Made by a program: the position numbers and the translations under genes. This document shows, piece by piece, positions 1 through 64,000 of a stretch of DNA of 64,000 bases (within the stretch, counting starts at the first letter, position 1; every line of letters begins with the position of its first letter). The notes under the pieces are model-generated. The model had not been told where the DNA came from, did not search any database, and saw only the letters and a program-made list of their open reading frames with translations. This DNA comes from an uncultured virus (IMG/VR IMGVR_UViG_3300009169_000002). Taxonomy: Duplodnaviria; Heunggongvirae; Uroviricota; Caudoviricetes. The DNA lies in IMG/VR virus record IMGVR_UViG_3300009169_000002; one strand, written 5' to 3'.

Positions 1-223
1 CGAAGCCACCCCCGGCACAGCGCTTGTGCTTGCGGACTACTGGCGCACCGAGGCGGAAGCGAACGACGAGTGGATGACCGCCAACATGAAGGTCGGCAAG
101 GCCCGGGCCGTTGCGCGCAGCAGCATCCACGCTGGCTCGTACCACGCTGGCAAAGCGCACGCGGACAGCATTAACCTGTCCCGTCAGCTGAGCGCCGGCA
201 AGGGTGCTCCCCGACTCAAGTAA
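1..223 (+). CDS. C-terminal part of DUF2786-type protein (probably continues 63641..64000)
   Basis: Open from window start in frame 2; ends SYHAGKAHADSINLSRQL, resembling DUF2786-family C-termini. Confidence 0.6.
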   Translation, partial: EATPGTALVLADYWRTEAEANDEWMTANMKVGKARAVARSSIHAGSYHAGKAHADSINLSRQLSAGKGAPRLK

Positions 224-227
224 CCGC

Positions 228-257
228 TTGCGATCAAGCGCAGGAGCCGCCTACTAT
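228..257 (+). promoter_or_regulatory. sigma70-like promoter
   Basis: TTGCGA-N18-TACTAT. Confidence 0.55.
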
Positions 258-264
258 GCACACA

Positions 265-535
265 CCCCGGGCAGCGCGGGAAATCAGCTGCCGGGGGCAG
301 GGTCGGTCCGGATGAGTACAGTAATGTGAAAACCGGATTCGCCCCTGTCCCATACTTTACTGGACCTCAACGGGGTGCAGGACACCGGGCAACCGGAAAC
401 AAGTACCGTTGCGCGAAGTCCGACCGAGGGATGGGTCGCGCTATCCTTCGGGACGACACCCGTAGGCGCGAACCCTGCGGTCACGGCGGACGGGTCGGGG
501 ACTGGTGCCTCGACCCGTCTTGCTCTAACAATAGA
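265..535 (+). ncRNA. putative multi-domain structured RNA / csrA leader
   Basis: Five consecutive stem-loops with GUAA, GCAA and UUCG tetraloops; 13 GGA triplets in 279-551; no credible ORF. Confidence 0.55.
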
Positions 536-550
536 CAAGGGAGTGGACGG

Positions 551-730
551 ATGCTGATTTTGACTCGTAAGCCCGGCGAAACCATTTGCATCGGGGACGA
601 AATCCAGATTACAATACTCGGTGTCTCGGGGCATCAAATACGCATCGGCATCGATGCACCTCGGGACGTGCCGGTCGACCGCAAGGAAGTGTACTTGCGC
701 AAACAAGCTGAAAAAGGGATTGACAAATGA
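551..730 (+). CDS. csrA: CsrA/RsmA-family RNA-binding protein
   Basis: [58 protein letters not shown]. Confidence 0.95.
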
Positions 731-1047
731 CCACACATGAGCTCAAGGTTTGGCCCGAGTTCTACGGACCTCTGCACACCGGCGACAAGCTGTTCGAGCT
801 TCGCTATGATGACCGATACTACAAGGTCGGCGACGGTCTGGTGCTGCGTGAGTTCGCACCGTGCCGCGCATGCCATGGCAAGGGCCAGCAGCCCATGCTC
901 GGCGCAGGGATGGACCCGTTTGCGTGAGAGGAGTGCAAGGGAACCGGAGGTGCGTACACCGGGCAGTCCATCCGGCGCGTCATAACGTACATCCTCAAAA
1001 AGCACGTCGCACTCCAGTCCGGTTACGTTGTGCTCGGCTTGACGTAG
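727..1047 (+). CDS. DUF3850/ASCH (PUA-like) protein with DnaJ-type Zn-finger insert, interrupted by in-frame TGA at 925-927
   Basis: [33 protein letters not shown] before the [24 protein letters not shown] after it in the same frame. Confidence 0.75.
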
Positions 1048-1048
1048 C

Positions 1049-1243
1049 ATGTTCATCCCAAGCTGGCAAGAGAAAATGCTGGACCGTGCCGCAAGGCACG
1101 TCCTGCTGCCCGTTTGGGTTCGCGCTGACGGAGGAACCATTTGCACTCACCCCGGATGTGGGCTACCATATCGGGATCACCCGCAAGCGGTGCCGCACAT
1201 CACGCTCACGCTGCTGTGTGACGGGAGGTACGTGAAGTTATGA
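1049..1243 (+). CDS. hypothetical Cys/His protein
   Basis: Packed between neighbours; CTHPGC..H..C. Confidence 0.6.
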   Translation: MFIPSWQEKMLDRAARHVLLPVWVRADGGTICTHPGCGLPYRDHPQAVPHITLTLLCDGRYVKL

Positions 1244-1515
1244 CCATCAGTACACCGCTCGAAATGATTGCCATTTGGCGTCAAGGGTGCTCGGTGTCCG
1301 CAGAGCGCACGGACCCGGATGACTTGAAGCACGAGGGTCCGCAACCCGAGCTCTGCCCCGAATGCACACGGGGACTTGTCGACGGGCTGGAAGTGTGGTT
1401 ACGCATGCCCCTCTGGAAGCGCGTGTGGCTTCAGTCGCGCGGTTATGTGTGGCTGCGCAAGTACGTGGCCTGGAAGATGAACCAACATCCTGACAAGCGA
1501 GGAAGCGAAAATTGA
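1240..1515 (+). CDS. hypothetical protein
   Basis: ATGA overlap with previous gene; CPEC. Confidence 0.6.
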   Translation: MTISTPLEMIAIWRQGCSVSAERTDPDDLKHEGPQPELCPECTRGLVDGLEVWLRMPLWKRVWLQSRGYVWLRKYVAWKMNQHPDKRGSEN

Positions 1516-1601
1516 TTACCGTTCTCTGGGTTATGCTTGGTGTGGCTGTAGTCGCTGGAATAGTTGAAGCGGCTCTGACGGTGTGGCGTAACGAGGAGTA
1601 A
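1512..1601 (+). CDS. small single-TM protein
   Basis: TTGA overlap; hydrophobic 29 aa. Confidence 0.4.
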   Translation: MITVLWVMLGVAVVAGIVEAALTVWRNEE

Positions 1602-1611
1602 GCAATAGCTA

Positions 1612-1640
1612 TTGCATGATGCATAGTCGGTGCGTATAGT
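1612..1640 (+). promoter_or_regulatory. sigma70-like promoter
   Basis: TTGCAT-N17-TATAGT. Confidence 0.7.
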
Positions 1641-1671
1641 GTGCCAGTATTGATTTGATTACGGAGCACAC

Positions 1672-2013
1672 ATGGCAGTCGCGGGTACACTTGGGGGCGA
1701 GCTCCACCTTGTAGCGCGGCACGGCCACACCGTTGGCGCGTTCACGGTAACGTGGACCGATGCGAATGGTGCAGTCGACTACACGGGCGCCACGTTCGAC
1801 TCCGCAATCAAGCCCACATGGGACGACGCTGCGGTCGACAACTTCGACATCGCGCAGACCAACGCTGCTGGCGGCGTGTTTGAATTCGAGCTCCCCTTCG
1901 GACGCTGTGCTGCGTTGACGGAGGGTGCGAAATACGTGTACCTGATCAGCGTTACCTTGGGCGGGAAAAAGATTCCCCTGCTCCAAGGCACGCTCGATCT
2001 TAGGGGCGCGTGA
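1672..2013 (+). CDS. putative virion accessory protein
   Basis: RBS GGAG; beta-rich 113 aa; first gene after promoter. Confidence 0.6.
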   Translation: MAVAGTLGGELHLVARHGHTVGAFTVTWTDANGAVDYTGATFDSAIKPTWDDAAVDNFDIAQTNAAGGVFEFELPFGRCAALTEGAKYVYLISVTLGGKKIPLLQGTLDLRGA

Positions 2014-2240
2014 TGCTGACGGTTGTCCCACAGTGGGGGCAGCTACAGGTTAACGGCGGCTCGGCGCAGGCTTTGCAAGTTACCGCGCCGAACGGTGTGC
2101 TTCTCGACGTTGGAATGTCCAGCGTTACGAACATTGACGTTGGACTCCCCGCAACCATCAATCTAGATATCGGCGTGCAAGGCCCTCCGGGCTCTGGCGG
2201 CGCAGGTACAGGCAACTCCTATTTCCCGAGCGGTTGGTAA
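2010..2240 (+). CDS. small putative fibre-associated protein
   Basis: GTGA overlap; ends GVQGPPGSGG..YFPSGW. Confidence 0.55.
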   Translation: MMLTVVPQWGQLQVNGGSAQALQVTAPNGVLLDVGMSSVTNIDVGLPATINLDIGVQGPPGSGGAGTGNSYFPSGW

Positions 2241-2276
2241 CGCCGCGCTCATCCAAATTTTTTATCGAGGTTCGCC

Positions 2277-3977
2277 ATGACAATTGTAGCAGCAGACTGG
2301 AGCGTTGACCGCACCACCAAGAACGTCCGGTACATCGGTGACGACCATGTGCGCTTCGGCGGCACGACCCCGAGTTATGCGACGGTCATCGAATTTCACC
2401 GTTGGTTGCAGGACTTGGCGGATGACGCCAGCTACGCAGGCAACGACGAGCTCGACATCACGGACGTTACCCCGTCCGAGCGTGCAACGGACAACTTCGT
2501 CACGCTCATCAACGGGTACAACATCGACGCCACCACGGCGGAGCACTTGTACGACGGCTCCATTGTGCAGGGCGGCGGCACCGACATCTGGGACGGCATC
2601 GTCAACTTCGGTAACTCCGACGTCCAGATCCAGCTCATCCAGAACGGCGCGGTGCTGGCGGACGATTGGTGGAACACTGCGAGCGGCGGTCTGAACTCCG
2701 ACGCCACTGCGGGTATCTCGCACCGCTTCATGCTCAAGACGCGCACGTCGGGCACGGACATCGACTTGCGCAAGATCCTCGGCACAGCGCGTCGCTTCGG
2801 CAAGACGTACAGCGAGTTCAACATCAACGGCACCTCGCGCGGTAACAACGTCCTCGCGTTGGCAGACGCCACCGACTTGAACAACGCGACGGTCATCGGT
2901 ACGGTCGCGGGTTGGGCCACGATTGCCAATATCACGGAAGGGTACAACCCCATCGACATCGACAACGATGGCGACAACGAGTTCCTGTACAGCGAATGGA
3001 ACCGCGACATCTACTCGATCAACCAGTTCTACGAGCGCATGAAGTGGCTCACGCGCGACGGTTCAACGGAGACCCTGTACGGCCTGAGCGGTGAACTGTT
3101 CCGCGGTATCACCCACGAACTCACGATGACCACGCCGCGCAGCGGCACGTTCAGCGCGTTCGAGGCAGTCAGTTGGTCGGGCGGCACGGGCCAGATGCTT
3201 GCGGTGAACGTCGCAGCAGCGGCCACCAAAATCTGGATTCAGCTGCTGACGGGTACTGCCCCGGGAACGGGTGTGCTCATCACGGGTGGCTCGTCCGGCG
3301 CAACCGGCACGACCAGTGGCTCCGCGCTCGAGCGGCCTGTGTCGAAGCCCTTCTGCGGTGTCAGCACGGGTTCAGCGCTCATCGGTGCGTTCGGCTTCTC
3401 GCTCGAGTACGCTGACCTTTCGAACACCGACCTCATCACAGCCCTGGACGGTGTGACGTACAGCCCACCGAACAACGTCACGTTCAGCGTCGGCGGCCTG
3501 GTCGTAGGCGAGGACCGTGTGCTCGTGGGACCGGAGCTCGCAGGCGGCTTGAACTACGGGCAGTTCGCGCTCAACGGTGCGCTGACAGGTGCAGCGGTGA
3601 CCGCTGTGGTCATCACCGGCCCCATCCCTGCGGACACGCCGAGCAGCGGCACCATCCGTATCGAGCGCGCGGACGGAGCATACACGCTGCATCCGTACAG
3701 CTCGTGGACCGGCAGCACGTTCACGATCACCTCGCACAACTTCAGCACGAACAATGCTGCCAACGCTGCGGACGTGTTCATCAGCTACATCGACAAGCTC
3801 GCAGCGAGCACGACCGAGTCTTTCACGGTTGTGTATGCAGGCTCGCCTCGAGCGCTGTTCATTCGTGTGCGCGACGGTGGCACGGTTGGCGCCAGCCCCA
3901 TCAAGACCTTCGAAACGACGGGTTCGCTCGGTGCAGCAGGCGGCAGCACGACAGCGATCCGCACGCCCGACTTGTAA
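2277..3977 (+). CDS. putative virion structural protein (566 aa)
   Basis: RBS GAGG; G/T/A/S-rich; strongly C/G-ending codons like the capsid and tail genes. Confidence 0.7.
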   Translation: MTIVAADWSVDRTTKNVRYIGDDHVRFGGTTPSYATVIEFHRWLQDLADDASYAGNDELDITDVTPSERATDNFVTLINGYNIDATTAEHLYDGSIVQGGGTDIWDGIVNFGNSDVQIQLIQNGAVLADDWWNTASGGLNSDATAGISHRFMLKTRTSGTDIDLRKILGTARRFGKTYSEFNINGTSRGNNVLALADATDLNNATVIGTVAGWATIANITEGYNPIDIDNDGDNEFLYSEWNRDIYSINQFYERMKWLTRDGSTETLYGLSGELFRGITHELTMTTPRSGTFSAFEAVSWSGGTGQMLAVNVAAAATKIWIQLLTGTAPGTGVLITGGSSGATGTTSGSALERPVSKPFCGVSTGSALIGAFGFSLEYADLSNTDLITALDGVTYSPPNNVTFSVGGLVVGEDRVLVGPELAGGLNYGQFALNGALTGAAVTAVVITGPIPADTPSSGTIRIERADGAYTLHPYSSWTGSTFTITSHNFSTNNAANAADVFISYIDKLAASTTESFTVVYAGSPRALFIRVRDGGTVGASPIKTFETTGSLGAAGGSTTAIRTPDL

Positions 3978-3980
3978 TAA

Positions 3981-5558
3981 ATGGCAGCGGCAGCCTACAC
4001 CACAGACCTGACCGATATTGATACGGCTGAAACGAACGGCACGTACACCAATATCGGGACAGGTGCGGACGCGCAGGAGACGGACTACTTCATCCAAGGA
4101 AGTGCGTGCGTCTCCAAGCCGTTCAACATTACTGCGGGTGGCATCTACCACAACGAAGGCGCGGCAATCACGTTTGCCACGGACGAGTGCTACTGGCTGT
4201 GGACATACTTCGGCGCACCGAACGCGCTGCTGTCTGAGACCGCAGGCGGGATGCAGGCGTTCGTGGGCTCGAGCGGTACAGCTTACCGTCTGTGGGACTT
4301 GTACGGCTCCGATAACTACACGTATGGCGGTTGGCGTTGCTACCCCGTTGACGTTGTCAACGTTGCAGCAGACGACACGGTAGGCGCTCCGACAGGAACG
4401 CGCCAATACTTCGGGTGCTATGCGCGAACCTCCGTTGGCATCGGCAAGGGCAACCCGCTCGGCTTGGACGTTATGCGTAAGGGGCGCGGAGAGCACCGCT
4501 ACGCGAACGGCGACCTCGCCAACGGTTACGCCACGTTCGCAGGCTTCGAGGCTGTTAACAGCGCGCAGAGCGCTCGTTGGGGCTTGTGCCAATTCGAGGA
4601 TGGCAGCTACCGCATACAGGGAATGATCGTGCTCGGGTACGTGAACCCCGTGGACTTCCGCGACTCGAACAAGAACCTCGTCTGGAACAACACGAAGAAG
4701 GTCACCTCGGGCTTCAACCGGATTGAAGTGCGGCAGGCCGGTTCGCGCGTGGACTGGACGAACATCAATATCACCGCGCTTGGCACGGTAGCGCGCGGGA
4801 ACTTCGAGTGCATTGCCAATGCGGACGTGAACCTCGATACGTGCGTGTTCACCGACATGGGTACGTTTATATTCCAGTCCGCTTCAACGATTGATACATG
4901 CACCTTCCGCCGCTGCGATCAGGTGACAGCAGGCGGCGCAGCGTTCACGGACTGCACGTTCTCGCGCACGACAGCAGCTTCAGCTGTGTCCGCGACAACG
5001 CTCAACATCTTCGACAACTGCCAGTTCACTTCGGACGGCAGCAGTCACGCTGTGAACCTCGGCACCATTGCTGCGACCACGGCAATGAACTGGAACAACT
5101 TTGCGTCTGGGTACGCAGCGACCAACGGCAGCACCGGCAACGAAACGATCCTCGTCAACGTGGCATCGGGGCAGACGCTTACAATCAACGTTGGCGCAGG
5201 GTACACGACGCCCACGTATTACAACACGGGTGCAGGAACCGTGACGGTTGTGTCCGGGCAAGTTACGACGGAAATCACCGTCATCGACGTCGTGACAGGT
5301 TTGCCGCTACAGAATGCGCGCGTGTACCTCACTGCGACGGGTGGCGGACCGCTGTCGGATGGTACGGTTATCTTCAACACGCTGACCGACGTGAACGGGC
5401 AGGTGAGCGACATCCGCTCGCTTGCTGCGAACCAACAGGTGACCGGATGGGTGCGCAAGTCTACGAGCGCACCGTTCTATAAGAACTCACCCATCACCGG
5501 CACAATCAGCAACGCGACCGGGCTGTCGCTCACCGTGCAGATGATCCCTGATGAATGA
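3981..5558 (+). CDS. putative virion protein with parallel beta-helix and C-terminal Ig-like domain
   Basis: Repeats LDTCVFTD/IDTCTFRR/FTDCTFSR/FDNCQFTS; C-terminal TGLPLQNARVYL..TDVNG. Confidence 0.65.
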   Translation: MAAAAYTTDLTDIDTAETNGTYTNIGTGADAQETDYFIQGSACVSKPFNITAGGIYHNEGAAITFATDECYWLWTYFGAPNALLSETAGGMQAFVGSSGTAYRLWDLYGSDNYTYGGWRCYPVDVVNVAADDTVGAPTGTRQYFGCYARTSVGIGKGNPLGLDVMRKGRGEHRYANGDLANGYATFAGFEAVNSAQSARWGLCQFEDGSYRIQGMIVLGYVNPVDFRDSNKNLVWNNTKKVTSGFNRIEVRQAGSRVDWTNINITALGTVARGNFECIANADVNLDTCVFTDMGTFIFQSASTIDTCTFRRCDQVTAGGAAFTDCTFSRTTAASAVSATTLNIFDNCQFTSDGSSHAVNLGTIAATTAMNWNNFASGYAATNGSTGNETILVNVASGQTLTINVGAGYTTPTYYNTGAGTVTVVSGQVTTEITVIDVVTGLPLQNARVYLTATGGGPLSDGTVIFNTLTDVNGQVSDIRSLAANQQVTGWVRKSTSAPFYKNSPITGTISNATGLSLTVQMIPDE

Positions 5559-5760
5559 TTCCGTACACCTCCGCAACGCGAAAGCACTGAACGAGCGCAA
5601 TAAGCAAGACCGTGTGCGGCACGACGAATTGCTTCAGCGCGTCCAGCATCTCGAGAATCAGGTGACCATGCTGCGCTCGGAAAACGAGCAACTCAGACAG
5701 CAGGTTTACGGTATCCTAGCCGCACGCGGCACAGGGCCGACCTCTAGGAGTAGCGGGTGA
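5551..5760 (+). CDS. small coiled-coil protein
   Basis: Heptad pattern; overlaps both neighbours. Confidence 0.6.
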   Translation: MNDSVHLRNAKALNERNKQDRVRHDELLQRVQHLENQVTMLRSENEQLRQQVYGILAARGTGPTSRSSG

Positions 5761-6338
5761 TCACAATTAACTGGAGCACGCGCGAAATTTTTGTGCCAAC
5801 AGCGGACCTCACGTTGGTGCAGTCTGTCCCGTCGTTCATTTACGAGCTTGACCTTAATACATTTCGGCTCGTTCTGAAAGACTTGGAAGACAACGTCGAG
5901 GGCATGCCCTACCCGACAACGCATAACCACAACACTGAGGTCAGCGTCGCTGGTGTGACGCTGGCGCGCGTTATTGAAATGATCAACGGGTACACCGTCA
6001 CCTTCGAAGACGGGCAGTACGCTGTGAACCTTATCAACGCGAACTCCAACGTCGGTGACGTTGTGAACGTGAACCAAGTGTCTGTGCGCGTAGCCAACTC
6101 CGCTGGCTTGATTACTGTGGGTGGCGCGAGCCCGTGGACGGAAGTCATTGAGAACGGCGTTACCGCTGCCGGCATCCTACGTCTGCTCGCAGCGGTTGCA
6201 GCAGGCAAGACAAGCATCGTCAATCTTGGCAACGGGTTTGCGACGGTCACGTTCCGCAGCTTGGCAGACGACAAGGACCGCATCGTGGCAGACATGACGG
6301 GCAGCGAGCGCAGTGTGGTCACGCGAGACGTAACATGA
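5757..6338 (+). CDS. putative virion structural protein
   Basis: GTGA overlap; 193 aa beta-rich. Confidence 0.65.
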   Translation: MITINWSTREIFVPTADLTLVQSVPSFIYELDLNTFRLVLKDLEDNVEGMPYPTTHNHNTEVSVAGVTLARVIEMINGYTVTFEDGQYAVNLINANSNVGDVVNVNQVSVRVANSAGLITVGGASPWTEVIENGVTAAGILRLLAAVAAGKTSIVNLGNGFATVTFRSLADDKDRIVADMTGSERSVVTRDVT

Positions 6339-6442
6339 AACGACCGGACCCGATTCGTCTGTTGAAAATTCTTGTCTTGGCAGGCGTCGTCGGGTACGTC
6401 GTTTGGAACTTCCCGCAGCTCGGATGGCTAGGCGGAGGCTGA
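6335..6442 (+). CDS. small single-TM protein
   Basis: MKRPDPIRLLKILVLAGVVGYVVWNFPQLGWLGGG; ATGA overlap. Confidence 0.5.
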   Translation: MKRPDPIRLLKILVLAGVVGYVVWNFPQLGWLGGG

Positions 6443-6609
6443 CGCCGCTCGAGGAGCATCTTGCATGGATCTTTCAGCATGGGGGATGGCGACGCGCCAT
6501 TCACGCATCTAAAGAAGATTCAAAAAAGGATTTCAGCGAAGCACCGATCAAAGCCTGGTGCGACGCACGCGAGAAAAAGCCCCGCCGCCGGAAGGTCGAT
6601 GCACGCTGA
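6424..6609 (+). CDS. hypothetical basic protein
   Basis: ATG start MARRRL; fills gap between genes. Confidence 0.4.
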   Translation: MARRRLTPLEEHLAWIFQHGGWRRAIHASKEDSKKDFSEAPIKAWCDAREKKPRRRKVDAR

Positions 6610-6699
6610 TTTGCCCCCTCGAGTCTTAGCGTGGAAATTTCCGGCGGTGGGCACCTTAGAGCCTGTGGTGACATGCTGCGGAGTGCGGTATAACGTAGC

Positions 6700-7209
6700 A
6701 TGGCAACACCAATCACCCCCGAGTACCTTGCTCGCAGCGGCACCGAGCACGGCGAGCAGGCTGCCGTCTTCTGTTGGGCTGCACAGAACCGAACCGAGTT
6801 CCCAGAGCTTCGCTGGCTGCACGCTATCCCGAACGGTGGCGGACGCAGCATGGCGCAAGGTGCAGCACTCAAAGCTGAAGGCGTGAAGGGTGGCGTGGCA
6901 GACGTTTGCCTACCTGTGGTTAGACCGGGGCGCGGCAACACGCAGTTCGTCGGGCTTTATATCGAGATGAAAAAGCGGGACGGCGTCCCTTCAAACGTGT
7001 CGGCTGAACAGCTCGACTTCGGCGCGTTTGTGCTTGCTCAGAGCTATGCTTGGGTTCCGTGTTTCGGTTGGCAGCAAGCGACACGGCTGATTCAATCGTA
7101 CCTGCGAGCCGAGCTGTATGTCCACTCCGAGCACCAACAAACCGTTCTGAAAAAAGCATGGGAGCTATCGCGTGCCACGTATACCGAAATCTGCCCAACG
7201 TCACATTGA
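6700..7209 (+). CDS. VRR-NUC family nuclease
   Basis: EH.EQ..HAIPNGGGR..LKAEGVKGGVAD..LYIEMK..SAEQ. Confidence 0.9.
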   Translation: MATPITPEYLARSGTEHGEQAAVFCWAAQNRTEFPELRWLHAIPNGGGRSMAQGAALKAEGVKGGVADVCLPVVRPGRGNTQFVGLYIEMKKRDGVPSNVSAEQLDFGAFVLAQSYAWVPCFGWQQATRLIQSYLRAELYVHSEHQQTVLKKAWELSRATYTEICPTSH

Positions 7210-7534
7210 CGCTCTGAACCGTATCCGTCGCGAGGGTATGGCCAAGCTGAACAAAGCAATCGAGATGAAGGTTGCTGCATACGACGGTCCGGTCCCTCGC
7301 CGCATGGCAGTGGACGAGACACCGAGCGGCATGCACGCTGCTCACGACGTGTACCTCAACGGCGTGAAGCAACGCTTGTGCATCGTTGCAGACATGGACA
7401 AGGGTTACGTCAAGCGCTACGTGTCCGGGGTCGGTAACATCCCGCTCCGTAACCGCAAGGGCAACACAGACACCGAGCTCCTGTTCGGTGACGTGCAGAT
7501 TGTGCGGAAGGGAACGAAGCTTGGATCGCAGTAA
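7172..7534 (+). CDS. hypothetical protein
   Basis: 120-aa ORF in operon. Confidence 0.6.
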   Translation: MPRIPKSAQRHIDALNRIRREGMAKLNKAIEMKVAAYDGPVPRRMAVDETPSGMHAAHDVYLNGVKQRLCIVADMDKGYVKRYVSGVGNIPLRNRKGNTDTELLFGDVQIVRKGTKLGSQ

Positions 7535-7745
7535 CATCGAGCAGAAGCTGCGCGACGCACTGGTGAAGCAAGTAGCGGTCCAGCACCAGATGGACGGGCT
7601 GCGCAAACTGCATGACGCAGCGATGGTCATGGACAACCGTTCGCTCGTTGCAGTGTACCGTCAGCAGATGCACGACCTGCTCGACTTGCAGCTTGACACG
7701 CAGTCTGAAATCTGCTCGCTCACCCGTAACATAGTCAACTTCTAA
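7521..7745 (+). CDS. hypothetical helical protein
   Basis: TTG start after AAGGGA; stop overlaps next ATG. Confidence 0.55.
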   Translation: MDRSNIEQKLRDALVKQVAVQHQMDGLRKLHDAAMVMDNRSLVAVYRQQMHDLLDLQLDTQSEICSLTRNIVNF

Positions 7746-8053
7746 TGAAGAGCTGTTACACGCTGCGCATGCCCGACGGGCATAGCATCGCAATCCTGGA
7801 CCTGTCAAAAGTCCGGGGGCGCGTGTACGAGATAAACCGGATTAACGTACCAGAGCGCCACAGGGGTCGCAGGTACGGTGCAGCCCTGCTGCGCGAGGTG
7901 TGTACCGAGGCTGACCGCTGCGGCGTGCTGCTGCGCTTGGTGGCGATGGCAAGCGGTGGTATGAGCGCAGCGGAGCTCGAAGCGTGGTACACCCGTCACG
8001 GTTTTGTGCAGCGCAGCAACGGGTATTCCTATCGGGAACCTCTAGGGGCTTGA
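7745..8053 (+). CDS. GNAT-family acetyltransferase
   Basis: RINVPERHRGRRYGAALL (motif A); WYTRHGF. Confidence 0.85.
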   Translation: MKSCYTLRMPDGHSIAILDLSKVRGRVYEINRINVPERHRGRRYGAALLREVCTEADRCGVLLRLVAMASGGMSAAELEAWYTRHGFVQRSNGYSYREPLGA

Positions 8054-8078
8054 CCCATGCTTGCGCCCTTGCTATGCT
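8050..8078 (+). promoter_or_regulatory. sigma70-like promoter
   Basis: TTGACC-N17-TATGCT. Confidence 0.7.
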
Positions 8079-8104
8079 TGGGTCACTTAGATAAGGAGAT
8101 TGAC

Positions 8105-8185
8105 ATGGAACTCGTGATTCTTGCCCTTTGCGCCATCCCCGCTCGCTTCATCGGGCACTTGATTGCTCGCATGCTTGGTCTCTGA
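8105..8185 (+). CDS. small hydrophobic peptide
   Basis: RBS TAAGGAG; 26 aa. Confidence 0.5.
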   Translation: MELVILALCAIPARFIGHLIARMLGL

Positions 8186-8187
8186 CC

Positions 8188-8364
8188 GTGCGCAAGGTTC
8201 TAATCGCTTTCGTGCTGTTGTGCGTTGCTGTCGTGCTCACAGGGCTGAGCTACCGCGACACGCTAGGCCTCAAGCGCTCCGAGTGGCGCTGCATTGCCCG
8301 GGACGTTGGGTCCGGCCAGTGCGACGTGTACGAGCGCTTGGCGCGCGACCGGGGAACGGACTGA
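8188..8364 (+). CDS. small membrane-anchored protein
   Basis: N-terminal hydrophobic segment; WRC..CDVY. Confidence 0.55.
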   Translation: MRKVLIAFVLLCVAVVLTGLSYRDTLGLKRSEWRCIARDVGSGQCDVYERLARDRGTD

Positions 8365-8795
8365 TGGCTAAGCTCGTCTGGCGTGTGCAACCGGCGCCGA
8401 CCGGGAAGTACCGCTCGTTCCAGAAACGCGGTTGGCCGACTGCATGCTACAAGGGGACGGAAACCCCTGCTGCGTTCCTGTGGTGTGAGGACGATTACCA
8501 TCCGGCACGGGTACGGGAAGGGCAGCACAGGGAAATCACGATTACTGTGCTGCACCACAACCATCCGGAGAACCCCCGGTCGTGGAAGCAATTCGCACTC
8601 AAAGCGAAGTCGGAGACCCTTGAGGGTGCAAAAATGCTGGCACAGCAGTTCTTGGATGTCCATCCCACATTCCATCCTAGAAAGCCAGTCCCGCTGTGTG
8701 ATATTTGCAACAAACACCCGGCAGTCACGCTCACGCAGGTCCATGGGATCGATACACAGGTTTGCGCTTCGTGTCAAGGAGGGGATGCACCATGA
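8364..8795 (+). CDS. hypothetical protein with C-terminal Zn ribbon
   Basis: CDIC..CASC. Confidence 0.65.
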   Translation: MAKLVWRVQPAPTGKYRSFQKRGWPTACYKGTETPAAFLWCEDDYHPARVREGQHREITITVLHHNHPENPRSWKQFALKAKSETLEGAKMLAQQFLDVHPTFHPRKPVPLCDICNKHPAVTLTQVHGIDTQVCASCQGGDAP

Positions 8796-8902
8796 TCAAG
8801 AAATGGGTTGGCCGGCTGCTGTGCAGCATAGGTTGGCACGACTGGAGGGAGTATTATGGAGCGGAAGGGTGCTCCCGCTGTCCAGCGTTCCGGAGACCCT
8901 AA
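8792..8902 (+). CDS. small Cys/His protein (DUF1660-like)
   Basis: RLLCSIGWHDW..CSRC; RBS AGGAGG. Confidence 0.5.
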   Translation: MIKKWVGRLLCSIGWHDWREYYGAEGCSRCPAFRRP

Positions 8903-8921
8903 AAATAGTTTGAAAGGGGGC

Positions 8922-8950
8922 TTGCCATGTAGTTCCGGTGGAGGTACAGT
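8922..8950 (+). promoter_or_regulatory. sigma70-like promoter
   Basis: TTGCCA-N17-TACAGT with upstream A-tract. Confidence 0.65.
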
Positions 8951-8986
8951 ACACCCATCGAACAACACGTGACTTGGAGAACTCAG

Positions 8987-10480
8987 ATGGCACAGCTTAA
9001 CTTCGACGCGACGACCCGCCCGGTACACATCGAGCCGACCCGCACATGGTCAGTGCATCAGGAGCGAGTGTTCAATTTCGTTGAGCACGGCGTCGGGAAC
9101 GCCATCGTCGTCGCGGTCGCCGGCAGCGGCAAGACCACCACGATCGTTGAAGCGCTGAACCGCGTCCAGGGCTCAAGCATCTTCCTCGCGTTCAACAAGT
9201 CCATCGCCGACGAGCTGAAGGCCCGTGGTGTCAACGCTCGCACGTTCCACTCGCTCACGTACGGCCCGGTCATGAAGGCTCGTGGTCAGCACACCGTCGA
9301 GTCGAACAAGCTGCGCAAGCTGTGCGACCAGTACATGACCGGCGAAGACAAGGAACTGTACGGCGCGTTCGCCACCCGTCTGGTCGGCCTTGCCCGTCAG
9401 CAGGGTGTTGGCTTCCTCGTCGCCGACGTCGAGCAGACGTGGATCGACCTGTGCGACCACCACAACATCGAGCTCGACAGCGAGTTCGCGGACATCGGTC
9501 GCGGCATCGAGCTCGCCAGCAAGCTGCTCGATGCTTCGAACGCTTCCAACATGGTTGACTTCGATGACATGCTGTACTTTGCCGTCCGTGACGGCCTGGT
9601 GCTTCCGAAGTACGACTTCATCTTCGTGGACGAAGCGCAGGACACCAATGCAATTCAGCGCGCTATCCTGCGCAAGCTGATGAACGCTGGCACCCGCATC
9701 ATCGCGGTCGGCGACCCGGCGCAGGCCATCTACGGCTTCCGCGGTGCGGACAGCGACTCGCTCGACCTGATTGCAACCGAGTTCAACTGCACGCGCCTGC
9801 CCCTGTCGATCAGCTACCGCTGTCCGCAGGCTGTGGTCAACTTCGCGCGCCAGTGGGTCTCGCACATCGAACCCGCTGCGACCGCCCCGGAGGGTTCGGT
9901 TGAAATGCTCGGAACCAAGTGGGACTCGAGTGTGTTCCAGGCGAACGACCTCGTTGTCTGCCGCACGACCGCCCCGGTCATCACGCTGGCGTACAGCCTG
10001 CTGAAGGCTCGCGTGCCGGTGCGCGTGATGGGTCGCGAAATTGGTCAGGGCCTCAAGAACCTGATCAACAAGCAGAACGCCCACACGATCGACGCACTGG
10101 TCGAAAAGCTGGAAGTGTACCGCACGCGCGAAGTCGAAAAAGCGACCGCCAAAATGGAAGACGCGAAGGCCGAAGCAATCAACGACAAGGTTGACGCGGT
10201 GCTGTGCCTCATCGACGGCTTGGACGAGGGCGACCGCAGCATCAACTCCCTGATGTCGGTTATCGACACCCTGTTTGCCGACGGTGTGAACAAGACGGTG
10301 CTCGCGACCATCCACAAGGCGAAGGGCTTGGAAGCCGACCGCGTGTTCTGGCTCAACAGCAGCGCTTGCCCCGCCAAGTGGGCACGTCAGGATTGGCAGA
10401 AGCAGCAGGAACTGAACCTGTGCTACGTCGCCACCACCCGCGCCAAGTCGGCGCTCATTCTGATCGAGGCAGGTAAGTGA
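8987..10480 (+). CDS. superfamily I (UvrD/Rep-like) helicase
   Basis: AVAGSGKT, VDEAQD, VGDPAQAIYGFRGA, TIHKAKGLE, YVATTRAK. Confidence 0.95.
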   Translation: MAQLNFDATTRPVHIEPTRTWSVHQERVFNFVEHGVGNAIVVAVAGSGKTTTIVEALNRVQGSSIFLAFNKSIADELKARGVNARTFHSLTYGPVMKARGQHTVESNKLRKLCDQYMTGEDKELYGAFATRLVGLARQQGVGFLVADVEQTWIDLCDHHNIELDSEFADIGRGIELASKLLDASNASNMVDFDDMLYFAVRDGLVLPKYDFIFVDEAQDTNAIQRAILRKLMNAGTRIIAVGDPAQAIYGFRGADSDSLDLIATEFNCTRLPLSISYRCPQAVVNFARQWVSHIEPAATAPEGSVEMLGTKWDSSVFQANDLVVCRTTAPVITLAYSLLKARVPVRVMGREIGQGLKNLINKQNAHTIDALVEKLEVYRTREVEKATAKMEDAKAEAINDKVDAVLCLIDGLDEGDRSINSLMSVIDTLFADGVNKTVLATIHKAKGLEADRVFWLNSSACPAKWARQDWQKQQELNLCYVATTRAKSALILIEAGK

Positions 10481-10650
10481 TGGACGAGTACGAAATCAAG
10501 GGCAAGCGCACGGAGGGAACCTTGTTGAAGGTTCCCGTCCCTCGCCTTACCAAGAAGTCGGCGTTCCTGCGCAAGCTGGAACGCATGCAGAACCCTCCCG
10601 TGCCGAAGGGTAACGTTACCCCGCTGAAGCGCACCAAGCGCTCGCTATAG
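10480..10650 (+). CDS. small basic hypothetical protein
   Basis: TGATG coupling; 56 aa. Confidence 0.55.
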   Translation: MDEYEIKGKRTEGTLLKVPVPRLTKKSAFLRKLERMQNPPVPKGNVTPLKRTKRSL

Positions 10651-10764
10651 CGCGATCGGTTGCGAGGTGCTACCCTTGCCCCGAGTCGTGCTTGCGGCGT
10701 GCTTACGCAGCGGCCAACGGCCAGCTAGCGTTCTAAACTGTGCGCTAGAACACGGAGTCGGGTC

Positions 10765-10793
10765 TTGCATCTGCTCAAGGCCCATCCTACACT
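10765..10793 (+). promoter_or_regulatory. sigma70-like promoter
   Basis: TTGCAT-N17-TACACT. Confidence 0.65.
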
Positions 10794-10802
10794 GCCTCAT
10801 GT

Positions 10803-10867
10803 GCAGGGGTCGCCAGCGTTAGGCGATAACGGGTTAGATCGAAGCAACCCTTCCCCTGCTACCTTTT
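10803..10867 (+). ncRNA. putative small three-way-junction RNA or leader
   Basis: GCAGGGG/CCCCTGC closing TCGCC/GGCGA and GGGTT/AACCC stems, then T5. Confidence 0.4.
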
Positions 10868-10879
10868 TCACAGGAGAAC

Positions 10880-11110
10880 ATGATGAGCAGTGCCGACACC
10901 ACTCCCCGCATTTCGGGCTTGACTTTTGAGCAATGGGCAACCCTAGCTGCCCAGATGCCCGACAGCTATGAGCCAACGTATGCCGACGCCATGCGCCTCC
11001 GGATAGACTGGCTTAAAAGCGAGAACATCCTTGACATCCGCCTCCGGAACGTAGACTACGCTCACCGGCTCTTTTCTAACGTGAGAGCAAATACGTTGAC
11101 AAGCTTGTGA
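10880..11110 (+). CDS. hypothetical protein
   Basis: RBS CAGGAG. Confidence 0.6.
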   Translation: MMSSADTTPRISGLTFEQWATLAAQMPDSYEPTYADAMRLRIDWLKSENILDIRLRNVDYAHRLFSNVRANTLTSL

Positions 11111-11160
11111 TTATTTGTTAGTCAGCGCTATGCTATGCGGTAGGGGCCTAGGAGCTTACC

Positions 11161-11319
11161 ATGGCGGATAAAATGACTCATTGCTTTGCCCATCCGGAAC
11201 AGTGTAAGCCTGAAGTATTTCACTGCCGCAATTGCATTGTCGTTCGTCAGGCAGCTCGTGTGGCAGCTTTCGTAGGCTTCGCTGTGTTCCTCTATTTGTA
11301 TTGGGGCCACGCGCACTGA
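11161..11319 (+). CDS. small Cys-rich single-TM protein at the start of the lysis cassette
   Basis: RBS AGGAG; C-terminal TM; stop overlaps endolysin ATG. Confidence 0.55.
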   Translation: MADKMTHCFAHPEQCKPEVFHCRNCIVVRQAARVAAFVGFAVFLYLYWGHAH

Positions 11320-11846
11320 TGGAACCGTTAGCATGGGGCGTCCGGGTTTCGTCGTCTTTTCGTAACCACATCCGACGCATGGCCCAACGCCTCATGATGC
11401 CGCCGGAAGGTGCGCAGTGGTTGATGGCGTGCATTGCTTGGGAGAGCGGGGAAACCTTTTCCCCTTCCATACGCAACGCTGCCGGCAGTGGTGCAACCGG
11501 GCTCATCCAGTTCATGCCTGCAACCGCACGCGGCCTGGGCATCACCGTCGAGCATCTAGCACAGATGACGGCAGAGAGTCAACTCCTTTACGTCGAGAAG
11601 TATTTCCTGCCCTACCGGGGGCGGTTGAACACATTGTCCGACGTCTACATGGCTATACTCTGGCCTGCTGCAATTGGCAAGCCTGAGAACGCTTTGCTGT
11701 GGGATGCAGCAACCCGCCCCACGACATACCGTCAGAACGCAGGGTTGGACGTTAACAAGGACTGGCGCATCACCAAGGAAGAAGCGGCATCCAAGGTAGC
11801 ACGAAAACTCAGAAAAGGCTTAGCTCCGGAAAACGCTCTAGCTTAG
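11319..11846 (+). CDS. endolysin, lytic transglycosylase (SLT-like)
   Basis: MACIAWESGETF.P..N..GSGATGLIQFMP; precedes holin and spanins. Confidence 0.9.
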   Translation: MEPLAWGVRVSSSFRNHIRRMAQRLMMPPEGAQWLMACIAWESGETFSPSIRNAAGSGATGLIQFMPATARGLGITVEHLAQMTAESQLLYVEKYFLPYRGRLNTLSDVYMAILWPAAIGKPENALLWDAATRPTTYRQNAGLDVNKDWRITKEEAASKVARKLRKGLAPENALA

Positions 11847-11920
11847 CATGCAACCCTGTGCTACCATGACACTACTCTGAGCATGGCCTCGGTGTGCGTT
11901 TAAACGTATTACGGGAGTCC

Positions 11921-12268
11921 ATGATGGATGAGAATAGTGTGATGGCCTGGTGGGCTCGCGCGACTGCCTACACTGCGTTCGCCGCATTAGGCGGAGCGCT
12001 TGGGCACCTCATGCGAACGTTCGACAAGCGACCTTTCAGTTGGGCACGTTGCTTGCTCGAAAGTCTTGCAGCGGGGTTTGTGGGCTTGCTAGTGCTGCTG
12101 ACCTGCCAGGCCATGGAGCTGACTGAGCAGTGGACGGGGGTTATCGTGGGTGTGAGCGGTTGGCTAGGCGCCAATGCCACAATCAGGATGCTCGAGTCCA
12201 TTGTCCGCAAACGTCTGGGGCTAGACCCTAGCGTGGAGACACCGAATGGTCCTCCTAACCCTCCTTAA
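11921..12268 (+). CDS. holin (3 TM)
   Basis: Three hydrophobic segments; position in lysis cassette. Confidence 0.85.
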   Translation: MMDENSVMAWWARATAYTAFAALGGALGHLMRTFDKRPFSWARCLLESLAAGFVGLLVLLTCQAMELTEQWTGVIVGVSGWLGANATIRMLESIVRKRLGLDPSVETPNGPPNPP

Positions 12269-12761
12269 AACCTTCTGGAAGCCACTGCTTGCGTTCGCGG
12301 TGGTGGCGCTGCTCGTTTGGCAAGTGTGGTCAGCAGTAAGGGACTACGGGCAGGAGCGCTATGACGCCGGGTACAGCACGCGGAGCGCGGAGTACAAGGC
12401 AGCAGAGGACAAGCAGAAGGACCAACACATTATCAACGTCGAGAAGCGCGAGGTACGCACGAATGAACTTGTTACCGACCTCGGGCAGAAGCTCGACGCC
12501 ATTGCTGCTCGTCCTGTTGGCAAGCCTGTCTGGATGTGCCCACAACCCGCCAGCGTGTCCACCAACCCCGGACCCGCGCCCGACGTCAGCACCTCCCGCG
12601 CTGATGAAGAAGCACAAAGCAGACCTCCGGGACAGGTTCGAGATATTGGTCCAGGAACCCGCGACATCCTTGACGACGGCGACAGTGCCATTGAGCAATT
12701 GACGTCGCTGCAAGCTTGGGTGACTCGCGAGTGTTTACGTCCGCCTACCTTGCCAAACTGA
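12246..12761 (+). CDS. i-spanin (Rz-like)
   Basis: N-terminal TM, coiled coil, C-terminal LQAWV; embedded lipoprotein gene. Confidence 0.85.
   Translation: MVLLTLLKTFWKPLLAFAVVALLVWQVWSAVRDYGQERYDAGYSTRSAEYKAAEDKQKDQHIINVEKREVRTNELVTDLGQKLDAIAARPVGKPVWMCPQPASVSTNPGPAPDVSTSRADEEAQSRPPGQVRDIGPGTRDILDDGDSAIEQLTSLQAWVTRECLRPPTLPN
12463..12702 (+). CDS. o-spanin (Rz1-like) embedded in +1 frame
   Basis: LLLVLLASLSGC lipobox, then Pro-rich. Confidence 0.8.
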   Translation: MNLLPTSGRSSTPLLLVLLASLSGCAHNPPACPPTPDPRPTSAPPALMKKHKADLRDRFEILVQEPATSLTTATVPLSN

Positions 12762-12837
12762 CGAGCTTGCCCTGACTTAAAACCGGCACGTACACTGCCA
12801 ATCAACCGCTCGGGTTATCCGAGTATTTGGGGGCAGC

Positions 12838-13377
12838 ATGGCTGGCCACGACTCCGCACGTTATTGGGATCCTCTTGTAATGCAGCAAGAGATGCCCGCG
12901 TCTGAAAAAACGTTGCGTGATAACTTTGTCACCGAGTACCTCAAGGATCACGACGCTTGGGCGGCGGCTGTGCGCGTGGGCTACCTGCACAACGTTGCGC
13001 ACGAGTACGCATCGTTCTTGATGCAGGAACCGTATGTGCAGCGTGAGATATACCGCAGGCAGGCGGAGCTCGCGTCTAACCCAAAGGAGTCGGAGAAGCA
13101 CGAGCGGCACATGATAAAGCAATGGCTGATCGAGCAGGCGCGGTACAAGGGTCCGGGCAGTTCGCACTCCGCTCGTGTGTCTGCGCTCGCCAAGCTTTGC
13201 AACATCCTTGACATGGACGGCACGGCGAAGGTCAAGAGCGAGGTCACGCACAAGGGTGGCGTCATGCTTGTGCCAGCCATTGCTTCCGTCGATGAGTGGG
13301 AGAAGCAAGCAACCGTGGCGCAGGACGCATTGATTGCTTCCTCGCTCGAGGACAGGGAAGCGAAGAAGCTTAACTGA
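12838..13377 (+). CDS. terS: terminase small subunit
   Basis: FVTEYLKD..AAAVRVGY; directly upstream of terL. Confidence 0.8.
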   Translation: MAGHDSARYWDPLVMQQEMPASEKTLRDNFVTEYLKDHDAWAAAVRVGYLHNVAHEYASFLMQEPYVQREIYRRQAELASNPKESEKHERHMIKQWLIEQARYKGPGSSHSARVSALAKLCNILDMDGTAKVKSEVTHKGGVMLVPAIASVDEWEKQATVAQDALIASSLEDREAKKLN

Positions 13378-14996
13378 TGCAAGCGAGAATCCTAACGCAG
13401 GATGCCAACCGCATAGTCTGGAAGCCTCTGGAGGGTTCTCAAACACTTTCGCAGTCCTGTCCTGCCAACATTATTGTGATGCACGGGACACGCGGCCCGG
13501 GCAAGACGGACTCGCAGTTGATGCGCTTTCGCAGGCGTGTGGGCATCGGGTACGGTCGGTTCTGGCGCGGCGTTATCTTCGACCGCGAGTACAAGAACCT
13601 TGACGACTTGATTTCCAAGTCGATGCGGTGGTTCCCCGAGTTCGGGGACGGTGCTCGCTTCATCAGCAGTAAGAGCGACTATTTGTGGCGCTGGCCCACG
13701 GGCGAAGAACTCATGTTCCGCGCTGTGAAGAAAGAATCGGATTATTGGAGCTATCACGGGCAGGAGTTCCCGTTCCTCGGTTGGAACGAGCTTACCAAGT
13801 ACCCGACCGACACGCTGTTCGACATGATGATGAGTTGCAACCGCTCCTCATACAGGCCCGAGGATTACCCGCTGTTCGTGTCTGGTCAAGCGAACGCGGA
13901 AGGCAAGCTTGTATTCGTAGACGAGGATGACGCAGACGCTGTGCGTTATCTGCTGCCCGAAATCCCGCTTGAAGTGTTTGCTACATGCAACCCGTATGGC
14001 GCCGGACACAATTGGGTCAAGAAGCGTTTCATCAACGCTGCACCTCCGGGGCGTATCTTTAAGCGCGTCATCAACGTGTTCAACCCGCGCACGCAGAAGC
14101 GCGAGGATGTGGTTAAGACACAGGTTCACTTGTTTGGCACGTACCGCGAGAACAAGTACCTCTCTCCGGAATACATTGCTGAGCTGGAAAGCATCACCGA
14201 CCCGAACAAGCGCCGCGCATGGTTGGGCGGGGATTGGGACGTCGTCGCAGGCGGCATGTTCGATGACGCTTGGAATTCACAGCAACACATCCTGAGGCCC
14301 TTTACCATTCCCTCAACGTGGCGCCTCACGCGCTCGTTCGATTGGGGCAGCAGCAAGCCGTTCAGCGTTGGTTGGTGGGCGGAGAGCGACGGTTGCGACA
14401 TACAGCTTCCGGACGGCACATGGCGCAGCACTGTGAAGGGTGATCAGTTTCGCTTCGCGGAGTGGTACGGGTGGAGCGGCAAAAGTAATGTCGGCCTTAG
14501 AATGCTAGCCACCGACATTGCTGCTGGCATTGTAGAGCGTGAGCTTACGATGGGAATTCATGACCGAGTGCGCCCCGGCGCAGCAGACAGCAGCATCTGG
14601 GACGTGGAGAACGGCAACAGCATTGCTGCTGACATGCTCAAGAGCGTCAAGGTTAAGGGCAGCACGTACCGAGGCGTAGAATGGCGCAGAGCAGACAAGT
14701 CACCGGGCAGTAGAAAGGCCGGTTGGGAAAAGCTGCGCAAATACCTGAAGCAAGGTATACGTCAGCATGTGCTTGCACCGGACAAGACACAGATTCCCAT
14801 ACCGCGCGAGAAGCCTGGCCTATTTGTGTTTGACTGTTGCAAAATGTTTATCGATTTATTTCCGAACCTCCCGCGCGACGAAATCGATCAAGACGACGTC
14901 GACACCGAGTCGGAAGACCACATTGGCGACGAAGCTCGTTATCACGTTCTCTCGCTCGGGCTCGGTGCTCGCGGCGGTCGAACTAAAGGCACGTAA
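13377..14996 (+). CDS. terL: terminase large subunit
   Basis: GTRGPGKT, WNELT, TCNPYGAGHNWVK, FDWGS, EDHIGDE. Confidence 0.95.
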   Translation: MQARILTQDANRIVWKPLEGSQTLSQSCPANIIVMHGTRGPGKTDSQLMRFRRRVGIGYGRFWRGVIFDREYKNLDDLISKSMRWFPEFGDGARFISSKSDYLWRWPTGEELMFRAVKKESDYWSYHGQEFPFLGWNELTKYPTDTLFDMMMSCNRSSYRPEDYPLFVSGQANAEGKLVFVDEDDADAVRYLLPEIPLEVFATCNPYGAGHNWVKKRFINAAPPGRIFKRVINVFNPRTQKREDVVKTQVHLFGTYRENKYLSPEYIAELESITDPNKRRAWLGGDWDVVAGGMFDDAWNSQQHILRPFTIPSTWRLTRSFDWGSSKPFSVGWWAESDGCDIQLPDGTWRSTVKGDQFRFAEWYGWSGKSNVGLRMLATDIAAGIVERELTMGIHDRVRPGAADSSIWDVENGNSIAADMLKSVKVKGSTYRGVEWRRADKSPGSRKAGWEKLRKYLKQGIRQHVLAPDKTQIPIPREKPGLFVFDCCKMFIDLFPNLPRDEIDQDDVDTESEDHIGDEARYHVLSLGLGARGGRTKGT

Positions 14997-15005
14997 GGAA
15001 CCACT

Positions 15006-16607
15006 ATGGCAAGCGCAGGCGGCCTAGAAGCTACTCACCCACACTACGACAGCAACGTCACAGCGTGGCAAGCTATGCGTGACCTGTACGACGGCGAGCG
15101 CGCTGTCAAAGCGAAGCGGGACGTGTACCTGCCGCCAACCCCGAGCATGATCCTTGACGGGTTCGGCACGGGCAGCAAGGCTGTCGGTGAAGTGATTTAC
15201 GAAGGGTATCTGAAGCGCGCACTGTTCCCGGAGTTCGTCAACGATGCGGTGCAAGTGCTTGTGGGCATGCTTAACCACAAGCAAGCGAACATCGAAGTCC
15301 CGAAGGTCATGGAGCCGCTGCTGCAAGACTGCACCGTGCAGCATGAGTCCGTGTACGACCTGCTCAGACGCATTCACACCGAGCAGCTGATTACAGGCCG
15401 TATAGGCTTGCTGGCGGACTTGCCCTCCGCCCCTACGGTTACCCCTACCGCTGCCGACGGCAACGCGGCTCCGAGCGTTGTGCTGCCGTATATCGCAAGC
15501 TACGTTGCGGAGGCGGTTCGGAATTGGGACGAGGCTGAGAGTCAGGAAGGCTACAGCGCGTGCAACCTTGTCGTCCTAAACGAAAGCGGCTTCACGCGCG
15601 AAGCGGACTTCACTTGGAAGACCTTCAAGAAGTACCGTGTACTTCAACTCGGTGCGCTTGGACCCAACGAGGATGACACGGGTGGCGCCCCGTACCGCAT
15701 GGGCGTCTTTGACGACCGTGTGGGCGCGCTGTCGTACTCGGAAGAAGCAATGGTGCCCCCGATGTACCGGGGCAAGACACTGACGGAGATTCCGTTTGTG
15801 TTCGCCAACACGCGCGACCTTATGGGGACGCCGGACCTGCCCCCGCTCGAGGGGTTAGGCAAGCATGTGCTGGCGATCTACCGTGGCGAGGCGGACTACC
15901 GGCAAGCGCTGTTCATGACCGGGCAGGACACGCTCGTTGTCATCGGTGGCACGCGCGAACCTGACGGGACTGCGGGTGTGGATGACGGTGCAGTGCGTAC
16001 AGGTGCAGGCAGCCGCATTGACGTCGATATAAACGGTGACGCCAAGTACATAGGCGTCAACTCCGAAGGCTTGGGCGAGATGCGCAGCTCGTTGGAGAAT
16101 GACCGTAAGTATGCCCAGATGAAGTCGGGGCAGCTAATGGAGGGCAAGTCGAAGCAAGAGTCTGGCGAGGCAATGAAGACCCGCCTGACCGCGCAGACAG
16201 CGACGCTCAACCAGATCGCGCTGACCTCCGGCAAAGCGCTCGAAAACATCCTCAAGATTATTGCCCGTTGGATCGGTGCAAACGACGAGGAAGTGAAGGT
16301 CACCCCGAACATGGAGTTCGGCGAGCTGAGCCTGACCGCCACCGACATCAAGGGGCTCATGGAAGCGCGCCTCACCGGCGCACCGCTCAGCAAGAAGTCC
16401 ATCCATGCGCTCATGGTCGAGAAGCGTCTCACGTCGATGACGTATGAGGAGGAAATGGAACAGATTGCTGAGGAAGATGCAGACATGCCCCGCACTGCTG
16501 CGGGTGCAAGCACGCTGACAGCAGAGGAGCAACTTGCGCAGCAGGACGCTGAGCGCGAGCGTGCGGATGCGGATGCGGAAGACGACGACGCGCCAGCCAC
16601 TCAGTAA
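15006..16607 (+). CDS. portal protein (DUF4055-type)
   Basis: 533 aa after terL; HPHY..W..MRD..GE..VK..YLP. Confidence 0.9.
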   Translation: MASAGGLEATHPHYDSNVTAWQAMRDLYDGERAVKAKRDVYLPPTPSMILDGFGTGSKAVGEVIYEGYLKRALFPEFVNDAVQVLVGMLNHKQANIEVPKVMEPLLQDCTVQHESVYDLLRRIHTEQLITGRIGLLADLPSAPTVTPTAADGNAAPSVVLPYIASYVAEAVRNWDEAESQEGYSACNLVVLNESGFTREADFTWKTFKKYRVLQLGALGPNEDDTGGAPYRMGVFDDRVGALSYSEEAMVPPMYRGKTLTEIPFVFANTRDLMGTPDLPPLEGLGKHVLAIYRGEADYRQALFMTGQDTLVVIGGTREPDGTAGVDDGAVRTGAGSRIDVDINGDAKYIGVNSEGLGEMRSSLENDRKYAQMKSGQLMEGKSKQESGEAMKTRLTAQTATLNQIALTSGKALENILKIIARWIGANDEEVKVTPNMEFGELSLTATDIKGLMEARLTGAPLSKKSIHALMVEKRLTSMTYEEEMEQIAEEDADMPRTAAGASTLTAEEQLAQQDAERERADADAEDDDAPATQ

Positions 16608-17806
16608 TGGCTAAGACCGCGAACGAGCTTTTTGAAGACGCACTGATACGTCACCAGACGTATCTGTTGCGCTATGCAGGCTCCGTGCGCAATCGTATCT
16701 GGGCAATCCTCGACCGTACCAACGAAGACATCTCCGACAAAATACGTTCACGCCTAGCGAACAACGTTGGTTTGACCACAGGCGTTGAAATGCGCAGGCT
16801 GGAAGCGTTGGTCGATCAGATTAAAGCTATCCGCGCGCCTGCATGGGTCGAAGCCACCTCCGTGCTGAAAGAGGAAATGGTAGGCTTATCGCTTGCGGAG
16901 AGTGTAGCGCTGAACGGAATCGTCAGCGTGGTGCTTCCGGTTGTAATTGAAACAGCGCTGCCGAGCTCGCGTATGCTGCGCAGCGTCGCGCTTGCCCGAC
17001 CCTTCCAGGGCCAGATACTTGCGGATTGGGCAGCAAGCATGGAAGCAAACGACCTCCGCTTGATCCACAACGCTATCCAGTTGGGCATGACCGCTGGCGA
17101 GTCAATGGACGTTATCACGCGCAGAGTCATTGGCACAGCAAGCATGCAGAACGCTGACGGTGTGAACGCAATGACGAAGCGGCAGGTGCAGGCTGTGGTC
17201 AGAACAGCAGTGCAGCACGTTGCCAACCACTCGCGAACCGCTTGGTTCAATGAGAATAGCGACATCGTAACAACCGAGCGGTTCGTTGCAACACTGGACT
17301 CGCGCACGACTCCGATATGCCGCGCTACCGACGGCAAGCAATTTCCGCTCGGCAAAGGACCGATCCCTCCGCTGCATTGGCAGTGCCGGAGCTTGCGCAT
17401 CGCTGTGTTCGATGGTGTACTGTTAGGCGATCGTCCTGCCAAGCCCTACGTTGAGCGCGAGCTTGTCGAGGAGTACGCAGCAGCAAACCGGCTCGGTGCA
17501 ATCAAGACACGCGCTGCGCTGCCGCGCGGGACGAAAGGGGATTACGACAAGTGGGCTCGCGGTGCAATCCGTAGCAGGGTCGGCCCTGTACCTGCGGACA
17601 CAACTTACGGCGAGTGGTTGAAGGGCCAGAGCAAGACGTTTCAAGACGATACGCTTGGCATCGCGAAGGCAAAGCTGTTCCGCGACGGTGGGCTGACGCT
17701 AGACAAGTTTGTCAACCGCAACGGTGACGAGCTTACGCTGGCACAGCTTGCAGCGCGCGAACGAGCAGCGTTTCTGGCGGCAGGTTTGAACCCGGACAAG
17801 TATTAG
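16607..17806 (+). CDS. minor head protein (SPP1 gp7/MuF)
   Basis: VATLDSRTTPICRATDG..PPLHWQCRS. Confidence 0.9.
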   Translation: MAKTANELFEDALIRHQTYLLRYAGSVRNRIWAILDRTNEDISDKIRSRLANNVGLTTGVEMRRLEALVDQIKAIRAPAWVEATSVLKEEMVGLSLAESVALNGIVSVVLPVVIETALPSSRMLRSVALARPFQGQILADWAASMEANDLRLIHNAIQLGMTAGESMDVITRRVIGTASMQNADGVNAMTKRQVQAVVRTAVQHVANHSRTAWFNENSDIVTTERFVATLDSRTTPICRATDGKQFPLGKGPIPPLHWQCRSLRIAVFDGVLLGDRPAKPYVERELVEEYAAANRLGAIKTRAALPRGTKGDYDKWARGAIRSRVGPVPADTTYGEWLKGQSKTFQDDTLGIAKAKLFRDGGLTLDKFVNRNGDELTLAQLAARERAAFLAAGLNPDKY

Positions 17807-17867
17807 GCTGACAGCGTGAGCTGTGGTCAACAACCCGTCGCATGGGCGACATTTAACGGAGCATAGC

Positions 17868-18692
17868 ATGGCTATCAAGGCAGTGGTCGAGAAACTGGAT
17901 GAGGTCGACGAAAGGTATCGTGACCTGTACACCGAGCGCAACGGCAAGTTCGAGCTCACGGGTGTCGAAGGCATGAAGACCGAGGCAGACGTTACCCGTC
18001 TGAGCAGCGCGCTCGAGAAAGAGCGTAACGACCACAAGGGAACGAAGAAGCGCTTCGAGGTTTTCGGCGACCGCAAGCCCGAAGACATTCTGACGCTGCT
18101 CGACCGCATCCCGGAACTCGAAGCTGCTGCTGAGGGCAAGCTGGACGACAACGCGATCAACAAGATCGTGGAAACGCGCATCGGCGCGAAGGTCGGCCCG
18201 TTGGACCGTCAACTCAAGCAGATGGCGCAGCAGAACGCTGAGCTCCTTGCTGAGAACAACGGTTACAAGACCAAGGAGATGACCCGCACGCTGCACGACT
18301 CCATTCGGGAAGCGTTCGGCAAGTCGCAGGGCATCCAGAGTGCAGCGTTGGAAGACGCGCTCATGCTTGGCGAACGCATGCTGTCGCTCAACGACGAAGG
18401 CAAGGTCGTTACGCGCGACGGTGTGGGTGTCACGCCTGGTGTCGACGCTGTGGTGTGGCTCACCGAGATGCAGCAGAAGCGTCCGCATTGGTGGGGTCCG
18501 ACACAAGGCGGCGGCTCTGGCGGGAACAACGGTCGCCCGGGCGGTGACGGTGGACGGAACCCGTGGTCGGCTGACGCTTGGAACCTTACGGAGCAGGGTC
18601 GCATCTGGAAGGAGAACAAGACCCGCGCCGAACAACTCGCTCGTTCTGCCGGTACAACGATTGGCGGCGCAAAGCCGCTTGCAAAAAAGTAA
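17868..18692 (+). CDS. capsid scaffolding protein
   Basis: Coiled coil with G-rich C-terminal NPW motif; upstream of MCP. Confidence 0.85.
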   Translation: MAIKAVVEKLDEVDERYRDLYTERNGKFELTGVEGMKTEADVTRLSSALEKERNDHKGTKKRFEVFGDRKPEDILTLLDRIPELEAAAEGKLDDNAINKIVETRIGAKVGPLDRQLKQMAQQNAELLAENNGYKTKEMTRTLHDSIREAFGKSQGIQSAALEDALMLGERMLSLNDEGKVVTRDGVGVTPGVDAVVWLTEMQQKRPHWWGPTQGGGSGGNNGRPGGDGGRNPWSADAWNLTEQGRIWKENKTRAEQLARSAGTTIGGAKPLAKK

Positions 18693-18703
18693 CCGCTCAG
18701 GGC

Positions 18704-18732
18704 TTGCGTAGTCAAAAGGCCCATGCTACATT
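18704..18732 (+). promoter_or_regulatory. sigma70-like promoter for MCP
   Basis: TTGCGT-N17-TACATT. Confidence 0.55.
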
Positions 18733-18846
18733 CCGTGCGTAGTGTGGCATGGGCCGCAATCAGGATCTCAAATCGATGCCAGCCATGGGGTGTAGGCTTC
18801 GAGTTTTCTCAAACTTGAACCATCCCCACTCAAAAGGAGTGCTATC

Positions 18847-19878
18847 ATGGCCGTTGGTGTCGTTCGTATTTCGGACATCGTTGTTCCGGAAATCTTTTCC
18901 CCGTACTCGCAGCAACTCACCGAAGAGAAGTCGCGTATCATCCAGTCCGGTGCGCTCACGCGCGACACGGCATTGGACAGTGCGCTCGCGGGTGGCGGCC
19001 TGACCTTCAATGAACCGTCGTTCAAGGATCTCGACAACGATGCCGAGAACGTGAGCACGGATGACCCGGGCACCTCCAGCTCGCCGAACAAGCTCGGCAC
19101 GCTGACGGAAATCCAGGTCCGCCTGTCGCGGAACAACTCGTGGTCGAGCATGGACCTCGCTGGCGACCTCGCCGGTGCGGACCCCATGAACGCGATCGCG
19201 ACCCGCGTCAGTGCGTACTGGACCCGCCGCCTCCAGGCTGCGTTCGTCGCAACGATGAAGGGCGTCTTCGCGGACAACGCTGCGGCCCCGACCGGGACCG
19301 AGCACGTTCAGGATGACATGACGCACGACATCTCGGGCGCTGGCTTCGTGGACGGCACGACCAACTTCAGCGCGGAGGCGTTCATCGACGCCACGCTGAC
19401 GATGGGCGACAGCATGGGCGACCTGTCGTTGATTCTGCTGCACTCGATCGTCTACGGTCGCATGCAGAAGAACAACCTGATCGACTTCATCCCGGACGCG
19501 CGCGGCGAGATCATGATCCCGACGTTCCTCGGCCGCGAAGTGGTCGTGGACGACGGTGTCCCGTTCAGCGGCGGCATCTTCGAGTCGTGGCTGTTCGGTC
19601 GCGGTGCGGTGCGCGGTGGCATGGGTTCGCCCAAGGTGCCGACCGAAGTGTACCGTGCGCCGGCTGCCGGTAACGGCTCGGGTCAGGACGTGCTGCACAA
19701 CCGCGTCGAGTGGTGCATGCATCCGGTCGGCCACAAGTACGCTGTGGCGAGCCCGGCTGCGGGTGGCCCGTCCAACGCGGCGACTGCGGGTAACCTCGCC
19801 CACGTCGACAGCTGGCAGCGTGTGTTCCCGGAACGCAAGCAGATCAAGATCGCGCGCCTCATCACGCGCGAGTTCTAG
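18847..19878 (+). CDS. major capsid protein
   Basis: ISDIVVPEIF.PY..; PTFLGREVVVDDG; RBS AAGGAG; high-expression codons. Confidence 0.92.
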   Translation: MAVGVVRISDIVVPEIFSPYSQQLTEEKSRIIQSGALTRDTALDSALAGGGLTFNEPSFKDLDNDAENVSTDDPGTSSSPNKLGTLTEIQVRLSRNNSWSSMDLAGDLAGADPMNAIATRVSAYWTRRLQAAFVATMKGVFADNAAAPTGTEHVQDDMTHDISGAGFVDGTTNFSAEAFIDATLTMGDSMGDLSLILLHSIVYGRMQKNNLIDFIPDARGEIMIPTFLGREVVVDDGVPFSGGIFESWLFGRGAVRGGMGSPKVPTEVYRAPAAGNGSGQDVLHNRVEWCMHPVGHKYAVASPAAGGPSNAATAGNLAHVDSWQRVFPERKQIKIARLITREF

Positions 19879-19896
19879 TCTGCGCTGACGACCCAA

Positions 19897-19931
19897 CCGA
19901 AGGGGGCAGCAATGTCGCTGCCCCCGTTCGG
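19897..19931 (+). terminator. hairpin after MCP
   Basis: GGGGGCAGC-aatgtc-GCTGCCCCC; weak U tract. Confidence 0.6.
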
Positions 19932-19953
19932 CTTGTAAACCTCGGAGAAGTAA

Positions 19954-20592
19954 ATGACCACTCCTGCCCAGATCAGCGCTGCACTTGTCAAGCTCGAAGT
20001 TGGAAACGACAACCATTGGACGGGCGACGGCCTGCCCCGACTCGAGACGGTGCGCTTGCTGGCAGGTGACCAGAACATCACGCGCGAGGCCCTTACCCTC
20101 GCGTCCCCCGGATTCTCGCGTGCAAGCGCTTACGCTGCCGCACAGGGTAACCCCTCACCAACCCCCGACCCCGCACCGATCGCAGCGCCTGCGACCCCTG
20201 CGGCGGTTACAGCCCCCGAAACAGGGGGCGACGAAGCTGCCCCCGACGAGGGTGCGGACGAGCTCGCTGCTGCCCAGGCTGTTCTCGCAGAATTGCGAAA
20301 AGTCAAGGCGGATGCGGACAGTGCTTACGCCGCGCAGGTTGCTGCGGTGGACTTGCTGATTCTTGCCCGGGAAAAGACCGGCGCAGCGCTGCAAAGCACC
20401 CCGCTGGCGATCCAGCAGTACCTCGCTGCACAGCGCGGCAACCTGCAAGCACGCGGCCAACAGATTATGAAAGCCCGTGCGTTCGAGAAGGAATCGGGCG
20501 TCAAGCTTGCAGACCTCGTTCCCAAGCGTGCGCCAATCGACGTTGCAATGGCGCGCAAGAACTCGCGCGGTTCCAGCCGCCCGGGCAGGTAA
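19954..20592 (+). CDS. hypothetical head-associated protein
   Basis: NDNHWTGDGLP; Ala/Pro linker. Confidence 0.7.
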   Translation: MTTPAQISAALVKLEVGNDNHWTGDGLPRLETVRLLAGDQNITREALTLASPGFSRASAYAAAQGNPSPTPDPAPIAAPATPAAVTAPETGGDEAAPDEGADELAAAQAVLAELRKVKADADSAYAAQVAAVDLLILAREKTGAALQSTPLAIQQYLAAQRGNLQARGQQIMKARAFEKESGVKLADLVPKRAPIDVAMARKNSRGSSRPGR

Positions 20593-20601
20593 GGAGTCGC
20601 A

Positions 20602-20943
20602 ATGACGCCTGCACAACTCCTCCAAGCGCAGCGCAAGCGGAAGGAACGTGCAGCCGTCTCAGCGTTTGCTTCGCTAATCGCTTCCCCCGCTGCGGACCAG
20701 TTCACGATGCGCGCTAGCGCGCGTGTCCGCTTGGTGTCGCTTGCCGGGTGCGCTGCCGGCACGACTGCTGCTGTCTTGACAGGGGCAACCGTCCGCACCA
20801 TTCAAACCCCACTGCTCACCGCAGGCGGGTCCGTGCGCTTGGACCAGATAGAGGTCGACACTGTGGTCAACCCCTCTGCTGGCTTCCGCGTCGACCTCGA
20901 CTGCGGTTACGGTGTCTGGCGTCCCATTGCAACGGGTGCGTGA
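20602..20943 (+). CDS. putative virion protein
   Basis: RBS TAAGGAG; in morphogenesis operon. Confidence 0.6.
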   Translation: MTPAQLLQAQRKRKERAAVSAFASLIASPAADQFTMRASARVRLVSLAGCAAGTTAAVLTGATVRTIQTPLLTAGGSVRLDQIEVDTVVNPSAGFRVDLDCGYGVWRPIATGA

Positions 20944-21440
20944 TGGCATTCACAGTTGAAGACGGCACAGGGTTAACCACAAGCAACGCGCTCATCGACG
21001 TTGCTTTTGCGGACGCTTACTTCGCGGACCGGGGCATCGCAGCTTGGACAGGTGACAATACAACCGTCAAGCAACCCGCGATCATCCGTGCCACGGACTA
21101 CCTGTGCAACCGCTTCACCTTCATTGGTGAGCTCTACAGCGAAGACCAAGCGCTCGCCTTCCCGCGGACGTACGACTACCTCGAAGCTCCCGAGATGCCT
21201 GTCAAGATGAAACAGGCGGTCGCGGAGTATGCGCTGCGTGCTTTGACGCAAACGCTTGCCCCGGACCCCGTTGTCTCGGACACGGGCGGACAGGTAATCG
21301 AGAAGCGCGAAAAGCTCGGACCGCTCGAGGAGCAAACGAGATACGCTGAAGGTGTTGCCAACGCAGTGCTTCGGCCTTACCCTGCTGCCGACATGCTTTT
21401 GCGGGGGCTTGTTGATAACACGCGCAGGGTGATCCGGTAA
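20943..21440 (+). CDS. head-tail adaptor (DnaT-like)
   Basis: VEDGTG..N..ADAYF..RATDYL..QALAFPR. Confidence 0.85.
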   Translation: MAFTVEDGTGLTTSNALIDVAFADAYFADRGIAAWTGDNTTVKQPAIIRATDYLCNRFTFIGELYSEDQALAFPRTYDYLEAPEMPVKMKQAVAEYALRALTQTLAPDPVVSDTGGQVIEKREKLGPLEEQTRYAEGVANAVLRPYPAADMLLRGLVDNTRRVIR

Positions 21441-21820
21441 TGGATTACGCAAGCGCAGCAGCGCTCGCGCAAAGGCTGATTGAAAAGAACGGTCGACTGA
21501 CGAGCTTTGAACGGCTTGAGTCTGCCGTAGCGGATGTCGACAAACCGTGGAAGGGTGCAGGCTCTCCCTCGGTTGCGGAAACGGTTGAACAACGTGCGGT
21601 CTTCCTGCCCCATTCGGGCGTGGATGATCTTGGCAAGTACCTTGCTGACGACGAGTTGCTGAGACGGTGTGAACAGGTGCTAATGACCTTCGTGGGAACA
21701 GCAGACCTCACAACCTTCCAGCGTGTGCTCGACAGCGGTACAGCTTGGAAGATTAACTGGACGAGGGAGTTGAAGCCTGGTCCGACGAGCTTGCTGTACG
21801 TGATGGGAGTGAGCAGGTGA
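21440..21820 (+). CDS. head closure protein
   Basis: Synteny; A.RLIEKNGR. Confidence 0.7.
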   Translation: MDYASAAALAQRLIEKNGRLTSFERLESAVADVDKPWKGAGSPSVAETVEQRAVFLPHSGVDDLGKYLADDELLRRCEQVLMTFVGTADLTTFQRVLDSGTAWKINWTRELKPGPTSLLYVMGVSR

Positions 21821-22218
21821 CGTTTGATGAAGCACGCGACGCGATGCTCGCAGCCTTCAAGGCTGCATGGGATCCTCGCGTAGCGCTTTATGCAGACGTC
21901 CCCGGCGAGCCGCCTACCGACTCGGTAGTGTGGGCTCGGGTTAAGGTGTTGCACGCTGTAGGGCGGCAGGGGTCGCTTACAGGTGGGCTCGGGACCGTTA
22001 AGTACGAGCGCCAAGGAATTTTGTGGATACAGGTCTTTTCTCCTGTTGGTGACGGGAACAAGGCCGGATACGATGCCGCGCAGTGTTTGGTGAATGCTTA
22101 CCAAGCTGCACGGGGTAGCATCTGGTATCGGAACATCCGTATGGACGAGATGGGCACCGATGGCGCCTTCGAACGGTTCGACGTCAAAGCGGATTTCGAA
22201 TACACAGATGTGAGGTGA
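21817..22218 (+). CDS. tail terminator
   Basis: Synteny; G.LWIQVFSP.G.G. Confidence 0.75.
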   Translation: MTFDEARDAMLAAFKAAWDPRVALYADVPGEPPTDSVVWARVKVLHAVGRQGSLTGGLGTVKYERQGILWIQVFSPVGDGNKAGYDAAQCLVNAYQAARGSIWYRNIRMDEMGTDGAFERFDVKADFEYTDVR

Positions 22219-22221
22219 TTT

Positions 22222-23739
22222 ATGGCTGACAAAATTGATAGCAATGTCACCGGACTGCGGTTCGCCGAGGAGTCGTCCCTCAAGACGCTTCCGGGCTCCC
22301 CTGTCTGGTATCCGCTGGAGCCGAACAGCTACAGCGATTTCGGTGGACAGCTCGCGACCATCGCGCGCAATCCCATCAACCCGTCGCGCCAGCGCAAGAA
22401 GGGCGTCATTACCGACCTCGATGCGAGCGGTGGGTTCAATCAGGACTTGACGTTCAACAACACGACCCGCCTCATGCAGGGTTTCTTCTTCGCAGCGATG
22501 CGCGAGAAGTTCACGACGCAGACGCTGAACTCAGCTGCTGTGGTCATGACCTCCATCACCGCAGCGAACGACGACTACACCGCAGCGTCCGGTCTGCTCG
22601 GGTTGGTCTCCGGTGACCTGCTGTTCGCGGAAGGCTTCGGCGTTGCAGCGAACAACGGTCTCAAGACTTGCAACCTGACGTCAACCGCAAACGCTCTTAG
22701 TGTCAGCGACTCGTTGGCGGACGAAGCTTCCCCTCCGGCAGCAGCGAAAGTCACCCTCGTGGGTCGCCAGTTCGCGTCTGGGGATCTCAGCATCGTGATG
22801 AACGGTACGCTGGCCCGGCTGACCAGTCTGGCAGTGACCATGACCACACTGCCGCTCATCGTGGGCGAGTGGGTGTTCGTCGGCGGTGACCTTGCCGGTG
22901 AACAGTTCGCGCTCAATGCGCCGGGCTTCGCACGCATCAAAACCATCGCCGCCACGTACATCGAGTTCGACAAGACGACGTGGGCGCCGGTTGCTGACGC
23001 GGGTGCAGCGAAGACGATCCGCCTGTTCTACGGCTCGGTCCTGAAGAACGAGAGCGACCCGAACCTCATCGTCCGCCGCACGTACAACGTGGAGCGCACG
23101 TTGGGCCTCGACGCCAACGGCACGATGTCGGAATACCTCGTGGGTGCAGTACCCAACGAGCTGACCATCAACATCGCCCAGGCGGACAAGGTGACGATGG
23201 ACCTGTCGTTCGTGGCCTGCGACAACGAGCAGCGCACCGGGCTCACGGGTGTGAAGAGCGGCACGCGCCCCACACTCGTCGCTCAGGACGCTTACAATAC
23301 GAGCAGCGACTTCGCCCGTATTAAGCTGGCAACCGTCAGCGACGATACGGACATTGCCCCGCTGTTCGCGTTCGCGACCGAAGTCACGCTCACCATCAAT
23401 AACAACGTGTCGCCCAACAAGGCGGTCGGTGTGTTGGGTGCGTTCGACACGAGCGCGGGAACGTTCGAAGTGGGCGGCGCGATCGAAGCGTACTTCGCCA
23501 GCATTGACGCAGTGCAGGCCGTGCGGAACAACAGCGACATCACCCTCGACATCATTTTGTCGAAGGGTAACAAGGGGCTCATCCTCGATGTGCCGTTGCT
23601 GTCGCTCGGTGACGGTCGACTGAACGTCGAGCAGGACCAGGCGATCAAGCTGCCCCTCGAGAACATGGCAGCGGAGTCGAGCTTCGGCCATACGCTGCTG
23701 TTCCAGAGCTTCCCGTACTTGCCGACTGTCGCCGCGTGA
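22222..23739 (+). CDS. major tail tube protein
   Basis: 505 aa; IDSNVTGLRFAEE..LEPNSYSDFGG; upstream of chaperones. Confidence 0.88.
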   Translation: MADKIDSNVTGLRFAEESSLKTLPGSPVWYPLEPNSYSDFGGQLATIARNPINPSRQRKKGVITDLDASGGFNQDLTFNNTTRLMQGFFFAAMREKFTTQTLNSAAVVMTSITAANDDYTAASGLLGLVSGDLLFAEGFGVAANNGLKTCNLTSTANALSVSDSLADEASPPAAAKVTLVGRQFASGDLSIVMNGTLARLTSLAVTMTTLPLIVGEWVFVGGDLAGEQFALNAPGFARIKTIAATYIEFDKTTWAPVADAGAAKTIRLFYGSVLKNESDPNLIVRRTYNVERTLGLDANGTMSEYLVGAVPNELTINIAQADKVTMDLSFVACDNEQRTGLTGVKSGTRPTLVAQDAYNTSSDFARIKLATVSDDTDIAPLFAFATEVTLTINNNVSPNKAVGVLGAFDTSAGTFEVGGAIEAYFASIDAVQAVRNNSDITLDIILSKGNKGLILDVPLLSLGDGRLNVEQDQAIKLPLENMAAESSFGHTLLFQSFPYLPTVAA

Positions 23740-23800
23740 TGGTAGTGTGCGGGGTGAGTTGAACCTCACCCCGCATACCCTATCAACACAAGGTGACAGC

Positions 23801-24244
23801 ATGAGCCTTTTCAAACAGTTCGAAACCGATCCCACGCTCGAGAAATCGGGCATCATTGCGGATTACGGTCCGAACAAGGACTTGCCGGTTAACGAGCAAG
23901 GCGAGCACCCTTCGATTCAGTTTCGCCTCGCACGCGCCGGTGGCGCCAACGAGACGTACACGAAGCGCTTGGAGGTGCTGGCGAAGAAGCACCGTCGCGC
24001 AATCCAGAACGACATGATCGAGACTGCGGTGCTTATGAGCATGACGCAGCAAGCGTTCGTGGACACTGTGCTCCTCGGATGGGACAACGTAACCGATCGT
24101 GATGGCAAGCTGCTCCCGTTCACGCGGGAAAACGCCACTGCACTGTTTAAGCAACTCCCCGACCTGTTCAACGATTTGCAGGAGCAGTCGAACAAGGCTG
24201 CGCTGTTCCGCGTTGAGCTACGGGAAGCCGACGCGGGAAACTGA
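23801..24244 (+). CDS. tail assembly chaperone (G-like)
   Basis: Ends in slippery G GGA AAC TGA. Confidence 0.85.
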   Translation: MSLFKQFETDPTLEKSGIIADYGPNKDLPVNEQGEHPSIQFRLARAGGANETYTKRLEVLAKKHRRAIQNDMIETAVLMSMTQQAFVDTVLLGWDNVTDRDGKLLPFTRENATALFKQLPDLFNDLQEQSNKAALFRVELREADAGN

Positions 24245-24579
24245 AAACGGTCCTTCTGTACTTCCTTGAACAGGGGCCGACTGAGAAGGCAATTATCCAA
24301 GCGTGCATGCGGGACAGGCAACCCCTCCCCGCACGCATTGCAAACGCACCAGATATCTGGCTCGGCTTGGAGATGTATTACAGCGCGTTCCTGGACCTGA
24401 CAACGTGTAGGCCGCAGGGGATGACGGAAGGACCGATCAGCTGGATGACGATTGCAGAGTATGCGGACCGGAAGGAACTAAGAGGGGCGCAGCGCGAAGA
24501 CCTGTTTTATTTTATAGCTCATCTCGACGCAGTGTACTTGGATCACAAGACTAAGAAGCTCGAGGCGAAAACGAAATGA
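24235..24579 (+). CDS. tail chaperone T part, via -1 frameshift at GGGAAAC 24235-24241
   Basis: -1 frame open from slippery site into MRDRQPLP.. ending 24579. Confidence 0.8.
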   Translation, partial: GKLKTVLLYFLEQGPTEKAIIQACMRDRQPLPARIANAPDIWLGLEMYYSAFLDLTTCRPQGMTEGPISWMTIAEYADRKELRGAQREDLFYFIAHLDAVYLDHKTKKLEAKTK

Positions 24580-24587
24580 GGTGAACG

Positions 24588-25037
24588 GTGGCCAGTGCCC
24601 CGGAGTTTGCGAGACGGATGAAAAAGGTTGGTGAGCGTATCGAAAGGAACGCTGACCGCCTGGTGCGTAAGTGCGCGCTCGCTGTGGATGCCACCGTCGT
24701 TCTCGCAACCCCTGTTGACACTGGTCGCGCCCGTTCAAACTGGCAGGTCGAGCTCAACGGTCCCAACCTAAGCACGCGCGAGCCCTACGTGCCGGGCAGC
24801 AAGCGCAGCACCGAGGGTGAGAACTCCCGTGCTGCGTTGGACCAAGGCAAGGCCGTTGTGGCGCAGTACAAAGGAGGGGTAAACGCCTCCATCCACATCA
24901 CGAACAACCTGTCTTATATCGGCAAGCTCAACGAGGGATTCTCTGCGCAAGCCCCTTCCGGCTTCGTGGAGAAGGCGGTGATGGTTGGTGTTCGCGTTGT
25001 CAAAAATGCTAGGGTTACGAGGACCGTCGGACCATGA
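24588..25037 (+). CDS. HK97 gp10-like tail completion protein
   Basis: TPVDTGRARSNW..NNLSYI..LNEG.S.QAP.GFV. Confidence 0.88.
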   Translation: MASAPEFARRMKKVGERIERNADRLVRKCALAVDATVVLATPVDTGRARSNWQVELNGPNLSTREPYVPGSKRSTEGENSRAALDQGKAVVAQYKGGVNASIHITNNLSYIGKLNEGFSAQAPSGFVEKAVMVGVRVVKNARVTRTVGP

Positions 25038-28000
25038 CTGTTGAACGCATTGACATTCAAATCCGTGAAGACGGTTCCCGTGTGGTCAAGCGCAATATCG
25101 AGTCCATCGGTACAACCGCGAAAGCTTCTGCTACAGGCGTGAACATACTGAAGAGCGCCCTGCTAGGCCTGGGTTCGCTGCTCGCTCTCAACGAATTGCG
25201 CAAGTATGCGGACGCATGGTCAGCCGTCAACGGCATGGTGCGCGTCGCCACCGCTAGCACGCAAGAAGCCACTGCTGTCATGGACGAACTTTTCAAAGTT
25301 TCCCAGAAGACGAGGCAAGGCGTCGTTGACATGGTCGAGCTCTACAGTCGCCTCGCGATTGCAGGCAGGGAAGTGGGCGCCTCGCAAGCAGACCTTATCA
25401 AGTTCACGGAAAACATCGGCAAGACACTAGCCTTCAGCAATAGAACAACGGATCAAGCACGCGGCGCACTGCTGCAACTTGGCCAAGCAGTTGGCGGAGT
25501 CCTAGTACGGGCAGAAGAATTCAACTCTATCCTTGAAGGTGCTCCCGCGATCTTACAAATCGCTGCTAACAACATTGACGAGGCGGGTGGCAGCATTATC
25601 CGTCTGCGACAAATTATGATTCAGGAAAGGTTGACTTCAAAGATGTTCTTTGAAGCAATCATGGCGGGTACGGACGAGATCAATGCAAAGTTCTCCAAGT
25701 CAGCTTTCACGATCGGACAGTCGTTCATCATCATCCGAAACGCATTCACGAAATGGATTGGTGAAGCGGATGCTGCAATAGGTATCAGCAACGCAATCGG
25801 AAAAGCTGCGCGGTACATTTCCGACAACATGAGCGACCTGCTGGATACCATCGTCAGGTTGACCAAGACCGTGGCCGTTGCTGCGGTAGCGTATGGAGCC
25901 TTCTTGCTGGCAATGAAGGTCAACGCCATTGTCGAATCTGCGAAAGCATTCCTTGGGCTTACCGCAGCAGTCGCCTCGGGCAATGTGGTCATGCTTGGAA
26001 GTGCAGCAGCGAACAGCCAGAAAGCGATCGCGGTGCTAGCGTCTGCTGAAGCGGACCGTGCTGCGGTTATCGCTGCGACGCTGAAGGCTGACGCAGAAGG
26101 AGCGGGGATTATCCTGACGACTCGGGCAGCGGTTGCTAACGCTGCCGCCGCAGCGGACCGCATCCGATGGTCGCAGGCGCAGCTTGTGTCCGAGCGCGAG
26201 TTGGAAATCGTCCGCATGAAGGCCCAGATAAGCGACATCGGTCGCATGCAGTCCGCCACGCGGCTTGCGGGTATCCGCACGTCCGAACTGGCGATGACCA
26301 AGCTGCTGACCACAGCGGAAGCGGAGCTCACTGCGGCGAAGGCTGCCGCAAGCGCTGCAAGCTCAGCACAGCTTGCTAGGGCAACGCAGCAGTCGGCAGC
26401 GCTAGCAGCAGCGGGTGCCAACGTTGCAGCGGCACAGGCTGCGGTAGCGACCACAGGGGCAGCGGCAGCGGGTACGACTACCGTGTTCGGGCAAGCCATG
26501 CTGTTCCTGCGCAATATGTTGAACTCGGTCTACACACGGGTTGTCGCCCTGTTCGTCTTGATTAACGCGCACCCATTCGTCGCGCTAGCAACCGCAATCA
26601 TTGCCACGATTGGTGTGCTTGTGGTATGGGGCGACAAGCTGAACGCTGGCGTTGACGACCTGACCACAATGAAGGACGTTGCGCTTGCGGTGTGGGAGCA
26701 GATACGGGCAGGCTTGCTTGGGCTGTACGGAATCCTGAACGACGTGTTCGGAGGCATCCTGTCGGTCATTGGTAACGTGCTGACGACCATTACAGCCGTC
26801 ACCGCCGAACAGATTAAGGCGTGGCTGTCCTACTTCGACGGGTTCTACGACGGGGTTGGCAAAGGCTTTGCAGGGGTTGCCCGGAGCGTAGCACGCACCA
26901 TGGACGCGATCGCAGGGTTGCTGACAGGCCTGGGCATCGGTGTGGTCAGAGCGTTTGCAGGCATCCCGGGCGCGATCAGCGAAATGTTCAAGCGCACATA
27001 CAACGTCGTCATCGGCATTGTGGAGAAGCTTGTCAACGTTGTGGTTGACGGTGTCAACGTCATGCGTGACGCGGTAGGCATGTCGCTCATCGAGGTTGTG
27101 CAATTCGAGCGCATGGAAGTCGACAAAACGTTCTTCGAGGACTACGGCAAGAACATTGCTAACTCCATCAACGACGGGTTCACGCAGCAGGGTGGCTTCC
27201 TCGAGGGTTGGGTTGACGGTGTGCTGAAGCGTGCGCAAGAGATTGCGCGTGACCGTGCGCCGCTGGAAGACATTAAAGTCGACCTCAACCGCAAGCCGCT
27301 TCCGCTGCCCCCGTTGGCAGGAAAGCCCGACCCGAACGCGGACAAAGCGCTTCGCCGCCTCAAGGAATCACTGCAAAGCCTGCTGAACCAGATTGCACCG
27401 ATCGAAGGGGCAATGATGGAGATGGCAGCCGCAGTTGAAACTCTGGACGCGGCGCGCAGGAAGGGGCTCATCACCGCTGAGCAGGAGGGTCGTTACCTCG
27501 AGCTCCTCAGTCGTTATTACATGGACATCCTGAACCCACTCGGCGCAATGAACCGCGAGATCGACCAACAGACTGCGCTGTTAGGCATGAGCGCTGCTGC
27601 GCGCGAGGTCGAGGGGCAGGTGCTCGAGGCGACGAAGGAGTTGCTGAAACAAGGTATCATGCTGACCAAGGAAGAGACGCAAGCGCTGCGCGACAAGCTC
27701 ACAACGCTGCAAGAGCTCAACCGCATCACGCAGGTCCAGGACGAGATACTTGCCAACAGCGTAGGCGCCCGGCAAGCGTACATCGACCAGTTGACCGCGA
27801 TCAACAAGCTGCTGGCGGAGGGGCAAATCACGAAGGGTGACGCCACTGCGCAAATGATGCAGAGCACTCCGGAACTGTTCGAGGGTACGCAGGAAGCAAT
27901 CGACCTCCAGATTGAACGCTTCCGGTATATGTACGAGCAGATCGACCTCATGCGGCAAAAGGATTTGATTAGCGACGCAACCGCTGAGCAGATGCGCGCG

Positions 28001-28564
28001 AAGGTGGCGAATCAGCAGTGGGAGGAGCGGACCAAGAACTTCCAGTCGTTCTTCGGTAACATGGCGTCCCTGATGAAGTCGGGCAACAGCAAGCTCTTCA
28101 AGATAGGCCAAGCTGCCGCTCTTGCGCAAGCTAGCATCGACGCAGCGAGTGCAATTATGAAGGCATACAGCAGCGCGCCGTACCCGTACAATATCGCGCT
28201 GGCGGCTGCGCAAGCGGCTGCGAGTGCGGTACAGATTGCCCAGATAGCGGGTGCGACGCCTGGGTTCCAAACGGGTGGCGAGTTCAAGGTTGGTGGCTCG
28301 GGTGGTGCTGATAGCCAGATGGTCGCGTTCCGTGCAACCCCGGGCGAGAAGGTTGCAGTGAGCACACCGCAGCAGCAGCGCAAGGGTGATCCGAACAGTG
28401 GTGGAGCTTCGAACCAGAAAATCGAGTTCAAGCCGCAGATCATTAACGTGCGTGACCCGAAGGAAATCCCGAATGCAATCGAGAGTGGCGAAGGGCAGCA
28501 GTCCATCCTCAACGTGATCGGGTACAACATGAACGTCATCCGCGAGATGCTGAAATCAGGTTAA
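25034..28564 (+). CDS. tape measure protein
   Basis: 1176 aa helical, Ala-rich; LLQLGQA..RAEEFNSILE. Confidence 0.95.
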   Translation: MTVERIDIQIREDGSRVVKRNIESIGTTAKASATGVNILKSALLGLGSLLALNELRKYADAWSAVNGMVRVATASTQEATAVMDELFKVSQKTRQGVVDMVELYSRLAIAGREVGASQADLIKFTENIGKTLAFSNRTTDQARGALLQLGQAVGGVLVRAEEFNSILEGAPAILQIAANNIDEAGGSIIRLRQIMIQERLTSKMFFEAIMAGTDEINAKFSKSAFTIGQSFIIIRNAFTKWIGEADAAIGISNAIGKAARYISDNMSDLLDTIVRLTKTVAVAAVAYGAFLLAMKVNAIVESAKAFLGLTAAVASGNVVMLGSAAANSQKAIAVLASAEADRAAVIAATLKADAEGAGIILTTRAAVANAAAAADRIRWSQAQLVSERELEIVRMKAQISDIGRMQSATRLAGIRTSELAMTKLLTTAEAELTAAKAAASAASSAQLARATQQSAALAAAGANVAAAQAAVATTGAAAAGTTTVFGQAMLFLRNMLNSVYTRVVALFVLINAHPFVALATAIIATIGVLVVWGDKLNAGVDDLTTMKDVALAVWEQIRAGLLGLYGILNDVFGGILSVIGNVLTTITAVTAEQIKAWLSYFDGFYDGVGKGFAGVARSVARTMDAIAGLLTGLGIGVVRAFAGIPGAISEMFKRTYNVVIGIVEKLVNVVVDGVNVMRDAVGMSLIEVVQFERMEVDKTFFEDYGKNIANSINDGFTQQGGFLEGWVDGVLKRAQEIARDRAPLEDIKVDLNRKPLPLPPLAGKPDPNADKALRRLKESLQSLLNQIAPIEGAMMEMAAAVETLDAARRKGLITAEQEGRYLELLSRYYMDILNPLGAMNREIDQQTALLGMSAAAREVEGQVLEATKELLKQGIMLTKEETQALRDKLTTLQELNRITQVQDEILANSVGARQAYIDQLTAINKLLAEGQITKGDATAQMMQSTPELFEGTQEAIDLQIERFRYMYEQIDLMRQKDLISDATAEQMRAKVANQQWEERTKNFQSFFGNMASLMKSGNSKLFKIGQAAALAQASIDAASAIMKAYSSAPYPYNIALAAAQAAASAVQIAQIAGATPGFQTGGEFKVGGSGGADSQMVAFRATPGEKVAVSTPQQQRKGDPNSGGASNQKIEFKPQIINVRDPKEIPNAIESGEGQQSILNVIGYNMNVIREMLKSG

Positions 28565-28570
28565 CCACAC

Positions 28571-29431
28571 ATGCCTAACGCAGTTGGATTCGTTGACGAT
28601 ACTTTGGGCTACGCCAACCGGGCGATGCTCGAGTACATCCGTGACTTTGTAGACACGAACGGCTGGACCATCCTCGAGCAGGACATGGCGTCGGACACGC
28701 GCTACTGGATCGCGGAAGCGCCCGGTTATGTGGGACCGGACGGCCCTGTGCGCGCCTACGTCGGCATGCGCTCGTATCAGTCGGTCCCGTCGGACTATTA
28801 CAACCTCTCGGTCGCAGTGTTCACAGGGTACGTCCCGGGCAATACGTTCACCACTCAGCCGGGTTACGTGGAGTCTGGCATACCCGCGCACAATCAGCGC
28901 ATCGACTACTGGCTCACGGTGAACGACCGTCGCGTGGCGTTCGGGCTGAAGGTTGGAACGCCTGTTTATGAGTGTGGTTACGCAGGGTTCTTCCTGCCGT
29001 ATGCTAACCCGCGCCAGTACCCCTATCCGATCTGCTGCGGGGGCATGCTGAGCGGTGTCCCTGCTACGCGCTACAGCGACACGTCGCACTCGTTCCCGTG
29101 GAAGGGTTCGCGCGCCAACTTGCAGATACGCTGGATCACAGGGGCCTACCTCCAGCCGCAGACTTATCCATGGAATAACGGCTACCTTGCAGGCGGTCAA
29201 GGCATCCGCCCTGCGGACGGCACTGCCACTGCTAGCTACCCGCTGCCCCGTGTGGTCATGTGCGACAGCTCCCCGAACATTTACGGCGAGCTCGACGGCA
29301 TCCACTACATCACAGGTTTCAACAACGTCGTAGAGAACACGCTTGTCATCGGTGGCGAAACATACATCGTGCTTCAAGACGTTGCGCGCACCGGCTTCAT
29401 CGACTATTTTGCACTGAGGCTTGAAACCTGA
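28571..29431 (+). CDS. tail-tip structural protein
   Basis: First gene after TMP. Confidence 0.75.
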   Translation: MPNAVGFVDDTLGYANRAMLEYIRDFVDTNGWTILEQDMASDTRYWIAEAPGYVGPDGPVRAYVGMRSYQSVPSDYYNLSVAVFTGYVPGNTFTTQPGYVESGIPAHNQRIDYWLTVNDRRVAFGLKVGTPVYECGYAGFFLPYANPRQYPYPICCGGMLSGVPATRYSDTSHSFPWKGSRANLQIRWITGAYLQPQTYPWNNGYLAGGQGIRPADGTATASYPLPRVVMCDSSPNIYGELDGIHYITGFNNVVENTLVIGGETYIVLQDVARTGFIDYFALRLET

Positions 29432-30354
29432 TGGCATACGCTACAAGCTCAATCGCGGACCTCGCGTCCCTCCTGACGTTCATTCGTGATACCTGTACGT
29501 TGAACGGCTGGACGCTGTCAGGCAACGTACTGCACAAGGGCGACACATACGTTGAGGTGATGCTTGACGGTTCAGTTGGTGTCCGCATCCTCGGTGGCAA
29601 CGGCAAGGACGGCAGCAACCTTCTGACTACACCAGGCCCTCAGTATGCGTATTTCGGAACGATAGCGGGTATCCCGCTCACTTATCCGATGACGTGCGAT
29701 ATACACATCAACACAGCCCCAGACGAAGTGTTCGTCGTTATCAACTACTCGACAAGCTATTATTCGCTGATGGCATGGGGCAAGTCTGACGTCCCCGGGC
29801 TTACGGGAACGGGAAATTGGTATCATGCGAATCGAACACCGCAACAGGGTTCACGTGAATACCAATGCTCTCCAGCCGGCATTGATACGCAGACGAACTT
29901 CGGAGTCAACGTTGACGGTTGTCCGTTATTCCATGTCTACACAGGCGCCCCAGGCGGCAACAGTAGCGGAACGAACAATAGTTTCATCCACGGTGACGTT
30001 GATAGCGGGGGGTGGCACGGCAACACGGGTTCGTCAAACATGGCCAGCTCTAATCGTTTCCTTAGCCCGTTAATCGCATATTCTCCGAACCTGTGGAGCG
30101 GCGAAGCGTTGTTGATACCGTTCCCAGTTTATATGCCGCGCTCCTCGGGCAGCAAACAGACGCTTGTCGCGGACCTCAAGCATATCCGACACATTCGCAT
30201 CGACAACATTGTTCCCGGCGATATCATTACGCTTGGACCGGACGACTGGAAGGTGTACCCGTGGTTCCGCAAGGACATCACGGAACGAGACGGCGGAGCA
30301 GAGAACACCCACTCCGGAACTTTGGCGTATGCTTTGCGGTACACCGGGCCCTGA
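29431..30354 (+). CDS. tail-tip structural protein
   Basis: Coupled to previous gene; similar N-terminal NGWT motif. Confidence 0.75.
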   Translation: MAYATSSIADLASLLTFIRDTCTLNGWTLSGNVLHKGDTYVEVMLDGSVGVRILGGNGKDGSNLLTTPGPQYAYFGTIAGIPLTYPMTCDIHINTAPDEVFVVINYSTSYYSLMAWGKSDVPGLTGTGNWYHANRTPQQGSREYQCSPAGIDTQTNFGVNVDGCPLFHVYTGAPGGNSSGTNNSFIHGDVDSGGWHGNTGSSNMASSNRFLSPLIAYSPNLWSGEALLIPFPVYMPRSSGSKQTLVADLKHIRHIRIDNIVPGDIITLGPDDWKVYPWFRKDITERDGGAENTHSGTLAYALRYTGP

Positions 30355-30356
30355 CC

Positions 30357-32069
30357 ATGGCAGTTCTTGCTGGCTTTGTTCCGTTACCGGCTGAGCCCTT
30401 GCCCATCAACCCGTGGCTCTCGCACGGGTTGAATGCCTTTGAAACGGATTACACAGCATGGTGGCCGACAAGAACCTCCACCGTGGGCATGGGCAGCGAC
30501 GTCGAAAGAGGCGCGCATACGGTAGTTGATAATGTTCCGGTTTCAATGTACCCGGACCTGCTCAGCGGTACGGTCCCGCGCGCCTACTCAGACGACTACT
30601 ATAACCGCATCCACATCATACCAACGAGCATTGAGCTCGGTAACCTGCTCTCGACGCAGATTCGGTACTTCGATGTCTGGAATGCGTACTTCGTTCCGCG
30701 CACGCTGAACGCTATTGTCGAGACTGACACCGACGGGTTAGCTATCTCGGGACCGACTGCTCCGCTTGTATACGAAGCGCTGCGTATGTCGGAGTACGAG
30801 CTCACCATTCTAACGTCTGGCCCTCCGGTCGTTGATGCGTTTTACACGTTTGACTTTGACGTTGGGGACTACTCCATCAACGTCACGGGTTCGCGCGTTG
30901 TGCTGTTTACGTTTCAGCCTGACGGGCCTATGGTTGAAGAATTGCAATGGGCAACAGACGTCATGACCTCGTACAACGGCACGGAGCAGCGCTCAACTGT
31001 GCGCGGTGCGCCTCGCCAGCGGCTGGACTTCGAAGTGCTAACCGACGAGGTTGAGGATGCGAAGCTGCGCGCGTTGCTGTTCGACTGGCTGCCGCGCACG
31101 TTTGGCGTCCCCCTATGGTTCGAGCAGCGGCGAGTTACGTCTGCTGTCACAGCCGGTGCAGTTTCAATCCCTGTCACAACCGCATACTCGGATTTCCGTG
31201 TTGCTGGCCTCGTAATGATTTATGAAAACGAGGACAAGTATGAAGTGATGGGCATTAGCTCGTTCACCGGAAGCGCAATCACCATCGAAGCACCGCTGCT
31301 CAACAGCTACACGGTGAAAGCTGTGGTCATGCCTGTGATGGTTTGCTACGCGACATCACCCGTCAAGCGTAACGTGTTCCCCACTGGCGTGGCAAAGACC
31401 GCTGTGAGCTTTACGGTGATCGACAACGTGAAGCGCGCCAGCACAACGGGTTCGACGCTGTACGACAGCAAGGTACTGCTGGCGGACGCGAACTTCATGG
31501 GCGACACGCTGGATGAAACGTTTGACCGTCAAGTCACGGTCGTGGATACCGTTTCTGGCAGGCTAGTGCAGACGAGCGGATGGGACAGGTCCAAGGTGAC
31601 TACGCGCAAACAATGGCGCGTGAACCATAGCTTGCAAGAAGTATGGCGCATCCGGCAGCTCTTGCACGCACTCGACGGGAACAGAGTATCGTTCTGGCTG
31701 CCGAGCTTCCGACCAGATTTGCAGTTGGTTGAAACGGTTCCTCCGAACACTCCTGTGATTCGTGTTGCCGGTGCAAACTATTCCGGGTTCTCCGCGAACC
31801 GGAACCCGTACCGTGACATCCGCATAACCTTGACGAATGGGACCATCTATACGCGCAGGATTGTGAGCAGCTATGCAGACGGAAGCGACGACGTGCTGAC
31901 ACTTGATTCCGTGCTGCAAGCCAGCGACCTCACCGTTGCGGACGTTAGAAGAATTGAGTTTGTGGGACTAATGCGGATCGCTAACGATAAGGCTAAGCTC
32001 ACGCACTATCGCGCAGGGACCGCGCAAGTTGATATCCAAGTCAGCAGTGTCAAAACACCGAGCAACTAA
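30357..32069 (+). CDS. tail-tip / distal tail structural protein
   Basis: DDYYNRIH; EELQWATDV..GTEQR..PR; FWLPSF. Confidence 0.8.
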   Translation: MAVLAGFVPLPAEPLPINPWLSHGLNAFETDYTAWWPTRTSTVGMGSDVERGAHTVVDNVPVSMYPDLLSGTVPRAYSDDYYNRIHIIPTSIELGNLLSTQIRYFDVWNAYFVPRTLNAIVETDTDGLAISGPTAPLVYEALRMSEYELTILTSGPPVVDAFYTFDFDVGDYSINVTGSRVVLFTFQPDGPMVEELQWATDVMTSYNGTEQRSTVRGAPRQRLDFEVLTDEVEDAKLRALLFDWLPRTFGVPLWFEQRRVTSAVTAGAVSIPVTTAYSDFRVAGLVMIYENEDKYEVMGISSFTGSAITIEAPLLNSYTVKAVVMPVMVCYATSPVKRNVFPTGVAKTAVSFTVIDNVKRASTTGSTLYDSKVLLADANFMGDTLDETFDRQVTVVDTVSGRLVQTSGWDRSKVTTRKQWRVNHSLQEVWRIRQLLHALDGNRVSFWLPSFRPDLQLVETVPPNTPVIRVAGANYSGFSANRNPYRDIRITLTNGTIYTRRIVSSYADGSDDVLTLDSVLQASDLTVADVRRIEFVGLMRIANDKAKLTHYRAGTAQVDIQVSSVKTPSN

Positions 32070-32893
32070 TGGCCTTTGAAACATACGAAGACAGTGACGA
32101 AGGTGGACAACCAGTAGAGCTCTATGAGTTTTACTATCTGACCCAGATATCAAGATGGACAAGTTACCATGCAGATATCACCGTTGCGTCAACCGTATAC
32201 AAGAGCGCGTCCCTGTCCCGCAGCGACGTGACGGATGCTGGCGGCACGCTGTCGAATCAAAACCTTACCATCACCTGCCAGCCCGACTTCCCGATCGCCG
32301 AACTGTTTTCGGTGAGCCCACCGTCCGATGTGGTTAGCTTAATCATCAAGCGTGTGCAGCTGAGCGACCTCGCTGATCCGAGGGTTATTTATCCCGGACG
32401 AGTGCTGAGCGTTTCGTGGGCGGAGGACGCAGCCAAGCTCACTTGCCAGAGCATCATCACCAGGCTGAAGCAACCCGGACTCCGGCGCATCTACGGAAAG
32501 ATGTGCCCTCATTTGCTTTACGGGCAAGGGGACGGCGAGTGCAATGTGAACCCGCTAACCTTCCAAGAGAACGTTGCCCTAGCAACCGTGTCAGGTATTA
32601 CAGTGACCTCTGCTGCGTTCGCAGCTAAGCCGGCCGACTACTATACCGGGGGCAAGCTGGAAGTTGCTGTGCCGTCGGGCTATGCGCGCAGGGGCATCCA
32701 GAAACACGTTGGCGACACGCTTACATTGACGCACCAGATTCCAGAGCTAACGTCGGGTATGACCGTCAGGGTGTTCCCGGGCTGTGACCACACTCGCACC
32801 ACTTGCGTCAGCAAGTTCAACAACGAGCCGAACTTCGGCGGGTTCCCGTTTACCCCGCAGAAGAATCCTTTCGGCCAATCATCGGTGTTCTAA
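32069..32893 (+). CDS. tail hub-associated protein (DUF2163/BR0599, gpL-like Cys motif)
   Basis: CPHLLY..C..PGCDHTRTTCVSKFNN..NFGGFPF. Confidence 0.88.
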   Translation: MAFETYEDSDEGGQPVELYEFYYLTQISRWTSYHADITVASTVYKSASLSRSDVTDAGGTLSNQNLTITCQPDFPIAELFSVSPPSDVVSLIIKRVQLSDLADPRVIYPGRVLSVSWAEDAAKLTCQSIITRLKQPGLRRIYGKMCPHLLYGQGDGECNVNPLTFQENVALATVSGITVTSAAFAAKPADYYTGGKLEVAVPSGYARRGIQKHVGDTLTLTHQIPELTSGMTVRVFPGCDHTRTTCVSKFNNEPNFGGFPFTPQKNPFGQSSVF

Positions 32894-32895
32894 AT

Positions 32896-35800
32896 ATGGT
32901 CTGGGGATATATCATTGTAATGGTGGTGACGCTTGTCCTCGGGATAGCGTTAGCACCGAAACCGCAAGGCCCGAAGTCTGCTGCACTGGACGACTTCGAG
33001 TTCCCGACAGCGGAGGAAGGGCGCCCGATCCCTGTGGTGTTCGGTGAGGTAGACATCCGCGGCTCGAACGTGCTGTGGTACGGTAACCTCAAGGTCAAAA
33101 AGATTAAGAAGAGCGGCCTCTTTTCGTCTACGACAGTTGGCTTCAAGTATTACATCGACCATCACGCAGGGTTGTGCCACGGACCAATCGACCAAGTCAA
33201 CCGCATCCTCATCGGTGAGAAGCAAGCATGGTCCGGTGCAGTAACTTCTAACTCCACAATCAACATTAACCTCAAGTCGCTGTTCGGTGGCGAGAAGCGC
33301 GAAGGTGGTGTCGCAGGCGACGTGTCGTTCATGTTCGGCACGCAGGCACAGACTGCGAACGCTTACCTCCTTGCACAGACGGGCTCGAGCATTGCCTACA
33401 GGGGCATCTTCGCATACCTGACAGGGAGCGCAGCATCCCCCTTCTACATTGGTACGACCGCCTACCCGAAGGTCTGGGCAGTGCGTGTGCGGCGTATCCT
33501 GTCAGGTTGGTACGGTGGAACAGCATGGTACTCCGCCAAAGCTACCATCAGCACGAAGCTGATGAACCCCGCTCACATCATCTACCAGTGCCTCACAGAC
33601 CCTCGGTGGGGCATGGGCGTCGACACTGCGTTGATGGACAGCACAACGTTCACCGCAGTAGCGGACAAGCTGTTCACCGAGAACTTCGGCCTTGCAATTA
33701 ACTGGAACCAAACCGCGTCGATCGAGCAGTTCATCGAGATTATTCTTGACCACATTGCCGGCGGTCTAACGCTCAACACCGCGACAGGGAAGTACGAGCT
33801 CGTTCTCGTGCGCGGTGACTACAGCATCCCGGCGCTCCCGATATATGACGAGTACGACATCCTTCAGCTGACCGACTATCAGCGGCAAGCGTGGGGCGAA
33901 ACGGTCAACGAAGTAACCCTTATCTACACGGATCCGGACAACGGTAAGGACACCGCGATCTCGCAGCAAGACCTAGCGAACATTGACGCGCAGGGTGCGC
34001 GCGTTCCGGTGAAGCTCGAGTACAAGGGCATCCGCGACCATACAGTCGCGCGCACTGTGCTGGCACGGGAGCTTGCAAGCCGCGTCACACCGCTCAGCAA
34101 AATCACGTTCGAGATTAACCGGCGCGCCTGGAGCGTGAAGTTTGGCGACCTGTTCAGACTCAATTGGGCAGCGCGTGACATCAACGGCACGGTGTACCGT
34201 GTAATCAAGATTTCGAAGGGGACGCTGCAAAAGGGCTCGATTAAAATTGAAGCGCTCGAGGACATCTATGCGCTCGGTGTGACCAGTTACCTCGGGACCA
34301 TAGCGAACCCGGCTGTACCGGGCGACCCAACGATGCCAGCGGAGTCCGCGGACACGGGTTCCAATGTGGTCAGCACAACGCTAACCACTCCGCCCGTGTC
34401 CCCTGTCGACGGTGACACGTACTTCATCCCGCTCACGCCTGCTGCGACGGGTGCATGGGCAGGTCAGAACGGCAACTTCGCAACGTGGGACGCGGACAAC
34501 GCGGAGTGGCTGTTTGCTGACGTACCGGACCACACGCTCGTCTACGATCAAACCGCTTCAGCATGGTACGAGGTCAACGCAGGGGTTGCAGGTGTAACGC
34601 CTTGGGTTAGCGAAGCTCCAATTGACGGGGCGCAATACGCGCGCAAGGATGCAGAGTGGGTGCCTGTGGTTGGCGGAGGTGGCGGAGGGGGCGGGGGCGC
34701 GCTGCAATTCATGGGCGAATCCGTAGTCACCGGATCGGCTTCAACCACACTGACCATTAGCGGTCTTGATTTAGATAGTGACGAGCATTACCTCGTTGAG
34801 CTCAAGCTGCAAAATGCAGGCTCGTCACTGATGACGCTGCGACTGACATATAACGCCGACACCACGGTTACGAATTACTGGTATCAAGCGACCGGGGCAA
34901 ACAACGGATCGGTCTATGGTGGTCGGTCTAACGATCCTCACATCGGTGAAATCCTTGCTAGCTCAGGGTCTACTTTCACCGCAACAGCTAACCTCATGCG
35001 CAACGCGGCAGGGCGTGTTAACTTTGAAGGAAGCATTGCTCAAGGTGACCTCAGCGTCGCTCGAAACTTTCTTATCAACCATAGTTGGGTCACGACCGGC
35101 GTCAACGTCACTTCGCTTACATTGACGACAACGGTTGCCGGTGGTCTAGCTGTCGGATCGCGCATCCGTATCTGGAGGCTTAACACTAACACGCTCAGCA
35201 CCATTGATGCTGAAATCACCGCAGACGCCCCTCTCGGATGGTGGAAGCTCGATGAGGCCAGCGGTGCCTTCGCGGACAGCAGCGGCAACGGGTACGACCT
35301 TGCAATCACAGGGACGCCGGTGCAGGCGTACCAGTTCTCCGCACTCGACTCGAACTTTCCCGCACGCAGAGGTCCAGCTTCAACTAACGGAGGTCAGGCG
35401 AACTACGCCGGCAACACAGCCATCGCCACTGCGCTTGCACCCATCACAACCCTCACCGCGGAGATATGGGGCGCGTGGACGGCAGCCGGGTATCTGATGG
35501 TGATGGGTGGCAACGGCGAAACACTCGCGACGAACATCGGCTTCATGTTAGATCTAGCTGCCAACGGAACTGTGGGAACGCTTTGGGAATACGGTGCAGG
35601 CACGAACGGCCCAGCTCTTACTCAATATCTTGGTGGCGCGCTGGATGGTAAGCTGCACCATATTGCATTCGTCAAAGACGCAGCAACACTCACCGCCAAG
35701 ATGTACATTGACGGGAGGCTGTCCGCGCAAGTCACGTACACAGGCGGTCAGGAACACACGGGCGGAACTACTGGTTCGCTGTCCATCATGGGAAACCCTG

Positions 35801-35913
35801 CTGGCGCAGTCGCAGGCGCGGATGGTGTGTATTCTGGTGCAGCGTTTTACACTACCGCTTTGACCGAGGAGCGCATTCAAGCGCACGCACGAGCCCTCGG
35901 TGTGTACGGTTGA
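32896..35913 (+). CDS. central tail fibre / receptor-binding protein (tail-tip domain, DUF2793-like, foldon-like, Gly9, LamG-like C-terminus)
   Basis: GRPIPVVFG; NPAHIIY.CLTD..WG; EAPIDGAQYARKDAEW; GWWKLDE..DSSGNG..HHIAFV..MYIDG. Confidence 0.85.
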   Translation: MVWGYIIVMVVTLVLGIALAPKPQGPKSAALDDFEFPTAEEGRPIPVVFGEVDIRGSNVLWYGNLKVKKIKKSGLFSSTTVGFKYYIDHHAGLCHGPIDQVNRILIGEKQAWSGAVTSNSTININLKSLFGGEKREGGVAGDVSFMFGTQAQTANAYLLAQTGSSIAYRGIFAYLTGSAASPFYIGTTAYPKVWAVRVRRILSGWYGGTAWYSAKATISTKLMNPAHIIYQCLTDPRWGMGVDTALMDSTTFTAVADKLFTENFGLAINWNQTASIEQFIEIILDHIAGGLTLNTATGKYELVLVRGDYSIPALPIYDEYDILQLTDYQRQAWGETVNEVTLIYTDPDNGKDTAISQQDLANIDAQGARVPVKLEYKGIRDHTVARTVLARELASRVTPLSKITFEINRRAWSVKFGDLFRLNWAARDINGTVYRVIKISKGTLQKGSIKIEALEDIYALGVTSYLGTIANPAVPGDPTMPAESADTGSNVVSTTLTTPPVSPVDGDTYFIPLTPAATGAWAGQNGNFATWDADNAEWLFADVPDHTLVYDQTASAWYEVNAGVAGVTPWVSEAPIDGAQYARKDAEWVPVVGGGGGGGGGALQFMGESVVTGSASTTLTISGLDLDSDEHYLVELKLQNAGSSLMTLRLTYNADTTVTNYWYQATGANNGSVYGGRSNDPHIGEILASSGSTFTATANLMRNAAGRVNFEGSIAQGDLSVARNFLINHSWVTTGVNVTSLTLTTTVAGGLAVGSRIRIWRLNTNTLSTIDAEITADAPLGWWKLDEASGAFADSSGNGYDLAITGTPVQAYQFSALDSNFPARRGPASTNGGQANYAGNTAIATALAPITTLTAEIWGAWTAAGYLMVMGGNGETLATNIGFMLDLAANGTVGTLWEYGAGTNGPALTQYLGGALDGKLHHIAFVKDAATLTAKMYIDGRLSAQVTYTGGQEHTGGTTGSLSIMGNPAGAVAGADGVYSGAAFYTTALTEERIQAHARALGVYG

Positions 35914-36238
35914 CGTTCGGTTGCCGGTACTCCCGCAGCAGACGGTCAAGCTGCCGGGCGTTGCGGTTGTGGTCATACAGGGTGCGCTCGGGGGCATGCA
36001 CAAGTGCTGAAGCATCGAACCCCTGCGACCGCGTATAACGCGCTGCCTGCTCGTTACCCTGCTCCCGGTACGGTAGCACCCCCGGCACCCCGATCGCAGC
36101 GTGCCCAAGCTGTGCTGAGCGCGTAGCTAGCAACGCAGCTTGTTGGCTAGCCGGTATGTGGGCGTACCAATCCGGGGGTTCAGCCCCCTGTGCAGAAACG
36201 CTTGCCAGACACAGAATAAACATGCTAGTCTTGATCAT
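35852..36238 (-). CDS. putative exported protein
   Basis: RBS GGAG; signal-peptide-like N-terminus; overlaps fibre gene 3' end by 62 nt. Confidence 0.5.
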   Translation of the reverse strand: MIKTSMFILCLASVSAQGAEPPDWYAHIPASQQAALLATRSAQLGHAAIGVPGVLPYREQGNEQAARYTRSQGFDASALVHAPERTLYDHNRNARQLDRLLREYRQPNVNRTHRGLVRALECAPRSKR

Positions 36239-36250
36239 TTGAGCTCCGAA

Positions 36251-36282
36251 TAGCCCCGGTCGGGTCCATGTGACCGGGGCTA
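36251..36282 (-). other. intergenic hairpin
   Basis: TAGCCCCGGTC/GACCGGGGCTA; minus-strand loop ACATGGACCC. Confidence 0.6.
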
Positions 36283-36291
36283 TATTCCTCG

Positions 36292-36627
36292 TCAGTTTGC
36301 CGCGTGGCTGTTTGCGCGCCAGCGGTAGTATTGGATGCGTGCTGTGTTGATATTCCAATGCCGACGCTTAGCTAGGCGCCGAATCTCTTCCAGCGATGGG
36401 GCAGCACCCTGTTCGCGGCTTACCTTGTCCAAGGTGTCCCAAATTTTGGCACACCGTCCGCCCTTCACCGGGCGGGAGAACTTGGAACCGCTTTGGTCTT
36501 CCGGAGCAGGCGCTTCACCAGACGCGATCGCGTTGTGAACTGCGCCAAAAACAATCTCCGCCAAGGGCGCTTGCAGTGCTTCAAGAACACGCTTGCTGAT
36601 TGATTGCTCTAAGTTAGAACCAACCAT
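36292..36627 (-). CDS. putative DNA-binding protein (paralog 1 of 4)
   Basis: RP..GG.C..IWDTLD..AP..WNINTARIQYYRWR; RBS AAGGAG; promoter TTGCTT-N17-TAAGCT at 36706-36678. Confidence 0.7.
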   Translation of the reverse strand: MVGSNLEQSISKRVLEALQAPLAEIVFGAVHNAIASGEAPAPEDQSGSKFSRPVKGGRCAKIWDTLDKVSREQGAAPSLEEIRRLAKRRHWNINTARIQYYRWRANSHAAN

Positions 36628-36725
36628 TAGGAACTCCTTTTCTAGATCGCCATGCAGACGGCTTGTCTGCAATACAAAGCTTATGCGTGAGTGCATATAA
36701 AAGCAAGCCCTTACAATGAGTGCTT

Positions 36726-38744
36726 TTACCCTTCCGTGTAGCCAATCTCCCGGAGGATTTTTGTGGCTTCTGCGATATACCAGTCGTAATCCACATCGTC
36801 AGGAAGTTGGGCAGGCAGTTGCATGAGCGGCTTCGCTCCGTCGCTGCGTGGCACCTTGTTCCCGCTGCTGGCGTAAACCATCTCGCCCTCGTTGTCGGTG
36901 CTGTAATACCAACGAATTGAGGCGCCGAGGTATACGCCGTTCTTGACTGCTCCGCCCTTCACCTTGCGCACGCTCACGAACTTGCGGACGTCGGTGCAAG
37001 CGCGAATGGTGTCCGTCACGGGGATGTTCTTAGTTAGCAGCATCTCCACCGCGTCGATGCAGACTGTGGACTTCGGATTCATATGCAAGCGAAAGATTGC
37101 TTGCTTTGGGTCGTTCCATGGATTGTTGTACGCACCCTTGGACTTCACGCCGACCTTGCCGTCCTTGTCCGGCACCTTGACCGCGATGTAGTTATTCACG
37201 TCACGCGAATAATATGCAGCGTACTCGGTTTCCTCTGTCTGGAACCCCGTGTCGCGTTCCCATTGGTGGATGACCCGTTCCATGCTGTCGCGCTGCGCAC
37301 GCTCGCATTTGATGACCACACCGTCCGTATTCGCCGACACGACCTGCACACCGCTGAGCTCCAGGCGCTCGATAAGCATCAGCAGCGCGAGTTGCCCGGT
37401 GACGGTAACCTGTACTAGCAGGTCCGGGGAGTACAGGATGCTGTACTTGCTTCCGAGCTTGCCGAACGAACCGTTCACCACGATCTTCAACGTGTCTGCC
37501 ACCACGCGCATGCCTGCGGACTTAGCAGCAACACGACGGTTCACGATGTTGCTGTACACGCGCAAGAACTGCGGCCCGAGGTGGTGCGGGTACAGTTGCT
37601 GATTCAAAATGATTTGAGGGTAGTATGACGTCACGTCGCGGTCGACAATGCAATGCGTTGTCCCTGCAACGTGCGCGATTGTGGTCTCGGAACTGTGCAG
37701 TCCACCGATGCCCATGCGGTACACGTTCCCACCGATGCGCAGGTGCAGCGCACCGACCTCCGGGGGCATGCCTACCGACCCGTGATGCTCTACGACGAAC
37801 CAGGCGTTCCGCACGACCTCGAGCGCCCACTGCATCAACGGGGACTCGTACTTCAAAAACGAAGGCACCTTGTAGCGGTACGAGGTGCCGGGCTCGATGA
37901 CAGGCTTGCCCGGGCGGCTGCCGTCCAGCCGGTGGAGCTCGTTCGAAATAACCGCTTCCGCGATTTGTGCATCCGACCTCGAGCGAAGGTCGATGTCGTA
38001 CTCGCGCCCCAAGCTCTCACGGAGTTCAACCTGTTCGGTAAGCGACTCGAGGAGGAACCCTGTCTGCATGAGGTCGTTGACGTTGTACCATCGCACGATC
38101 GCCATCTGGTCGGGCGACAGCGTTGCCTCATGGTGAAAGGGCAAGTCCTGCATGCGAGGCGTGTGCAACCGTCCACCGTAAATCTTCAAGCTCGCGGTGA
38201 GCGGTGCTACTTCAATGAGGTCGATGTGGTCAATGTTTTTGAGTGCGCGCACCTTGTTCTGCTTCAGCACGTCGGTCGCACGCCACTCCTCTTGGATGAT
38301 GCGGTTGGTGGCAGTCTTGATCTGTTCGGTGTTCTTGCCGGCAAGCGCAAGCGCTGCCATAGGCAGGTCGTATCCGTAGCTGTTGAAGCCAACGAGGGTG
38401 AAGCTGCGCATTATCCACTCGAGCTTCGCGCGCTCCGCTAGCTCTTGCCCGGAGGACATTTCAAAGTAGACGATCGCGCCGGTGGTGTACGACGCGAAGC
38501 TGATGAGGAAGTAATTCCAATATGACTCCACATCGAACAGCAGCTTGTCCCGGCGCAGGCGTGCTTCCGCGAGCTCGGGGTCGCTCATCACATGCACGTT
38601 GAAGCGCAGCGCGTCTTCCAAGCCGGGCAGGTAGTCCGAGCGTAACCACACGGGTTCCGGTGGCGTGCGCTTGGGTGCAGCCTCCTTGACCGCTTTGACG
38701 ATTGGTTCGTCGCGCCACCACAAGCCTAGAGCGTCTGCTCTCAC
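36726..38744 (-). CDS. family-B DNA polymerase with exonuclease domain
   Basis: FDVE, GFNSYGYD; DVTSYYP, KIVVNGSFGK, SANTDG. Confidence 0.92.
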   Translation of the reverse strand: MRADALGLWWRDEPIVKAVKEAAPKRTPPEPVWLRSDYLPGLEDALRFNVHVMSDPELAEARLRRDKLLFDVESYWNYFLISFASYTTGAIVYFEMSSGQELAERAKLEWIMRSFTLVGFNSYGYDLPMAALALAGKNTEQIKTATNRIIQEEWRATDVLKQNKVRALKNIDHIDLIEVAPLTASLKIYGGRLHTPRMQDLPFHHEATLSPDQMAIVRWYNVNDLMQTGFLLESLTEQVELRESLGREYDIDLRSRSDAQIAEAVISNELHRLDGSRPGKPVIEPGTSYRYKVPSFLKYESPLMQWALEVVRNAWFVVEHHGSVGMPPEVGALHLRIGGNVYRMGIGGLHSSETTIAHVAGTTHCIVDRDVTSYYPQIILNQQLYPHHLGPQFLRVYSNIVNRRVAAKSAGMRVVADTLKIVVNGSFGKLGSKYSILYSPDLLVQVTVTGQLALLMLIERLELSGVQVVSANTDGVVIKCERAQRDSMERVIHQWERDTGFQTEETEYAAYYSRDVNNYIAVKVPDKDGKVGVKSKGAYNNPWNDPKQAIFRLHMNPKSTVCIDAVEMLLTKNIPVTDTIRACTDVRKFVSVRKVKGGAVKNGVYLGASIRWYYSTDNEGEMVYASSGNKVPRSDGAKPLMQLPAQLPDDVDYDWYIAEATKILREIGYTEG

Positions 38745-39724
38745 ATCCGCATTCCTACAAGCGCACCACGCAAGCGCTCCCCGTAGAACACGCTTGGGGC
38801 AGGGTACGTGCTGAAGTCGATGTGCGTTGCGACGTTGCGCAGTAGCATGAGCATTTCGATATTATAGATGCCTTCACACTCGAGGCCTGGTATCTCGAAG
38901 CGTGCGCCTTCATCCTCTTTTTCGCCGGGTGCAGTGCGTAGCGTACCACTTCCAATAAACACGCGCCCTGCCTTGTCTACGAACCGCTTCAGCTTTTCCA
39001 GCCCGTCGAATATGCGCTTGTCGATCGCGGTAGCGTTGTCGCTGTTGGCAAACAGCTTGCCGATGTCCGGCCACTCCAGACCGAGAAGCTGGCTGCGAAT
39101 CCAGCGCTTGTCGGTGTAGTGGAACGTCACCGAGTTTTCGGTGACTTGTGCATGCGTCGGAGGCTCGTTGATGCGCAGCATCTCCGCAACCGCTGCGCGA
39201 GGGATGTTAATCTCGACTGGCATGGTTGCTTCGGTCCAGTATTCGACCGCGACAACGTTGTTCGTTGCGAACACGCTTTGACCGCGCATCAGCACACCGT
39301 TGCACCACTGGCGCGAAGCGTCGTCGCCGATGAACGGCTGCACCACTTTCAGCGCACGGAGCACAGTCTCCCCGTCGAAGTCCACACGCTCACCCTCGGG
39401 TTGTACGTGCGGGGTTTCCTCGGCAATGCAGTCGACAAACGCTTTGAACTGACCGCAAGCAATGCGCAAGCGACCTGCTGGCGTCATTGCGAGTTGGATG
39501 GGGTAGTCGTGCCCGTTCTCGTCGGTGTCCGTGCATTGCGCGATCGCGTTGACCAGTGCGGCGGCCTTGGGTTTGCAGTCAATGTTGAAAGCAATCGGCG
39601 CGCACAGGGCGAGCGAACCGTTGTACGCTCGCACAGCACCGTCCTCGATAACGAAGTGCGTCATTGCAGGCATGAAGTCTTTCTTGGCGACTGCACCCTG
39701 TACGAACCGCAATTCCTTCAGCAT
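38741..39724 (-). CDS. beta-clamp-like processivity factor
   Basis: Next to polymerase; ends PSVFYGERLRGALVGMR. Confidence 0.75.
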   Translation of the reverse strand: MLKELRFVQGAVAKKDFMPAMTHFVIEDGAVRAYNGSLALCAPIAFNIDCKPKAAALVNAIAQCTDTDENGHDYPIQLAMTPAGRLRIACGQFKAFVDCIAEETPHVQPEGERVDFDGETVLRALKVVQPFIGDDASRQWCNGVLMRGQSVFATNNVVAVEYWTEATMPVEINIPRAAVAEMLRINEPPTHAQVTENSVTFHYTDKRWIRSQLLGLEWPDIGKLFANSDNATAIDKRIFDGLEKLKRFVDKAGRVFIGSGTLRTAPGEKEDEGARFEIPGLECEGIYNIEMLMLLRNVATHIDFSTYPAPSVFYGERLRGALVGMRM

Positions 39725-40659
39725 TAGAAAAGCTCCTGCACGCGCGCACGAAAGACTTCGCTGTGCGATGCGTTGATCATTGTGTTTATCACGCCGAATG
39801 CCCACAGGTTGTAAGCTGCCCGGGCCTCGTAGACAGTGCTCAGCCGTTCATACGTGAAGCCTTGCTTCTCAAGCATGCGGAACAGGTATTCAGTCTCGAG
39901 CGGCGTCAGTGTGGTTATGTGCTGTCCGGCGTCGTGCCTGCTTGGGCTTGAGCTCGACACCTTGATGGGTCCGTGCTCTGGTGTCATGACGCTACCGAAC
40001 GCAGCAGCTTGAATCCACGACGACGAGTCGCACGAATACCACGGGTAAGCTTCCATGAGCGGCACGGACGTCATACCGAACCCGTGTACCTTGACGCGCG
40101 CACGACCGCTGCCGTCCGTTAGATACTTCTCCCATATACGGTCGAGCCACACTTCCAGCTGAGCAGCGCTTGTGCCGACCATGCCACCGAGTGTGATGTA
40201 GTCGTAGTTCGCGACGTAGTATTCGAGCGCAGCTTCGGGTTCACCCTTGTGGAAGCAAGGCAGAGGGCGCACGCCACGCTCCTCCATCTCGAGTTGGTTG
40301 CGGTACGTTCCCTCCGCGGACGCTGCGTTGCCACCGATGCTGTCCAGCACCGACGCCATAAGCGCACCGTCCTCAACGCGCAGGATGTCCATGTTGCGCT
40401 TGATATACTCGCAGTAATCATACACGGTGAGCTTGACGCCCAACGTCCACGCAGAGAACGCGCCGGAGTCCAGAAAGATTTGCGCCTGCTCGCGGCGCAT
40501 GTCGTCAACGTACTTCTGCTTCCCGACGTAGTGCCATGATTCAAGGAGGTGCGGCAACTCGTGGACGATGTTTTTCTCGTGGTCGTTCAGCTTCTCGTAA
40601 CGGCTACCCTGCCCTCGCATGTAACCGTTCGAGTAAACCGCAGCGGTGTAGATGTGCAT
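39724..40659 (-). CDS. dpdA: DpdA-like (TGT-fold) 7-deazaguanine DNA transglycosylase
   Basis: FLDSGAFS, PCFH.GE, LGGMV, VHGFG, SCDSSSW; follows folE-queD-queC-queE. Confidence 0.8.
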   Translation of the reverse strand: MHIYTAAVYSNGYMRGQGSRYEKLNDHEKNIVHELPHLLESWHYVGKQKYVDDMRREQAQIFLDSGAFSAWTLGVKLTVYDYCEYIKRNMDILRVEDGALMASVLDSIGGNAASAEGTYRNQLEMEERGVRPLPCFHKGEPEAALEYYVANYDYITLGGMVGTSAAQLEVWLDRIWEKYLTDGSGRARVKVHGFGMTSVPLMEAYPWYSCDSSSWIQAAAFGSVMTPEHGPIKVSSSSPSRHDAGQHITTLTPLETEYLFRMLEKQGFTYERLSTVYEARAAYNLWAFGVINTMINASHSEVFRARVQELF

Positions 40660-40681
40660 CAGCGGCCTCCCTGCTGCTAGT

Positions 40682-41578
40682 TTACACCAAGCGCAGGAAC
40701 TCCGCACGAGCACTTGCGTCCGTCTTAATGACGCCGCGGACCGCTGTGGTTATCGTGTGGTGCCCCTGTTGGCACACGCCACGCGACTCCATGCACAGGT
40801 GACGCGCCTTCATGATGACACCGACACCGAGCGGGTTCAGGTGCTCATGCAGCGCGTCTGCGATCTGGTCCGTCATGCGCTCCTGCACTTGCAAGCGACG
40901 TGCGAACACGTCCGCAAGGCGCGAGAGCTTGCTGAGCCCGACAATCTTACCGTTCGGGATGTAGCTGATGGTGACCGTGCCGAAAATGGGTGCGAGGTGG
41001 TGCTCGCAGTGCGAGTAGACCGGGATGTCCTTCACGGTGATCATCTGGTCGTGCTTCTCCGCACCGTCCTCGAATACCTTGAGGATGGTAGCAGGGTCGA
41101 CGCTGTACCCGCTGCACCAATGCTTCCAGGCTTTCGCCACTCGCGTCGGTGTTTCGTGCAAGCCACCGCGCGTCGGATCTTCGCCGACAAACTGGAGGAG
41201 CCTGACCACATTGTCCTCGAAGGAACTGAACTCGTTGCCCTCCCACGGGAACACGATCCAACGCTTGTGGAACTGCCCGGGCTTGCGCTTGTCGAGCAGA
41301 GCGTGGAAGGGTACGTGCGGGTATTCCTTGGTCCACTTCCGTTCGGTGGAGCCGCTGTCAATCAAGTCATCGATGATGACTTGCGCTTGCGCGGGATCGT
41401 CCACCATTTGCAGTTCGCAGTATTGCCCAACCGCAAGCGCTGCGGAGATGCCACCGCGCGGCACACCGAAAGCACGGAGTGAGGTGTAACCAGACTCATC
41501 CATCTGGTCCACGAGCTTGTGAGCAAGCGCAAATGCAAGCTCGCTCAGCGTCTGCTGAGTAATGTGTAACTTCGACAC
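40682..41578 (-). CDS. folE: type I phosphoribosyltransferase fused to GTP cyclohydrolase I
   Basis: N-terminal GVPRGG, VIIDDLIDSGST, WIVFPWE; C-terminal ETPTRV, SHCEHHL, GLSKLSR, RLQVQERMT, HLCMESRG. Confidence 0.92.
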   Translation of the reverse strand: MSKLHITQQTLSELAFALAHKLVDQMDESGYTSLRAFGVPRGGISAALAVGQYCELQMVDDPAQAQVIIDDLIDSGSTERKWTKEYPHVPFHALLDKRKPGQFHKRWIVFPWEGNEFSSFEDNVVRLLQFVGEDPTRGGLHETPTRVAKAWKHWCSGYSVDPATILKVFEDGAEKHDQMITVKDIPVYSHCEHHLAPIFGTVTISYIPNGKIVGLSKLSRLADVFARRLQVQERMTDQIADALHEHLNPLGVGVIMKARHLCMESRGVCQQGHHTITTAVRGVIKTDASARAEFLRLV

Positions 41579-41581
41579 GGG

Positions 41582-42016
41582 TCACCTCGAGTACGATGCG
41601 GAGCACTTGCGCGTCTCTTCGATCACGCAAGAAATAAGACGGATGCCTGTACCTTGGAGTTGACCCGGGCCAACGACGTTGACCAGATACTCCGCCATGT
41701 TTTCGGCAGTGGGGTTGAACGGTACGCCGACAACACCCGCTGCGTCAATTTTCATGAGCCCGTGGAGCATAGGGTCATGCATCCAGATGAGCATCTTGTG
41801 GTCCCACTCGTGCTCGACCCACATGCAGAGCAGTTCCTTGATCGCAGTGAAATCGATAACGCGACCGATGTTGTCGAGCGCGTTACTGCCCGGGACCGCT
41901 TCGCATACGAAGTGGATGCGGTAGTTATGTCCGTGCAGGTGAGCACACTTGCTCTCGTGACCGTGGACACGGTGACCGCAGCTGATGTCGTGATACCGTT
42001 GTGCGCGGTGAGCCAT
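41582..42016 (-). CDS. queD: 6-carboxytetrahydropterin synthase
   Basis: CGHR..KCAHLHGHNY; IDF; DH; NPTAEN; EET. Confidence 0.93.
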   Translation of the reverse strand: MAHRAQRYHDISCGHRVHGHESKCAHLHGHNYRIHFVCEAVPGSNALDNIGRVIDFTAIKELLCMWVEHEWDHKMLIWMHDPMLHGLMKIDAAGVVGVPFNPTAENMAEYLVNVVGPGQLQGTGIRLISCVIEETRKCSASYSR

Positions 42017-42768
42017 TACACGGCGCTCCGGACTTTGTCGTAATTCTTGGTCTTGGGCAGGCCCATGAGCCCTTCACTCACCGCACGTATAACAAGCGGG
42101 TCTGGCTCGCCAGCATCCAAGAAGCCTTGCGCGCGGAGCACGTTTGCGTGATTCTTGTCGGTCGGCGGATACTTGCCGTCATAGCTCGTGTGGCTGTACG
42201 CCAGCGCCTCCCAACAGCCCGGAAGGGTTTTGGCCAGCTTCACCGTGTCCGCCTTGCTCTTGTACATGAGCGGGGCGCGGAGGTGCAGCTCGTAGTTCCC
42301 GAGCGACAGGGTGAATGCTTCCTCTATCGCACGCCGGTATTCCTCGGTGCAATCCGGATAATTCGCATTGTCTTCCTGACAGATACCTGTTACGAGGTCG
42401 TGGCATTCAAGCGCGACCGCACGGTTGGCAGCAATGGTGAAGAACAACGTATTGCGCATCGGCACGAACGTGAGCTCGACACGGTTGCCGATAACCTTGT
42501 CCATCTGCTGGAACGTGTCGTATCGCTCGAGGTCGTTGCTGCTCGTCAGCGGGGACGTGCTGCGCAGGCAGTCCGGGACACGAACAACCTCGTGAGTCAG
42601 CACGCCTGCCATCGCAGCGACTTTACGCGCGGCGTCCAACTCTAGCACATGACGCTGACCATAGTCAAACGTAATGGCGTGCAGGTTGGGAGTCAGGTTG
42701 TGCTTAGCCCAGAACAAGCACGTTGTCGAGTCCTGTCCGCCTGACAGAACCACTAGAGCTTTTTTCAT
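42016..42768 (-). CDS. queC: 7-cyano-7-deazaguanine synthase lacking C-terminal Zn cysteines
   Basis: SGGQDSTTC, FDYGQRH..EL, FVPMRN, YPDC, PLMYKSK. Confidence 0.92.
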   Translation of the reverse strand: MKKALVVLSGGQDSTTCLFWAKHNLTPNLHAITFDYGQRHVLELDAARKVAAMAGVLTHEVVRVPDCLRSTSPLTSSNDLERYDTFQQMDKVIGNRVELTFVPMRNTLFFTIAANRAVALECHDLVTGICQEDNANYPDCTEEYRRAIEEAFTLSLGNYELHLRAPLMYKSKADTVKLAKTLPGCWEALAYSHTSYDGKYPPTDKNHANVLRAQGFLDAGEPDPLVIRAVSEGLMGLPKTKNYDKVRSAV

Positions 42769-43490
42769 TACAGCACCCCGAGAAGCTTGTGAAGTTGGAT
42801 TTGAAGAATGTATCCGTGCTCCATACACGAATCCATGCATGCGCGCAAGTGCCTTGCATTGTCTTCCACGTTCTGCTCGTCCATCGGTTGCAGGTACACG
42901 GGACGACGAAAAGCAACGGGCGGACGCGCTACACGAGGCGCCGCACTGTGGTCAAGAGCCAGCACGGGCAACCCGTCGCGCGGGTCTACGCTGTCCGCGC
43001 TCATGACGTACTTGTAACAGCACGCGGCGTCTATGGTCGCGGGGTGGACTGCCCCGGTCTTGGGGCTACATACCACAAACGCACCCCGACGGCTCGAAGT
43101 ATTCGTGTGGATGTACTGCATCGCGTTGATGGGCGGGGGAAGCGTGCCGTTCGTCTCAATCTGGACATAGTACGCTTCAGCGCACAGAGCACCGATTAGC
43201 GCGCCGATGTCCTGCCGGAAGGGTTCGCCCCCGGTTATGACCACAAGTCCCGGTACACGGTTCGACGCGAGCTTTACGAGGTTGACAACGTGCTCCACTG
43301 TGCAGTCGGTTCGACCGGACGTGTAGTCGGTGTCACAGGCCGGGCATTGCAGGTTGCACCCGGCAAGACGGATAAATACAGCGGGGGTTCCGCAGAACGG
43401 GCCTTCGCCCTGAATGGTGTCAAATACTGAGTAGACGGAGAGGTGCGATTGGTGTACACGCTTCTCCGGTGCTTGCTGATTCAGCTGCAT
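42768..43490 (-). CDS. queE: 7-carboxy-7-deazaguanine synthase (radical SAM)
   Basis: TIQGEG, GCNLQCPACDT, TGGEP, IETNG, SPK, QLHK. Confidence 0.95.
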   Translation of the reverse strand: MQLNQQAPEKRVHQSHLSVYSVFDTIQGEGPFCGTPAVFIRLAGCNLQCPACDTDYTSGRTDCTVEHVVNLVKLASNRVPGLVVITGGEPFRQDIGALIGALCAEAYYVQIETNGTLPPPINAMQYIHTNTSSRRGAFVVCSPKTGAVHPATIDAACCYKYVMSADSVDPRDGLPVLALDHSAAPRVARPPVAFRRPVYLQPMDEQNVEDNARHLRACMDSCMEHGYILQIQLHKLLGVL

Positions 43491-43510
43491 CTAGACTCCC
43501 TGCATCGAAG

Positions 43511-43540
43511 AAAAACAGGGGGCGCCGAAGCGCCCCCTGT
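43511..43540 (-). terminator. intrinsic terminator
   Basis: ACAGGGGGCGC-TTCG-GCGCCCCCTGT then T-tract. Confidence 0.8.
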
Positions 43541-43567
43541 ACTGCCGCGCATTGTAGCGCGAAGCGC

Positions 43568-44002
43568 TTACGCTGCGCTCGCGGTTGCCGGCTTCTCCGA
43601 ACGGCCCGTGACGCCGTTGAACTTCCGCCACTTGGCGTACTGCGTCCGCACGGTCGCTTCCGCCATGCCCGGGGCGCGCTTGATCGCGTCACCGATGACG
43701 GCAGGGGCGCCCGTCTCGCGGCTCAGGGCATCGAAGATGTCCCAGGCGTTGCCGGTCGTGGTGCCAGCCTTCGGGCGCGTCACGCCGTTCTGGGACGGCT
43801 GCTTCGCGCTTTCCTTCGCAGCTTCCTTGGCGGCCTTCGCGTCAGCCTTGGCCTGGACCTTCGCGTCGGCCTTCGCCTTGCGCTCCGCGTCCTTGGCTTC
43901 CTTCGCGGCAGCCTTCTCGGCAGCCTTCGCAGCCGCAGCCGCAGCCTTCGCGGCAGCTTTCTCTTCCGCCGTCGGTTCGGCGGCCTTGGTCTCTTCGGTC
44001 AT
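43568..44002 (-). CDS. Ala/Lys-rich putative DNA-binding protein (paralog 2)
   Basis: AK-rich N-terminus; QNGVTRPK.G..WDIFD..TVRTQYAKWRKFNG. Confidence 0.8.
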   Translation of the reverse strand: MTEETKAAEPTAEEKAAAKAAAAAAKAAEKAAAKEAKDAERKAKADAKVQAKADAKAAKEAAKESAKQPSQNGVTRPKAGTTTGNAWDIFDALSRETGAPAVIGDAIKRAPGMAEATVRTQYAKWRKFNGVTGRSEKPATASAA

Positions 44003-44092
44003 TTCGTCTCTCCTCGGTTAAAAAATCTGGATCACTAACCCATCATTCGGGCTCTGGAGCATACTAGCCTGTCCTCTGCGTGTCCGCAATCC

Positions 44093-44824
44093 CTAGGACA
44101 AACTATTTGCCTTGCGCCACGCTGCACCCTGCACGCTCACCGTGTTGGGGTTCCATCCGTGCTGTACCGCGAGCTCTTTAATCCGGGCTCGGGACGGTGC
44201 GGCACCGTTGTTGATTGTTCGCTCCGCGTCGAGGGTTGCCCAGATTTGCTGGCATACCCCACTTTTCGGACGTGCTGCTGTCGCTGCCCTGCGCGGTGCG
44301 TGCGCTGCGCTGCGCTTGGGTGCGGCTTCGGTAGCGGCTGCGGCGGCTGCGTGCTGTTGCCCACGCTGTAGCGAGCGCGCAGTGTGCTTCTGCACCGTTG
44401 CCGCAACCTCGGCAGCAGTGGGGGCAGGTAGCGGGTCGCTGAACAGCGTCACCTCCTGCCACTTGGGAACGGACGACCCGGCAACGTACGAGTATCCAGG
44501 CTTCCCGTCGGCGCTCTTGCGCTCGAGCCACTCCGCTTGTGCTTCCGCTTCAGCGGGGTCCGCAGCGCTGACCGGGAACCGTTCAGTGAGGTCCGCCAGC
44601 ACCATGCGCAGCGAGTGGCTGATTGCGGGGACGTGGTCCGCGTGCGTGGCGTGCTTGTACAGCAGCGCGAGCTCTTGGTCCGTGAAGTCCTTGAACAGCC
44701 CTGGATCATCCGTCAGACCGAGCGTGGTCTGCTTGTGCGCGATGAAGTCCAAGTTCGCAACACACCGATAGTCGGCATGCTTGTGAAGGAACTGCATCTT
44801 GTCCATGTCGATTGAAATGTACAT
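44093..44824 (-). CDS. protein with the same C-terminal domain (paralog 3)
   Basis: RPKSGVCQQIWATLD..APS..WNPNTVSVQ..WRK. Confidence 0.75.
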   Translation of the reverse strand: MYISIDMDKMQFLHKHADYRCVANLDFIAHKQTTLGLTDDPGLFKDFTDQELALLYKHATHADHVPAISHSLRMVLADLTERFPVSAADPAEAEAQAEWLERKSADGKPGYSYVAGSSVPKWQEVTLFSDPLPAPTAAEVAATVQKHTARSLQRGQQHAAAAAATEAAPKRSAAHAPRRAATAARPKSGVCQQIWATLDAERTINNGAAPSRARIKELAVQHGWNPNTVSVQGAAWRKANSLS

Positions 44825-44895
44825 GGCGGAACTTTAGCCCATGGTTCGTTTAGAAGCAAGAGGGAGGGGAGGGTATTTCTACCCTCCCCGGCAGG

Positions 44896-45378
44896 TCACT
44901 CCGCACCTTCCTCGTCGGCTTCCGGGGCGGCGACGACCACACCGTTGAACTGCTTCCAGCGCTGATACTGCGTGTAAGCCGTGTTCCGCTGCCAGCTGTT
45001 GGCGCGCATGAGGTCGCGGACCACTTCGAACGTCGGGACCGACTTGCTGCTGACCCGGACCGCATCGAGCGCGTCCCAGATTTCGCGGCAGATCGAACCG
45101 AGCGACGGCTTGGTGACGCCGTTCTGCTTGGGGCGACCCTTTTCGATCTTGAGCGACTTCTGCACCACCACTTCGCCGGCCGTCTTGGCGCGGATGCTGT
45201 GGGTCGGCTTCGGCTGCGGGGCCGGTGCGGGCTCCGACTTGACTGCGGGGGTCTGCACCACTTCGAGGGCGGCCAGCGCAGCGCGCATGCCGTCGTTGTT
45301 GAGGTTGCCGTACTTGACGCCAGCGGCCTTGCAGGCAGCGCGGAGTTCGACCTTACCCATTTCGTTGAAGTTCGTCAT
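44896..45378 (-). CDS. HEH/Rho-N-like domain plus the same C-terminal domain (paralog 4)
   Basis: EMGKVELRAACKAAGVKYGNL; QNGVTKP..ICREIWDALD..NTAYTQYQRWKQFNG; promoter TTGACG-N17-TAGTAT. Confidence 0.75.
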   Translation of the reverse strand: MTNFNEMGKVELRAACKAAGVKYGNLNNDGMRAALAALEVVQTPAVKSEPAPAPQPKPTHSIRAKTAGEVVVQKSLKIEKGRPKQNGVTKPSLGSICREIWDALDAVRVSSKSVPTFEVVRDLMRANSWQRNTAYTQYQRWKQFNGVVVAAPEADEEGAE

Positions 45379-45527
45379 GTTCCTAATCTCCTGTTTCTGC
45401 GTTGGTGGACCGCAATGCGCTGTCCATGTGTGAATACTAGACGCCTCCCGATCCTGCGTCAACACCTTTTTCAACTATTTTAGGCGGATTGAGCTAAGTG
45501 GCTGATTTTATTCAGATTATAGTTGGT

Positions 45528-47294
45528 TCAGAAGGGGATATCGTCGTCGTAAAAGTTCCCTTCCGTGGGTGTTTTGGCGCCCGGACGGGGTGCTCGCACC
45601 TCAATTGTCGGGGGTTCCATGCTGTCGGAAGCTTCCTGCACCCCAAAAGCGCTCCCATCAAAGCACTGACCGAGGATTTCTGGGTATTTCTTATTGACCC
45701 AGACCCTCAAATGTGTTGGGGCTTTGAGCATTCCTGATAACTCGATGCCAGCGTTGGTCGACAGCGGAGGCAAGCTTTCACTTCGCTCACGCCACCAGAT
45801 GCGCGCCTTGCGACCTGCATACCCGCTGTGCTCGAAGCAAACGAATTCATTGAAGTGTTGCAGACCGCAATAGTACGTCACGCGCATGGACGGAGGTGCG
45901 CCGAGCTTGGTGTGGAGGCTGAAGGTAATGTGGTCAACCTTGAAGACGTCGACCTGCGGCATCTCTCCGGTGATTAGTTCTTCGCTGCTCGCACCTTGCT
46001 TCAGCTTCGTGCTAATGGGGAACTCGTAACCACAGCCTGCGCAGATGCGAGCGCTCGCGTGATTGTACGTGCCGCAGCAGTCACAAATCTTAATGGGCGC
46101 ATCGCCCGTCTTTTCGCCGCGTCGCTTGGGGATGACGGGGTCGTTGATTGGTCCGAGCCTGCGAGTGTTCCCCGCGTAGTCGAGCACCATGCAATTCCGC
46201 TTGCCGCCTAGGCGGATTGCTTCCATGCGCTCGTCATAGTCGGAGATGTTGAAGCCTGGTGCATACAGCGGACGTGTACCGCGCCCGAGCATCTGCACCC
46301 ACAGCGGGGTCGACGTAGTGGGACGCAGCATGAGGATGAGGTCGATGCCCGGGAAGTCGATGCCAGTGGTCAGGATGTTATTGCTGACCGCGCATTGGAA
46401 GCGACCGTTCTTCCAGTCCTGAATCGCGCGATCGCGTCCGTCCATTTTATTGTGGATAGCGATAGCGCTGACACCGAGCGAGTTCAAGATATCTGCGGTG
46501 TGCATCGCGTGCTCGACGCCTGCACAGAAGCCAAGCCAGTGGTGTCGCTCCCCTGCTGAGGCTTCAATTGCTTCCCTGCATGCGCGCTCCGTTAGCTCGT
46601 CGCGGTCAACTGCGTTCTGCAATTCAGCAGGAATGAAGTCACCGCCGCGGATGTGTACACCGTCAACGTCCAGGATTGTTTGCGTGCGCCTGGGGATAAG
46701 CGGACACAGGTAACCTTCATGAATGAGGCGGTTGAACGCTTCCATGTGTGTAATGTCGAAGCAAAAGTCCGTGAACAGCCCACCCTCCGTGAGCTTGCCG
46801 AGCCCCATGCGCCACGGGGTTGCAGTGAACCCTATTACCTTGAGGTGTGGGTTCACCGAACGCAGGTCGTCTAGGAACGTGCGGTACATGGTGTCATCGC
46901 TTGGGCTGACGAGGTGTGCTTCATCGATAAGCACAAGGTCCACATGCCCGAACTGCGGTGCGTACTTCGCCACCGACCCGATGCCTGCGAAGATGATAGG
47001 ATTCACCGTGTCGCGCTGCCGGAGTCCCGCGCTGTTCACGCCAGCGGGTGCGTGCGGCCACAGGTGTATGAGCTTCGCGTAGTTCTGCTGAATAAGTTCC
47101 TTGACGTGCGTGAGGCACAGGATTTTCTGTCGCGGGTATTGCTTGAATACCGTCTCTAGGAACAGCGCAATGACAACAGACTTGCCCGTACCAGTGGGCA
47201 TCGCGATAAGAGGGTTGCCCGTCTTACCGGATGCGAAGTAGCTGAATACGGATTCGCTTGCTTCAACTTGGTATTGGTGCGGGACTAGACGCAT
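45528..47294 (-). CDS. superfamily II helicase with C-terminal Zn finger (RadD-like)
   Basis: PTGTGKS, IDEAH, TATP, QMLGRG.R, CDCC..CAGC. Confidence 0.92.
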   Translation of the reverse strand: MRLVPHQYQVEASESVFSYFASGKTGNPLIAMPTGTGKSVVIALFLETVFKQYPRQKILCLTHVKELIQQNYAKLIHLWPHAPAGVNSAGLRQRDTVNPIIFAGIGSVAKYAPQFGHVDLVLIDEAHLVSPSDDTMYRTFLDDLRSVNPHLKVIGFTATPWRMGLGKLTEGGLFTDFCFDITHMEAFNRLIHEGYLCPLIPRRTQTILDVDGVHIRGGDFIPAELQNAVDRDELTERACREAIEASAGERHHWLGFCAGVEHAMHTADILNSLGVSAIAIHNKMDGRDRAIQDWKNGRFQCAVSNNILTTGIDFPGIDLILMLRPTTSTPLWVQMLGRGTRPLYAPGFNISDYDERMEAIRLGGKRNCMVLDYAGNTRRLGPINDPVIPKRRGEKTGDAPIKICDCCGTYNHASARICAGCGYEFPISTKLKQGASSEELITGEMPQVDVFKVDHITFSLHTKLGAPPSMRVTYYCGLQHFNEFVCFEHSGYAGRKARIWWRERSESLPPLSTNAGIELSGMLKAPTHLRVWVNKKYPEILGQCFDGSAFGVQEASDSMEPPTIEVRAPRPGAKTPTEGNFYDDDIPF

Positions 47295-48274
47295 CAGATC
47301 CCCGGCTTGGTTGCGTAGTGCTCGCAGCCCGTCAGCTGCGTCGCTTTGTCCAACTCGATCTCACGCAAGCTGCAATGCCACTTGGCGCCCGGAACGCCCA
47401 ACACAGGTCGGCTGAACGCGCACGTTCGGCAGTTGACTTCGGGTTGCTTGTTGAGGTGGCAGACTGGCATGTGGTCACAGAACTTGCACTTCCAAAAGCC
47501 GGGCGACTCGCTGAGTCGCTTCGGGGGTTGGTCGAGCGCGATGAGTTGCGCACCCCTGTCAAGAAACTGGTCAGCGAAGCGCGTGTCAAGCGGCACGAGC
47601 TCACAGTATATATCGTCCGTGTTCTTATTCACAGCGACGTACAAGCAAACCGCAAGACCCATCTTGCGCATGTACACTTGCATCTGGACGTAGTGGTCGG
47701 GCTTCGCTTCCTTGACGCCTTCACCGTCGAACTGCACGTTGGCTGACTTGAAGCCGAACTTATAGTCTAGATGCTTGCGCCAACTTTCGCCGGCAAGCTT
47801 GGTGAATGACTTTTCGTTGTGCGTCTTGAACTCACCGAGCACGGGTGTCCCGGGCTGCACGTCAGGCAAGCGCATGACCACACCGTCGCCGCTGCCACCC
47901 ATGTGACCGTCCGCGTGCGTGATGCGGAACTGTTTACCGTGTTCGTCCTGCTGATACATTTCGCAGCCCATCGTCAGGAGCAGCGCAATGAAGCGTCCCT
48001 CCTCGATGTGACCGCGATTAAACAAACGCAGCATCTGTCCGCTGAAACTGGACTGCGTAGTCCAGCGGAAGTCATACCAGATAGCGCGAGCACAGTCCTT
48101 GCCGACAATGCTTGCGCCTAGATGCGTGCGAAAGCCTTCCTCATCGCTGCGGTATGCGTCGCTGATGTGCGGCAGCACCTCACGCAGCTTCGCGCGGTAA
48201 GCATTGCCTTGATCAACGCGGATGCAGCGGTCCATCTCGCGTAGCGTTTCGTATGGGAGAATAACGGAGGCCAT
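47294..48274 (-). CDS. Cas4-like PD-(D/E)XK exonuclease
   Basis: LGAS..C.RAIWY; RGH.EE; DG; EFKT; QMQVYM; CKFC..C. Confidence 0.85.
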   Translation of the reverse strand: MASVILPYETLREMDRCIRVDQGNAYRAKLREVLPHISDAYRSDEEGFRTHLGASIVGKDCARAIWYDFRWTTQSSFSGQMLRLFNRGHIEEGRFIALLLTMGCEMYQQDEHGKQFRITHADGHMGGSGDGVVMRLPDVQPGTPVLGEFKTHNEKSFTKLAGESWRKHLDYKFGFKSANVQFDGEGVKEAKPDHYVQMQVYMRKMGLAVCLYVAVNKNTDDIYCELVPLDTRFADQFLDRGAQLIALDQPPKRLSESPGFWKCKFCDHMPVCHLNKQPEVNCRTCAFSRPVLGVPGAKWHCSLREIELDKATQLTGCEHYATKPGI

Positions 48275-48287
48275 GCTTACTCCAGAT

Positions 48288-48320
48288 AAAAAGGGGCACG
48301 CTGTTTAGGCGTGCCCCTGT
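48288..48320 (-). terminator. intrinsic terminator
   Basis: AGGGGCACGC/GCGTGCCCCT then T-tract on minus strand. Confidence 0.75.
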
Positions 48321-48340
48321 CGACCGCAACGCTCAGTCAG

Positions 48341-49138
48341 TTACGAGCGCGGCTGCTGCCACGGAGGAACTGCGCCCTGCGCCGGGTGTGCCGGCTGCGG
48401 AGGCGTCGGTGCGGCAGCGGGTGCGGCACCCTGCTGCGGGGGCTGCGCCTGCCAGGCTTGACCACCGTTCGGCGGCGTCCACGGACCGGGAGCGGGTCCA
48501 GGGCCTGCCTCGGGTGCTGCGGGTGCTGCGGCCCACGGCTGAGCGGCTGCCGGAGGTGCCCAAGCACCCTGTGGCGGCTGCTGCGGTGCTGCCTGCGGTG
48601 CAGGAGGAGCACCCCACTGCTGAGCAGGGGCAACCGGCGGCGGCGCACCCCAACCCGCAGGCGCTGCGGCAGGGGGAGGCGGATACGCGCCCGGCTGCGG
48701 GTACGCAGCGGGAGCAGCGGCGACCGCGGAACTGCCAACGACCTCGTTGACGTTCTTGTACGAGGTGACCTCATTGTTGTCCTCGTACTCGCCGTCACCC
48801 TTCCGCAGCTTGACCTTCAGCTGGAGCGGGATGCCGTGGAGCTGCGAGCTGTCCGCGACCTGCAACACGCCGACAGCGTGGGCAATCGCGCTGAGCTGCT
48901 TGAACCCGATCTCCTGCGCGACAGCGTTCGCGTTGCGCAGGTTGAGGCGCGTGAACAGCTTCCGTCCCATGTAGGGACCGTCGATGATGGTGAAGCGGCA
49001 GTTCAAGTAGGCGCCGTCGCCAGCCTTGGTGGGCTTCATTTCCGATTCGTCCATCACCGCCTTGTACCAACCTGCCGGCACGGGGTCGAACCCGATGTCG
49101 TGCGGGACGTTGGTTGCGTCGAAATTCAGCTGAGCCAT
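48341..49138 (-). CDS. single-stranded DNA-binding protein (DUF669-type)
   Basis: FDPVPAGWY..GRKLF.RLNL.N.N..A; Pro/Ala/Gln tail ending PPW. Confidence 0.85.
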   Translation of the reverse strand: MAQLNFDATNVPHDIGFDPVPAGWYKAVMDESEMKPTKAGDGAYLNCRFTIIDGPYMGRKLFTRLNLRNANAVAQEIGFKQLSAIAHAVGVLQVADSSQLHGIPLQLKVKLRKGDGEYEDNNEVTSYKNVNEVVGSSAVAAAPAAYPQPGAYPPPPAAAPAGWGAPPPVAPAQQWGAPPAPQAAPQQPPQGAWAPPAAAQPWAAAPAAPEAGPGPAPGPWTPPNGGQAWQAQPPQQGAAPAAAPTPPQPAHPAQGAVPPWQQPRS

Positions 49139-49150
49139 GTTGTCTCCTGT

Positions 49151-49987
49151 TTACCTTGTGAACACATCGATTCCGCTTGACTGATGCAGCACGCCTGCAA
49201 GCGTGTTCCAACCATTCGCCGGGGGCGCTGGAATCGTGTATTCCCCCGTGATGCCAAACCTGTTGCCTGCAATATAGCCCGGCGTCCGCGAGAAGCCAAG
49301 GACTCGTCCCTTGTTCTGCGAGACTGCCTTGACCATACCTTCCGCTTTGCTAACGAAGACGGGTTCGTACAGGAAGCCGACGATGTCCGCCCACTGCGTG
49401 ATGCGTTCGCGCTTGCCGTACGTTTTCTGATTCTTGGGGGAGTGCAGCAGCAAGTCCCACGAGTCGTATTCACCGGACGTCGGGTCCATTACTTTGGACG
49501 CGAATACGTGGCACGTTATCACGATGTTGATGCCTGCATACACAGCGAGCGAGTCGCACATTTGCAGGAACTGGTCGAACTCCTCGTTGGCGAGGTTGTA
49601 CGCTTTGCCGTAGCCACCGTGGGCGCTTTCCATGGTGATGACTTTCTTGCTGCCCGGACGGTACGCAGGGTCACGCCGAATTATAGCGTCGTGGATGGAG
49701 CGCTCGAGTGCAGTACCGCTGTCGAATATGATTGTGCGGTAGGCGAACTGACCGCGCTGTGCAGCCTGCGTCACCTCCGCCATGAACTGCAAGAGTTCTT
49801 CCCACGTCTGAAGCATCGGTGTCTTGGCGACGTTCACGCCACCGAACCCAACCTCGAGCGGGACAAGCAACGCGCCCGGAGCACCGGCGCACAGGGTTGT
49901 CTTGCCCATTTTTTCTTGACCTGCGACGACGATGCGGAGGCCGCTACGTGTCACGCCAGTTGAAACCGATCCGAGGATGCTGCTCAT
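49151..49987 (-). CDS. Sak4-like ATPase (AAA_24)
   Basis: GQEKMGKTT; IIFDS; GGYGKAY; WAD; AGNRFG; next to SSB. Confidence 0.85.
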   Translation of the reverse strand: MSSILGSVSTGVTRSGLRIVVAGQEKMGKTTLCAGAPGALLVPLEVGFGGVNVAKTPMLQTWEELLQFMAEVTQAAQRGQFAYRTIIFDSGTALERSIHDAIIRRDPAYRPGSKKVITMESAHGGYGKAYNLANEEFDQFLQMCDSLAVYAGINIVITCHVFASKVMDPTSGEYDSWDLLLHSPKNQKTYGKRERITQWADIVGFLYEPVFVSKAEGMVKAVSQNKGRVLGFSRTPGYIAGNRFGITGEYTIPAPPANGWNTLAGVLHQSSGIDVFTR

Positions 49988-50011
49988 TGTTGTCCCTTAG
50001 TAGAGCGAAAC

Positions 50012-50040
50012 ATTATACGGTGTTCTCGTAGTTCCTGCAA
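50012..50040 (-). promoter_or_regulatory. sigma70-like promoter
   Basis: TTGCAG-N17-TATAAT. Confidence 0.75.
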
Positions 50041-50045
50041 TGCAA

Positions 50046-50276
50046 TCACGTTGCGAGCGTAGCTCCGCACTCCGGGCATTCTGCGGGGAAGGTTTCTATC
50101 TTGTCCTCCGCATCTTGAAGTTCTTCTTGCAGCGATAACTCCATTTCTCCGCGACGAGTCAACACTTCCTGCATGTGCGGACCCACACCTCGGATCAACC
50201 TGAGCTCCGCATAATGCTCGAACTCTTCAACGGAGAGGTGCTTCGCCTGTTCCTGCGTAAATTTGAACTGATGCAT
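50046..50276 (-). CDS. hypothetical protein
   Basis: 76 aa; CPECG. Confidence 0.55.
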   Translation of the reverse strand: MHQFKFTQEQAKHLSVEEFEHYAELRLIRGVGPHMQEVLTRRGEMELSLQEELQDAEDKIETFPAECPECGATLAT

Positions 50277-50277
50277 G

Positions 50278-51162
50278 TTAGAGGTCCGCGCTGTCTCGGA
50301 AGCCTTTGAACACGGGGAAGCGCGGCGCCACTTTGACACCGAGCTCGAACGACTTGTACGTCACGAGCATACCGATGAGCGCGTTCCCCATCGTCCACAA
50401 CCGCTTGCGCAGCGCGTCGTCATAGCCCGTGCCGATGCTGAACTCAACCCCTGTCTTGATGTCCCTGACGCGCAGTGCGCCAAGCGTGTCCATCGGTACG
50501 AGGTTGGCCTTGTGCGAGCTACGCTCCGTGCGGCCGAGCGCGTTGATGGTGGCCTCGTTGCCGTTGTGCATGCGCTCCTCCAAGCCGATGACCACAGCTT
50601 CCGCGTCTGCGAATCGCTTGACCTTGAGCAGCGTTCCTTCGCGTGCGGTGCTGCGACCGTACTTGTATGGACCGTTTACGCTGCGCAGCATCACGCCTTC
50701 GAAACCCTGCCCCACGATGCTAGACTCGTAGACGGCCAGTTCTTCCGCGTTGTGGAGCAGCACTTGCGTGAGCAGTCGCACGCGCGGGTGACGCTCGAGG
50801 AACGCTGTGGTCAACCCCGTGTGCAGACCCTTCAGCCTGTAGCTGTAGGGCTGCGTCGGGTCGTTCCAGTAGTCGAACACCCAGAACACGAAGTCCGGCA
50901 CACCGTCGCGCGACATGACGCCGCTCGTGGTCGCTTGCATCACGTTGGGCGCGTTAGCGGGTCCAACCGTAAGCTCACCGTCGAGGCCTTCCAACGCTTC
51001 CAAGTCCATCGAGTCCTGTACGAACCCGTTCGGTATCGGTTTGAGGGAGCGGGACAGGAGCAGCCCGTCCTTCACTACCGCACGAATCCCGTCAATCTTC
51101 GGACTCGCATAAACAGGGAAGACTATTTGGGCAGGGGCCTCGACGGCAAGCATAGGTTTCAT
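50278..51162 (-). CDS. ATP-dependent DNA ligase
   Basis: SPKIDGIR, DGEL, VFD, EGVMLR, LLKVK, PRFP. Confidence 0.95.
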   Translation of the reverse strand: MKPMLAVEAPAQIVFPVYASPKIDGIRAVVKDGLLLSRSLKPIPNGFVQDSMDLEALEGLDGELTVGPANAPNVMQATTSGVMSRDGVPDFVFWVFDYWNDPTQPYSYRLKGLHTGLTTAFLERHPRVRLLTQVLLHNAEELAVYESSIVGQGFEGVMLRSVNGPYKYGRSTAREGTLLKVKRFADAEAVVIGLEERMHNGNEATINALGRTERSSHKANLVPMDTLGALRVRDIKTGVEFSIGTGYDDALRKRLWTMGNALIGMLVTYKSFELGVKVAPRFPVFKGFRDSADL

Positions 51163-51362
51163 GCGATTCGCTCCATTCGGTACTGCATTGCACCGTTAGG
51201 CAGAGGATAGCAGAACAAAGCTGCAACGGGCAAGCCCAAAGTTCTACGCACAGCAATCGTAAGTGGCTTTGGGGGAATCACACTTACTTCTGAATCAGCT
51301 ATGAACTGCTCCGTGCGCTTGCGAGCAACACGTTCGGCTTCTGCAACCTGCCATGACTTCAT
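51159..51362 (-). CDS. hypothetical protein
   Basis: ATGA overlap with ligase. Confidence 0.5.
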   Translation of the reverse strand: MKSWQVAEAERVARKRTEQFIADSEVSVIPPKPLTIAVRRTLGLPVAALFCYPLPNGAMQYRMERIA

Positions 51363-51377
51363 TGTTCTAACCCCTTA

Positions 51378-51408
51378 GAAAAGTTCCCCCGCCGAAGCGG
51401 GGGAACTC
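51378..51408 (-). terminator. intrinsic terminator
   Basis: AGTTCCCCCGC-TTCG-GCGGGGGAACT then TTT. Confidence 0.75.
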
Positions 51409-51482
51409 TCATTCATCGATCGGCTGAACGTCGAACGTTAGGTCAACGCCGATCTTGAAACAGCCGATTGTGAGTCGGCCCT

Positions 51483-51809
51483 TTACTCGACCGCGCCATC
51501 CGTCGGGGCATCCGGAGGGCTGATGTCGAAAGTCTGGTTGTCGACCTCGAGGAAACCGGACTCGTTGCCTGCGTCGTCCACCGCAGTGATGTGGATGTCG
51601 TACTGCCCGTCCAGGCCCTGCGCCTGCGGGATGTTCGAGAACGGGATGCGGCTGTAGCCGTCCGCGTCCACCACCGGCGGGGGCAGGTCATCGAACGGGG
51701 TGTCGTACACCGCTTCCGTGTTCGCCGGGCGAATGCGGATGCGGTTCAGCACCACATCCGCAGCCGTCGACTGACGGAAGCGGAGGGTGAGTTCCTTGAT
51801 CTTGGCCAT
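51483..51809 (-). CDS. FN3-like domain protein
   Basis: YDIHITAVDDAGNES; RBS CAGGAG. Confidence 0.7.
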   Translation of the reverse strand: MAKIKELTLRFRQSTAADVVLNRIRIRPANTEAVYDTPFDDLPPPVVDADGYSRIPFSNIPQAQGLDGQYDIHITAVDDAGNESGFLEVDNQTFDISPPDAPTDGAVE

Positions 51810-51825
51810 GTCGTCGTTTCTCCTG

Positions 51826-52227
51826 TTACGGGGTTTCGATTGCACCGTCCGATGGCGCCTCAATTGTGCCATCGGTTGGTCCGGGGAATCGGACAGTCGT
51901 ACACGCGACGCCCGAGTAATCTGATTCAGCGTTCTTAGCGTCCACCGCTGTGACTGCATAACACTGTTCGCCGCGCGGTTCGGTTACGAGCTTGAGCTCG
52001 AGCCCTGCTGTTTCTGCAAGCCGCGTAAAGCCGTCTGTGACCTTGCGATATACGCGGTACTTGACGGGCTTCTGGTCTGTCGCGATGACGGTGCTGTCTA
52101 CGTTGTGCGTCGGTGCAGTCCACGACAAGCACACCTCATGCGACTTGCATGTCAGCGTCTGTGCGGGTGTGACCACAGCGTACAGCAACGCCGCGAGCCC
52201 GAGTATGATAGCGTAGCGCAGCGGCAT
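51826..52227 (-). CDS. exported FN3-like protein
   Basis: Signal peptide; LSWTAP..YRVYR..YAVTAVD..ESDYS. Confidence 0.75.
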   Translation of the reverse strand: MPLRYAIILGLAALLYAVVTPAQTLTCKSHEVCLSWTAPTHNVDSTVIATDQKPVKYRVYRKVTDGFTRLAETAGLELKLVTEPRGEQCYAVTAVDAKNAESDYSGVACTTVRFPGPTDGTIEAPSDGAIETP

Positions 52228-52283
52228 GCAGAAATACCCAACGGGCGGCGGGGACAACAGCTTGCGCGCAAAGCTGCGCACGG

Positions 52284-52724
52284 TCAACCCTGTTCTGCTT
52301 TACGACGCGCACGCATTGCGGTCTTCGCACGTTGATCGCATGCACGGTTCGCAGCGAAGCGCGGCTCTGCATGTGCGGTGTGCCCCTTCACATGCTTGAA
52401 GCGGACGGTGATCTTGCCACGCTTGCACAGCGAGTGAAACACGTCCGTGACTGGACACTTGGGAGTGGCTTGCAGCAACTCGATGGCGCCCATGCAGTCC
52501 GTCTGGATTAGCACCTCGTCGCCTGCCTCGATTAGCTTGTGCTTGAATCCATCGAGCAGCGCGTTACAGACCGCCATCATCTCCGCAAGCATGGAGCTCG
52601 ACACCTTGTCGCGCATCGGTCCTCCGCCCGGGAGCTTGCCGCGTTCGCAGGCTATCCAATAGCCGTAACCTGCGACGCGGTGCTCGGGGCAGAAAGAAGC
52701 GTCCGCTATGATGGTGACGCGCAT
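52284..52724 (-). CDS. RNase H-like protein
   Basis: IADAS; AEMMA; IQTDC; HVKGH; N.ACD.RA. Confidence 0.85.
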   Translation of the reverse strand: MRVTIIADASFCPEHRVAGYGYWIACERGKLPGGGPMRDKVSSSMLAEMMAVCNALLDGFKHKLIEAGDEVLIQTDCMGAIELLQATPKCPVTDVFHSLCKRGKITVRFKHVKGHTAHAEPRFAANRACDQRAKTAMRARRKAEQG

Positions 52725-52728
52725 TCGC

Positions 52729-53151
52729 TCACGTCGCAGCTTTCGCCGGCAGCACAATCTCGAGCGACGGGGTTTCCGACGGCTTGACGATCAAGCACTG
52801 GTCGAACAACCGCGTCTGTTCCGTCGTGAGCTTGCGGTACTCGCGCACAGCGAGCTCGGGCTTGCGCACGATGAGCGAGTCGACTGCAATGTGCTGCTCG
52901 CGGAACGAGGGCGCGAGTGTGGTCAACGCTGCCTCGTCCACCTTGCGTTCAATCTTGTACGTGGCCTTCAGCGCATACCCGTCCGGGAGCGTGAACGTGT
53001 TGGTGCCTTCGCTCGGTGTTGGGAAGTAGTGACCGAAAATCTTCTTCCGCAGCAGCACCTCGCTCGCTTTGAGCTTCGCCAAGTCCTCGTGCATCTTGTA
53101 CCAGGCCATCAGGTCGTTGATGGTGACGGGGTTGTCGGGGAGTTGGGTCAT
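52729..53151 (-). CDS. hypothetical replication-region protein
   Basis: 140 aa in operon. Confidence 0.7.
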   Translation of the reverse strand: MTQLPDNPVTINDLMAWYKMHEDLAKLKASEVLLRKKIFGHYFPTPSEGTNTFTLPDGYALKATYKIERKVDEAALTTLAPSFREQHIAVDSLIVRKPELAVREYRKLTTEQTRLFDQCLIVKPSETPSLEIVLPAKAAT

Positions 53152-53762
53152 TTCGTTTTCTCCACCGTAACAGTGAAGCCTGGGAGGTGTATTACGATCG
53201 GGTCCATCGGCGCGTCTGATGACTGCGGACCTCCTTTTGCAATTGCTTCCAGGATTGCGGAAGCGGGGAGCGAGCCCACAACCTCGCGCTCGATGGGTTC
53301 AATTGGTTCGGGCTGTCCGAAGAACTTGCGCTCGATGCCCGGCGCCTTGTCCGCTTGTGCGTGCGCCTGTGCGTCGCTGTACTTGCCGTCAGCGTAGCGC
53401 TTGCGCAGCTTCAGCACGTTCTGCGCGACCACCTCGTCGTCGGTGATGTCCAGCATGTTGAGCAGCGCTTGGTAATAGAAGCGCAGGTCACCGAGCTCCT
53501 CGATGAGGTGCGCGATGTTCAGCGGCTTATTGTTTGCCCACACTTTCTTGGACAGGTCGAGCAGTTCGCCTGCTTCACCTGCGATGCCCGTGCAAGCGTG
53601 GTGCATTTCGTCCGCCACTGTGGGCATCTCTTTCATGAGGTGCATCACGAACTCGTGGTACTCGGGCAGCACTTCCTTCGCCATGGAGATACCGACGTCT
53701 TCAGCGTCGAGCTCCAAACGGTTATGCACTTCGGCCGGGACTTGGATCTTAAATTTCGCCAT
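53148..53762 (-). CDS. mazG: MazG-like nucleotide pyrophosphohydrolase
   Basis: GIAGEAGELLD..KK..EELGDL..N..KLRKRY. Confidence 0.88.
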   Translation of the reverse strand: MAKFKIQVPAEVHNRLELDAEDVGISMAKEVLPEYHEFVMHLMKEMPTVADEMHHACTGIAGEAGELLDLSKKVWANNKPLNIAHLIEELGDLRFYYQALLNMLDITDDEVVAQNVLKLRKRYADGKYSDAQAHAQADKAPGIERKFFGQPEPIEPIEREVVGSLPASAILEAIAKGGPQSSDAPMDPIVIHLPGFTVTVEKTK

Positions 53763-53822
53763 CTGCGGTCTCCCTGTTAACTGAAACGAATTTTACGAGG
53801 TGCAACGGAATCACTGCAAGCC

Positions 53823-56192
53823 CTATCCACCGTTGCTCGGGAACGCTTCGAGGATGCGGTAGCACTTACCGTGAAACCCGTAGGCGTCGACCATCTTGTC
53901 CTTCTGCACTTCCATGACGTAACCGTTGTCGACCAAGCTGCGCATGACTTGCTTCGTTGCTTCCGTGCTGCCACCCTTGTGCGCTGTGAACGCAGGCAAG
54001 CGCTGGCACTTTTTCTGGATGAGCGAGTGCGGGAAGATTGCATTGTCGCGCATGGCAGGCGGAACCTTGTACCCGGGCGGCACACCGTTCAAGAAGTAGT
54101 CGCGTATGATGCTGACGACCTTGTTCTCGCGGCTCGTGTCGTCCGTACCGACGTCACCCTCGTCCAACTTGCGCTGCATGATACCGATGTCGCGGCGCAC
54201 CACGAGCAGCGCCCACTCCAAATGCTCGAGGGTTATGCATGGGTGCGCGAAGTTGTCCCCGACCGCGAGCAACGCGCTGAGGCGCATTACCTTGAGCGAC
54301 GCGCGGTTCCACATCTGCCGCCAGCTTTCGTCCTTGGTCTTGTTGATCTGCGTGTCGCACTCCTGCTCGAATGCCCACATGACTTGTGCAGCGTCCGCAG
54401 CAATGCTGACGGGTACGCTTTGGTTCGTACCGATTTTGCCCTGTGCAGTGGATGCCATGGCGCCTAAGTATTCGCTTACGACCTGTGGCGGCTCGCGGAG
54501 TTGGTTGCGGTTCAGTGCAGGTCGTTCGCCCGTGTACTCCACAATGATGAAGCGCGACAGGAACCCGTCCTCCATCATGGACTCGGTCAGCGACGTGTAA
54601 AAGGTCTTCGGGGTCGTCTCGCCAATCATGCTGTACGCGACACCGCTCACGCTCTGGATGTTGCTGTCCTTGTTCGAGTACGTGATGCCACCGACGATCG
54701 CGCTCGGACCGGACTTCTGGTACAGGTCCGTCATTGTCCTGCGCAGTGTGGACATCGAGGTGTCGCGTCCGTCGTCCACAGCAAGCCGACGCAGCTTGTG
54801 TCCCCACTCACCGCACACGTTCACGAAGCATGTGTTCGCTGCGCACGCTTTAATGAGCGCAGGCCCGGAAGCGAAGTCGCTGAAGTCCACGAACATTTGG
54901 ATTGCTGGCGAGCGTTGCGACGCTGCCTTGACTAGCGCGCTGACGCCGCTGTGCATTGCTTCCTTGCCGATAGCAGACTGCGCGACGAGGATCATGTAAA
55001 TGTTCAAGCCGCTGTTCGGGATGTGCCACGCCTTAGCGCTCAACCCTGCAAGCAACCCCAGAGCACCAACGATTGCGACCTCCTTCACGGGGCGCGGTGC
55101 GCTGTCGTATATGAACTGCGCTAGCACGCGCGTGAACCCGGGCGGCCATGGTAACCCCTGCTCCCCTGCGATCGCGCTCGCAGCGCTAGCGGGTGCGGCA
55201 AGCGCTGCTGCGACCGGGGGCGGCACTGGTGAGGGTTCGGCAATGGTCAGCTGAGTGCGGCGCATGTCGCCGAGCGCACGCACGCTGCTGTCGATGCCCT
55301 TGACTTCCGACTTGTCCTCGTTGGCTTGGCGTGTGCGGATGGTAACGAGCGTGAGGTTGAGGTATCGGTCGTTCTTCTGCGACTTCTCCCGCTGCCCGAG
55401 CGCCGACTTGCGGAACAACCTGCGGCACTGTTCGTTCGACTTGCTGTAGAACGTGAACATGGACATGAGCGCAAGGTCCGCTTCCGACTGCGAAGGGTAG
55501 CCCAAGCGCTGCCACTCGCCGCGCCACAGCGCTTGGAAGTTCAGCGCGTTGTCTGCTGCCCAGGCGCGCTCCATTAGCACCTCGTCGGTGATGGTTGCTT
55601 CCACTTCCTCGAGCTTGATAGCGTCGACACGCTCACGCGCTGTGAGGTACATGGACGCGAACGCATTCACCCACTCGTTGCGCTCACGTATCGGACGGTC
55701 GAGCGCGATGTTACCCGTGCAGATAATGTAGCGGCCCGACGTGTACGCTTCGACGTTGTCACGACGGTAACCCTTGCTCAGCGTTGCACGGGTCCAGATG
55801 TGCAACCCCTTGCCCGACTGCGAGGTCTCCGCATACGTGTCGAAGTTCTGCGCAATCTCCCATATCCAATTGAACTGGTCCGGGTGCGTCCACTTGGACT
55901 CGTCAATGGGTTCGCCTTTCTTGCGCTGCGACTCCGCGTCGCGCACGTCGAAGTCGATGCAGCAGTACGGGTCTGAGTCGCAGAGCACAAACCCCACACC
56001 ATACCCCCGCTGCTGCGCGTGGTGAGCCGCAACCTCGAAGGGTAACCATTGCTCGGGGTTAACCGAGCTCGCTGCGTATAGCTGTCCGTGGGCGTCTACC
56101 GACAGAGGGGTCTTGTCCGGGGCTGCGATAACCCACTGCGGAAGACCTCGAAGCTCTGCGGGTATGCGGCCCCAATTGGCCGCTGATGTCAC
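53823..56192 (-). CDS. primase-polymerase/helicase (Prim-Pol-like plus DUF3987-like)
   Basis: IPAELRGLPQWV; IDFD; SQSGKGLHIW; SQSEADLAL; AQSAIGKE; DGFLSRF. Confidence 0.88.
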   Translation of the reverse strand: MTSAANWGRIPAELRGLPQWVIAAPDKTPLSVDAHGQLYAASSVNPEQWLPFEVAAHHAQQRGYGVGFVLCDSDPYCCIDFDVRDAESQRKKGEPIDESKWTHPDQFNWIWEIAQNFDTYAETSQSGKGLHIWTRATLSKGYRRDNVEAYTSGRYIICTGNIALDRPIRERNEWVNAFASMYLTARERVDAIKLEEVEATITDEVLMERAWAADNALNFQALWRGEWQRLGYPSQSEADLALMSMFTFYSKSNEQCRRLFRKSALGQREKSQKNDRYLNLTLVTIRTRQANEDKSEVKGIDSSVRALGDMRRTQLTIAEPSPVPPPVAAALAAPASAASAIAGEQGLPWPPGFTRVLAQFIYDSAPRPVKEVAIVGALGLLAGLSAKAWHIPNSGLNIYMILVAQSAIGKEAMHSGVSALVKAASQRSPAIQMFVDFSDFASGPALIKACAANTCFVNVCGEWGHKLRRLAVDDGRDTSMSTLRRTMTDLYQKSGPSAIVGGITYSNKDSNIQSVSGVAYSMIGETTPKTFYTSLTESMMEDGFLSRFIIVEYTGERPALNRNQLREPPQVVSEYLGAMASTAQGKIGTNQSVPVSIAADAAQVMWAFEQECDTQINKTKDESWRQMWNRASLKVMRLSALLAVGDNFAHPCITLEHLEWALLVVRRDIGIMQRKLDEGDVGTDDTSRENKVVSIIRDYFLNGVPPGYKVPPAMRDNAIFPHSLIQKKCQRLPAFTAHKGGSTEATKQVMRSLVDNGYVMEVQKDKMVDAYGFHGKCYRILEAFPSNGG

Positions 56193-56434
56193 GCGCGTTT
56201 CTCCCGCCTAGCTTTGAGCTTGTGCTCCCACGCTTGCAGGCAGGGCTCCGCAGCCGCTCGCTCCCACACGTAAACCCCACCCCCGACGGTGATAGGGGCA
56301 GGCAGGTCGCCGCGCTGCTGCGCGAACGTCAGCGTGCAGTGCGCAACGTTTAAGCGCTTGCGTATCTCGAGCCCGGAGATGTACATGAGGTCGAAGCGAT
56401 GCTGTGCAGCTTTATCAGGACTAGCCCCGGGCAT
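56189..56434 (-). CDS. small HTH (AlpA-like) protein
   Basis: EIRKRLNV..RGDLPAPITVG..W. Confidence 0.65.
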   Translation of the reverse strand: MPGASPDKAAQHRFDLMYISGLEIRKRLNVAHCTLTFAQQRGDLPAPITVGGGVYVWERAAAEPCLQAWEHKLKARREKRA

Positions 56435-56519
56435 GATTATTCTCGTTGCGACCGAATGGTGAGGGGGCACGCATTATGTGGGGTAGCACACACAAGCTGC
56501 AAGCGATTCCTTGCGGAAC

Positions 56520-57113
56520 TCAAGCGGGGCGAACAGGTCGCTCCGTCGCTTTCGCGCGTTTGAACTCGCTACGTGCTTCCTCGACGTAGCTGTCCCACTG
56601 CGCAAGCGCTTCCTTGCGCGCGGACACACGTCGACGCCACTCGATATTCCAGCCCTCAATCCACGCCTCCCGCGCTGCGCAGTCCTGCTCCCACGCCTCG
56701 AGCGCAGGGTTGCTGAGCACAGTCGGCGCAGGCTTGTCAACCTTTTTAGATTTGCGTCCAGGCTTGCGCTTGGTCTGGTCCTTGGTGTATCCTTCAGCAT
56801 GGATTTGGAGCGCAGCCAAGGAGAGCACAACCTTCCCGCCGATGTACGGGGACGGGCGGTTCCAGCAATGTGGCCACCAACTGAGAATGAACTCCTGCTG
56901 ATCCACGGGGAGCATCTTGATCTCAGCGTACTGCTCCGCGGTCGGCCCCTCGGAACCGCCGCCAAACACAAACGCTTCGGGCGTGCTTGTAACGGGCGGG
57001 AGCTCGTTGTGCGTGATTGCAGCCGGCGGCAGACCCGTCGTGCCTTCTGGTAAATCATTCGGAGGCGCTCCGAGATCAAACGGAACGCCGGGAGGCCTCA
57101 TATCATTTGCCAT
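56520..57113 (-). CDS. hypothetical protein
   Basis: 197 aa; starts at edge of repeat array. Confidence 0.7.
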   Translation of the reverse strand: MANDMRPPGVPFDLGAPPNDLPEGTTGLPPAAITHNELPPVTSTPEAFVFGGGSEGPTAEQYAEIKMLPVDQQEFILSWWPHCWNRPSPYIGGKVVLSLAALQIHAEGYTKDQTKRKPGRKSKKVDKPAPTVLSNPALEAWEQDCAAREAWIEGWNIEWRRRVSARKEALAQWDSYVEEARSEFKRAKATERPVRPA

Positions 57114-57304
57114 TTTTGAGATCCAATCATGGTTTGAAAATTTTGAGATCTTATCAGACTTTTTGAAAATTTTGAGATCTTATCACCTTTTTTCAAAATT
57201 TTGAGATCTTACGGGGTTTTTGGATTTTTGAGATCTTACGGGGTTTTCCAAATTTTGAGATCTTATCACCTTTTTTGGAAAAGTTGAGATCTTACGGGGT
57301 TCCC
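57113..57304. repeat. seven-copy TTGAGATC(TTA) tandem array, iteron-like
   Basis: Copies at 57116, 57143, 57172, 57201, 57228, 57255, 57284 (period 27-29). Confidence 0.9.
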
Positions 57305-57307
57305 CGG

Positions 57308-57511
57308 TCAGTCGCTGCCCTCCTCGGCCGCCTCGGTCGCCCGGAGCGTGATGTCGTTGTGCCCTGCATCCTCGGCCTGCCGGCGCACCATGCGGTTCGC
57401 GTCCGTTTTGGACCGAGCACGTACCTGCACCACGTACCCGTCACGCTCGTCCCACGCAGGGTAACGGAACGTGACCTTGACGTTGTATTTAAGCCACGAC
57501 ACGGCAGTCAC
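57308..57511 (-). CDS. hypothetical protein
   Basis: GTG start in packed run of small genes. Confidence 0.55.
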   Translation of the reverse strand: MTAVSWLKYNVKVTFRYPAWDERDGYVVQVRARSKTDANRMVRRQAEDAGHNDITLRATEAAEEGSD

Positions 57512-57632
57512 TCTTGAGCGCACCAAAAGGGGCACCACCGCTGAAGCGGGACGCAAGCTTGTACAACCTGCTGTCCCCGATGTAGCGGTGCTCGAGCACA
57601 GTGTAAACCTGTCCACGGTACTTGACGCGCAT
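57489..57632 (-). CDS. hypothetical protein
   Basis: RBS GGAGG. Confidence 0.55.
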   Translation of the reverse strand: MRVKYRGQVYTVLEHRYIGDSRLYKLASRFSGGAPFGALKSDCRVVA

Positions 57633-57633
57633 G

Positions 57634-57849
57634 TTAGCAAACCTCCCGGGCGAACTGTTGCGCCAGCGCAACCCACTCGTCAACCGAGAGGTCGCGCACG
57701 TAGCACACCATTTCGGAGCGCGTGTCATACAGCACCCCGTCATTGAACACAAAAAATTGATAACCCCTGCCACCCCGGAGGGTAACGTGGGGCAACCCCG
57801 CTGCGCGGATTGCTTTGTTAATGCGTGCAGTGCTTGACGTGTGTGTCAT
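57634..57849 (-). CDS. hypothetical protein
   Basis: 71 aa, packed. Confidence 0.6.
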   Translation of the reverse strand: MTHTSSTARINKAIRAAGLPHVTLRGGRGYQFFVFNDGVLYDTRSEMVCYVRDLSVDEWVALAQQFAREVC

Positions 57850-57851
57850 GG

Positions 57852-58118
57852 TTACATCCCGTTGAGCAAGCGTACCGCGTCGGCAAAGCTGTCCGCCTCA
57901 CCCGTGTACCCGCGACCCTCGACCCAAAAGTAGCCCCGGTCCTGCTGCTTGACCACATGGTCACCGCAGTTACGGTGCGTGACTACAAGGTAGTTCCCAA
58001 ACAACCCACCCGAGCGCACGAGGCGCACGTTGGTGAGGTTGCGCATGTGGGCAACACCAACGTAGATGCTGCGGTCACCGCAGTCGACGCTGAAAATGTT
58101 GCTGTAGATGCGTGCCAT
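57852..58118 (-). CDS. hypothetical protein
   Basis: RBS TAAGGAG; promoter TTGACC-N17-TACTAT at 58172-58144. Confidence 0.65.
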   Translation of the reverse strand: MARIYSNIFSVDCGDRSIYVGVAHMRNLTNVRLVRSGGLFGNYLVVTHRNCGDHVVKQQDRGYFWVEGRGYTGEADSFADAVRLLNGM

Positions 58119-58186
58119 GTCGAACTCCTTACCTAGTGCAAGCATAGTAAATCAGGATGCACGGTAGGTCAAGGGGTTTTCGAAAA

Positions 58187-58408
58187 TTATTCCGGCACCA
58201 CGTCGACCCACACGTTTTGAAACGTGCTGTGGATGCGCTTGGTGAAAGCTGAAACGCGGCTGCTGTCCGGGAATGCAACGAACACACCCTTGTCACTGCA
58301 ACCGTCCAACGTACCACCAAACTCCTTGACAATTGCTTCGAACTTGGTGCTCTCAGCTTTTGTGGGGAGGTTAGCGTGTTGGGTGTTGACGTGCGTGAGG
58401 GTTGTCAT
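58187..58408 (-). CDS. hypothetical protein
   Basis: RBS TAAGGAG; promoter TTGCCC-N17-TACCAT at 58460-58432. Confidence 0.65.
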   Translation of the reverse strand: MTTLTHVNTQHANLPTKAESTKFEAIVKEFGGTLDGCSDKGVFVAFPDSSRVSAFTKRIHSTFQNVWVDVVPE

Positions 58409-58459
58409 GTGCATCTCCTTACTGTGCAAGCATGGTAACGCAACCCAACCGGACGGGCA

Positions 58460-58820
58460 AGCTTTTTATTAAAGTTTTTATTTTATTTTGTGCTTGACGT
58501 AGCAGCACAATTCAGCTAATGCAGTTTTTTATTTTTTGGTGGTGCTAAAAATAGCCATTAGCACTGTTTTGCGATTACCCCCGGCTATATGCCGCGCACG
58601 CTTTTAGAAAAAGATTTATGGCGCGGCATATACAAACAGGGTGTCCCTACTATTTTATTTAATTACTATTATTGTGTATAAGTGCTTGCTTTCATTGGGA
58701 GTTCTGTGTTATCCGCTGGATTTAACGCTGCTAATTGTAGGTCAAGCGGTCCACGGCACGCGCTAGCATGTGGTTATCCATACGTCAAGCGCTTTGCAAT
58801 TAAAAATAATTCGTCCAAAC
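58460..58820. other. AT-rich divergence region with 12-bp inverted repeat
   Basis: TATATGCCGCGC 58586-58597 / GCGCGGCATATA 58621-58632. Confidence 0.6.
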
Positions 58821-58962
58821 CCCTTGCATCCGGATTAGGGGTGCGCTATAGTTTGTTCACGGTGGAGCTAGGGAACAGGGGAAGCAACAGGGTGTAAGTC
58901 CTAAACGGCAACCCTCCCCAACCTAGCAAAGCCGCTGGACTAACACGTAACCGGAGCAGCAC

Positions 58963-59196
58963 ATGAACAACGTCAAAGCACCCGCCCACCTCGACACACT
59001 GGTCGTTTTTGAAACGCGGGAAGAGGACTACGAAGGGAACCTGCACTGCGCACACGGTAGCGATGGAAAGTTCTACTTGTTTTACGAAGGGGGCACTTTT
59101 AACGACGGCAGCGACTACTTCCAGTTCAACACACTGCCCGAAGCGTTTAAGCGCGCAGCCGAGTTGACCGCCGAGCTTTTGGGTATTGACGACTGA
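58963..59196 (+). CDS. early hypothetical protein
   Basis: RBS GGAG; flanked by promoter and terminator. Confidence 0.7.
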   Translation: MNNVKAPAHLDTLVVFETREEDYEGNLHCAHGSDGKFYLFYEGGTFNDGSDYFQFNTLPEAFKRAAELTAELLGIDD

Positions 59197-59217
59197 ACCC
59201 TTGCAACATCCGGACCA

Positions 59218-59243
59218 AAGGCGCCTGAGGGCGCCTTTTTTTT
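59218..59243 (+). terminator. intrinsic terminator
   Basis: AAGGCGCC-TGAG-GGCGCC-T8. Confidence 0.85.
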
Positions 59244-59247
59244 GCTT

Positions 59248-59395
59248 TGCTGCACTGCGCTGTGAATAAGTCTGTTCATAACTCGCAAGGCGCGTCGATC
59301 GGGACAGTACCGGGGCGGACGTACAGGGTCACCCCTCAAAACGCACAGCGAGCTTTATAATGCGTTCTAGCGAGAATGCAAGATGTGGACCAACT
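59248..59395. repeat. ~150-bp element with tandem DnaA-box-like sites, copy 1
   Basis: Colinear with 62610-62756. Confidence 0.75.
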
Positions 59396-59509
59396 TTGGG
59401 TCCAAAAATATCGAAAATAAATGCGAAAAGGGGTTGACGCACCCCTAGTCTTGATGCACAATTGCGTCATGGTTCAGCAACGTGCTGCACCACCAAACGG
59501 AGACCGAAC

Positions 59510-59782
59510 ATGCGAACCTTCAACTACACCGGAACACTGGTCACGCGCTGCCGCACCACTGGTCACACCGATGCATTTAGCTTCAGCGGGTTCACCTCTT
59601 GGGACGGTGTGGTGCGGGAGCTCAAGTCGCGCGTGCGCAACCCGAACTGCGAGCTGCGCAGCATGGTCGGTGTGGTCATTGAGGACTGCAAGCACGTCGA
59701 CACGTTTGCCTACAATGCGGACGAGCTGCTGGAGCTCACCGGCACGGGGTCGCTCGACGTTGCGCAGTTCCGCAAGCGCTAA
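59510..59782 (+). CDS. early hypothetical protein
   Basis: RBS GGAG. Confidence 0.7.
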   Translation: MRTFNYTGTLVTRCRTTGHTDAFSFSGFTSWDGVVRELKSRVRNPNCELRSMVGVVIEDCKHVDTFAYNADELLELTGTGSLDVAQFRKR

Positions 59783-59878
59783 AAATAAATGCGTCCGGGG
59801 GCTTGACCTGCGGACGCATCCGGATTACACTGTATTCACGGTGGAGCAACGGGTTCCACCCAACCGGAGCAAAGCAAC

Positions 59879-60106
59879 ATGACCACCCAGACCCACGAAC
59901 CGCACGGCACGACGTTTATGCGCAAGCTCAAGGGCCGCAAGCTCCAGTTTGCAATCGGCGGACCAACGCTTGCCGAAATTCAGCGCATGTGCATCGCGGG
60001 TCACGAGGACGTGTTTGTGTGGCAGGGTGACAACAGGCAGGAGGTAGTTTTCCGCAAGCTCGCGGACGGGTCCATCGAAACGCTCAGCGACCGCTTTATC
60101 CCCTAG
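59879..60106 (+). CDS. early hypothetical protein
   Basis: RBS GGAG. Confidence 0.7.
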   Translation: MTTQTHEPHGTTFMRKLKGRKLQFAIGGPTLAEIQRMCIAGHEDVFVWQGDNRQEVVFRKLADGSIETLSDRFIP

Positions 60107-60147
60107 GAGGTGCAAGATCCAGACCAACCAAGCTCAATCCCGAGCGC

Positions 60148-60178
60148 AAAAGGGTCACTTCGGTGACCCTTTTTTTTT
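60148..60178 (+). terminator. intrinsic terminator
   Basis: AAGGGTCAC-TTCG-GTGACCC-T9. Confidence 0.9.
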
Positions 60179-60357
60179 GCCTAAAATACTTGCCTCTACC
60201 TGAACTTTCGTGGTACAATGGTCCAAATGCGTTTCGGACGCGCAAGGCCCCGGATGCTGTGGGGCAGCAAAAATAAATGCGTCAAACCCCTTGACGTGTG
60301 GATGCATCCGGATTATCCTGTCTGCACTAGGTAAGCAGTTCAACAGGAAGTAACCAA

Positions 60358-60513
60358 ATGTCCACCCGCGCCATGACCCTCCGCAACGTCACCGCCCTGC
60401 GCAACAGCCTTGGCAGCAAGCTGTTCGACCGCACGTACCGCTTCCTGCGCGAGGAAGCAATGCGCTCCTCGGACGGTACGGTCCGCACGTTTGCCATTTT
60501 CGAGGTGCGCTAA
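60358..60513 (+). CDS. early hypothetical protein
   Basis: RBS CAGGA; 51 aa. Confidence 0.6.
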   Translation: MSTRAMTLRNVTALRNSLGSKLFDRTYRFLREEAMRSSDGTVRTFAIFEVR

Positions 60514-60514
60514 A

Positions 60515-60706
60515 ATGTACGCACGCGACCTGAAGGCCGGTCAGCGCTTCCAGTTTGTCAACGCTTTTGGCAACGTCCCCGTGAGTGCCCCCGTGTACAC
60601 GGTAACCCGTGACGCGCAGCGCGCAAGCGAGCCCGGGTACTGGATCGTCCACACCAACCTCGAGCGGTGGGCGGGTCGCGGTCGTTCCCCTGTGGTGCTG
60701 CTGTGA
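60515..60706 (+). CDS. early hypothetical protein
   Basis: RBS GAGGT. Confidence 0.6.
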   Translation: MYARDLKAGQRFQFVNAFGNVPVSAPVYTVTRDAQRASEPGYWIVHTNLERWAGRGRSPVVLL

Positions 60707-60909
60707 CCGCAAAGCGCGTCACGCTCAAGTCCAAGGGGTTCGACCGGGCATACCACGTCCTGCTGGACGGTGTCAAGGTCGGCGAGGTAACCCGGCAAAT
60801 TGCTAGCACCACGTACACCGGCAAGGTGAACGACGGTAAGCGGGACTGGCAGGTCTGGGGGTTGAACCAAAAGGAAGTCATTGCTGTGGTGGAAATGTAC
60901 CTCACGTGA
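60703..60909 (+). CDS. early hypothetical protein
   Basis: GTGA overlap. Confidence 0.55.
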   Translation: MTAKRVTLKSKGFDRAYHVLLDGVKVGEVTRQIASTTYTGKVNDGKRDWQVWGLNQKEVIAVVEMYLT

Positions 60910-60989
60910 CCTTCCCAAATGGAATCACGAAACCCTTGACAACCGGATGCATCCGGACCATACTTGCGTCACCTACTAAGGAGACCGAC

Positions 60990-61247
60990 ATGCCCCAAGT
61001 CAAAATGACCGAACTCCCACGCACCGAGCTTGCACAGTTCGACTGGATAGTTGGTCCGGTTTATGCAGCGCACGTTGCGGACCTGTACGACATAGCGCTT
61101 GTGTATCAGGGTCCGGGAGCGTATGCAGTGGTCCGCCCCTCGCACCAGGCCTACGTCGCATGCTGCCCCAACGAGCGCAAAGCGCAGCAACTCATCGAGT
61201 CGCTTGCTGACGCGCTGTCCGACGACGAGCGCACCCGACCCGTCTAA
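60990..61247 (+). CDS. early hypothetical protein
   Basis: RBS TAAGGAG. Confidence 0.7.
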   Translation: MPQVKMTELPRTELAQFDWIVGPVYAAHVADLYDIALVYQGPGAYAVVRPSHQAYVACCPNERKAQQLIESLADALSDDERTRPV

Positions 61248-61270
61248 CCCCTGCAACATCTGGACCAACT

Positions 61271-61294
61271 AAGGGCGCGGAGGCGCCCTTTTTT
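61271..61294 (+). terminator. intrinsic terminator
   Basis: AAGGGCGC-GGAG-GCGCCC-T6. Confidence 0.85.
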
Positions 61295-61454
61295 GCGTCC
61301 AAAAGACTTGCCCTCCCCGCGCGGTTCATGGTACAATGGTCCAAACGGGTTGCGCCCGGGTCGTGCTGCACGGCAGCGAAAATAAAGTGGACGCACCCCT
61401 TGCCTCCTGCATCCGGATGACCCATACTACCAACAGTTCAACAGGAGACCCGAC

Positions 61455-61733
61455 ATGCCCCAAGCCCACACCGCTCGCATCGTTACCTTCCACCGCTCGC
61501 AGGGTTGGACCACAATAACGCTTGACCTCACGAAAAAGTCCGTGGCGGTTTGGGCGCGGTCGGTCGGGTACACGGTCACCGGCGTCAAGGAGCAAAGCTC
61601 CAACCCGCGCATGCAGTTCCGCGCCGAAATGGTGGGTGAACCCATTATTGCGGAACTGGTCGGTCCCATGTACGACGGGGACGGGGTTGTGCGGTACGAA
61701 AGCACCGAAGCCTATGACGCGCTGTCAAGGTAA
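61455..61733 (+). CDS. early hypothetical protein
   Basis: RBS CAGGAG. Confidence 0.7.
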   Translation: MPQAHTARIVTFHRSQGWTTITLDLTKKSVAVWARSVGYTVTGVKEQSSNPRMQFRAEMVGEPIIAELVGPMYDGDGVVRYESTEAYDALSR

Positions 61734-61806
61734 ATAAATCAGCGCGGGGGCTTGACCTCCCCCGTGCGTTGACCTAAGCTGCTCACAGTTCAACAGGAGC
61801 CCCGCA

Positions 61807-61956
61807 ATGACCTTCGACCTGCACATTGACGCAAGCATCCGCGACCTGCTGCTGCAAGCGCTCGCGCCCCTTGCCACGCCCGGTTCCGAAGCGGAAGCTG
61901 TAGCTGACATGCTGCGCGACCTCGAACCCACTGGTCTCAACGACCTCACCGCCTAA
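61807..61956 (+). CDS. early acidic peptide
   Basis: RBS CAGGAG; 49 aa. Confidence 0.65.
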   Translation: MTFDLHIDASIRDLLLQALAPLATPGSEAEAVADMLRDLEPTGLNDLTA

Positions 61957-61965
61957 GGAGTTGAC

Positions 61966-62268
61966 ATGCCCCTCCGCATCTGCTATCACCCGCTGCTCGC
62001 GCAACAGCAAGTCAACACGCGCATGCTCCCCTTCGCCATGTTCGGTATCACGGGAGGGTACGGTCGCACACGCGCTGCACTGGTCGACGCTGTGCGCAAC
62101 GGGAACCATGTGGTCGCCCGGGGCTTGTTCGACAAGCTTGTGCTCGAGGGTGTACGGGACGACGTTAAGGAAAACGGAATCACCGAGCGGGAAGCGTACG
62201 ACGGTCTAGCCCTTGCATGCAAGAACGAGACCATGTTCGCCGGGTTTGTGGTGGAGGGTGCGCTGTGA
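61966..62268 (+). CDS. early hypothetical protein
   Basis: RBS TAAGGAG. Confidence 0.7.
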   Translation: MPLRICYHPLLAQQQVNTRMLPFAMFGITGGYGRTRAALVDAVRNGNHVVARGLFDKLVLEGVRDDVKENGITEREAYDGLALACKNETMFAGFVVEGAL

Positions 62269-62486
62269 CCATCCTCATGACCATTAAGGTCCACGAAGGG
62301 GGAAACCCGAACAACCCCGTTGTCAAGCTCCACGTCGAAAGCGACGGGACCGGCCACAGCTTCACCGTCCGAGCCGGCGGGAAGGCCCTGCTAGCGGATG
62401 GAAGCAAGAATCGTTCGCATCCGGTGCTGAGCGCAGCGACTCAGGATGCACTGCGGGAGGCGACCGCTGTGGTCACCGACCTGTAG
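62265..62486 (+). CDS. early hypothetical protein
   Basis: GTGA overlap; RBS GGAGG. Confidence 0.6.
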   Translation: MTILMTIKVHEGGNPNNPVVKLHVESDGTGHSFTVRAGGKALLADGSKNRSHPVLSAATQDALREATAVVTDL

Positions 62487-62506
62487 AGGGTTGCAAGAAT
62501 TGGACC

Positions 62507-62532
62507 AAAGGGAGCCTCCGGGCTCCCTTTTT
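62507..62532 (+). terminator. intrinsic terminator
   Basis: AAAGGGAGCC-TCCG-GGCTCCC-T5. Confidence 0.85.
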
Positions 62533-62609
62533 ATTTTTCACGCAGGGGCTTGACGTGCATCCGCTAGATGTGGTACAATGGTCCAAACGTCTGCGCGACG
62601 CGCCCGAAT

Positions 62610-62756
62610 TGCTGCGCTGCACTGTGGATAAATCTGTTCATAACTCTCACCATGCGTCGATCGGTCATGCCCCCTTGCGTCGGTACAGGGTCGGTCGAAA
62701 ATCGCTTAAATCGCGTTAGGCGCGGTTCTACGTGGAATGCAAGTCTTGGACCAACT
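62610..62756. repeat. ~150-bp element with tandem DnaA-box-like sites, copy 2
   Basis: TGTGGATAA 62623 and TGTTCATAA 62635. Confidence 0.75.
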
Positions 62757-62838
62757 ATTTGCCGAAAATAGTTCGAAAAAGGGTTGACGTCTGGATGTAG
62801 TTGACGCATACTTGCTTCAGGTTCAACGGGAGAGCGAC

Positions 62839-63201
62839 ATGACATTAGAAGTAGGCGTTCGAGGATGGCTCCGGGCAACGAGCAAGCGCACCGAAGACGG
62901 TGACGTGGTTGTGGTGGAGGACTTCAACGTCATCGCTCGGGACGCTACTGGTCGCCAGTGGGTCCATGAGGTCACCTTCGCGGGTCGCGTTGGTGAGACC
63001 GAGGAAGGTTTCGGTTACGGTGTGGACGGGGACGAAGCTGCTGCACAGCGCTTGGCGGACCGCGTCAACGCGCACCTCGCTCACGAGGGTACACTGGACG
63101 CGCGTCGCTGGACCGAAATCGAGGCGGCTTACGGTTCCGAGGCTTATGTCAACGGCGGGGGCGAGGAAGCGCTTATCGCTTGGGAGCGCTCGGTCCGCTG
63201 A
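62839..63201 (+). CDS. early acidic hypothetical protein
   Basis: RBS GGGAG. Confidence 0.7.
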   Translation: MTLEVGVRGWLRATSKRTEDGDVVVVEDFNVIARDATGRQWVHEVTFAGRVGETEEGFGYGVDGDEAAAQRLADRVNAHLAHEGTLDARRWTEIEAAYGSEAYVNGGGEEALIAWERSVR

Positions 63202-63276
63202 AAATAAAGATGCACGGGGGCTTGACTCCCCGTGCATCCTGACCCACACTACCTCCATCGACTACTGGAGCACGAC

Positions 63277-63567
63277 ATGAAACCCGAACTCATTGGACCG
63301 CCCGACCTCCGCAGCATGACGCAGCGGCAGCGCTTGAACCACCTCAAGGCGCAGGGCATCGAGCTGGACCTCGCTACCTCCCACGGGGGCGGGAACCGGG
63401 ACCACGGGACATGGAGCGTCGAGTTCCGCGGACCGGGACTGCCCAACCGCTACACCCAAATTCAGGTCCGCTGCCGCACGTACAGCGGCAAGTTCGACGG
63501 GAAGCGCGCGTGCGAGCGGGAAGCCAAGGAGCTCGCGGTCGCTCGGATGCTCGGGTTGGACGACTGA
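63277..63567 (+). CDS. early hypothetical protein
   Basis: RBS GGAG. Confidence 0.7.
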   Translation: MKPELIGPPDLRSMTQRQRLNHLKAQGIELDLATSHGGGNRDHGTWSVEFRGPGLPNRYTQIQVRCRTYSGKFDGKRACEREAKELAVARMLGLDD

Positions 63568-63640
63568 AAATAGTTCGCCCGGGGGCTTGAACTCCCGGGC
63601 GTGTCGACGTACAATGGGTCCACGTTAACAGGAGACTGAC

Positions 63641-64000
63641 ATGGCCGAACTCGAAGGTGTGCAGAGGGAGAAGGTGCTGGACCGCGTCCGCAAGATGCTG
63701 GCTCTGGCGAACGACGACGGTGCAGCCGAGGGTGAGCGGGACAACGCGCTCCGCATGGCGCACAACACGCTCGCCAAGTACGAAATGACGCTCATCGAGC
63801 TCGACGCATTTGCGCGCGAGAAAGCGGACCCGCGCGGACGCTTCGACACCGAGGGTTGGAACCTGCTGTGGTGCAGGTACATCCGGCAGACGGTCGCCCG
63901 GCTGTTCGGTTGCGAGTACCTGCAAGGGGGCAAGATTAACGCCACGCGCGGTCGGCACATTTACATCGGTCGCACAAGCAACACCGCGACCGCTGCGTAC
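63641..64000 (+). CDS. DUF2786-domain protein (partial, runs off window)
   Basis: EKVLDRVRKMLALA..AAEGERDNALRMAHNTLAKY; RBS CAGGAG. Confidence 0.85.
   Translation, partial: MAELEGVQREKVLDRVRKMLALANDDGAAEGERDNALRMAHNTLAKYEMTLIELDAFAREKADPRGRFDTEGWNLLWCRYIRQTVARLFGCEYLQGGKINATRGRHIYIGRTSNTATAAY

Follow-up and report, generated by a model that had tools for sequence, protein, structure and literature searches.

A structured RNA ahead of csrA in a Nipunavirus-related phage points to an undescribed, modular RNA family

The locus and the predicted fold

The window, meaning the whole stretch of 64,000 nucleotides that we analysed, is a nearly complete circular phage genome of about 64.1 kb, and its last bases enter the gene whose end opens it. 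It carries a primase gene, a 7-deazaguanine cluster and the head and tail genes of a siphophage, and its DNA polymerase is 63% identical to Nipunavirus polymerases (PaMx25 and JG012); judged by sequence, the source is a Nipunavirus-related siphophage with 7-deazaguanine genes. A non-coding stretch, flanked by a 244-aa gene and a genuine csrA, closes a series of small early cassettes; it extends from the end of the upstream open reading frame (ORF; 223) to the csrA start (551). The features that we placed in and around it are as follows.

2..223, + strand: 3′ end of the 244-aa early gene (ORF; remainder at the other window end, complete ORF in L002)
228..257, + strand: predicted sigma70-type promoter, TTGCGA-18-TACTAT (motif inspection; putative start site)
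262..525, + strand: structured non-coding RNA with putative ends (z −4.3; homologues in L193, L203 and L358; no Rfam match)
270..292, + strand: 5′ hairpin with a 6-bp stem and a conserved 11-nt loop containing GGA 279-281 (compensatory changes)
294..351, + strand: long variable stem-loop with internal loops and a GUAA tetraloop (pair probabilities 0.93-1.0)
360..417, + strand: module B, an H-type pseudoknot (covariation, 5 rows)
360-362/378-380 and 364-366/374-376, + strand: module B stem, loop 367-373 (pairs checked)
368-373/406-411, + strand: module B pseudoknot helix (pairs checked)
385-396 and 397-405, + strand: hairpin inserted in module B, and its A-rich linker (pairs checked)
424..480, + strand: two hairpins, 424-451 and 460-480, with complementary loops (436-440 with 467-471; minimum-energy fold)
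488..520, + strand: 3′ hairpin with a 7-nt loop (501-507) containing invariant CUGGU (covariation, 9 sequences)
534..553, + strand: csrA ribosome-binding region with GGA at 540, 545 and 549, a candidate CsrA operator (GGA count; putative binding)
551..730, + strand: csrA, 59 aa (Pfam PF02599, 89.5 bits, E 1.3e-25)
727..927, + strand: DUF3850 gene, next in the operon (Pfam E 7.5e-13)

The gene ending at 223 has a weak match to PHROG 421 (E 8e-4), and its fragment in the window has none in Pfam; we take its product to be DUF2786-like, and a search with this protein returned the source phage only. A first-pass annotation, made from the sequence alone, had placed a promoter between this gene and the RNA. 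A consensus scan missed it (8/12 score, under the cut-off), but the TTGCGA-18-TACTAT arrangement is present at 228-257, and a TTGCRA hexamer stands at the equivalent upstream place in 8 of the 10 related RNAs inspected. The same annotation's call of csrA behind the RNA was borne out by Pfam, and the protein has both L4 and R44, which are named as critical CsrA residues (PMC7652899).

We found that the proposal of a structured RNA of about 260 nt is well founded. The minimum free energy of the stretch was −141.3 kcal/mol (z −4.28), a value that none of 100 shuffles equalled, and homologues have kept the pairing. The + strand folded better than the − strand (z −3.3 versus −2.1). Rfam 15 covariance models gave no match in the window at the gathering score; searching 200-620 returned a single chance match (E 2.7), ten homologue loci gave no meaningful match, and ARAGORN found no tRNA or tmRNA gene in the window. 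Resemblances to RNase P, SRP, group I intron, preQ1 and pistol RNAs found no support in Rfam. With homologues and covariation in hand and no Rfam family, the suggestion of an unrecognised class of non-coding RNA stands.

The individual helices fared differently. At the 5′ end, a helix had been drawn at 265-296; hairpin 270-292 within it is backed by compensatory changes in two homologues, with 18/18 cells paired and three of six pairs changed on both sides, in three sequences that are too few to beat shuffles clearly (20/500 as high). Positions 269-274 could instead pair with 520-525, in competition with this covarying hairpin. The helix at 294-351 is solid by its pair probabilities; its counterpart in L193 is a stem of different sequence, and L203 has none. 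In the fold proposed for 362-421, helix 368-373/406-411 is real, but it is a pseudoknot formed on the loop of a hairpin, 360-380, that had not been drawn. The small hairpin 385-396 has a predicted probability of 0.01, yet it recurs with other loops in L358 and L193, and a closing helix 380-383/418-421 is possible. By contrast, the nested fold drawn across 422-482 had pair probabilities of 0.00-0.23 and is replaced in the minimum-energy structure by two hairpins, whose loops (436-440/467-471) may kiss; at the equivalent position, Nipunavirus RNAs show, by eye, a pair of hairpins whose loops are complementary. The 3′ helix, 488-520, was correctly predicted (pair probabilities 0.96-1.0, first pair 0.52), and because no U-run follows, it is not a typical terminator. 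We infer a revised fold that would consist of a 5′ hairpin, a variable stem, a pseudoknot, two hairpins and a 3′ hairpin.

Relatives of the RNA in other phages

The window shares the module-B core with L193, L203, L358 and L177, all from uncultured phages. The L193 primase is 65% identical to that of the window phage, and L193 and L203 have the 5′ hairpin and the 355-380 stretch of the window; in both, six loop bases pair with the strand behind the A-rich linker, with different letters. L177 has both kinds in tandem, module A (described below) first and module B behind it. Across five rows of short, automatic alignment, one of them (R7M) misaligned, 47/50 module-B cells were paired and 6/12 pairs changed on both sides. 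A covariance model built on four rows (R3) matched three of 50 records at E ≤ 0.1, of which L358 was confirmed (E 0.005) and the other two were not. A further 80 loci, among them R7M, gave no match, which leaves module B in R7M as a reading by eye. In L358 the pseudoknot is spelled with letters of its own, the hairpin inserted at window 385-396 is present again, and a 3′ hairpin carries the same loop; as this last hairpin lies outside model R3, it is an independent confirmation. The window itself has the defining 7-nt loop hairpin paired behind an A-rich linker, with covariation, a fit that is descriptive because the window was part of the model. On these alignments, the window RNA is a firm member of a small module-B group of five sequences.

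The 3′ hairpin reaches further. In nine sequences (the window, L193, L358 and six of Nipunavirus type), 105/106 cells of the stem were paired, 8/12 pairs changed on both sides and CUGGU was invariant. The hairpin with this loop thus recurs in two module-B relatives and in Nipunavirus RNAs; L203 is without the CUGGU loop. When covariation among homologues was examined, pairing proved to be kept while the letters change, both in the pseudoknot and in the hairpins. Nested folding energies were less distinctive, with z ≤ −2.5 in just 3 of 12 homologues, for which boundaries were rough and pseudoknots went unscored. In L193 (4530-4714, − strand), about 185 further non-coding bases with hairpins lie between the 3′ hairpin and the next gene.

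Pistol-like small ribozymes have a loop paired downstream, fixed junction letters and a two-stranded helix after them. The topology of the RNA resembles that of small ribozymes, and its invariant letters cluster at junctions, so we considered whether it could cut the early transcript as a self-cleaving or processing ribozyme. No Rfam ribozyme matched the window or its homologues at E ≤ 5-10, however, and modules A and B have no invariant, catalytic-looking core in common; we regard a ribozyme as improbable.

A larger group of RNAs lies in Nipunavirus and MMDA13-type phages. A one-sequence covariance model of the window RNA weakly matched, over its full length and with the 3′ hairpin as anchor, the unannotated gp62-gp63 gap of PaMx25 (E 0.002-0.02, rough values). 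This gap is conserved in 13 cultured Nipunavirus-type isolates, and 18 aligned copies hold an RNA of 233-374 nt with swapped internal domains; the copy in PIP has no clean 3′ hairpin. Its core, module A, is a sister pseudoknot with a similar position and a similar promoter ahead of it, and descriptor and profile searches also found it in MMDA13 and in uncultured relatives fetched through their primase. In 19 sequences, 240/247 cells of the module-A pseudoknot were paired and 11/13 pairs covaried, as compared with 34-48% paired in slid controls. Because related sequences can beat shuffles, this table of pair types is the stronger evidence. Further members that the module-A model, R2, picked up are G036, G059 and Alteromonas phage R7M; it matched 14 of 50 records at E ≤ 0.5, with four rows (three phages) below 0.002, and none in MiCath or SeppeHuegi.

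The window RNA is tied to this larger group by shared parts, place and promoter, and not by one model. Model R2, run against the window with filters off, gave no match at the RNA (0 of 17 at E ≤ 10), and sequence profiles of module A and of the MMDA13-type RNA did not match there either; a Nipunavirus 3′ profile matched 498-526 only at E 4.6, with one profile row wrongly cut. Since the module-A model misses the window, the wider link is modular. The window does have the CUGGU 3′ hairpin, the TTGCRA-type promoter and the early-region place of the Nipunavirus type; in the MMDA13 type, CUGGU is absent as an apical hairpin loop. Members in cultured phages that are unannotated as RNAs include L041:21727-22029 (PaMx25), L042:21222-21630 (MMDA13) and L259:1440-1800 (R7M). 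In several GenBank records, short hypothetical ORFs cover the RNA or its 3′ hairpin is called a terminator. In its accessible part, the MMDA13 paper (PMC7472734) goes no further than noting repeats and promoters in a non-coding region, and in literature listings and the opening lines of abstracts we found no description of this RNA.

Direct searches returned little beyond the source phage. blastn of the RNA against 50,697 phage records gave three chance 30-nt matches, and exact RNA patterns found only the source phage in viral contigs and nothing in metagenomes. The 3′-loop pattern hit 40 loci: the source phage, six Nipunavirus-type RNAs and otherwise coding or unrelated sequence, including many contigs of 1-5 kb with one shared reading-frame motif; two of ten distinct matches to the loop core lay within coding DNA. 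In prokaryote genomes the module-B pattern hit 40 loci, and an A-rich linker with a partner strand was present at none of them; in viral contigs it hit 43, two of them real (the source phage and L334). A helicase relative, L046, shares neighbouring genes and was set aside, being without the RNA and without csrA. Four single-stranded parts of the RNA were also compared with the phage genome for antisense targets, and none stood out. Among the 15 sequencing runs listed, 11 were DNA runs that contain at least half of the sequence words of the locus; they come from metagenomes of freshwater sediment, soil and wetland, and five may be the source itself. No RNA run containing these words was among those listed. 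Four sequencing runs showed no variants inside the RNA, and one diverged contig set (X13) did not span it.

CsrA and the GGA motifs

The position of csrA, together with the GGA triplets, had led the first-pass annotation to a phage CsrA with a cognate sponge or an autoregulatory leader. Its count of 13 GGA in 279-551 is exact, including three at 540, 545 and 549 by the csrA start. The excess is marginal (9.1 ± 2.1 in shuffles, p 0.045), although none of the other 273-nt windows stepped by 50 on the + strand reached 13 (mean 4.3). These numbers, and the adjacency of csrA in two phages, would be consistent with a sponge of the CsrB/RsmZ type that titrates CsrA of the phage or the host. Inside the RNA, however, ten GGA compare with 7.6 expected in 262-526 (p 0.17, one ANGGA) or with 7.5 in shuffles of 265-520 (p 0.15). 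One of the ten is predicted to be fully unpaired, and 279-281 is additionally unpaired in the comparative model. None of 13 RNAs was enriched in GGA (p ≥ 0.13), fully unpaired GGA amounted to at most one per RNA, and the closest homologues, L193 and L203, hold three GGA each.

The neighbourhood does not favour a sponge either. Pfam identified csrA in two of 24 records and in none of one more; as 22 of these 25 bear the RNA, the share is 2/22, counted with five records that are only 31-72% complete, which leaves 20 RNA-bearing records without csrA. Both csrA genes lie directly behind a module-B RNA (the window and L203/L334), whereas other genes follow the RNA in L358 and L193. A total of 89 phage records have a relative of the 59-aa CsrA, and none of 36 other viral csrA loci had similar sequence upstream. 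The long stable stems also contrast with the loops of short hairpins in which CsrA prefers GGA (PMC7652899). CsrB/CsrC and RsmX/Y/Z are alike in size range, in having several GGA and, for the window phage, in their Csr neighbourhood; as summarised in that source, CsrB-type RNAs carry repeated CAGGA elements in loops and single strands. By contrast, GGA in the window RNA is neither enriched, repeated in loops nor conserved, and the RNA has long stems and a pseudoknot, no intrinsic terminator, no match to the Rfam CsrB/Rsm families and relatives that mostly lack csrA. We conclude that the RNA is real and uncatalogued and does not look like a CsrA sponge, a role that we consider extremely unlikely. 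The 59-aa protein is an ordinary member of the phage CsrA/RsmA homologues (PMC8450108), and the accessible part of that paper describes no linked RNA.

The leader proposal survived in part. In both csrA-linked phages, three GGA fall around the ribosome-binding site within the last 25 bases before the start, and csrA of E. coli is self-repressed (PMC7652899); we think it probable that the window csrA is locally self-repressed at these 25 nt, for which the rest of the RNA would not be needed. A stronger version, in which the whole RNA is a CsrA-responsive csrA leader, would act through self-repression or through a switch pairing 281-293, the 3′ arm of the 5′ hairpin, with the csrA start region 548-560, where 11/13 pairs are possible. 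It fits with the lack of a terminator before csrA and with the 5′-loop GGA, which is present in both csrA-linked RNAs and not in L193, where csrA is not adjacent; this GGA is the sole hint of a link between RNA and CsrA, with n = 2. On the other hand, the modules occur without csrA in L193, L358 and L177, and the loop GGA is without the upstream A of the CsrA consensus. Opening of the 5′ hairpin is disfavoured because compensatory changes keep it. A csrA leader that involves the body of the RNA therefore seems to us quite unlikely.

Possible roles and genomic context

Our best reading from these comparisons is an RNA of about 260 nt, driven by its own predicted promoter, from an undescribed and modular family. 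The helix letters are free and the loops and linker are fixed, which indicates that shape and a few exposed bases are selected; the same pattern argues against selection for pairing with a changing target or for one downstream gene. Consistent with the latter, the next gene varies, being CsrA-like in two members and encoding unrelated proteins in others. In MMDA13 and L147, a hairpin with a T-run follows the RNA, and there is no SD-led ORF of at least 40 aa within 400 nt. Given the selected shape and these terminator-type hairpins without an ORF, we tentatively favour, at somewhat less than even confidence, a folded RNA with a role of its own, as ligand or decoy, that does not depend on the next gene. 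Host RNA polymerase would make it early in infection; the A-rich linker would pack on the stem, as in other H-type pseudoknots, to give a compact body, and the fixed loops (3′ CUGGU and the 5′ loop) would contact a partner, which may be a host or phage protein or RNA. In the MMDA13 type, with its terminator following, the product would be a free RNA, and in the window phage and Nipunavirus it would be a stable 5′ part of the next mRNA. csrA would then be a passenger on the same promoter in some phages.

In 9 of the 14 members examined, an SD-led ORF begins at most 41 nt from the RNA 3′ end with no terminator between, an arrangement that fits a cis-acting leader equally well. One possible explanation is thus a gene-blind element of the nascent transcript that stabilises mRNA or makes polymerase processive, like put of HK022. 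The RNA lies directly behind a promoter that heads about 36 kb of one-strand genes, and put RNA likewise sits behind early phage promoters, before a long operon, and acts on distant terminators (PMC9378689). In the window, however, a strict hairpin-plus-T-run scan of 225-36000 found no intrinsic terminator on the + strand that would have to be bypassed, and within 1-2000 a looser scan listed three weak sites on the + strand, a number close to the mean of shuffles. Furthermore, put is about 70 nt with two stems, its accessible description mentions no pseudoknot, it has no sequence or Rfam likeness to the present RNA, and large swapped insertions are tolerated here. We hold such a cis element to be a real but rather unlikely possibility.

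The boldest reading is a new class of phage RNA whose tRNA-type contacts would engage translation or defence machinery of the host. The invariant UGGU could pair with the ACCA end of uncharged tRNAs, or the loop could mimic a tRNA loop, while the pseudoknot would dock on a protein or the ribosome. T-box RNAs use UGGN for contact with the tRNA end, placed at the 5′ edge of the 7-nt bulge that separates helix A1 from helix A2 (PMC7583486), whereas the window UGGU occupies positions 3-6 of an apical 7-nt loop, and the window RNA has no specifier loop, terminator, amino-acid genes or Rfam match. Because the T-box motif sits at a bulge edge and L203 is without the loop, we consider tRNA contact unlikely. 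If true, the phage would dampen tRNA-based stress or defence signalling early in infection.

The RNA could also be linked to replication, as a primer or an origin R-loop. The distance to the primase gene is about 2 kb in Nipunavirus and MMDA13, where the RNA sits in the region of divergent transcription (PMC7472734), and several members hold the octamer TGTGGTYA inside the RNA; the window RNA is about 8 kb from the primase gene and has no exact octamer. TGTGGTYA is the most over-represented 8-mer of the window, with 31 copies on the + strand and 21 on the − strand. We counted it in the window and also in L041, L042, L256, L257, L258 and L046; it is spaced at 2-3 kb, within genes too, and is just as frequent in five cultured relatives. 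Its sequence is similar to the site that the NrS-1 primase-polymerase is reported to recognise (PMC8718748) and, by that analogy, is probably the priming site of this phage group. As it recurs every 2-3 kb on both strands, one copy in the RNA is not special, and we judge a replication-linked RNA very unlikely.

GOLLD, ROOL and OLE are orphan structured RNAs of phages and bacteria. The present family is, like them, phage-borne, modular, pseudoknotted and found by covariation; it differs in its smaller size (about 230-410 nt), in having no Rfam match and in being known so far from Nipunavirus-related phages only. Strongly covarying and uncatalogued, it extends the set of structured phage RNA families, and it occurs in cultured, easily handled phages (13 Nipunavirus-type isolates, MMDA13 and Alteromonas phage R7M), so that expression, fold, partner and role are testable at once. 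With its two kinds of pseudoknot, swapped internal domains and portable 3′ hairpin, the modular build offers a natural experiment on the requirements of the core. The locus also carries a caution, in that a GGA-rich RNA beside a phage csrA need not be a sponge.

Several other features of the window were noted. At 2277-6338, three genes (566, 525 and 193 aa) without a Pfam match are inserted among the middle genes and are absent from the related loci compared, except for the source phage's own records. The − strand at 36726-43490 encodes the DNA polymerase, a processivity factor and the 7-deazaguanine cluster (TGT-like, GTP cyclohydrolase, QueC-like and QueE-like; compare Queuovirinae). Small early cassettes occupy 58800-64000, each with a strong sigma70-like promoter; several have a GCATCCGG-type box within the promoter as well as a GGTCCAAA motif, and four clear intrinsic terminators lie in this region. 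Near the divergent early region, a TTGAGATCTTA-type repeat recurs at intervals, six to seven times, in the non-coding stretch 57130-57300; the copies appear iteron-like and make this stretch a candidate origin or packaging/terminal site.

What the first reader, a model, noticed from the sequence alone, without database searches (positions are those of the whole stretch)
8987..9013. Identical N-terminal nonapeptide MAQLNFDAT on the SF1 helicase and the SSB, with different codons
Seen: helicase ATG GCA CAG CTT AAC TTC GAC GCG ACG versus SSB (49138-49112, minus) ATG GCT CAG CTG AAT TTC GAC GCA ACC. All 9 residues match, with five synonymous and no non-synonymous differences, in unrelated genes 40 kb apart. 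Inference: a peptide under selection that docks both proteins to one partner. Q-L-x-F resembles clamp-binding motifs (QLxLF) and the phage encodes a beta-clamp-like protein (38741-39724); Sak4 is another candidate partner.
Basis: partly seen in the sequence, partly recalled or inferred. Interest (0 to 1): 0.72.

Follow-up and report, generated by a model that had tools for sequence, protein, structure and literature searches.

The report
Helicase carries its SSB's polymer arm
In a group of bacterial viruses, many copies of a DNA-unwinding enzyme begin with the same short peptide as the virus's single-stranded-DNA-binding protein, which likely lets the enzyme plug into the end of that protein's chain on DNA as if it were one more subunit.

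Summary
Confirmed: both genes start MAQLNFDAT, each behind its own GGAG, with 5 synonymous differences (chance about 1e-6 per genome). The peptide is the conserved N-terminal arm of DUF669 phage SSBs (M-A-x-L-x-F-[DN]-A-x-x-V-x-P). A matrix built from SSB arms alone finds it on 44 of 119 closest UvrD-type helicases, patchily on the tree, and on a small orphan family. All 6 near-complete contigs with an armed helicase encode a DUF669 SSB, against 7 of 31 with an armless one. A clamp motif is unlikely: Q3 survives in 14 of 47 helicase arms, and 12 of 19 near-complete arm-SSB genomes lack the phage clamp. Sak4 is weaker too: the arms stay the same beside two Sak4 types sharing little beyond Walker A. 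The SSB's closest solved fold, PrgE, polymerises through its N-tail, and a published AlphaFold3 model of a close homologue puts the arm on the next subunit. Best reading (0.6): the helicase mimics an SSB subunit and docks at a filament end. This scan noted the same principle before, with another peptide, on other DNA (e1-9774907).

The parts
8976..8979 (+). Shine-Dalgarno-like GGAG, 7 nt before the helicase ATG
   Evidence: sequence
8987..9025 (+). SSB-type arm on the helicase, residues 1-13; residues 1-9 (8987-9013) identical to the SSB; the P lies one residue earlier than in the consensus
   Evidence: score 11.7 on the SSB-only matrix; coil, pLDDT about 57 in the AlphaFold2 model
9026..9046 (+). 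Short linker, residues 14-20 (up to about 20 residues longer in relatives, often with a DQPRD-like stretch)
   Evidence: linker pattern in 25 of 47 armed and 0 of 72 armless homologues
9047..10480 (+). UvrD/Rep/PcrA-type superfamily 1 helicase core
   Evidence: PF00580 E 2.9e-23, PF13361; phrog_1967; model
49100..49138 (-). N-terminal arm of the DUF669 SSB, residues 1-13
   Evidence: PF05037 match starts at residue 5 = profile position 2; arm pattern in 119 of 120 closest homologues
48341..49138 (-). DUF669 single-stranded DNA-binding protein: OB fold (about residues 23-129) and P/Q/A-rich tail
   Evidence: Foldseek top hit PrgE 8S4T E 1e-5; about 70% identical to Nipunavirus SSBs over residues 1-132
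48827..48889 (-). Conserved SSB stretch, residues 84-104, holding S97, which covaries with arm residue L4; candidate arm-binding patch (inferred)
49144..49147 (-). Shine-Dalgarno-like GGAG, 5 nt before the SSB ATG
   Evidence: sequence
49151..49987 (-). Sak4-like annealing ATPase next to the SSB (rival partner)
   Evidence: PF13479, phrog_124
38741..39724 (-).
   Evidence: phrog_947 E 1.2e-71; co-occurrence test

Best explanation
The helicase begins with a copy of the conserved N-terminal arm of the phage's DUF669 single-stranded-DNA-binding protein, and likely uses it to dock in the arm-binding site of that protein, as if it were one more subunit. Shown: shared arm, protein-level conservation, specificity of the motif to DUF669 SSBs, co-occurrence, flexible position in front of the helicase core. 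Inferred from PrgE and a published model: the SSB polymerises head to tail on ssDNA, each arm binding the next subunit, which leaves one free site at one end of each filament. Inferred: the helicase arm fills that site and, through its linker, holds the motor at that filament end, where it unwinds onward or pushes SSB/Sak4 off during recombination-linked replication and repair. The arm is an optional enhancer, since armless helicases occur beside the same SSB.
For: (2) A matrix from 75 SSB arms alone scores 44 of 119 helicase homologues at 11.7 or more and the other 75 at 6.0 or less; six-frame scans of 6 genomes hit only the SSB plus the helicase (4 genomes), the SSB plus the orphan (1) or the SSB alone (1, variant arm missed). 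(3) At positions not used to select them, the 47 helicase arms keep P13 (42) and V/H/I11 (43), as the SSBs do (P13 114, V11 116 of 119), while positions 3, 9, 10, 12 vary. (4) Among records at least 90% complete, 6 of 6 with an armed helicase (2 with variant arms judged by eye) encode DUF669, against 7 of 31 armless (Fisher p 0.0007; 7 of 18 among helicases at least 50% identical, p 0.013); the cultured phages DoCa3, JG054 and MiCath also have both. Five whole genomes with armless helicases have no DUF669 core by a sensitive HMM search. (5) The SSB model's only solved matches at E<=0.001 are PrgE chains; in PMC11137577 (sections 9, 10 and passages) PrgE's N-tail binds the neighbouring monomer on ssDNA and removing 12 residues makes it monomeric in 300 mM NaCl. 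(6) PMC13687109 section 9: AlphaFold3 places residues 1-20 of one Gp63 on another Gp63, and EM shows oligomers on ssDNA; most listed Gp63 homologues start with this arm. (7) L4 covaries with S97 of the SSB core (L with S, I/F with T), rank 14 of 7875 pairs, 9-28 in 5 of 5 subsamples. (8) Helicase residues 1-20 are low-confidence coil outside the core.
Against: No binding was shown or modelled. The arm is dispensable: 72 of 119 homologues lack it, among them helicases of 7 near-complete genomes that have the SSB. In the published Gp63s pull-down (PMC13687109 Supplementary Data 7 rows) the 482-aa UvrD of phage 47, armless by length and peptide numbering, is still enriched 7-fold; unrelated phage proteins reach 9-13-fold, so this neither supports nor needs the arm. 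The covariation is one pair at Meff about 101, from sequences partly selected on the arm; no window-level enrichment on residues 84-104 was seen, and it cannot tell a contact within one chain from one between chains. The published model puts the arm on residues 131-143, not at S97, with ipTM 0.51-0.55. PrgE homology is by fold only (12% identity, TM 0.56; the SSB profile found nothing in PDB). Co-occurrence counts are not phylogenetically independent, and DUF669 travels with Sak4, the SF2 helicase and the exonuclease, so they do not single out the SSB. The window's own arm is a weak member (score 11.7). One of five DUF669-free genomes gave a matrix hit of 15.2 (not examined).
Confidence: 0.6

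Rival explanations
1. Both arms bind Sak4: the SSB arm recruits the annealase and the helicase arm lets the motor engage or strip Sak4 filaments.
For: Sak4-like genes sit beside the SSB in the armed genomes inspected (window, G001, G015, G027, G028, DoCa3); Gp64 (Sak4-like) is enriched 16.5-fold in the Gp63s pull-down, whose bait keeps the arm.
Against: The window's Sak4 and those of DoCa3/G027 align only over 33-40 residues (Walker A region for DoCa3), yet the window's and DoCa3's arms are identical over residues 1-8 on both proteins. [quoted passage not shown]
Confidence: 0.13
2. [quoted passage not shown]
For: These genes are present in all 6 genomes read in full that have the SSB; the SF2 helicase is the most enriched of the 10 proteins compared in the pull-down (27.8-fold); the SSB model weakly matches E. 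coli RadD (E 0.02).
Against: Profile comparison of the SSB with the SF2 C-terminal domain is not significant (probability 0.3%); the arm covaries with the SSB's own core; self-association by the N-tail has a solved precedent.
Confidence: 0.13
3. The arm is a beta-clamp-binding motif.
For: Q-L-x-F reads like the clamp motif named in the finding; the clamp-like gene is present in the armed genomes read in full.
Against: Q3 in 14 of 47 helicase arms and weight 0.36 in SSBs; conservation extends to A8, V11 and P13; phage clamp found in 7 of 19 near-complete arm-SSB genomes (12 of 33 records in all). The host clamp was not tested.
Confidence: 0.04
4. No docking role: the 5' end of the SSB gene was recombined onto the helicase gene and is kept for expression or stability, is a targeting tag, or is a neutral relic.
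For: The arm is patchy (16 changes on a 150-row tree, at least 10 forced), dispensable, and some copies are degenerate.
Against: Synonymous changes exceed non-synonymous in codons 1-8 in most pairs (for example 5 vs 1, 2 vs 0; pairs with G001 do not); upstream regions share only GGAG; no excess likeness to the genome's own SSB, so no recent copying; the hydrophobic and proline positions are the ones kept; the arm is retained in an unrelated 85-aa family whose body falls to 54% identity.
Confidence: 0.1

Closest known systems
Healer Gp63-Gp64 (DUF669 SSB plus Sak4-like ATPase) of Pseudomonas phage 47 (PMC13687109)
   Same: Same SSB family and gene neighbourhood; homologues start with the same arm; arm predicted to contact the next SSB; oligomers on ssDNA.
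   Different: In the sections and supplements read, no copy of the arm on a helicase is mentioned; that phage's UvrD is 482 aa and armless by length.
PrgE of plasmid pCF10 (PDB 8S4T; PMC11137577)
   Same: Closest solved fold; N-terminal tail binds the neighbouring monomer in a beads-on-a-string ssDNA filament and drives oligomerisation.
   Different: 12% identity; its tail contacts are described as polar, ours is a hydrophobic pattern; no partner carrying a copy of the tail is described in the parts read.
T4 gp32 N-terminal domain (PMC12893549, abstract only)
   Same: The N-terminal segment binds the core of the adjacent ssDNA-bound subunit and gives cooperativity.
   Different: Basic, unrelated sequence; partners bind the C-terminal domain rather than carrying a copy of the N-terminal segment.
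Sak4-SSB of HK620 and acidic SSB C-tail hubs (PMC5928155, passages)
   Same: DUF669 SSB as organiser of a recombination module.
   Different: There the SSB offers a tail that the partner binds; here the partner would offer the SSB's own arm. The window's SSB has no acidic tail.
BRCA2 BRC repeats mimicking the RAD51 self-association motif (recalled; no call)
   Same: A partner copies the polymerisation peptide of a filament-forming protein to occupy its subunit interface.
   Different: Eukaryotic recombinase filament, unrelated sequence, a mediator rather than a motor.

Membership tests
DUF669 / Gp63-type phage SSB (48341-49138) | PF05037 domain above cut-off | tested here: met
   57.3 bits vs 21
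DUF669 / Gp63-type phage SSB (48341-49138) | OB fold with five strands and a helix; next to a Sak4-like gene | tested here: met
   phrog_124 neighbour
DUF669 / Gp63-type phage SSB (48341-49138) | ssDNA binding and oligomerisation | not testable with these tools
   shown for Gp63 in PMC13687109 section 9; K38, R64, I77 and R112 are present here
UvrD/Rep/PcrA superfamily 1 helicase (8987-10480) | UvrD N- and C-terminal helicase domains, Walker A, DEAQD | tested here: met
UvrD/Rep/PcrA superfamily 1 helicase (8987-10480) | ATP-driven 3'-5' unwinding | not testable with these tools
   polarity recalled from the family
Beta-clamp-binding motif | Conserved Gln before the hydrophobic residues (recalled consensus, also named in the finding) | tested here: not met
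   Q3 in 14 of 47 helicase arms; weight 0.36 in SSBs
Beta-clamp-binding motif | Co-occurrence with the phage clamp | tested here: not met
   7 of 19 near-complete arm-SSB genomes; host clamp not tested
SSB polymerisation arm (PrgE/gp32 type) | N-terminal segment outside the OB core that contacts an SSB core | tested here: inconclusive
   outside the strands; one covarying pair L4-S97
SSB polymerisation arm (PrgE/gp32 type) | Contact is between chains and deletion abolishes oligomers | not testable with these tools
   published prediction only; complex prediction unavailable
Subunit-mimic docking motif on a partner | Partner keeps the same interface positions and occurs only with the cognate polymer | tested here: met
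   6 of 6 vs 7 of 31, not phylogenetically independent
Subunit-mimic docking motif on a partner | Partner peptide binds the polymer's site and competes with the native arm | not tested
   no model or experiment

The most novel reading that the evidence does not exclude
The DUF669 arm is a portable plug: phages graft their SSB's polymerisation peptide onto other proteins (a UvrD motor, many times gained, swapped or lost; an unrelated 85-aa family in a phage without UvrD) to address them to one polar end of SSB filaments. This would be a recruitment logic opposite to the acidic-tail hub, and a 13-residue tag for steering any enzyme to phage-SSB-coated DNA.
Probability: 0.4. Interest if true: 0.8.

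Novelty: new variant of a known kind. Interest (0 to 1): 0.62.

Why it matters
Known SSB-partner contacts mostly run through an acidic C-terminal tail; these phage SSBs lack one, so how they recruit enzymes is open. A helicase that carries the SSB's own arm offers a concrete answer, predicts which end of the filament the motor sits on, and comes with natural armed and armless pairs among cultured Nipunaviruses (JG054 armed, read; JG012 and PaMx25 match only from residue 18). It also points to the uncharacterised self-association site of DUF669 SSBs, a family just shown to repair CRISPR cuts and to aid phage genome editing.

Tried and rejected
Complex prediction (SSB 16-140 with helicase 1-36) was not available, so docking is unmodelled. 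The search of protein representatives and the VIA structural alignments did not run (queues full). No solved relative by sequence. Recent gene conversion from the own SSB: rejected. One clade of armed helicases: rejected on a 46-row subset chosen to hold armed/armless neighbours (p-AU 6e-8; its shuffle test is meaningless for that reason); the full tree is FastTree only, as the slower search did not finish. Armless calls for database proteins could hide missed starts; for DNA loci the frame was read back to the upstream stop or about 70 residues. Homology of the SF2 C-terminal domain to the SSB: not shown. Covariation by windows did not single out a patch. The metagenome scan gave 1 armed helicase among 59 readable N-termini of 80 loci, most under 50% identity: the arm is confined to the close clade. 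One search took 45 of the 80 loci, chosen for contig length and closeness, plus 5 others; G058 (no UvrD) was dropped before the Fisher count; P0120 (a truncated copy of the window's protein) was dropped from the 120 homologues. The Atlas and PHROGs gave no family for the orphan. Earlier-finding look-ups by sequence gave nothing relevant. Expression data were not sought. Literature searches (open-access library only) listed no paper on this shared arm; most hits were seen as listings only. Sheet 4 of Supplementary Data 7 and the structure source files of PMC13687109 could not be seen and may bear on the pull-down and interface statements.

Full report
Observation. The helicase gene at 8987-10480 (+) and the gene at 49138-48341 (-) both begin MAQLNFDAT, with 5 nucleotide differences in 27, all synonymous. 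Both ATGs follow a GGAG. The next in-frame starts of the helicase lie at residues 23 and 28, within the first predicted helix of the core. A match of eight residues after Met is expected about 9e-7 times among 90 genes.

What the genes are. The first is a UvrD-type superfamily 1 helicase, the second a DUF669 protein annotated as SSB, next to a Sak4-like ATPase; a clamp-like gene is also present. The nearest cultured relatives are Nipunavirus (Queuovirinae) phages such as DoCa3 and JG054. The Pfam DUF669 model begins inside the shared peptide (residue 5 = profile position 2), and 119 of the 120 closest SSBs carry it. So the peptide is not a private tag of this phage but the family's N-terminal arm, about 13 residues: M-A-x-L-x-F-[DN]-A-x-x-V-x-P.

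The arm on helicases. Of the 119 closest helicase homologues, 47 have the arm by pattern; at positions not used for selection they keep P13 (42 of 47) and V/H/I11 (43 of 47), while Q3 is kept in 14. A scoring matrix built from 75 SSB arms alone separates 44 helicases (11.7 to 30.3) from the other 75 (6.0 or less), and in six whole genomes finds only the SSB and the helicase, or the SSB and one orphan, missing one variant arm. Most armless relatives start directly before the conserved TWS; 8 have another extension. Armed and armless forms are interleaved on a tree of the core alone (16 changes, at least 10 forced; one clade rejected). A shared linker pattern in 25 of 47 armed and 0 of 72 armless proteins suggests a 5' module of common origin that was lost or swapped repeatedly (inference). 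Across 12 genomes the helicase arm is no closer to its own SSB than to others, so the perfect 9/9 here is consensus meeting consensus, not recent copying. AlphaFold2 leaves helicase residues 1-20 as low-confidence coil.

Specificity and company. Two back-translated motif scans of viral contigs returned DUF669 SSBs in 117 of 120 and 118 of 120 loci, plus two such helicases and one 85-aa orphan. The orphan's four relatives all begin with the arm while the body falls to 54% identity; its phage has the SSB but no UvrD. Among records at least 90% complete, 6 of 6 with an armed helicase encode DUF669, against 7 of 31 armless (not independent points; three fragmentary records with armed helicases gave no SSB match). 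Five genomes read in full that lack the SSB module have armless helicases.

Which partner. Clamp: Q3 is not conserved and the phage clamp is missing from 12 of 19 near-complete genomes with an arm-bearing SSB. Sak4: the same arms accompany two Sak4 types that align only around Walker A, and HK620's DUF669 SSB works on Sak4 through its C-terminal six residues (PMC5928155, passages); not excluded. The SSB itself: its model matches only PrgE among solved structures at E<=0.001, and PrgE's N-tail binds the next monomer on ssDNA and drives oligomerisation (PMC11137577, passages and sections 9-10). For Gp63, a Nipunavirus-type member of this family, an AlphaFold3 model puts residues 1-20 on the next subunit and EM shows oligomers on ssDNA (PMC13687109; abstract, passages, sections 9-11, Supplementary Data 4 and rows of Data 7 read). 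My covariation analysis of 272 SSBs recovers strand pairs and ranks L4-S97 14th of 7875, stable to subsampling, but gives no broader patch and cannot tell cis from trans; it also points to a different surface than the published model. T4 gp32 uses the same architecture with an unrelated peptide (PMC12893549, abstract).

Mechanism. Most likely (0.6) the helicase is an SSB-subunit mimic: its arm fills the vacant site at one end of a head-to-tail SSB filament and tethers the motor there, for onward unwinding or for clearing SSB and Sak4 in recombination-linked replication and repair. The sharing, selection, specificity and co-occurrence are shown; trans binding of the SSB arm is inferred from a structural relative and a published prediction; docking of the helicase arm and its consequence are inferred. 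[quoted passage not shown]

Novelty. Nine searches of the open-access library listed no report of the arm on a helicase. The parts are known families and interface mimicry is a known principle (BRC repeats, recalled), so this is a new variant of a known kind. An unchecked note of this scan (e1-9774907) reached the same idea for a different peptide in another phage; I had stated my reading before seeing it, did not test it, and do not count it as support. Interest 0.62; 0.8 if the portable-plug reading holds.

Noticed in passing
window 45531-45548 (-), end of the SF2 helicase 45528-47294: The RadD-like SF2 helicase ends in a bacterial-SSB-like acidic tail (DDDIPF); DD[IV]PF ends it in 6 of 6 genomes read, while the phage SSB itself ends in a P/Q-rich tail with PPW. 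A second SSB-type peptide on a second helicase, possibly recruiting host SSB partners.
   Followed up: partly
L089:1801-2058 (+) = G058:7971-8228; P0241-P0244: 85-aa orphan family with a conserved SSB-type arm before a predicted-helical body, in a phage with DUF669 SSB but no UvrD; candidate filament cap or regulator.
   Followed up: partly
L244:9038-9586 (+) (G058): A 182-aa ORF near the orphan has an arm-like stretch (F-D-A-x-x-I-x-P) close to its start and a C-terminal helix that by eye resembles the orphan's; below the matrix threshold, no relatives in viral contigs.
   Followed up: partly
P0045, P0077, P0087, P0092, P0097, P0104; L012, L176, L192: Some armless helicases carry a different Ala/Val/Gln-rich N-terminal extension; the three loci among them lie in genomes without DUF669. 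Possibly another docking peptide.
   Followed up: no
L160, L161, L171, L164 (helicase starts): Variant arms that have lost the F or A but keep the spacing and mostly the P, in genomes with a canonical SSB arm; natural test of tolerance or decay.
   Followed up: partly
window 49151-49987 vs L001:1123-1848: Two very different Sak4 types occupy the same slot beside nearly the same SSB in related phages: gene replacement within the module.
   Followed up: partly
window 39724-43490 (-): Cluster that by translation looks like 7-deazaguanine DNA-modification genes (QueE, QueC, QueD, FolE-like and a DpdA-like gene), as expected for Queuovirinae; names recalled, not scanned except 39727-40668, which had no Pfam hit.
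   Followed up: no
window 43568-45474 (-): Three small Ala/Lys-rich ORFs end in similar stretches (for example W-x-x-F/N-N-G-V and 'T..Q...W' patterns), possibly paralogous DNA-binding proteins.
   Followed up: no
G007 (L388), + strand ORF starting near 9635: One arm-matrix hit (15.2) in a genome without DUF669; chance or another carrier.
   Followed up: no

Follow-up and report, generated by a model that had tools for sequence, protein, structure and literature searches.

The locus described here raises the question of what a phosphoribosyltransferase (PRTase)-like domain does when it is fused to GTP cyclohydrolase I (FolE) inside a phage DNA-modification cluster. The phage deazaguanine pathway is drawn as FolE, QueD, QueE and QueC plus DpdA, and in this scheme the guanine excised from DNA is unaccounted for. 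Below, "the window" means the whole 64,000-nt stretch of viral DNA that was analysed.

The fusion gene lies in a preQ0-DpdA modification cluster

The window looks like a siphophage genome: its plus strand carries the terminase, portal, tape-measure and tail genes, and its minus strand a replication block. Pfam and PHROG matches revealed a phage preQ0-DpdA modification cluster in this minus-strand block, in the order queE, queC, queD, fusion gene, dpdA, clamp and polymerase:

42768..43490, minus: queE (phrog_2076, E 6e-54)
42016..42768, minus: short queC without the glutamine amidotransferase domain, which predicts preQ0 (PF06508, E 8e-47)
41582..42016, minus: queD (PF01242 and phrog_2389)
41584..41588, minus: GAGGT ribosome-binding site, overlapping the queD stop (sequence)
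40682..41578, minus: PRTase-FolE fusion gene, 298 aa (ORF list, Pfam; AlphaFold2 mean pLDDT 96)
41240..41578, minus: predicted Gpt-like mini-phosphoribosyltransferase domain, residues 1-113 (profile, fold, weak NF006613 match)
41450..41467, minus: GVPRGG, loop I (pyrophosphate loop), residues 38-43 (phage-fusion alignment)
41381..41404, minus: short connector, residues 59-66, at the place of XGPRT loop II (alignment gap against E. coli XGPRT)
41345..41371, minus: DDLIDSGST, PRPP/5′-phosphate loop, residues 70-78 (phage-fusion alignment)
41240..41260, minus: WIVFPWE, base-binding hood, residues 107-113 (phage-fusion alignment)
41189..41233, minus: first FolE helix with the PRTase-linked Arg126 (comparison of fused and unfused FolEs)
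40688..41218, minus: GTP cyclohydrolase I (FolE) domain, catalytic motifs intact (PF01227, E 1e-69, 234 bits)
39724..40656, minus: dpdA, DNA guanine transglycosylase of the same family as that of phage NP1 (phrog_887, E 3e-86)
38741..39724, minus: sliding-clamp-like processivity factor (phrog_947)
36726..38744, minus: DNA polymerase (phrog_1252)

The fusion ORF starts with GTG and is followed by a DpdA1-type dpdA. Its FolE part (residues 121-297) retains the CEHH, GLSK, QVQER and HLC motifs, and in the model this half superimposes on solved FolEs with an rmsd of 1.3-1.5. It thus has the T-fold and the zinc- and GTP-binding motifs of GTP cyclohydrolase IA. A preliminary description of this DNA had noted the three N-terminal motifs in frame with an intact FolE, and all of them were found as described. 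Existing labels gave no hint of the first domain: a cluster look-up of 10 relatives returned one name only, 'GTP cyclohydrolase I', and the ESM Atlas gave only 'hypothetical' viral clusters (0.86-0.90).

The arrangement queE-queC-queD-folE-dpdA with clamp and polymerase has been described for Queuovirinae (PMC10484667, in the text available to us), and CAjan, iggy, 9g and NP1 have this same order beside clamp and polymerase genes. Compared with the described cluster, the window has an extra PRTase domain on FolE, which is absent from close relatives such as the cultured phage MiCath.

Some other genes of the window were also recorded. A MazG-like pyrophosphatase (53148..53762, minus) is encoded 11.5 kb away from the cluster, flanked by RNase H and primase. 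A DUF669 protein is encoded beside an AAA_24 ATPase (48341..49987, minus), a pairing presented as the 'Healer' anti-CRISPR repair system in the available part of PMC13687109. Four small genes (36292..36696 and 43568..45474, minus) share a C-terminal WNxNT...QY..W-type motif and match the same PHROGs of unknown function (17772, 21588, 18634 and 11298). They form a paralogous family on either side of the modification cluster.

The N-terminal domain resembles xanthine-guanine PRTases

Searches with single sequences lacked the power to place the N-terminal domain: alone, it had no Pfam match, its best PDB match had an E-value of 0.4, and its PHROG match was phrog_8995 (E 3e-6). A profile of 65 relatives, searched against the PDB, aligned to xanthine-guanine PRTases over their residues 1-140 (E 1.8e-10 to 2.6e-9). 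The domain model (pLDDT 93.9) had E. coli XGPRT as its top Foldseek match (E 7e-7). In a VIA search, XGPRT again came first (Z 11.9, rmsd 5.7, 115 aligned residues), tied with Sulfolobus HGXPRT (11.2) and a ppGpp-bound Neisseria PRT (5vog, 11.1), and the top 16 rows were all PRT-fold proteins (Z 8.0-11.9). NF006613, the Gpt/XGPRT equivalog model, was matched at 27.9 bits (E 1.5e-6), well below its curated cut-off of 138 bits; 48 of the 65 family members matched it weakly, with a best E-value of 9e-10.

We counted conservation over 126 distinct phage fusions, 124 of which cover the PRPP loop. The core fold of type I PRTases is present in the domain, and the PRPP-binding motif (hydrophobic-DD-xx-D-[ST]-G-x-T) was found in 124/124 rows, with D70, D71, D74, S75, G76 and T78 each invariant. 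Loop I was nearly as constant (P40 124/124, R41 118/124, G43 124/124), as was the hood (W107 125/126, P111 126/126, E113 126/126), and K97 was conserved in 113/126. On the FolE side, C191, H193, S216, E233 and H260 were each present in 126/126. Conservation of motifs in both halves indicates that both are under selection.

D70, D71, D74, S75, G76, T78, K97 and E113 align to XGPRT D88, D89, D92, T93, G94, T96, K115 and D140, and W107 aligns to W134. We take XGPRT D88, D89, D92, T96, K115, W134 and D140 to be residues that bind PRPP and the 6-oxopurine. Accordingly, equivalents of the 6-oxopurine pocket (K115, W134, D92 and D140) are kept. E. coli Gpt/XGPRT (NF006613; 1a95, 4jls) shares with the domain the fold, the N-terminal strand and helix, the RGG loop, the DDxxDxGxT loop, the K115 equivalent and the WxxxPW[DE] hood. 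The domain differs from it in having no loop II and in being fused to a FolE with a conserved Arg on its helix. Judged by sequence profile and structural model, residues 1-113 form a phosphoribosyltransferase domain of the Gpt-like (xanthine-guanine) type, and the xanthine/guanine PRTase-like assignment made earlier from the motifs holds.

We also considered whether the domain could be a degenerate relic, as the preliminary description had allowed. The active-site motifs are invariant at 30-50% identity and the model is confident, so this was ruled out.

A possible role in guanine salvage

What substrate might such a domain use? According to the available text of PMC10164549, DpdA works through a covalent intermediate when it replaces G by preQ0, and the bacterial DpdA/B also inserts free [14C]guanine into DNA. 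We propose that the domain is a minimal 6-oxopurine PRTase that salvages the guanine released by DpdA; from sequence and model, we give this a little better than an even chance. In the proposed mechanism, DpdA would replace G by preQ0 in phage DNA after its replication and free one guanine per site. From this guanine and PRPP the domain would make GMP, which host kinases would take back to GTP, and the attached FolE uses GTP as its substrate. The phage would presumably benefit in two ways: free guanine, which DpdA-type enzymes can reinsert in place of preQ0, would be cleared, and the GTP spent on each preQ0 would be refunded. Two host kinases stand between GMP and GTP, so the fusion would mean co-expression rather than channelling.

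With 37,694 G on both strands, an assumed replacement of 16-25% and an assumed burst of 50-100, we estimated a release of 0.5-1.6 mM per femtolitre. The closest families by profile and by fold are guanine/xanthine PRTases, which argues for salvage, and free-standing Gpt-like PRTases occur in all three phage groups for which 100% replacement was measured, in which the guanine load would be highest. Against salvage, loop II is absent and the domain is dispensable, being missing beside 33 of the 69 closest FolEs. Hosts also usually own an Hpt or a Gpt.

Loop II is missing and an arginine on FolE accompanies the domain

Precisely where E. coli XGPRT has loop II, the domain lacks about 22 residues, a difference not mentioned in the preliminary description, and a further 10 residues are missing ahead of the hood. 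From the RGG loop to DD, the spacing is 24-46 residues (median 30), compared with 52 in E. coli XGPRT, and the domain model contains no long loop at this place. Therefore, the flexible catalytic loop II that characterizes type I PRTases is not present. [quoted passage not shown] Thus, PRTase activity, predicted from the retained PRPP and base motifs, is not assured.

Arg126, on the first FolE helix, was found in 33 of 34 scoreable fused FolEs and in none of 15 scoreable unfused ones (20 of the 69 sequences could not be scored). It was also invariant in all 42 short forms that keep only the FolE-like helix. In the salvage reading, catalysis would run without loop II, and Arg126 may stand in for an arginine of this loop.

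The missing loop also suggests a non-catalytic nucleotide-binding domain, an option absent from the preliminary description. In such a case, catalysis would have been lost with loop II and the domain would sense a ligand (GMP, PRPP or (p)ppGpp), tuning FolE against the drain on GTP in the manner of PyrR/PurR. The loop is missing across the whole family, 127 of the 134 domains listed (see below) sit on FolE, the committed GTP-consuming step, and Arg126 co-varies with the domain. In addition, the ppGpp-bound Neisseria protein ties for the best fold match, and an HPRT from which loop II had been deleted retained pppGpp binding (PMC6783271, from the same partial text). Similar to the domain, PyrR/PurR regulators have the PRT fold near a nucleotide pathway. 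However, PyrR (Z 9.4) was less similar than Gpt, and no RNA- or DNA-binding element was seen in the domain. A sensor is also hard to reconcile with a base-binding hood and a catalytic aspartate position that stay invariant, with the phages in which the domain is a separate gene, and with bacterial copies whose own FolE has lost its catalytic residues while the domain is kept, unless it acts in trans on a separate FolE. On balance, we think it unlikely that the domain is a sensor of this kind.

Distribution among phages

The N-terminal 114 residues matched 38 GenBank phage records, and 34 of them continue into FolE, corresponding to 25 phages after RefSeq duplicates were dropped. Carriers include Pseudomonas NP1, PaMx25, Quinobequin-P09 and JG012, Vibrio VpKK5 and Sphingomonas MMDA13, of which NP1, PaMx25, Quinobequin-P09 and MMDA13 are cultured fusion-bearing phages. 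Among the 34 records, 31 are annotated as GTP cyclohydrolase only and three have no annotation. A phmmer search gave 516 cluster representatives at E 0.001 or better. FolE was also matched in 51 of the best 150, and the remainder contained many fragments or short forms that look complete.

Three scans of viral contigs, in which the best 80 of 600 pattern matches were kept, gave at least 177 loci, 176 of them with the domain and at least 134 distinct; all counts that follow are among the matches listed. The domain was fused to FolE in 127 of the 134 distinct cases, and two of the seven others look like frameshifted fusions. The sample favours fused forms because queries A2 and A3 held the FolE-like helix, and with FolE matched in only 51 of the best 150 phmmer hits, the ratio of 127 to 7 overstates fusion. 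The PRTase-FolE fusion is real and widespread. An assembly artefact, a concern raised in the preliminary description, is ruled out by the 34 GenBank records and the 127 distinct viral fusions listed.

The preliminary description had also suggested a survey of PRTase-folE-dpdA co-occurrence. We found dpdA in 118 of the 134 distinct domain loci listed, and in 14 of the 16 without it the contig ends at most 2.6 kb away. One of the loci without a dpdA match (L012) has the fusion together with a DpdA3-like ORF (E 2e-4) and a ribonucleotide reductase. It is the only one of the 134 with a reductase nearby. Overall, 130 of the 134 distinct domains adjoin que genes or dpdA, and three fused exceptions lie at contig ends. 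Co-occurrence of the domain with dpdA cannot be separated from its co-occurrence with que genes. Several gene orders were present, and the domain was a separate gene within the cluster in L018, L021-L023, L161 and the immuto phage.

Starting from FolE instead, 36 of the 69 closest distinct FolEs were fused and 33 had no domain in the locus, so the domain is accessory. Among these 33 domain-less loci, 32 still have dpdA. In a FolE tree built without the first helix, the fused or unfused state changes 14 times, and at least four changes are forced by well-supported branches. No substitute guanine-salvage enzyme was found in the clusters lacking the domain among 66 of 92 ORFs, a set in which mainly clamp-sized and overlapping ORFs were left out. 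We tried to link the domain to QueC type, and no such link emerged (fused, 10 long and 23 short; unfused, 5 long and 26 short; 5 without QueC in view).

The patchy presence of the domain might also mean that it is a general purine-salvage gene, which draws more GTP from the breakdown of host RNA and DNA and sits on folE as the main GTP sink, and that it is not tied specifically to the guanine that DpdA frees. Jumbo Pseudomonas phages and a cyanophage carry Gpt-like genes too, and one locus (L075) carries the domain without que genes or dpdA. The near-constant neighbourhood of que genes or dpdA, with only contig-end exceptions among the fused domains, makes a general role very improbable in our view.

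Some variants were noted during the survey. Fusions of about 580 aa (L043:6983-8731, P0078 and P0115) have a FolE match split near FolE residue 75 by an insert of roughly 280 aa, possibly an intein. In P0002, P0009, P0013 and P0061 the domain is followed by a different tail (…IVGTITNR…), similar to the start of another FolE type. The PRT gene at L161:6905-7342 lies directly before a separate folE and may be a second, independent fusion or a split. Genes resembling nucleoside 2-deoxyribosyltransferases were present in que/dpdA clusters (L300:5484-5885, L321:5916-6329, L294:6422-6814 and L312:6108-6500); such enzymes are raised as a possible unseen route in the available text of PMC6884629. YdjM-like membrane protein genes occur in clusters L278, L280, L286, L295 and L251 (between queC and queD), and other clusters have the Vut_1/YhhQ transporter.

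Bacterial copies persist without a working FolE partner

A scan of genomes gave nine loci. Four were ordinary full-length Gpt-like genes or weak matches, one (L179) was a short contig with que genes, and four were on Dehalococcoidia chromosomes, amid unrelated metabolic genes. The Dehalococcoidia fusions have a decayed FolE half:

L178:6872-7777, L180:6959-7927, L182:6923-7840 and L222-L228: fusions with decayed FolE half

Among eight fused bacterial copies, the PRT core motifs were complete in 8/8, while FolE H193 was kept in 1/8, S216 in 1/8 and H260 in 2/8; the copy in L181 stops after the helices. Across the class, 8 carriers were found in 151 genomes, and the family had 4 among 121. In an unrooted tree with long branches, built from assembled genomes, the bacterial copies cluster together beside phage contig L012 and therefore count as one event. 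It appears that the Dehalococcoidia fusion was captured once from a phage.

A separate canonical folE was present in all four carrier genomes checked. In family searches of five carrier genomes, QueE was found in none (the control was positive in 7/14), QueC in one, as a partial match, and a QueD/PTPS-family gene in four; Gpt and Xpt were each found in 0/5. Pfam PRT matches in four carrier genomes were PyrR, PRPP synthetase, Apt, PyrE, PurF, ComF and three unassigned ORFs, and no Hpt, Gpt or Xpt was recognised among them. Thus, the bacterial domain is kept without a working FolE partner or a detectable CDG/preQ0 supply, and the lack of recognised QueE, Hpt, Gpt and Xpt in the carriers points to an ordinary purine substrate.

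In the class sample, Hpt was found in 0 of 8 carriers and in 106 of 143 other genomes. This looked like a replacement of Hpt by the domain. The carriers form one group, and their family mostly lacks Hpt (present in 13 of 121 genomes) with only 4 of 121 carrying the domain, so the non-overlap is a lineage effect and carries no independent weight.

The fold, the conserved motifs, the tight link with dpdA clusters and the bacterial copies, kept where no CDG/preQ0 pathway was detectable, support the recycling of guanine, one of two options in the preliminary description. The same copies bear on the opposite direction of catalysis. PRTase chemistry is reversible, and an active site without its lid, loop II, might strip deazaguanine nucleotides misformed by host PRTases, or cleave GMP or dGMP, thereby keeping preQ0 free for DpdA. 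Among 96 cluster ORFs scanned, four were nucleoside deoxyribosyltransferase-like, two YfbR-like and one Nudix, in line with such a function. In cells, pyrophosphatase drives salvage forward, and the bacterial copies occur where no deazaguanine pathway was detectable (QueE 0/5; QueC 1/5, partial). We consider the reverse direction highly unlikely.

Free-standing relatives and the nucleotide-level route

Three phage groups have measured complete replacement of G (table 1 of PMC10516641, partial text), and we found a free-standing Gpt-like PRTase in all three (immuto, phiST and Campylobacter Firehammervirus). The protein of Flavobacterium immuto 2-6A lacks loop II and is encoded directly before folE. 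That of Cellulophaga phiST is encoded near a reductase and keeps a segment of loop II length. Among Campylobacter phages, 15 records including CP220 have such a gene. These proteins are distant relatives (24-30% identity), connected by tblastn links and by the family profile (E 2e-20 to 4e-7). Similar to the fused domain, the PRTases of DpdA3 phages are Gpt-like with a WIVFPWE-type hood; they differ in being unfused and in belonging to phages that replace all G. They fit heavy recycling and a pre-replicative route equally well.

In Brevundimonas phage MaInes (ON529866; L242, L243), one block holds queC, queD, queE, polymerase, ribonucleotide reductase, dNMP kinase, folE and a full-loop PRTase. 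A DpdA3-like ORF of this block was read from the sequence; the DpdA profile gave no match. We regard the block as a candidate for nucleotide-level replacement of G.

The second option of the preliminary description was such a route for 7-deazaguanine, with the phage polymerase and MazG. In this case, the domain would be a deazaguanine PRTase like TubE/ToyH, and a CDG or preQ0 ribonucleotide would be reduced, phosphorylated and polymerised, besides or instead of the DpdA exchange. A precedent exists, and it is stronger than the proposed ToyH step cited in the preliminary description: in vitro, TubE converts CDG and PRPP into the CDG nucleotide (PMC6112128, available part), and TubE and ToyH, similar to our domain, are type I PRTases encoded with FolE, QueD and QueE homologues. 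Compared by description, they differ in serving ribonucleoside antibiotics and in being free-standing and longer (TubE, 194 aa). The free-standing relatives in all three complete-replacement groups, the MaInes block and the combination of fusion, reductase and DpdA3-like ORF in L012 are also in favour, and so are the ADG nucleoside reported from CP220-infected cells (cited in the accessible text of PMC10516641) and the modified-dGTP route that the available text of PMC6884629 proposes for Campylobacter phages.

However, the same text of PMC6884629 states that five known genes suffice for dPreQ0. In the window itself, the neighbouring dpdA is DpdA1-type, MazG lies far from the cluster, and no match to ribonucleotide reductase or to dNMP or TMP kinase was found among six-frame ORFs of at least 60 aa; the reductase was also nearly absent near the 134 domains listed (1/134). 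Host enzymes could supply the missing nucleotide-processing steps. The bacterial copies also persist where QueE was not found (0/5), and D74, which aligns to the N7-binding aspartate, is invariant. The precedent for the enzyme step stands, but a nucleotide-level deazaguanine route in the window phage is unlikely, and a deazaguanine substrate for the domain seems to us improbable as well.

A broader form of this proposal would make the loop-less PRTase family the entry enzyme of a pre-replicative 7-deazaguanine route to DNA. It would put CDG, ADG or preQ0 on ribose phosphate and, with or instead of DpdA3, explain the replacement of every G, and the fusion of DpdA1 phages would have the same activity at lower flux. 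We hold this to be unlikely too. DpdA3 was not reconstituted in E. coli (PMC10516641, same partial text). A missing partner enzyme may underlie this failure, and the free-standing PRTase is a concrete candidate.

An apparently undescribed variant of the pathway

The preliminary description knew of no such PRTase step in described phage Dpd pathways. In the open-access literature, as far as its text was available, we found no description of a PRTase in phage deazaguanine clusters and no measurement of dPreQ0 in virion DNA of a fusion-bearing phage. The word 'phosphoribosyl' is absent from the main texts of PMC10484667, PMC6884629, PMC10516641, PMC7472734, PMC5699537, PMC13329287 and bioRxiv 2025.02.24.639861, and its two matches in the part of the PMC10516641 supplement available are unrelated. 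One GenBank record (F379) already has the label 'purine phosphoribosyltransferase / queuosine biosynthesis protein' on a free-standing copy. Judged from its sequence, PRTase-FolE is apparently an undescribed variant of the known deazaguanine pathway, with a predicted function.

If the domain is active, it would be a natural PRTase without loop II and would put to the test the idea that catalysis requires this loop. If guanine salvage is its role, the pathway would gain a recycling step, and the base exchange a push forward, from an accessory domain that about half of the closest phage FolEs carry, concealed by the name 'GTP cyclohydrolase'.

Follow-up and report, generated by a model that had tools for sequence, protein, structure and literature searches.

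The consensus recognized by sigma-54 carries a purine at -20. In rhizobia, the autorepression of rpoN reportedly acts through a reverse -24/-12 site, in work attributed to Michiels in 1998 and Dombrecht in 2002. The PeSL cassettes of T4-type phages are repeated terminator-promoter modules lying between small early genes, and they are not known to include a sigma-54 box. The flanks of sigma-54 sites follow the consensus YTGG...R and TTGCW (PMC12316311), and according to PMC3844500 sigma-54 contacts an A-T pair at -23 and requires an activator, and a sigma-54 site close to another promoter may either repress or activate that promoter. Negative autoregulation of rpoN is described for R. leguminosarum in PMC3538637, and the use of sigma-54 in Pseudomonas phage YuA, which the original prediction had invoked, is stated in PMC10914365. 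In the literature searched, we found neither a paper on sigma-54 boxes that point backwards at the junctions of phage early genes nor a description of the GGTCC variant or of its match to rpoN leaders. Such backward boxes recur at early-gene junctions across unrelated uncultured phages, and the phage described here connects this layout with the reverse rpoN box, for which a function in bacteria is likely.

The window, that is, the whole stretch of 64,000 nucleotides analysed, comes from a deazaguanine (Queuovirinae-like) siphophage of about 64 kb and 59% GC. The original prediction held that its early cassettes carry six copies of TGCAA-N5-RGACCAA which, read on the minus strand, have sigma-54 geometry and could yield antisense RNAs shutting off the early genes. 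All six were found on the plus strand where announced, and a seventh exact copy was detected at 59950, when 0.017 exact matches are expected in the window. The invariance of the spacing also held: counting either strand, TGCAA-Nx-RGACCA gives eight matches at x=5, whereas spacings of 3, 4, 6 and 7 give no match. Two copies with one mismatch, 62218 (a plus-strand match) and 61051 (opposite orientation), lie in coding DNA, and a two-mismatch copy at 62201 stands head-to-head with 62218; three or four copies are inside coding DNA, with both orientations represented. All exact and one-mismatch copies are confined to 59202-62754 of the ~64-kb genome. When up to two mismatches are allowed, 21 matches are obtained versus 8.18 +/- 2.54 in 100 shuffles, none of which reached 21. 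Pairwise identity among the six copies first noted is 1.00 in TGCAA and 0.95 in RGACCAA, versus 0.45 in the spacer and 0.23 and 0.30 in the flanks. The copies are listed here with their rank under a matrix derived from rpoN leaders:

59202..59218, minus strand: candidate variant sigma-54 box TTGGTCCGGATGTTGCA, leader-matrix rank 6; 5 nt after the stop of 58963-59196, overlapping the terminator stem, with no sigma-70 promoter within 100 bp
59377..59393, minus strand: candidate variant sigma-54 box TTGGTCCACATCTTGCA, rank 3; ends non-coding block copy 1 and is followed by an inverted GGTCC half-site, with the -35 at 59434 lying 57 bp on
59950..59966, minus strand: exact seventh copy, within CDS 59879-60106, rank 25 of 127,968
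60111..60127, minus strand: candidate variant sigma-54 box TTGGTCTGGATCTTGCA, rank 4; 4 nt past a stop, with the -35 at 60190 lying 79 bp on
61051..61067, plus strand: one-mismatch copy in sense orientation, within CDS 60990-61247, rank 5
61252..61268, minus strand: candidate variant sigma-54 box TTGGTCCAGATGTTGCA, rank 7; 4 nt past a stop, with the -35 at 61308 lying 56 bp on
62201..62234, both orientations: head-to-head pair within CDS 61966-62268, 62201 being sense (two mismatches) and 62218 antisense (one mismatch, rank 8)
62492..62508, minus strand: candidate variant sigma-54 box TTGGTCCAATTCTTGCA, rank 1; 5 nt past a stop, with the -35 at 62550 lying 58 bp on
62738..62754, minus strand: candidate variant sigma-54 box TTGGTCCAAGACTTGCA, rank 2; ends non-coding block copy 2, with the -35 at 62784 lying 46 bp on

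Seven of the seven exact copies place GG and GC 10 bp apart, as the -24/-12 geometry of sigma-54 requires, and all seven carry TTGG, a purine at -20 and TTGCA, in agreement with the flank consensus. The CA expected after GG is not matched, TC being found in all copies, and no exact canonical sigma-54 box is present in the window. The same departure occurs in bacteria. We collected 45 rpoN leaders, picked by protein across one rhizobia-like order and excluding those genomes that the phage pattern had initially brought up; they contain 20 reverse GG-N9-TGC matches, 11 of them GGTCY, and three forward matches (GGCAT, GGCAC and GGCGC). The sigma-54 spacing is respected in 11/11 of these GGTCY sites, with none found at four other spacings. 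Judging from these leaders, the exchange of TC for CA (11/45) departs from the consensus but occurs naturally. Two counts weigh against reading the phage boxes in this light: a reverse box of any kind was found in only 17 of 47 order-level rpoN leaders in a separate count, and GGTCY in none of 30 rpoN leaders from the class of genome G003. In named records, the leader box is GGCCC in Sinorhizobium meliloti and Shinella and the canonical GGCAT in Methylobacterium bullatum, in each case reversed and on or just past a sigma-70-type promoter. The resemblance extends to the nucleotide level, as box 62492 is identical to the reverse box of one rpoN leader (L439) over 16/16 nt and box 62738 to that of another (L432) over 15/15 nt. 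Five genomes with a GGTCC leader encode an ordinary RpoN box, ARRTVAKYRE. When the window was scored with the rpoN-leader matrix, a type of check proposed with the original prediction, the six noted sites together with 61051 and 62218 occupied ranks 1-8 of 127,968 positions. The assignment to sigma-54 thus gains independent support from GGTCY at rpoN leaders, where it occurs in series with canonical boxes, and from the canonical-box layouts of other phages described below, and we regard it as probable that sigma-54 reads the motif. In bacteria, forward GGTCY boxes also stand 60-72 nt ahead of plausible sigma-54 genes (L329, L344, L341 and L349), so that the variant may be able to fire. Like the rpoN-leader site, 6/6 noted copies combine a non-consensus -24 box with an orientation reverse to the sigma-70 unit. 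The overlap with a sigma-70 promoter or +1 that characterizes the leaders was not found here, where only half-sites touch the +1 region.

The boxes are embedded in repeated cassette junctions, whose other elements are the following:

59217..59245, plus strand: intrinsic terminator-like hairpin with U-tract
59247..59376, no strand assigned: first copy of the non-coding block, containing a DnaA-box-like 9-mer (59261)
59434..59462, plus strand: sigma-70-type promoter, back to back with box 59377
60148..60179, plus strand: intrinsic terminator-like hairpin with U-tract
60190..60224, plus strand: sigma-70-type promoter with extended -10, directly followed by a forward TGGTCC half-site at 60219
61271..61295, plus strand: intrinsic terminator-like hairpin with U-tract
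61308..61342, plus strand: sigma-70-type promoter with extended -10, directly followed by a forward TGGTCC half-site at 61337
62507..62538, plus strand: intrinsic terminator-like hairpin with U-tract
62550..62584, plus strand: sigma-70-type promoter with extended -10, directly followed by a forward TGGTCC half-site at 62579
62609..62737, no strand assigned: second copy of the non-coding block, containing a perfect DnaA-box 9-mer (62623)
62784..62812, plus strand: sigma-70-type promoter, back to back with box 62738

The expected position of four copies just behind a stop codon was borne out (gaps of 5, 4, 4 and 5 nt), as was their place ahead of plus-strand terminators, since each of the four U-tailed terminators on the plus strand of the early region comes after a box. 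The location at gene or cassette 3' ends applies to these four copies; boxes 59377 and 62738 end the duplicated non-coding block instead. Five of the six boxes precede a -35 by 46-79 bp, and eight further sigma-70-like promoters of the region, plus one doubtful match, have no box. No RNA folding signal was detected in the two non-coding blocks on either strand (z -0.35 to 0.61 versus shuffles), and a structured small RNA from the duplicated block was rejected on these values. No Rfam family matched near gathering score. A CsrA site was rejected because the AGACCAA copy breaks GGA, and Marbox and FadR-type palindromes because the spacing does not fit.

Canonical boxes are found in a comparable position elsewhere: at least three are present in 40 of 130 viral loci, several of these loci lying on one contig. 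Across 18 loci, 42 box-to--35 spacings are helically phased (R 0.68 at 10.5 bp), and the five spacings of our phage (46, 56-58 and 79) agree with the canonical-box phase at p ~0.03, an optimistic value, as are all the phasing p-values, because the loci are related and the search required a T-run. In one unrelated phage locus (L124) a GGTCC box adjoins canonical boxes. A second GGTCC cluster was not found among the 118 viral loci listed (80 with flanks) or in 55 further viral loci.

The relatives of the phage infect Pseudomonas, Xanthomonas, Variovorax, Acinetobacter and Sphingomonas. Its CsrA has its best matches in gammaproteobacterial phages, and the endolysin, tail and CsrA comparisons place the host only as proteobacterial; P0002, P0003 and P0005 are endolysin relatives at 86-87%. 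Among sampled genomes of two proteobacterial classes, rpoN is present in 73/101 and 120/151, and no CtrA boxes were found as a host clue. In scans with the primase and the DUF2786 protein, this genome was the one close match, and the box cluster is absent from 60 primase-related loci (at most 55% identity, many of them short). Four DNA runs showed 0 substitutions and two single-base indels only, and contained no cassette joints. A host lineage with altered sigma-54 specificity was not found: the variant never exceeds 6 copies (control 2) across the phylum of G003 (401 genomes), and the 121 genomes of the order of G390 show no general excess, with a single outlier, G708 (15 versus 1), in which 28 of 30 examined sites fall within long ORFs. 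Five genomes of the latter order are rich in canonical boxes (20 versus 7 in G390, 38 versus 5 in G712).

The DNA modification expected of such a phage was considered as a source of the GGT trinucleotide. In phage CAjan, GA and GGC are modified and GGT only slightly (PMC7544227), while DpdA binding sites include GGT (PMC10484667). Both GGT 6-mer palindromes are missing from our phage (0 versus 27.7 and 22.0 expected), its GA palindromes are mostly kept (1/16 depleted) and its GGC palindromes are mixed; GGWCC is in excess in early coding DNA (22 versus 15.3, p 0.03), largely through codon usage. Avoidance of the deazaguanine mark is not needed to account for GGT, since bacterial leaders use GGTCC without it.

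The match of the boxes to the reversed rpoN-leader variant is more in keeping with a place where host enzyme parks than with a promoter in use. The explanation we favour, although we put it a little short of an even chance, is that the motif is a docking site for host sigma-54, mostly silent, which titrates the factor and/or insulates the cassettes. Sigma-54 holoenzyme would form closed complexes at the boxes and, lacking an activator, would mostly fail to fire; each genome brings about nine boxes, whose number replication would raise, and these would then park host sigma-54 at the cassette junctions, drawing it off host sigma-54 genes and/or setting a head-on obstacle beside each terminator. 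With the helical spacing (46, 56-58 and 79 bp to the -35), the sigma-70 early promoter next to a box could be filled simultaneously. If sigma-54 is the reader, mainly silent sites seem slightly the better bet, given that no activator domain was found in 81 phage ORFs, that no NifA or IHF site was found, with a single loose palindrome being NtrC-like, and that the coding copies face both ways. However, GGTCC loses the contacted -23 A-T pair and would make a poor sponge unless affinity is kept, and as the bacterial box overlaps its sigma-70 promoter whereas the phage box lies 46-79 bp upstream, the function need not carry over. Further points against the docking explanation are the spread of hosts among the relatives, the CsrA match to gammaproteobacterial phages, the absence of the cluster from the primase-related loci, the lack of a second GGTCC cluster among the viral loci listed, and the forward GGTCY boxes of bacteria. 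The original prediction of antisense shut-off is not supported, and the decoy that it listed as an alternative fits at least as well. Activatable antisense promoters, fired by a host enhancer-binding protein that is stress-activated on infection, the early cassettes being shut by antisense RNA or polymerase collision, are in our view unlikely. The geometry is complete, the predicted +1 is a purine in five of the six noted copies and falls just inside the stop codon in four, small palindromes (the NtrC-like one at 60228) lie in enhancer range 105-170 bp upstream, and the forward GGTCY boxes of bacteria would be compatible with firing, as would the sigma-54-like promoter and four antisense RNAs of YuA (PMC10914365). 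Minus-strand terminator-like hairpins over the sigma-70 promoters, another element of the original prediction, give divided evidence: the hairpin with U-tract at 59803 could end an RNA of ~300 nt starting at box 60111, and RNA from box 62492 could end at a weaker hairpin, 61752; two of the best, 63222 and 63587, lack an upstream box, and there is no U-tract at promoter 60936, where RNA of box 61252 would be expected to end. Besides the missing activator and the mixed orientation of the coding copies, the blocks faced by boxes 59377 and 62738 fold like shuffles (z -0.35 and 0.61).

Box-bound sigma-54 or holoenzyme could instead act as a phage counterpart of rpoN autorepression and directly tune the sigma-70 early promoter beside it, through competition for the common A/T-rich linker or a face-of-helix contact. 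The phase shared with canonical arrays by the five boxes 46-79 bp ahead of a -35, the TGGTCC half-sites directly after three of these -10 elements and the promoter overlap of the bacterial counterpart are in its favour. Against it, there is no overlap between the boxes and the promoter core, no promoter lies within 100 bp of box 59202 or of the coding copies, and other promoters have no box. We consider it improbable. We give a similarly poor chance to a reader other than sigma-54 (another phage or host DNA-binding protein), a pre-terminator RNA signal or a relic of cassette duplication. The invariant departure from GGCAC, in a window without an exact canonical box, would suit another reader, for which the phage offers small unknown proteins and, at 56189-56434, what may be a winged-helix protein (its fold is a guess), but the identical motif and spacing recur at rpoN leaders in series with canonical boxes, and the protein at 56189 is a member of a known phage family; NP1, which has no cluster, carries a like-sized gene at that place. 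The RNA signal, one of the alternatives first proposed, is weakened: the six copies share no RNA fold around them, and some leader boxes (L426 and some named records) sit inside the sigma-70 promoter and would escape transcription. The boxes are carried on the duplicated block, as a relic would be, but the half-boxes are conserved while spacers and flanks have diverged. As an extension of the docking explanation, GGTCC/GGCCC could be a distinct bind-but-do-not-fire class of sigma-54 sites, used for rpoN feedback and copied by the phage into a helically phased array trapping the holoenzyme, an idea we consider doubtful.

The link to rpoN leaders makes docking versus firing testable without the phage or its host. 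If docking is true, phages would capture a host sigma factor by DNA sites alone and sigma-54 would have a repression-tuned site class. If the trap array is true, it would be a DNA-only host-takeover device, insulating the early cassettes, damping sigma-54-dependent functions such as the envelope stress response and surface appendages, and indicating a rhizobia-like host.

The locus can be compared with described systems. It shares with PeSLs the repeated terminator-promoter modules, one block being duplicated, and differs from them by its candidate sigma-54 boxes. With YuA it would share the use of host sigma-54 by a siphophage, but P015 of YuA is sigma-54-like and a mapped active promoter (PMC10914365), whereas the boxes here are repeated and point against the genes. 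As in the Salmonella promoters and silent or intragenic sites described in PMC3844500, GG and TGC stand at fixed spacing, and like the intragenic ones the boxes occur in either orientation with weaker conservation at -23; unlike them, they show an invariant TC for CA, no identified enhancer and a dense phage array. The canonical antisense sigma-54 arrays of uncultured phage early regions likewise have boxes pointing backwards ahead of their sigma-70 early promoters, with helical spacings close to 48, 58, 68-72 and 78 and, as here, inverted -24 half-sites nearby; they use GGCAY, mostly on AT-rich contigs, in contrast to GGTCY in a 59% GC deazaguanine siphophage, whose boxes, unlike theirs, abut stop codons and hairpin terminators. 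The rhizobial rpoN-leader reverse site likewise has a non-consensus -24 box (GGTCC or GGCCC) at the exact spacing, directed against a sigma-70 unit; it is a single site over the promoter or +1, whereas the phage has about nine, placed 46-79 bp ahead of promoters, joined to terminators or within coding sequence.

The motif TGCAA-N5-RGACCAA (the box) was originally predicted to form six antisense sigma-54-like promoters, at 59202, 59377, 60111, 61252, 62492 and 62738. All six copies of TGCAA-N5-(G/A)GACCAA are present as described, and further copies lie in coding DNA:

59950, seventh exact copy
61051, one-mismatch copy, opposite strand
62218, one-mismatch copy, head-to-head with a weaker copy
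62201, weaker copy, partner of 62218

The nine exact or one-mismatch matches in the window all fall inside 3.5 kb; 0.017 exact matches are expected in the whole window. The spacer is exclusively 5 nt long, and the minus strand reads TTGGTCY-R-N4-TTGCA. Among the six copies, similarity is 95-100% in the half-boxes, 45% in the spacer and 23-30% in the flanks; in the duplicated block (59195-59470 and 62485-62830), the half-boxes are likewise preserved in both boxes and the spacers altered. Because the half-boxes are kept while spacers and flanks diverge, even between the copies of this block, we rejected a duplication relic, and the comparison argues for selection on a bipartite site. DnaA-box-like 9-mers occur at 59261-59281, 62623-62643 and 58774 (the one at 62623 is perfect) and pair with a degenerate partner within the duplicated non-coding block; they may serve DnaA titration or origin function.

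The window is an almost complete circular phage genome, since contig L001, a 99.99% match, joins its end to position 1 via 152 extra bases. We assign the phage, from its gene content, to the Queuovirinae-like deazaguanine siphophages, because its primase is 53-55% identical to those of Nipunavirus phages (e.g. JG054, NP1) and it encodes FolE, QueD, QueC, QueE, CsrA and a queuine tRNA-ribosyltransferase-like gene that we read as DpdA. Across the window, many six-base palindromes that lack GA do not occur (CTGCAG, ACGCGT, GTGCAC, GGTACC and ACCGGT all 0) and those containing GA are mostly retained, a pattern that fits a GA-type deazaguanine mark. Four paralogous genes without assigned function (shared PHROG families 21588, 11298, 18634, 17772) surround the DNA modification cluster (36292-36627, 43568-45378), and a TTTTGAGATCTTA-like unit, repeated in tandem about seven times at a spacing of 27-29 nt and iteron- or origin-like in appearance, lies at 57112-57294 upstream of the replication genes. 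Metagenome runs containing at least half of the region come from freshwater sediment, soil and wetland. Protein matches point to a proteobacterial host without separating the class; judged by the GGTCC match the host may be rhizobia-like, and judged by the CsrA gene, at 551-730 directly past the early region, gammaproteobacterial. Convergence on the GGTCC variant is possible.

From 58963 to the window end, sigma-70-type promoters recur between small rightward genes, along with four U-tailed terminators. The box precedes all four terminators, and five of the six boxes lie 46, 56, 57, 58 or 79 bp upstream of a -35 element; centre-to-centre from the -24 GG, this is about 35, 45-47 or 68 bp, near half-integral helical turns. 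Forward TGGTCC half-sites immediately follow three -10 elements. Many early promoters carry their -35 hexamer in the loop of an inverted repeat (58824, 59434, 59803, 61752, 63222, 63587); on the minus strand several of these repeats read as a hairpin, after which comes a U-rich stretch complementary to the upstream A-tract. A GCATCCGGA word, often palindromic and possibly an operator, is common to promoters 58824, 59803, 60291, 60936 and 61400, in or beside the sigma-70 spacer. Tandem promoters (60190-60290, 61308-61400, 62550-62620) consist of an upstream extended -10 promoter, two small GCTGC-N3-GCAGC-like palindromes and a second promoter.

Is the box a sigma-54 site? Its invariant TC raises doubt, because it replaces the consensus CA, whose A-T pair sigma-54 contacts (PMC3844500). 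A host lineage reading GGTCC genome-wide was sought and rejected, none appearing among 401 genomes of one phylum. Seven related genomes have one intergenic GGTCC match in common, which stands in reverse orientation with 23-26 nt between it and the start codon of rpoN. A protein-based sampling of rpoN throughout that order (50 of 60 places examined, 47 starts located) showed a reverse box in 17 of the 47 leaders (12 TGGTCC, 1 TGGTCT, 4 others). In three of the TGGTCC-bearing loci (L336-L338, among L332-L338 and L396-L443), a forward partner box stands back to back with it. A second set of 45 leaders, which excluded genomes found via the phage pattern and required solely GG-N9-TGC, gave 20 reverse matches, 11 of them GGTCY and all 11 at sigma-54 spacing, and three forward matches (GGCAT, GGCAC, GGCGC). 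As for the proposed matrix scoring, with a matrix from these 20 reverse matches ranks 1-8 of 127,968 go to the six originally noted sites together with 61051 and 62218, and rank 25 to 59950. Two phage boxes are identical to rpoN leaders over 16/16 and 15/15 nt.

In Sinorhizobium meliloti and Shinella a reverse GGCCC box lies on the sigma-70-type promoter of rpoN, and the Methylobacterium bullatum leader carries a reverse canonical GGCAT box; the Azospirillum leader, with rpoN closely behind lptB, has no reverse box. We infer that the order is "rhizobia-like", because these are its nearest named relatives. The RpoN box is normal in five genomes that have a GGTCC leader, and canonical boxes abound in five genomes of the order, including its member G390. 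Together with the leader series, this makes GGTCC most likely a site-specific variant read by ordinary sigma-54. GGTCC rpoN leaders are rare outside the order: G390 itself is the sole case among 30 alphaproteobacterial loci sampled at class level (26 starts located), and in the class of a second genome, G003, 0 of 30 leaders (30 of 75 places) carry it. The unpublished genome G620 enters the analysis solely through one tally of genomes that have rpoN. In another genome, G060, a TTGGTCT box stands in reverse orientation some 400 bp ahead of the second rpoN copy (L424; G060:C1:7714467). Negative autoregulation of rpoN presumably acts through the reverse box. Such autoregulation is stated for R. 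leguminosarum (PMC3538637). No paper stating the TGGTCC variant at rpoN leaders was found in the literature searched.

The idea that the boxes drive antisense shut-off of early cassettes is unsupported. No phage-encoded activator was found by Pfam among 81 ORFs, nor any NifA or IHF site; the coding-DNA copies occur in both orientations; and no folding signal was found in the blocks faced by boxes 59377 and 62738. The hairpins with U-tracts proposed as antisense terminators agree in part, with a box upstream of 59803 and, more weakly, of 61752, but none upstream of 63222 and 63587, two of the strongest. Because of these observations, we favour the prediction that the boxes are mostly silent sigma-54 docking sites. 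Inducible antisense transcription, against which the same observations weigh, is unlikely but has in its favour that some bacteria carry forward GGTCY boxes ahead of plausible sigma-54 genes and that small palindromes are placed at distances suited to enhancers. That the boxes directly tune the neighbouring sigma-70 promoter seems improbable, and we give little credence to a reader other than sigma-54; both are less likely than the other readings.

Sigma-54 holoenzyme binds yet cannot start without an activator (PMC3844500). In silent docking, the holoenzyme would occupy the boxes, titrate host sigma-54 while phage genomes multiply, and may form a head-on obstacle at terminators. The half-integral distances would set one polymerase on the far side of the helix from the other, so that both could be bound together, a step sensitive to 1-2 bp. 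As a counterpoint, the consensus box would be expected in a pure sponge.

Sigma-54 sites, silent ones included, are already known, as is a sigma-54 promoter of Pseudomonas phage YuA (PMC10914365); our search on phage sigma-54 decoys and early-region sigma-54 sites found no paper on the array layout. No second GGTCC cluster appeared among the viral loci listed, nor in 60 distant primase relatives. In an unrelated viral locus found with the variant pattern (L124), a GGTCC box lies less than 40 bp from two canonical boxes; tandem GACGAAC-like repeats (3890-4000) directly follow this mixed array. Among at least 130 viral loci listed for a canonical box and a T-run, several from shared contigs, 40 hold three or more canonical boxes, and such arrays also contain inverted -24 half-sites, like the forward TGGTCC half-sites here. 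In a spacing set of 25 loci, each from a different contig, an antisense box lies upstream of 45 strong sigma-70-like promoters, spread over 18 loci. Between 40 and 90 bp there are 42 such distances, with peaks at 45-49, 57-60, 67-72 and 78-82; their phasing at 10.5 bp has R 0.68, or R 0.56 once the first peak is removed. The window's five spacings are in phase with them (p about 0.03); these p-values are optimistic, since many of the loci are related and a T-run was part of the search pattern. Phages with canonical arrays and this phage both place an antisense box upstream of sigma-70-like promoters at phased spacings.
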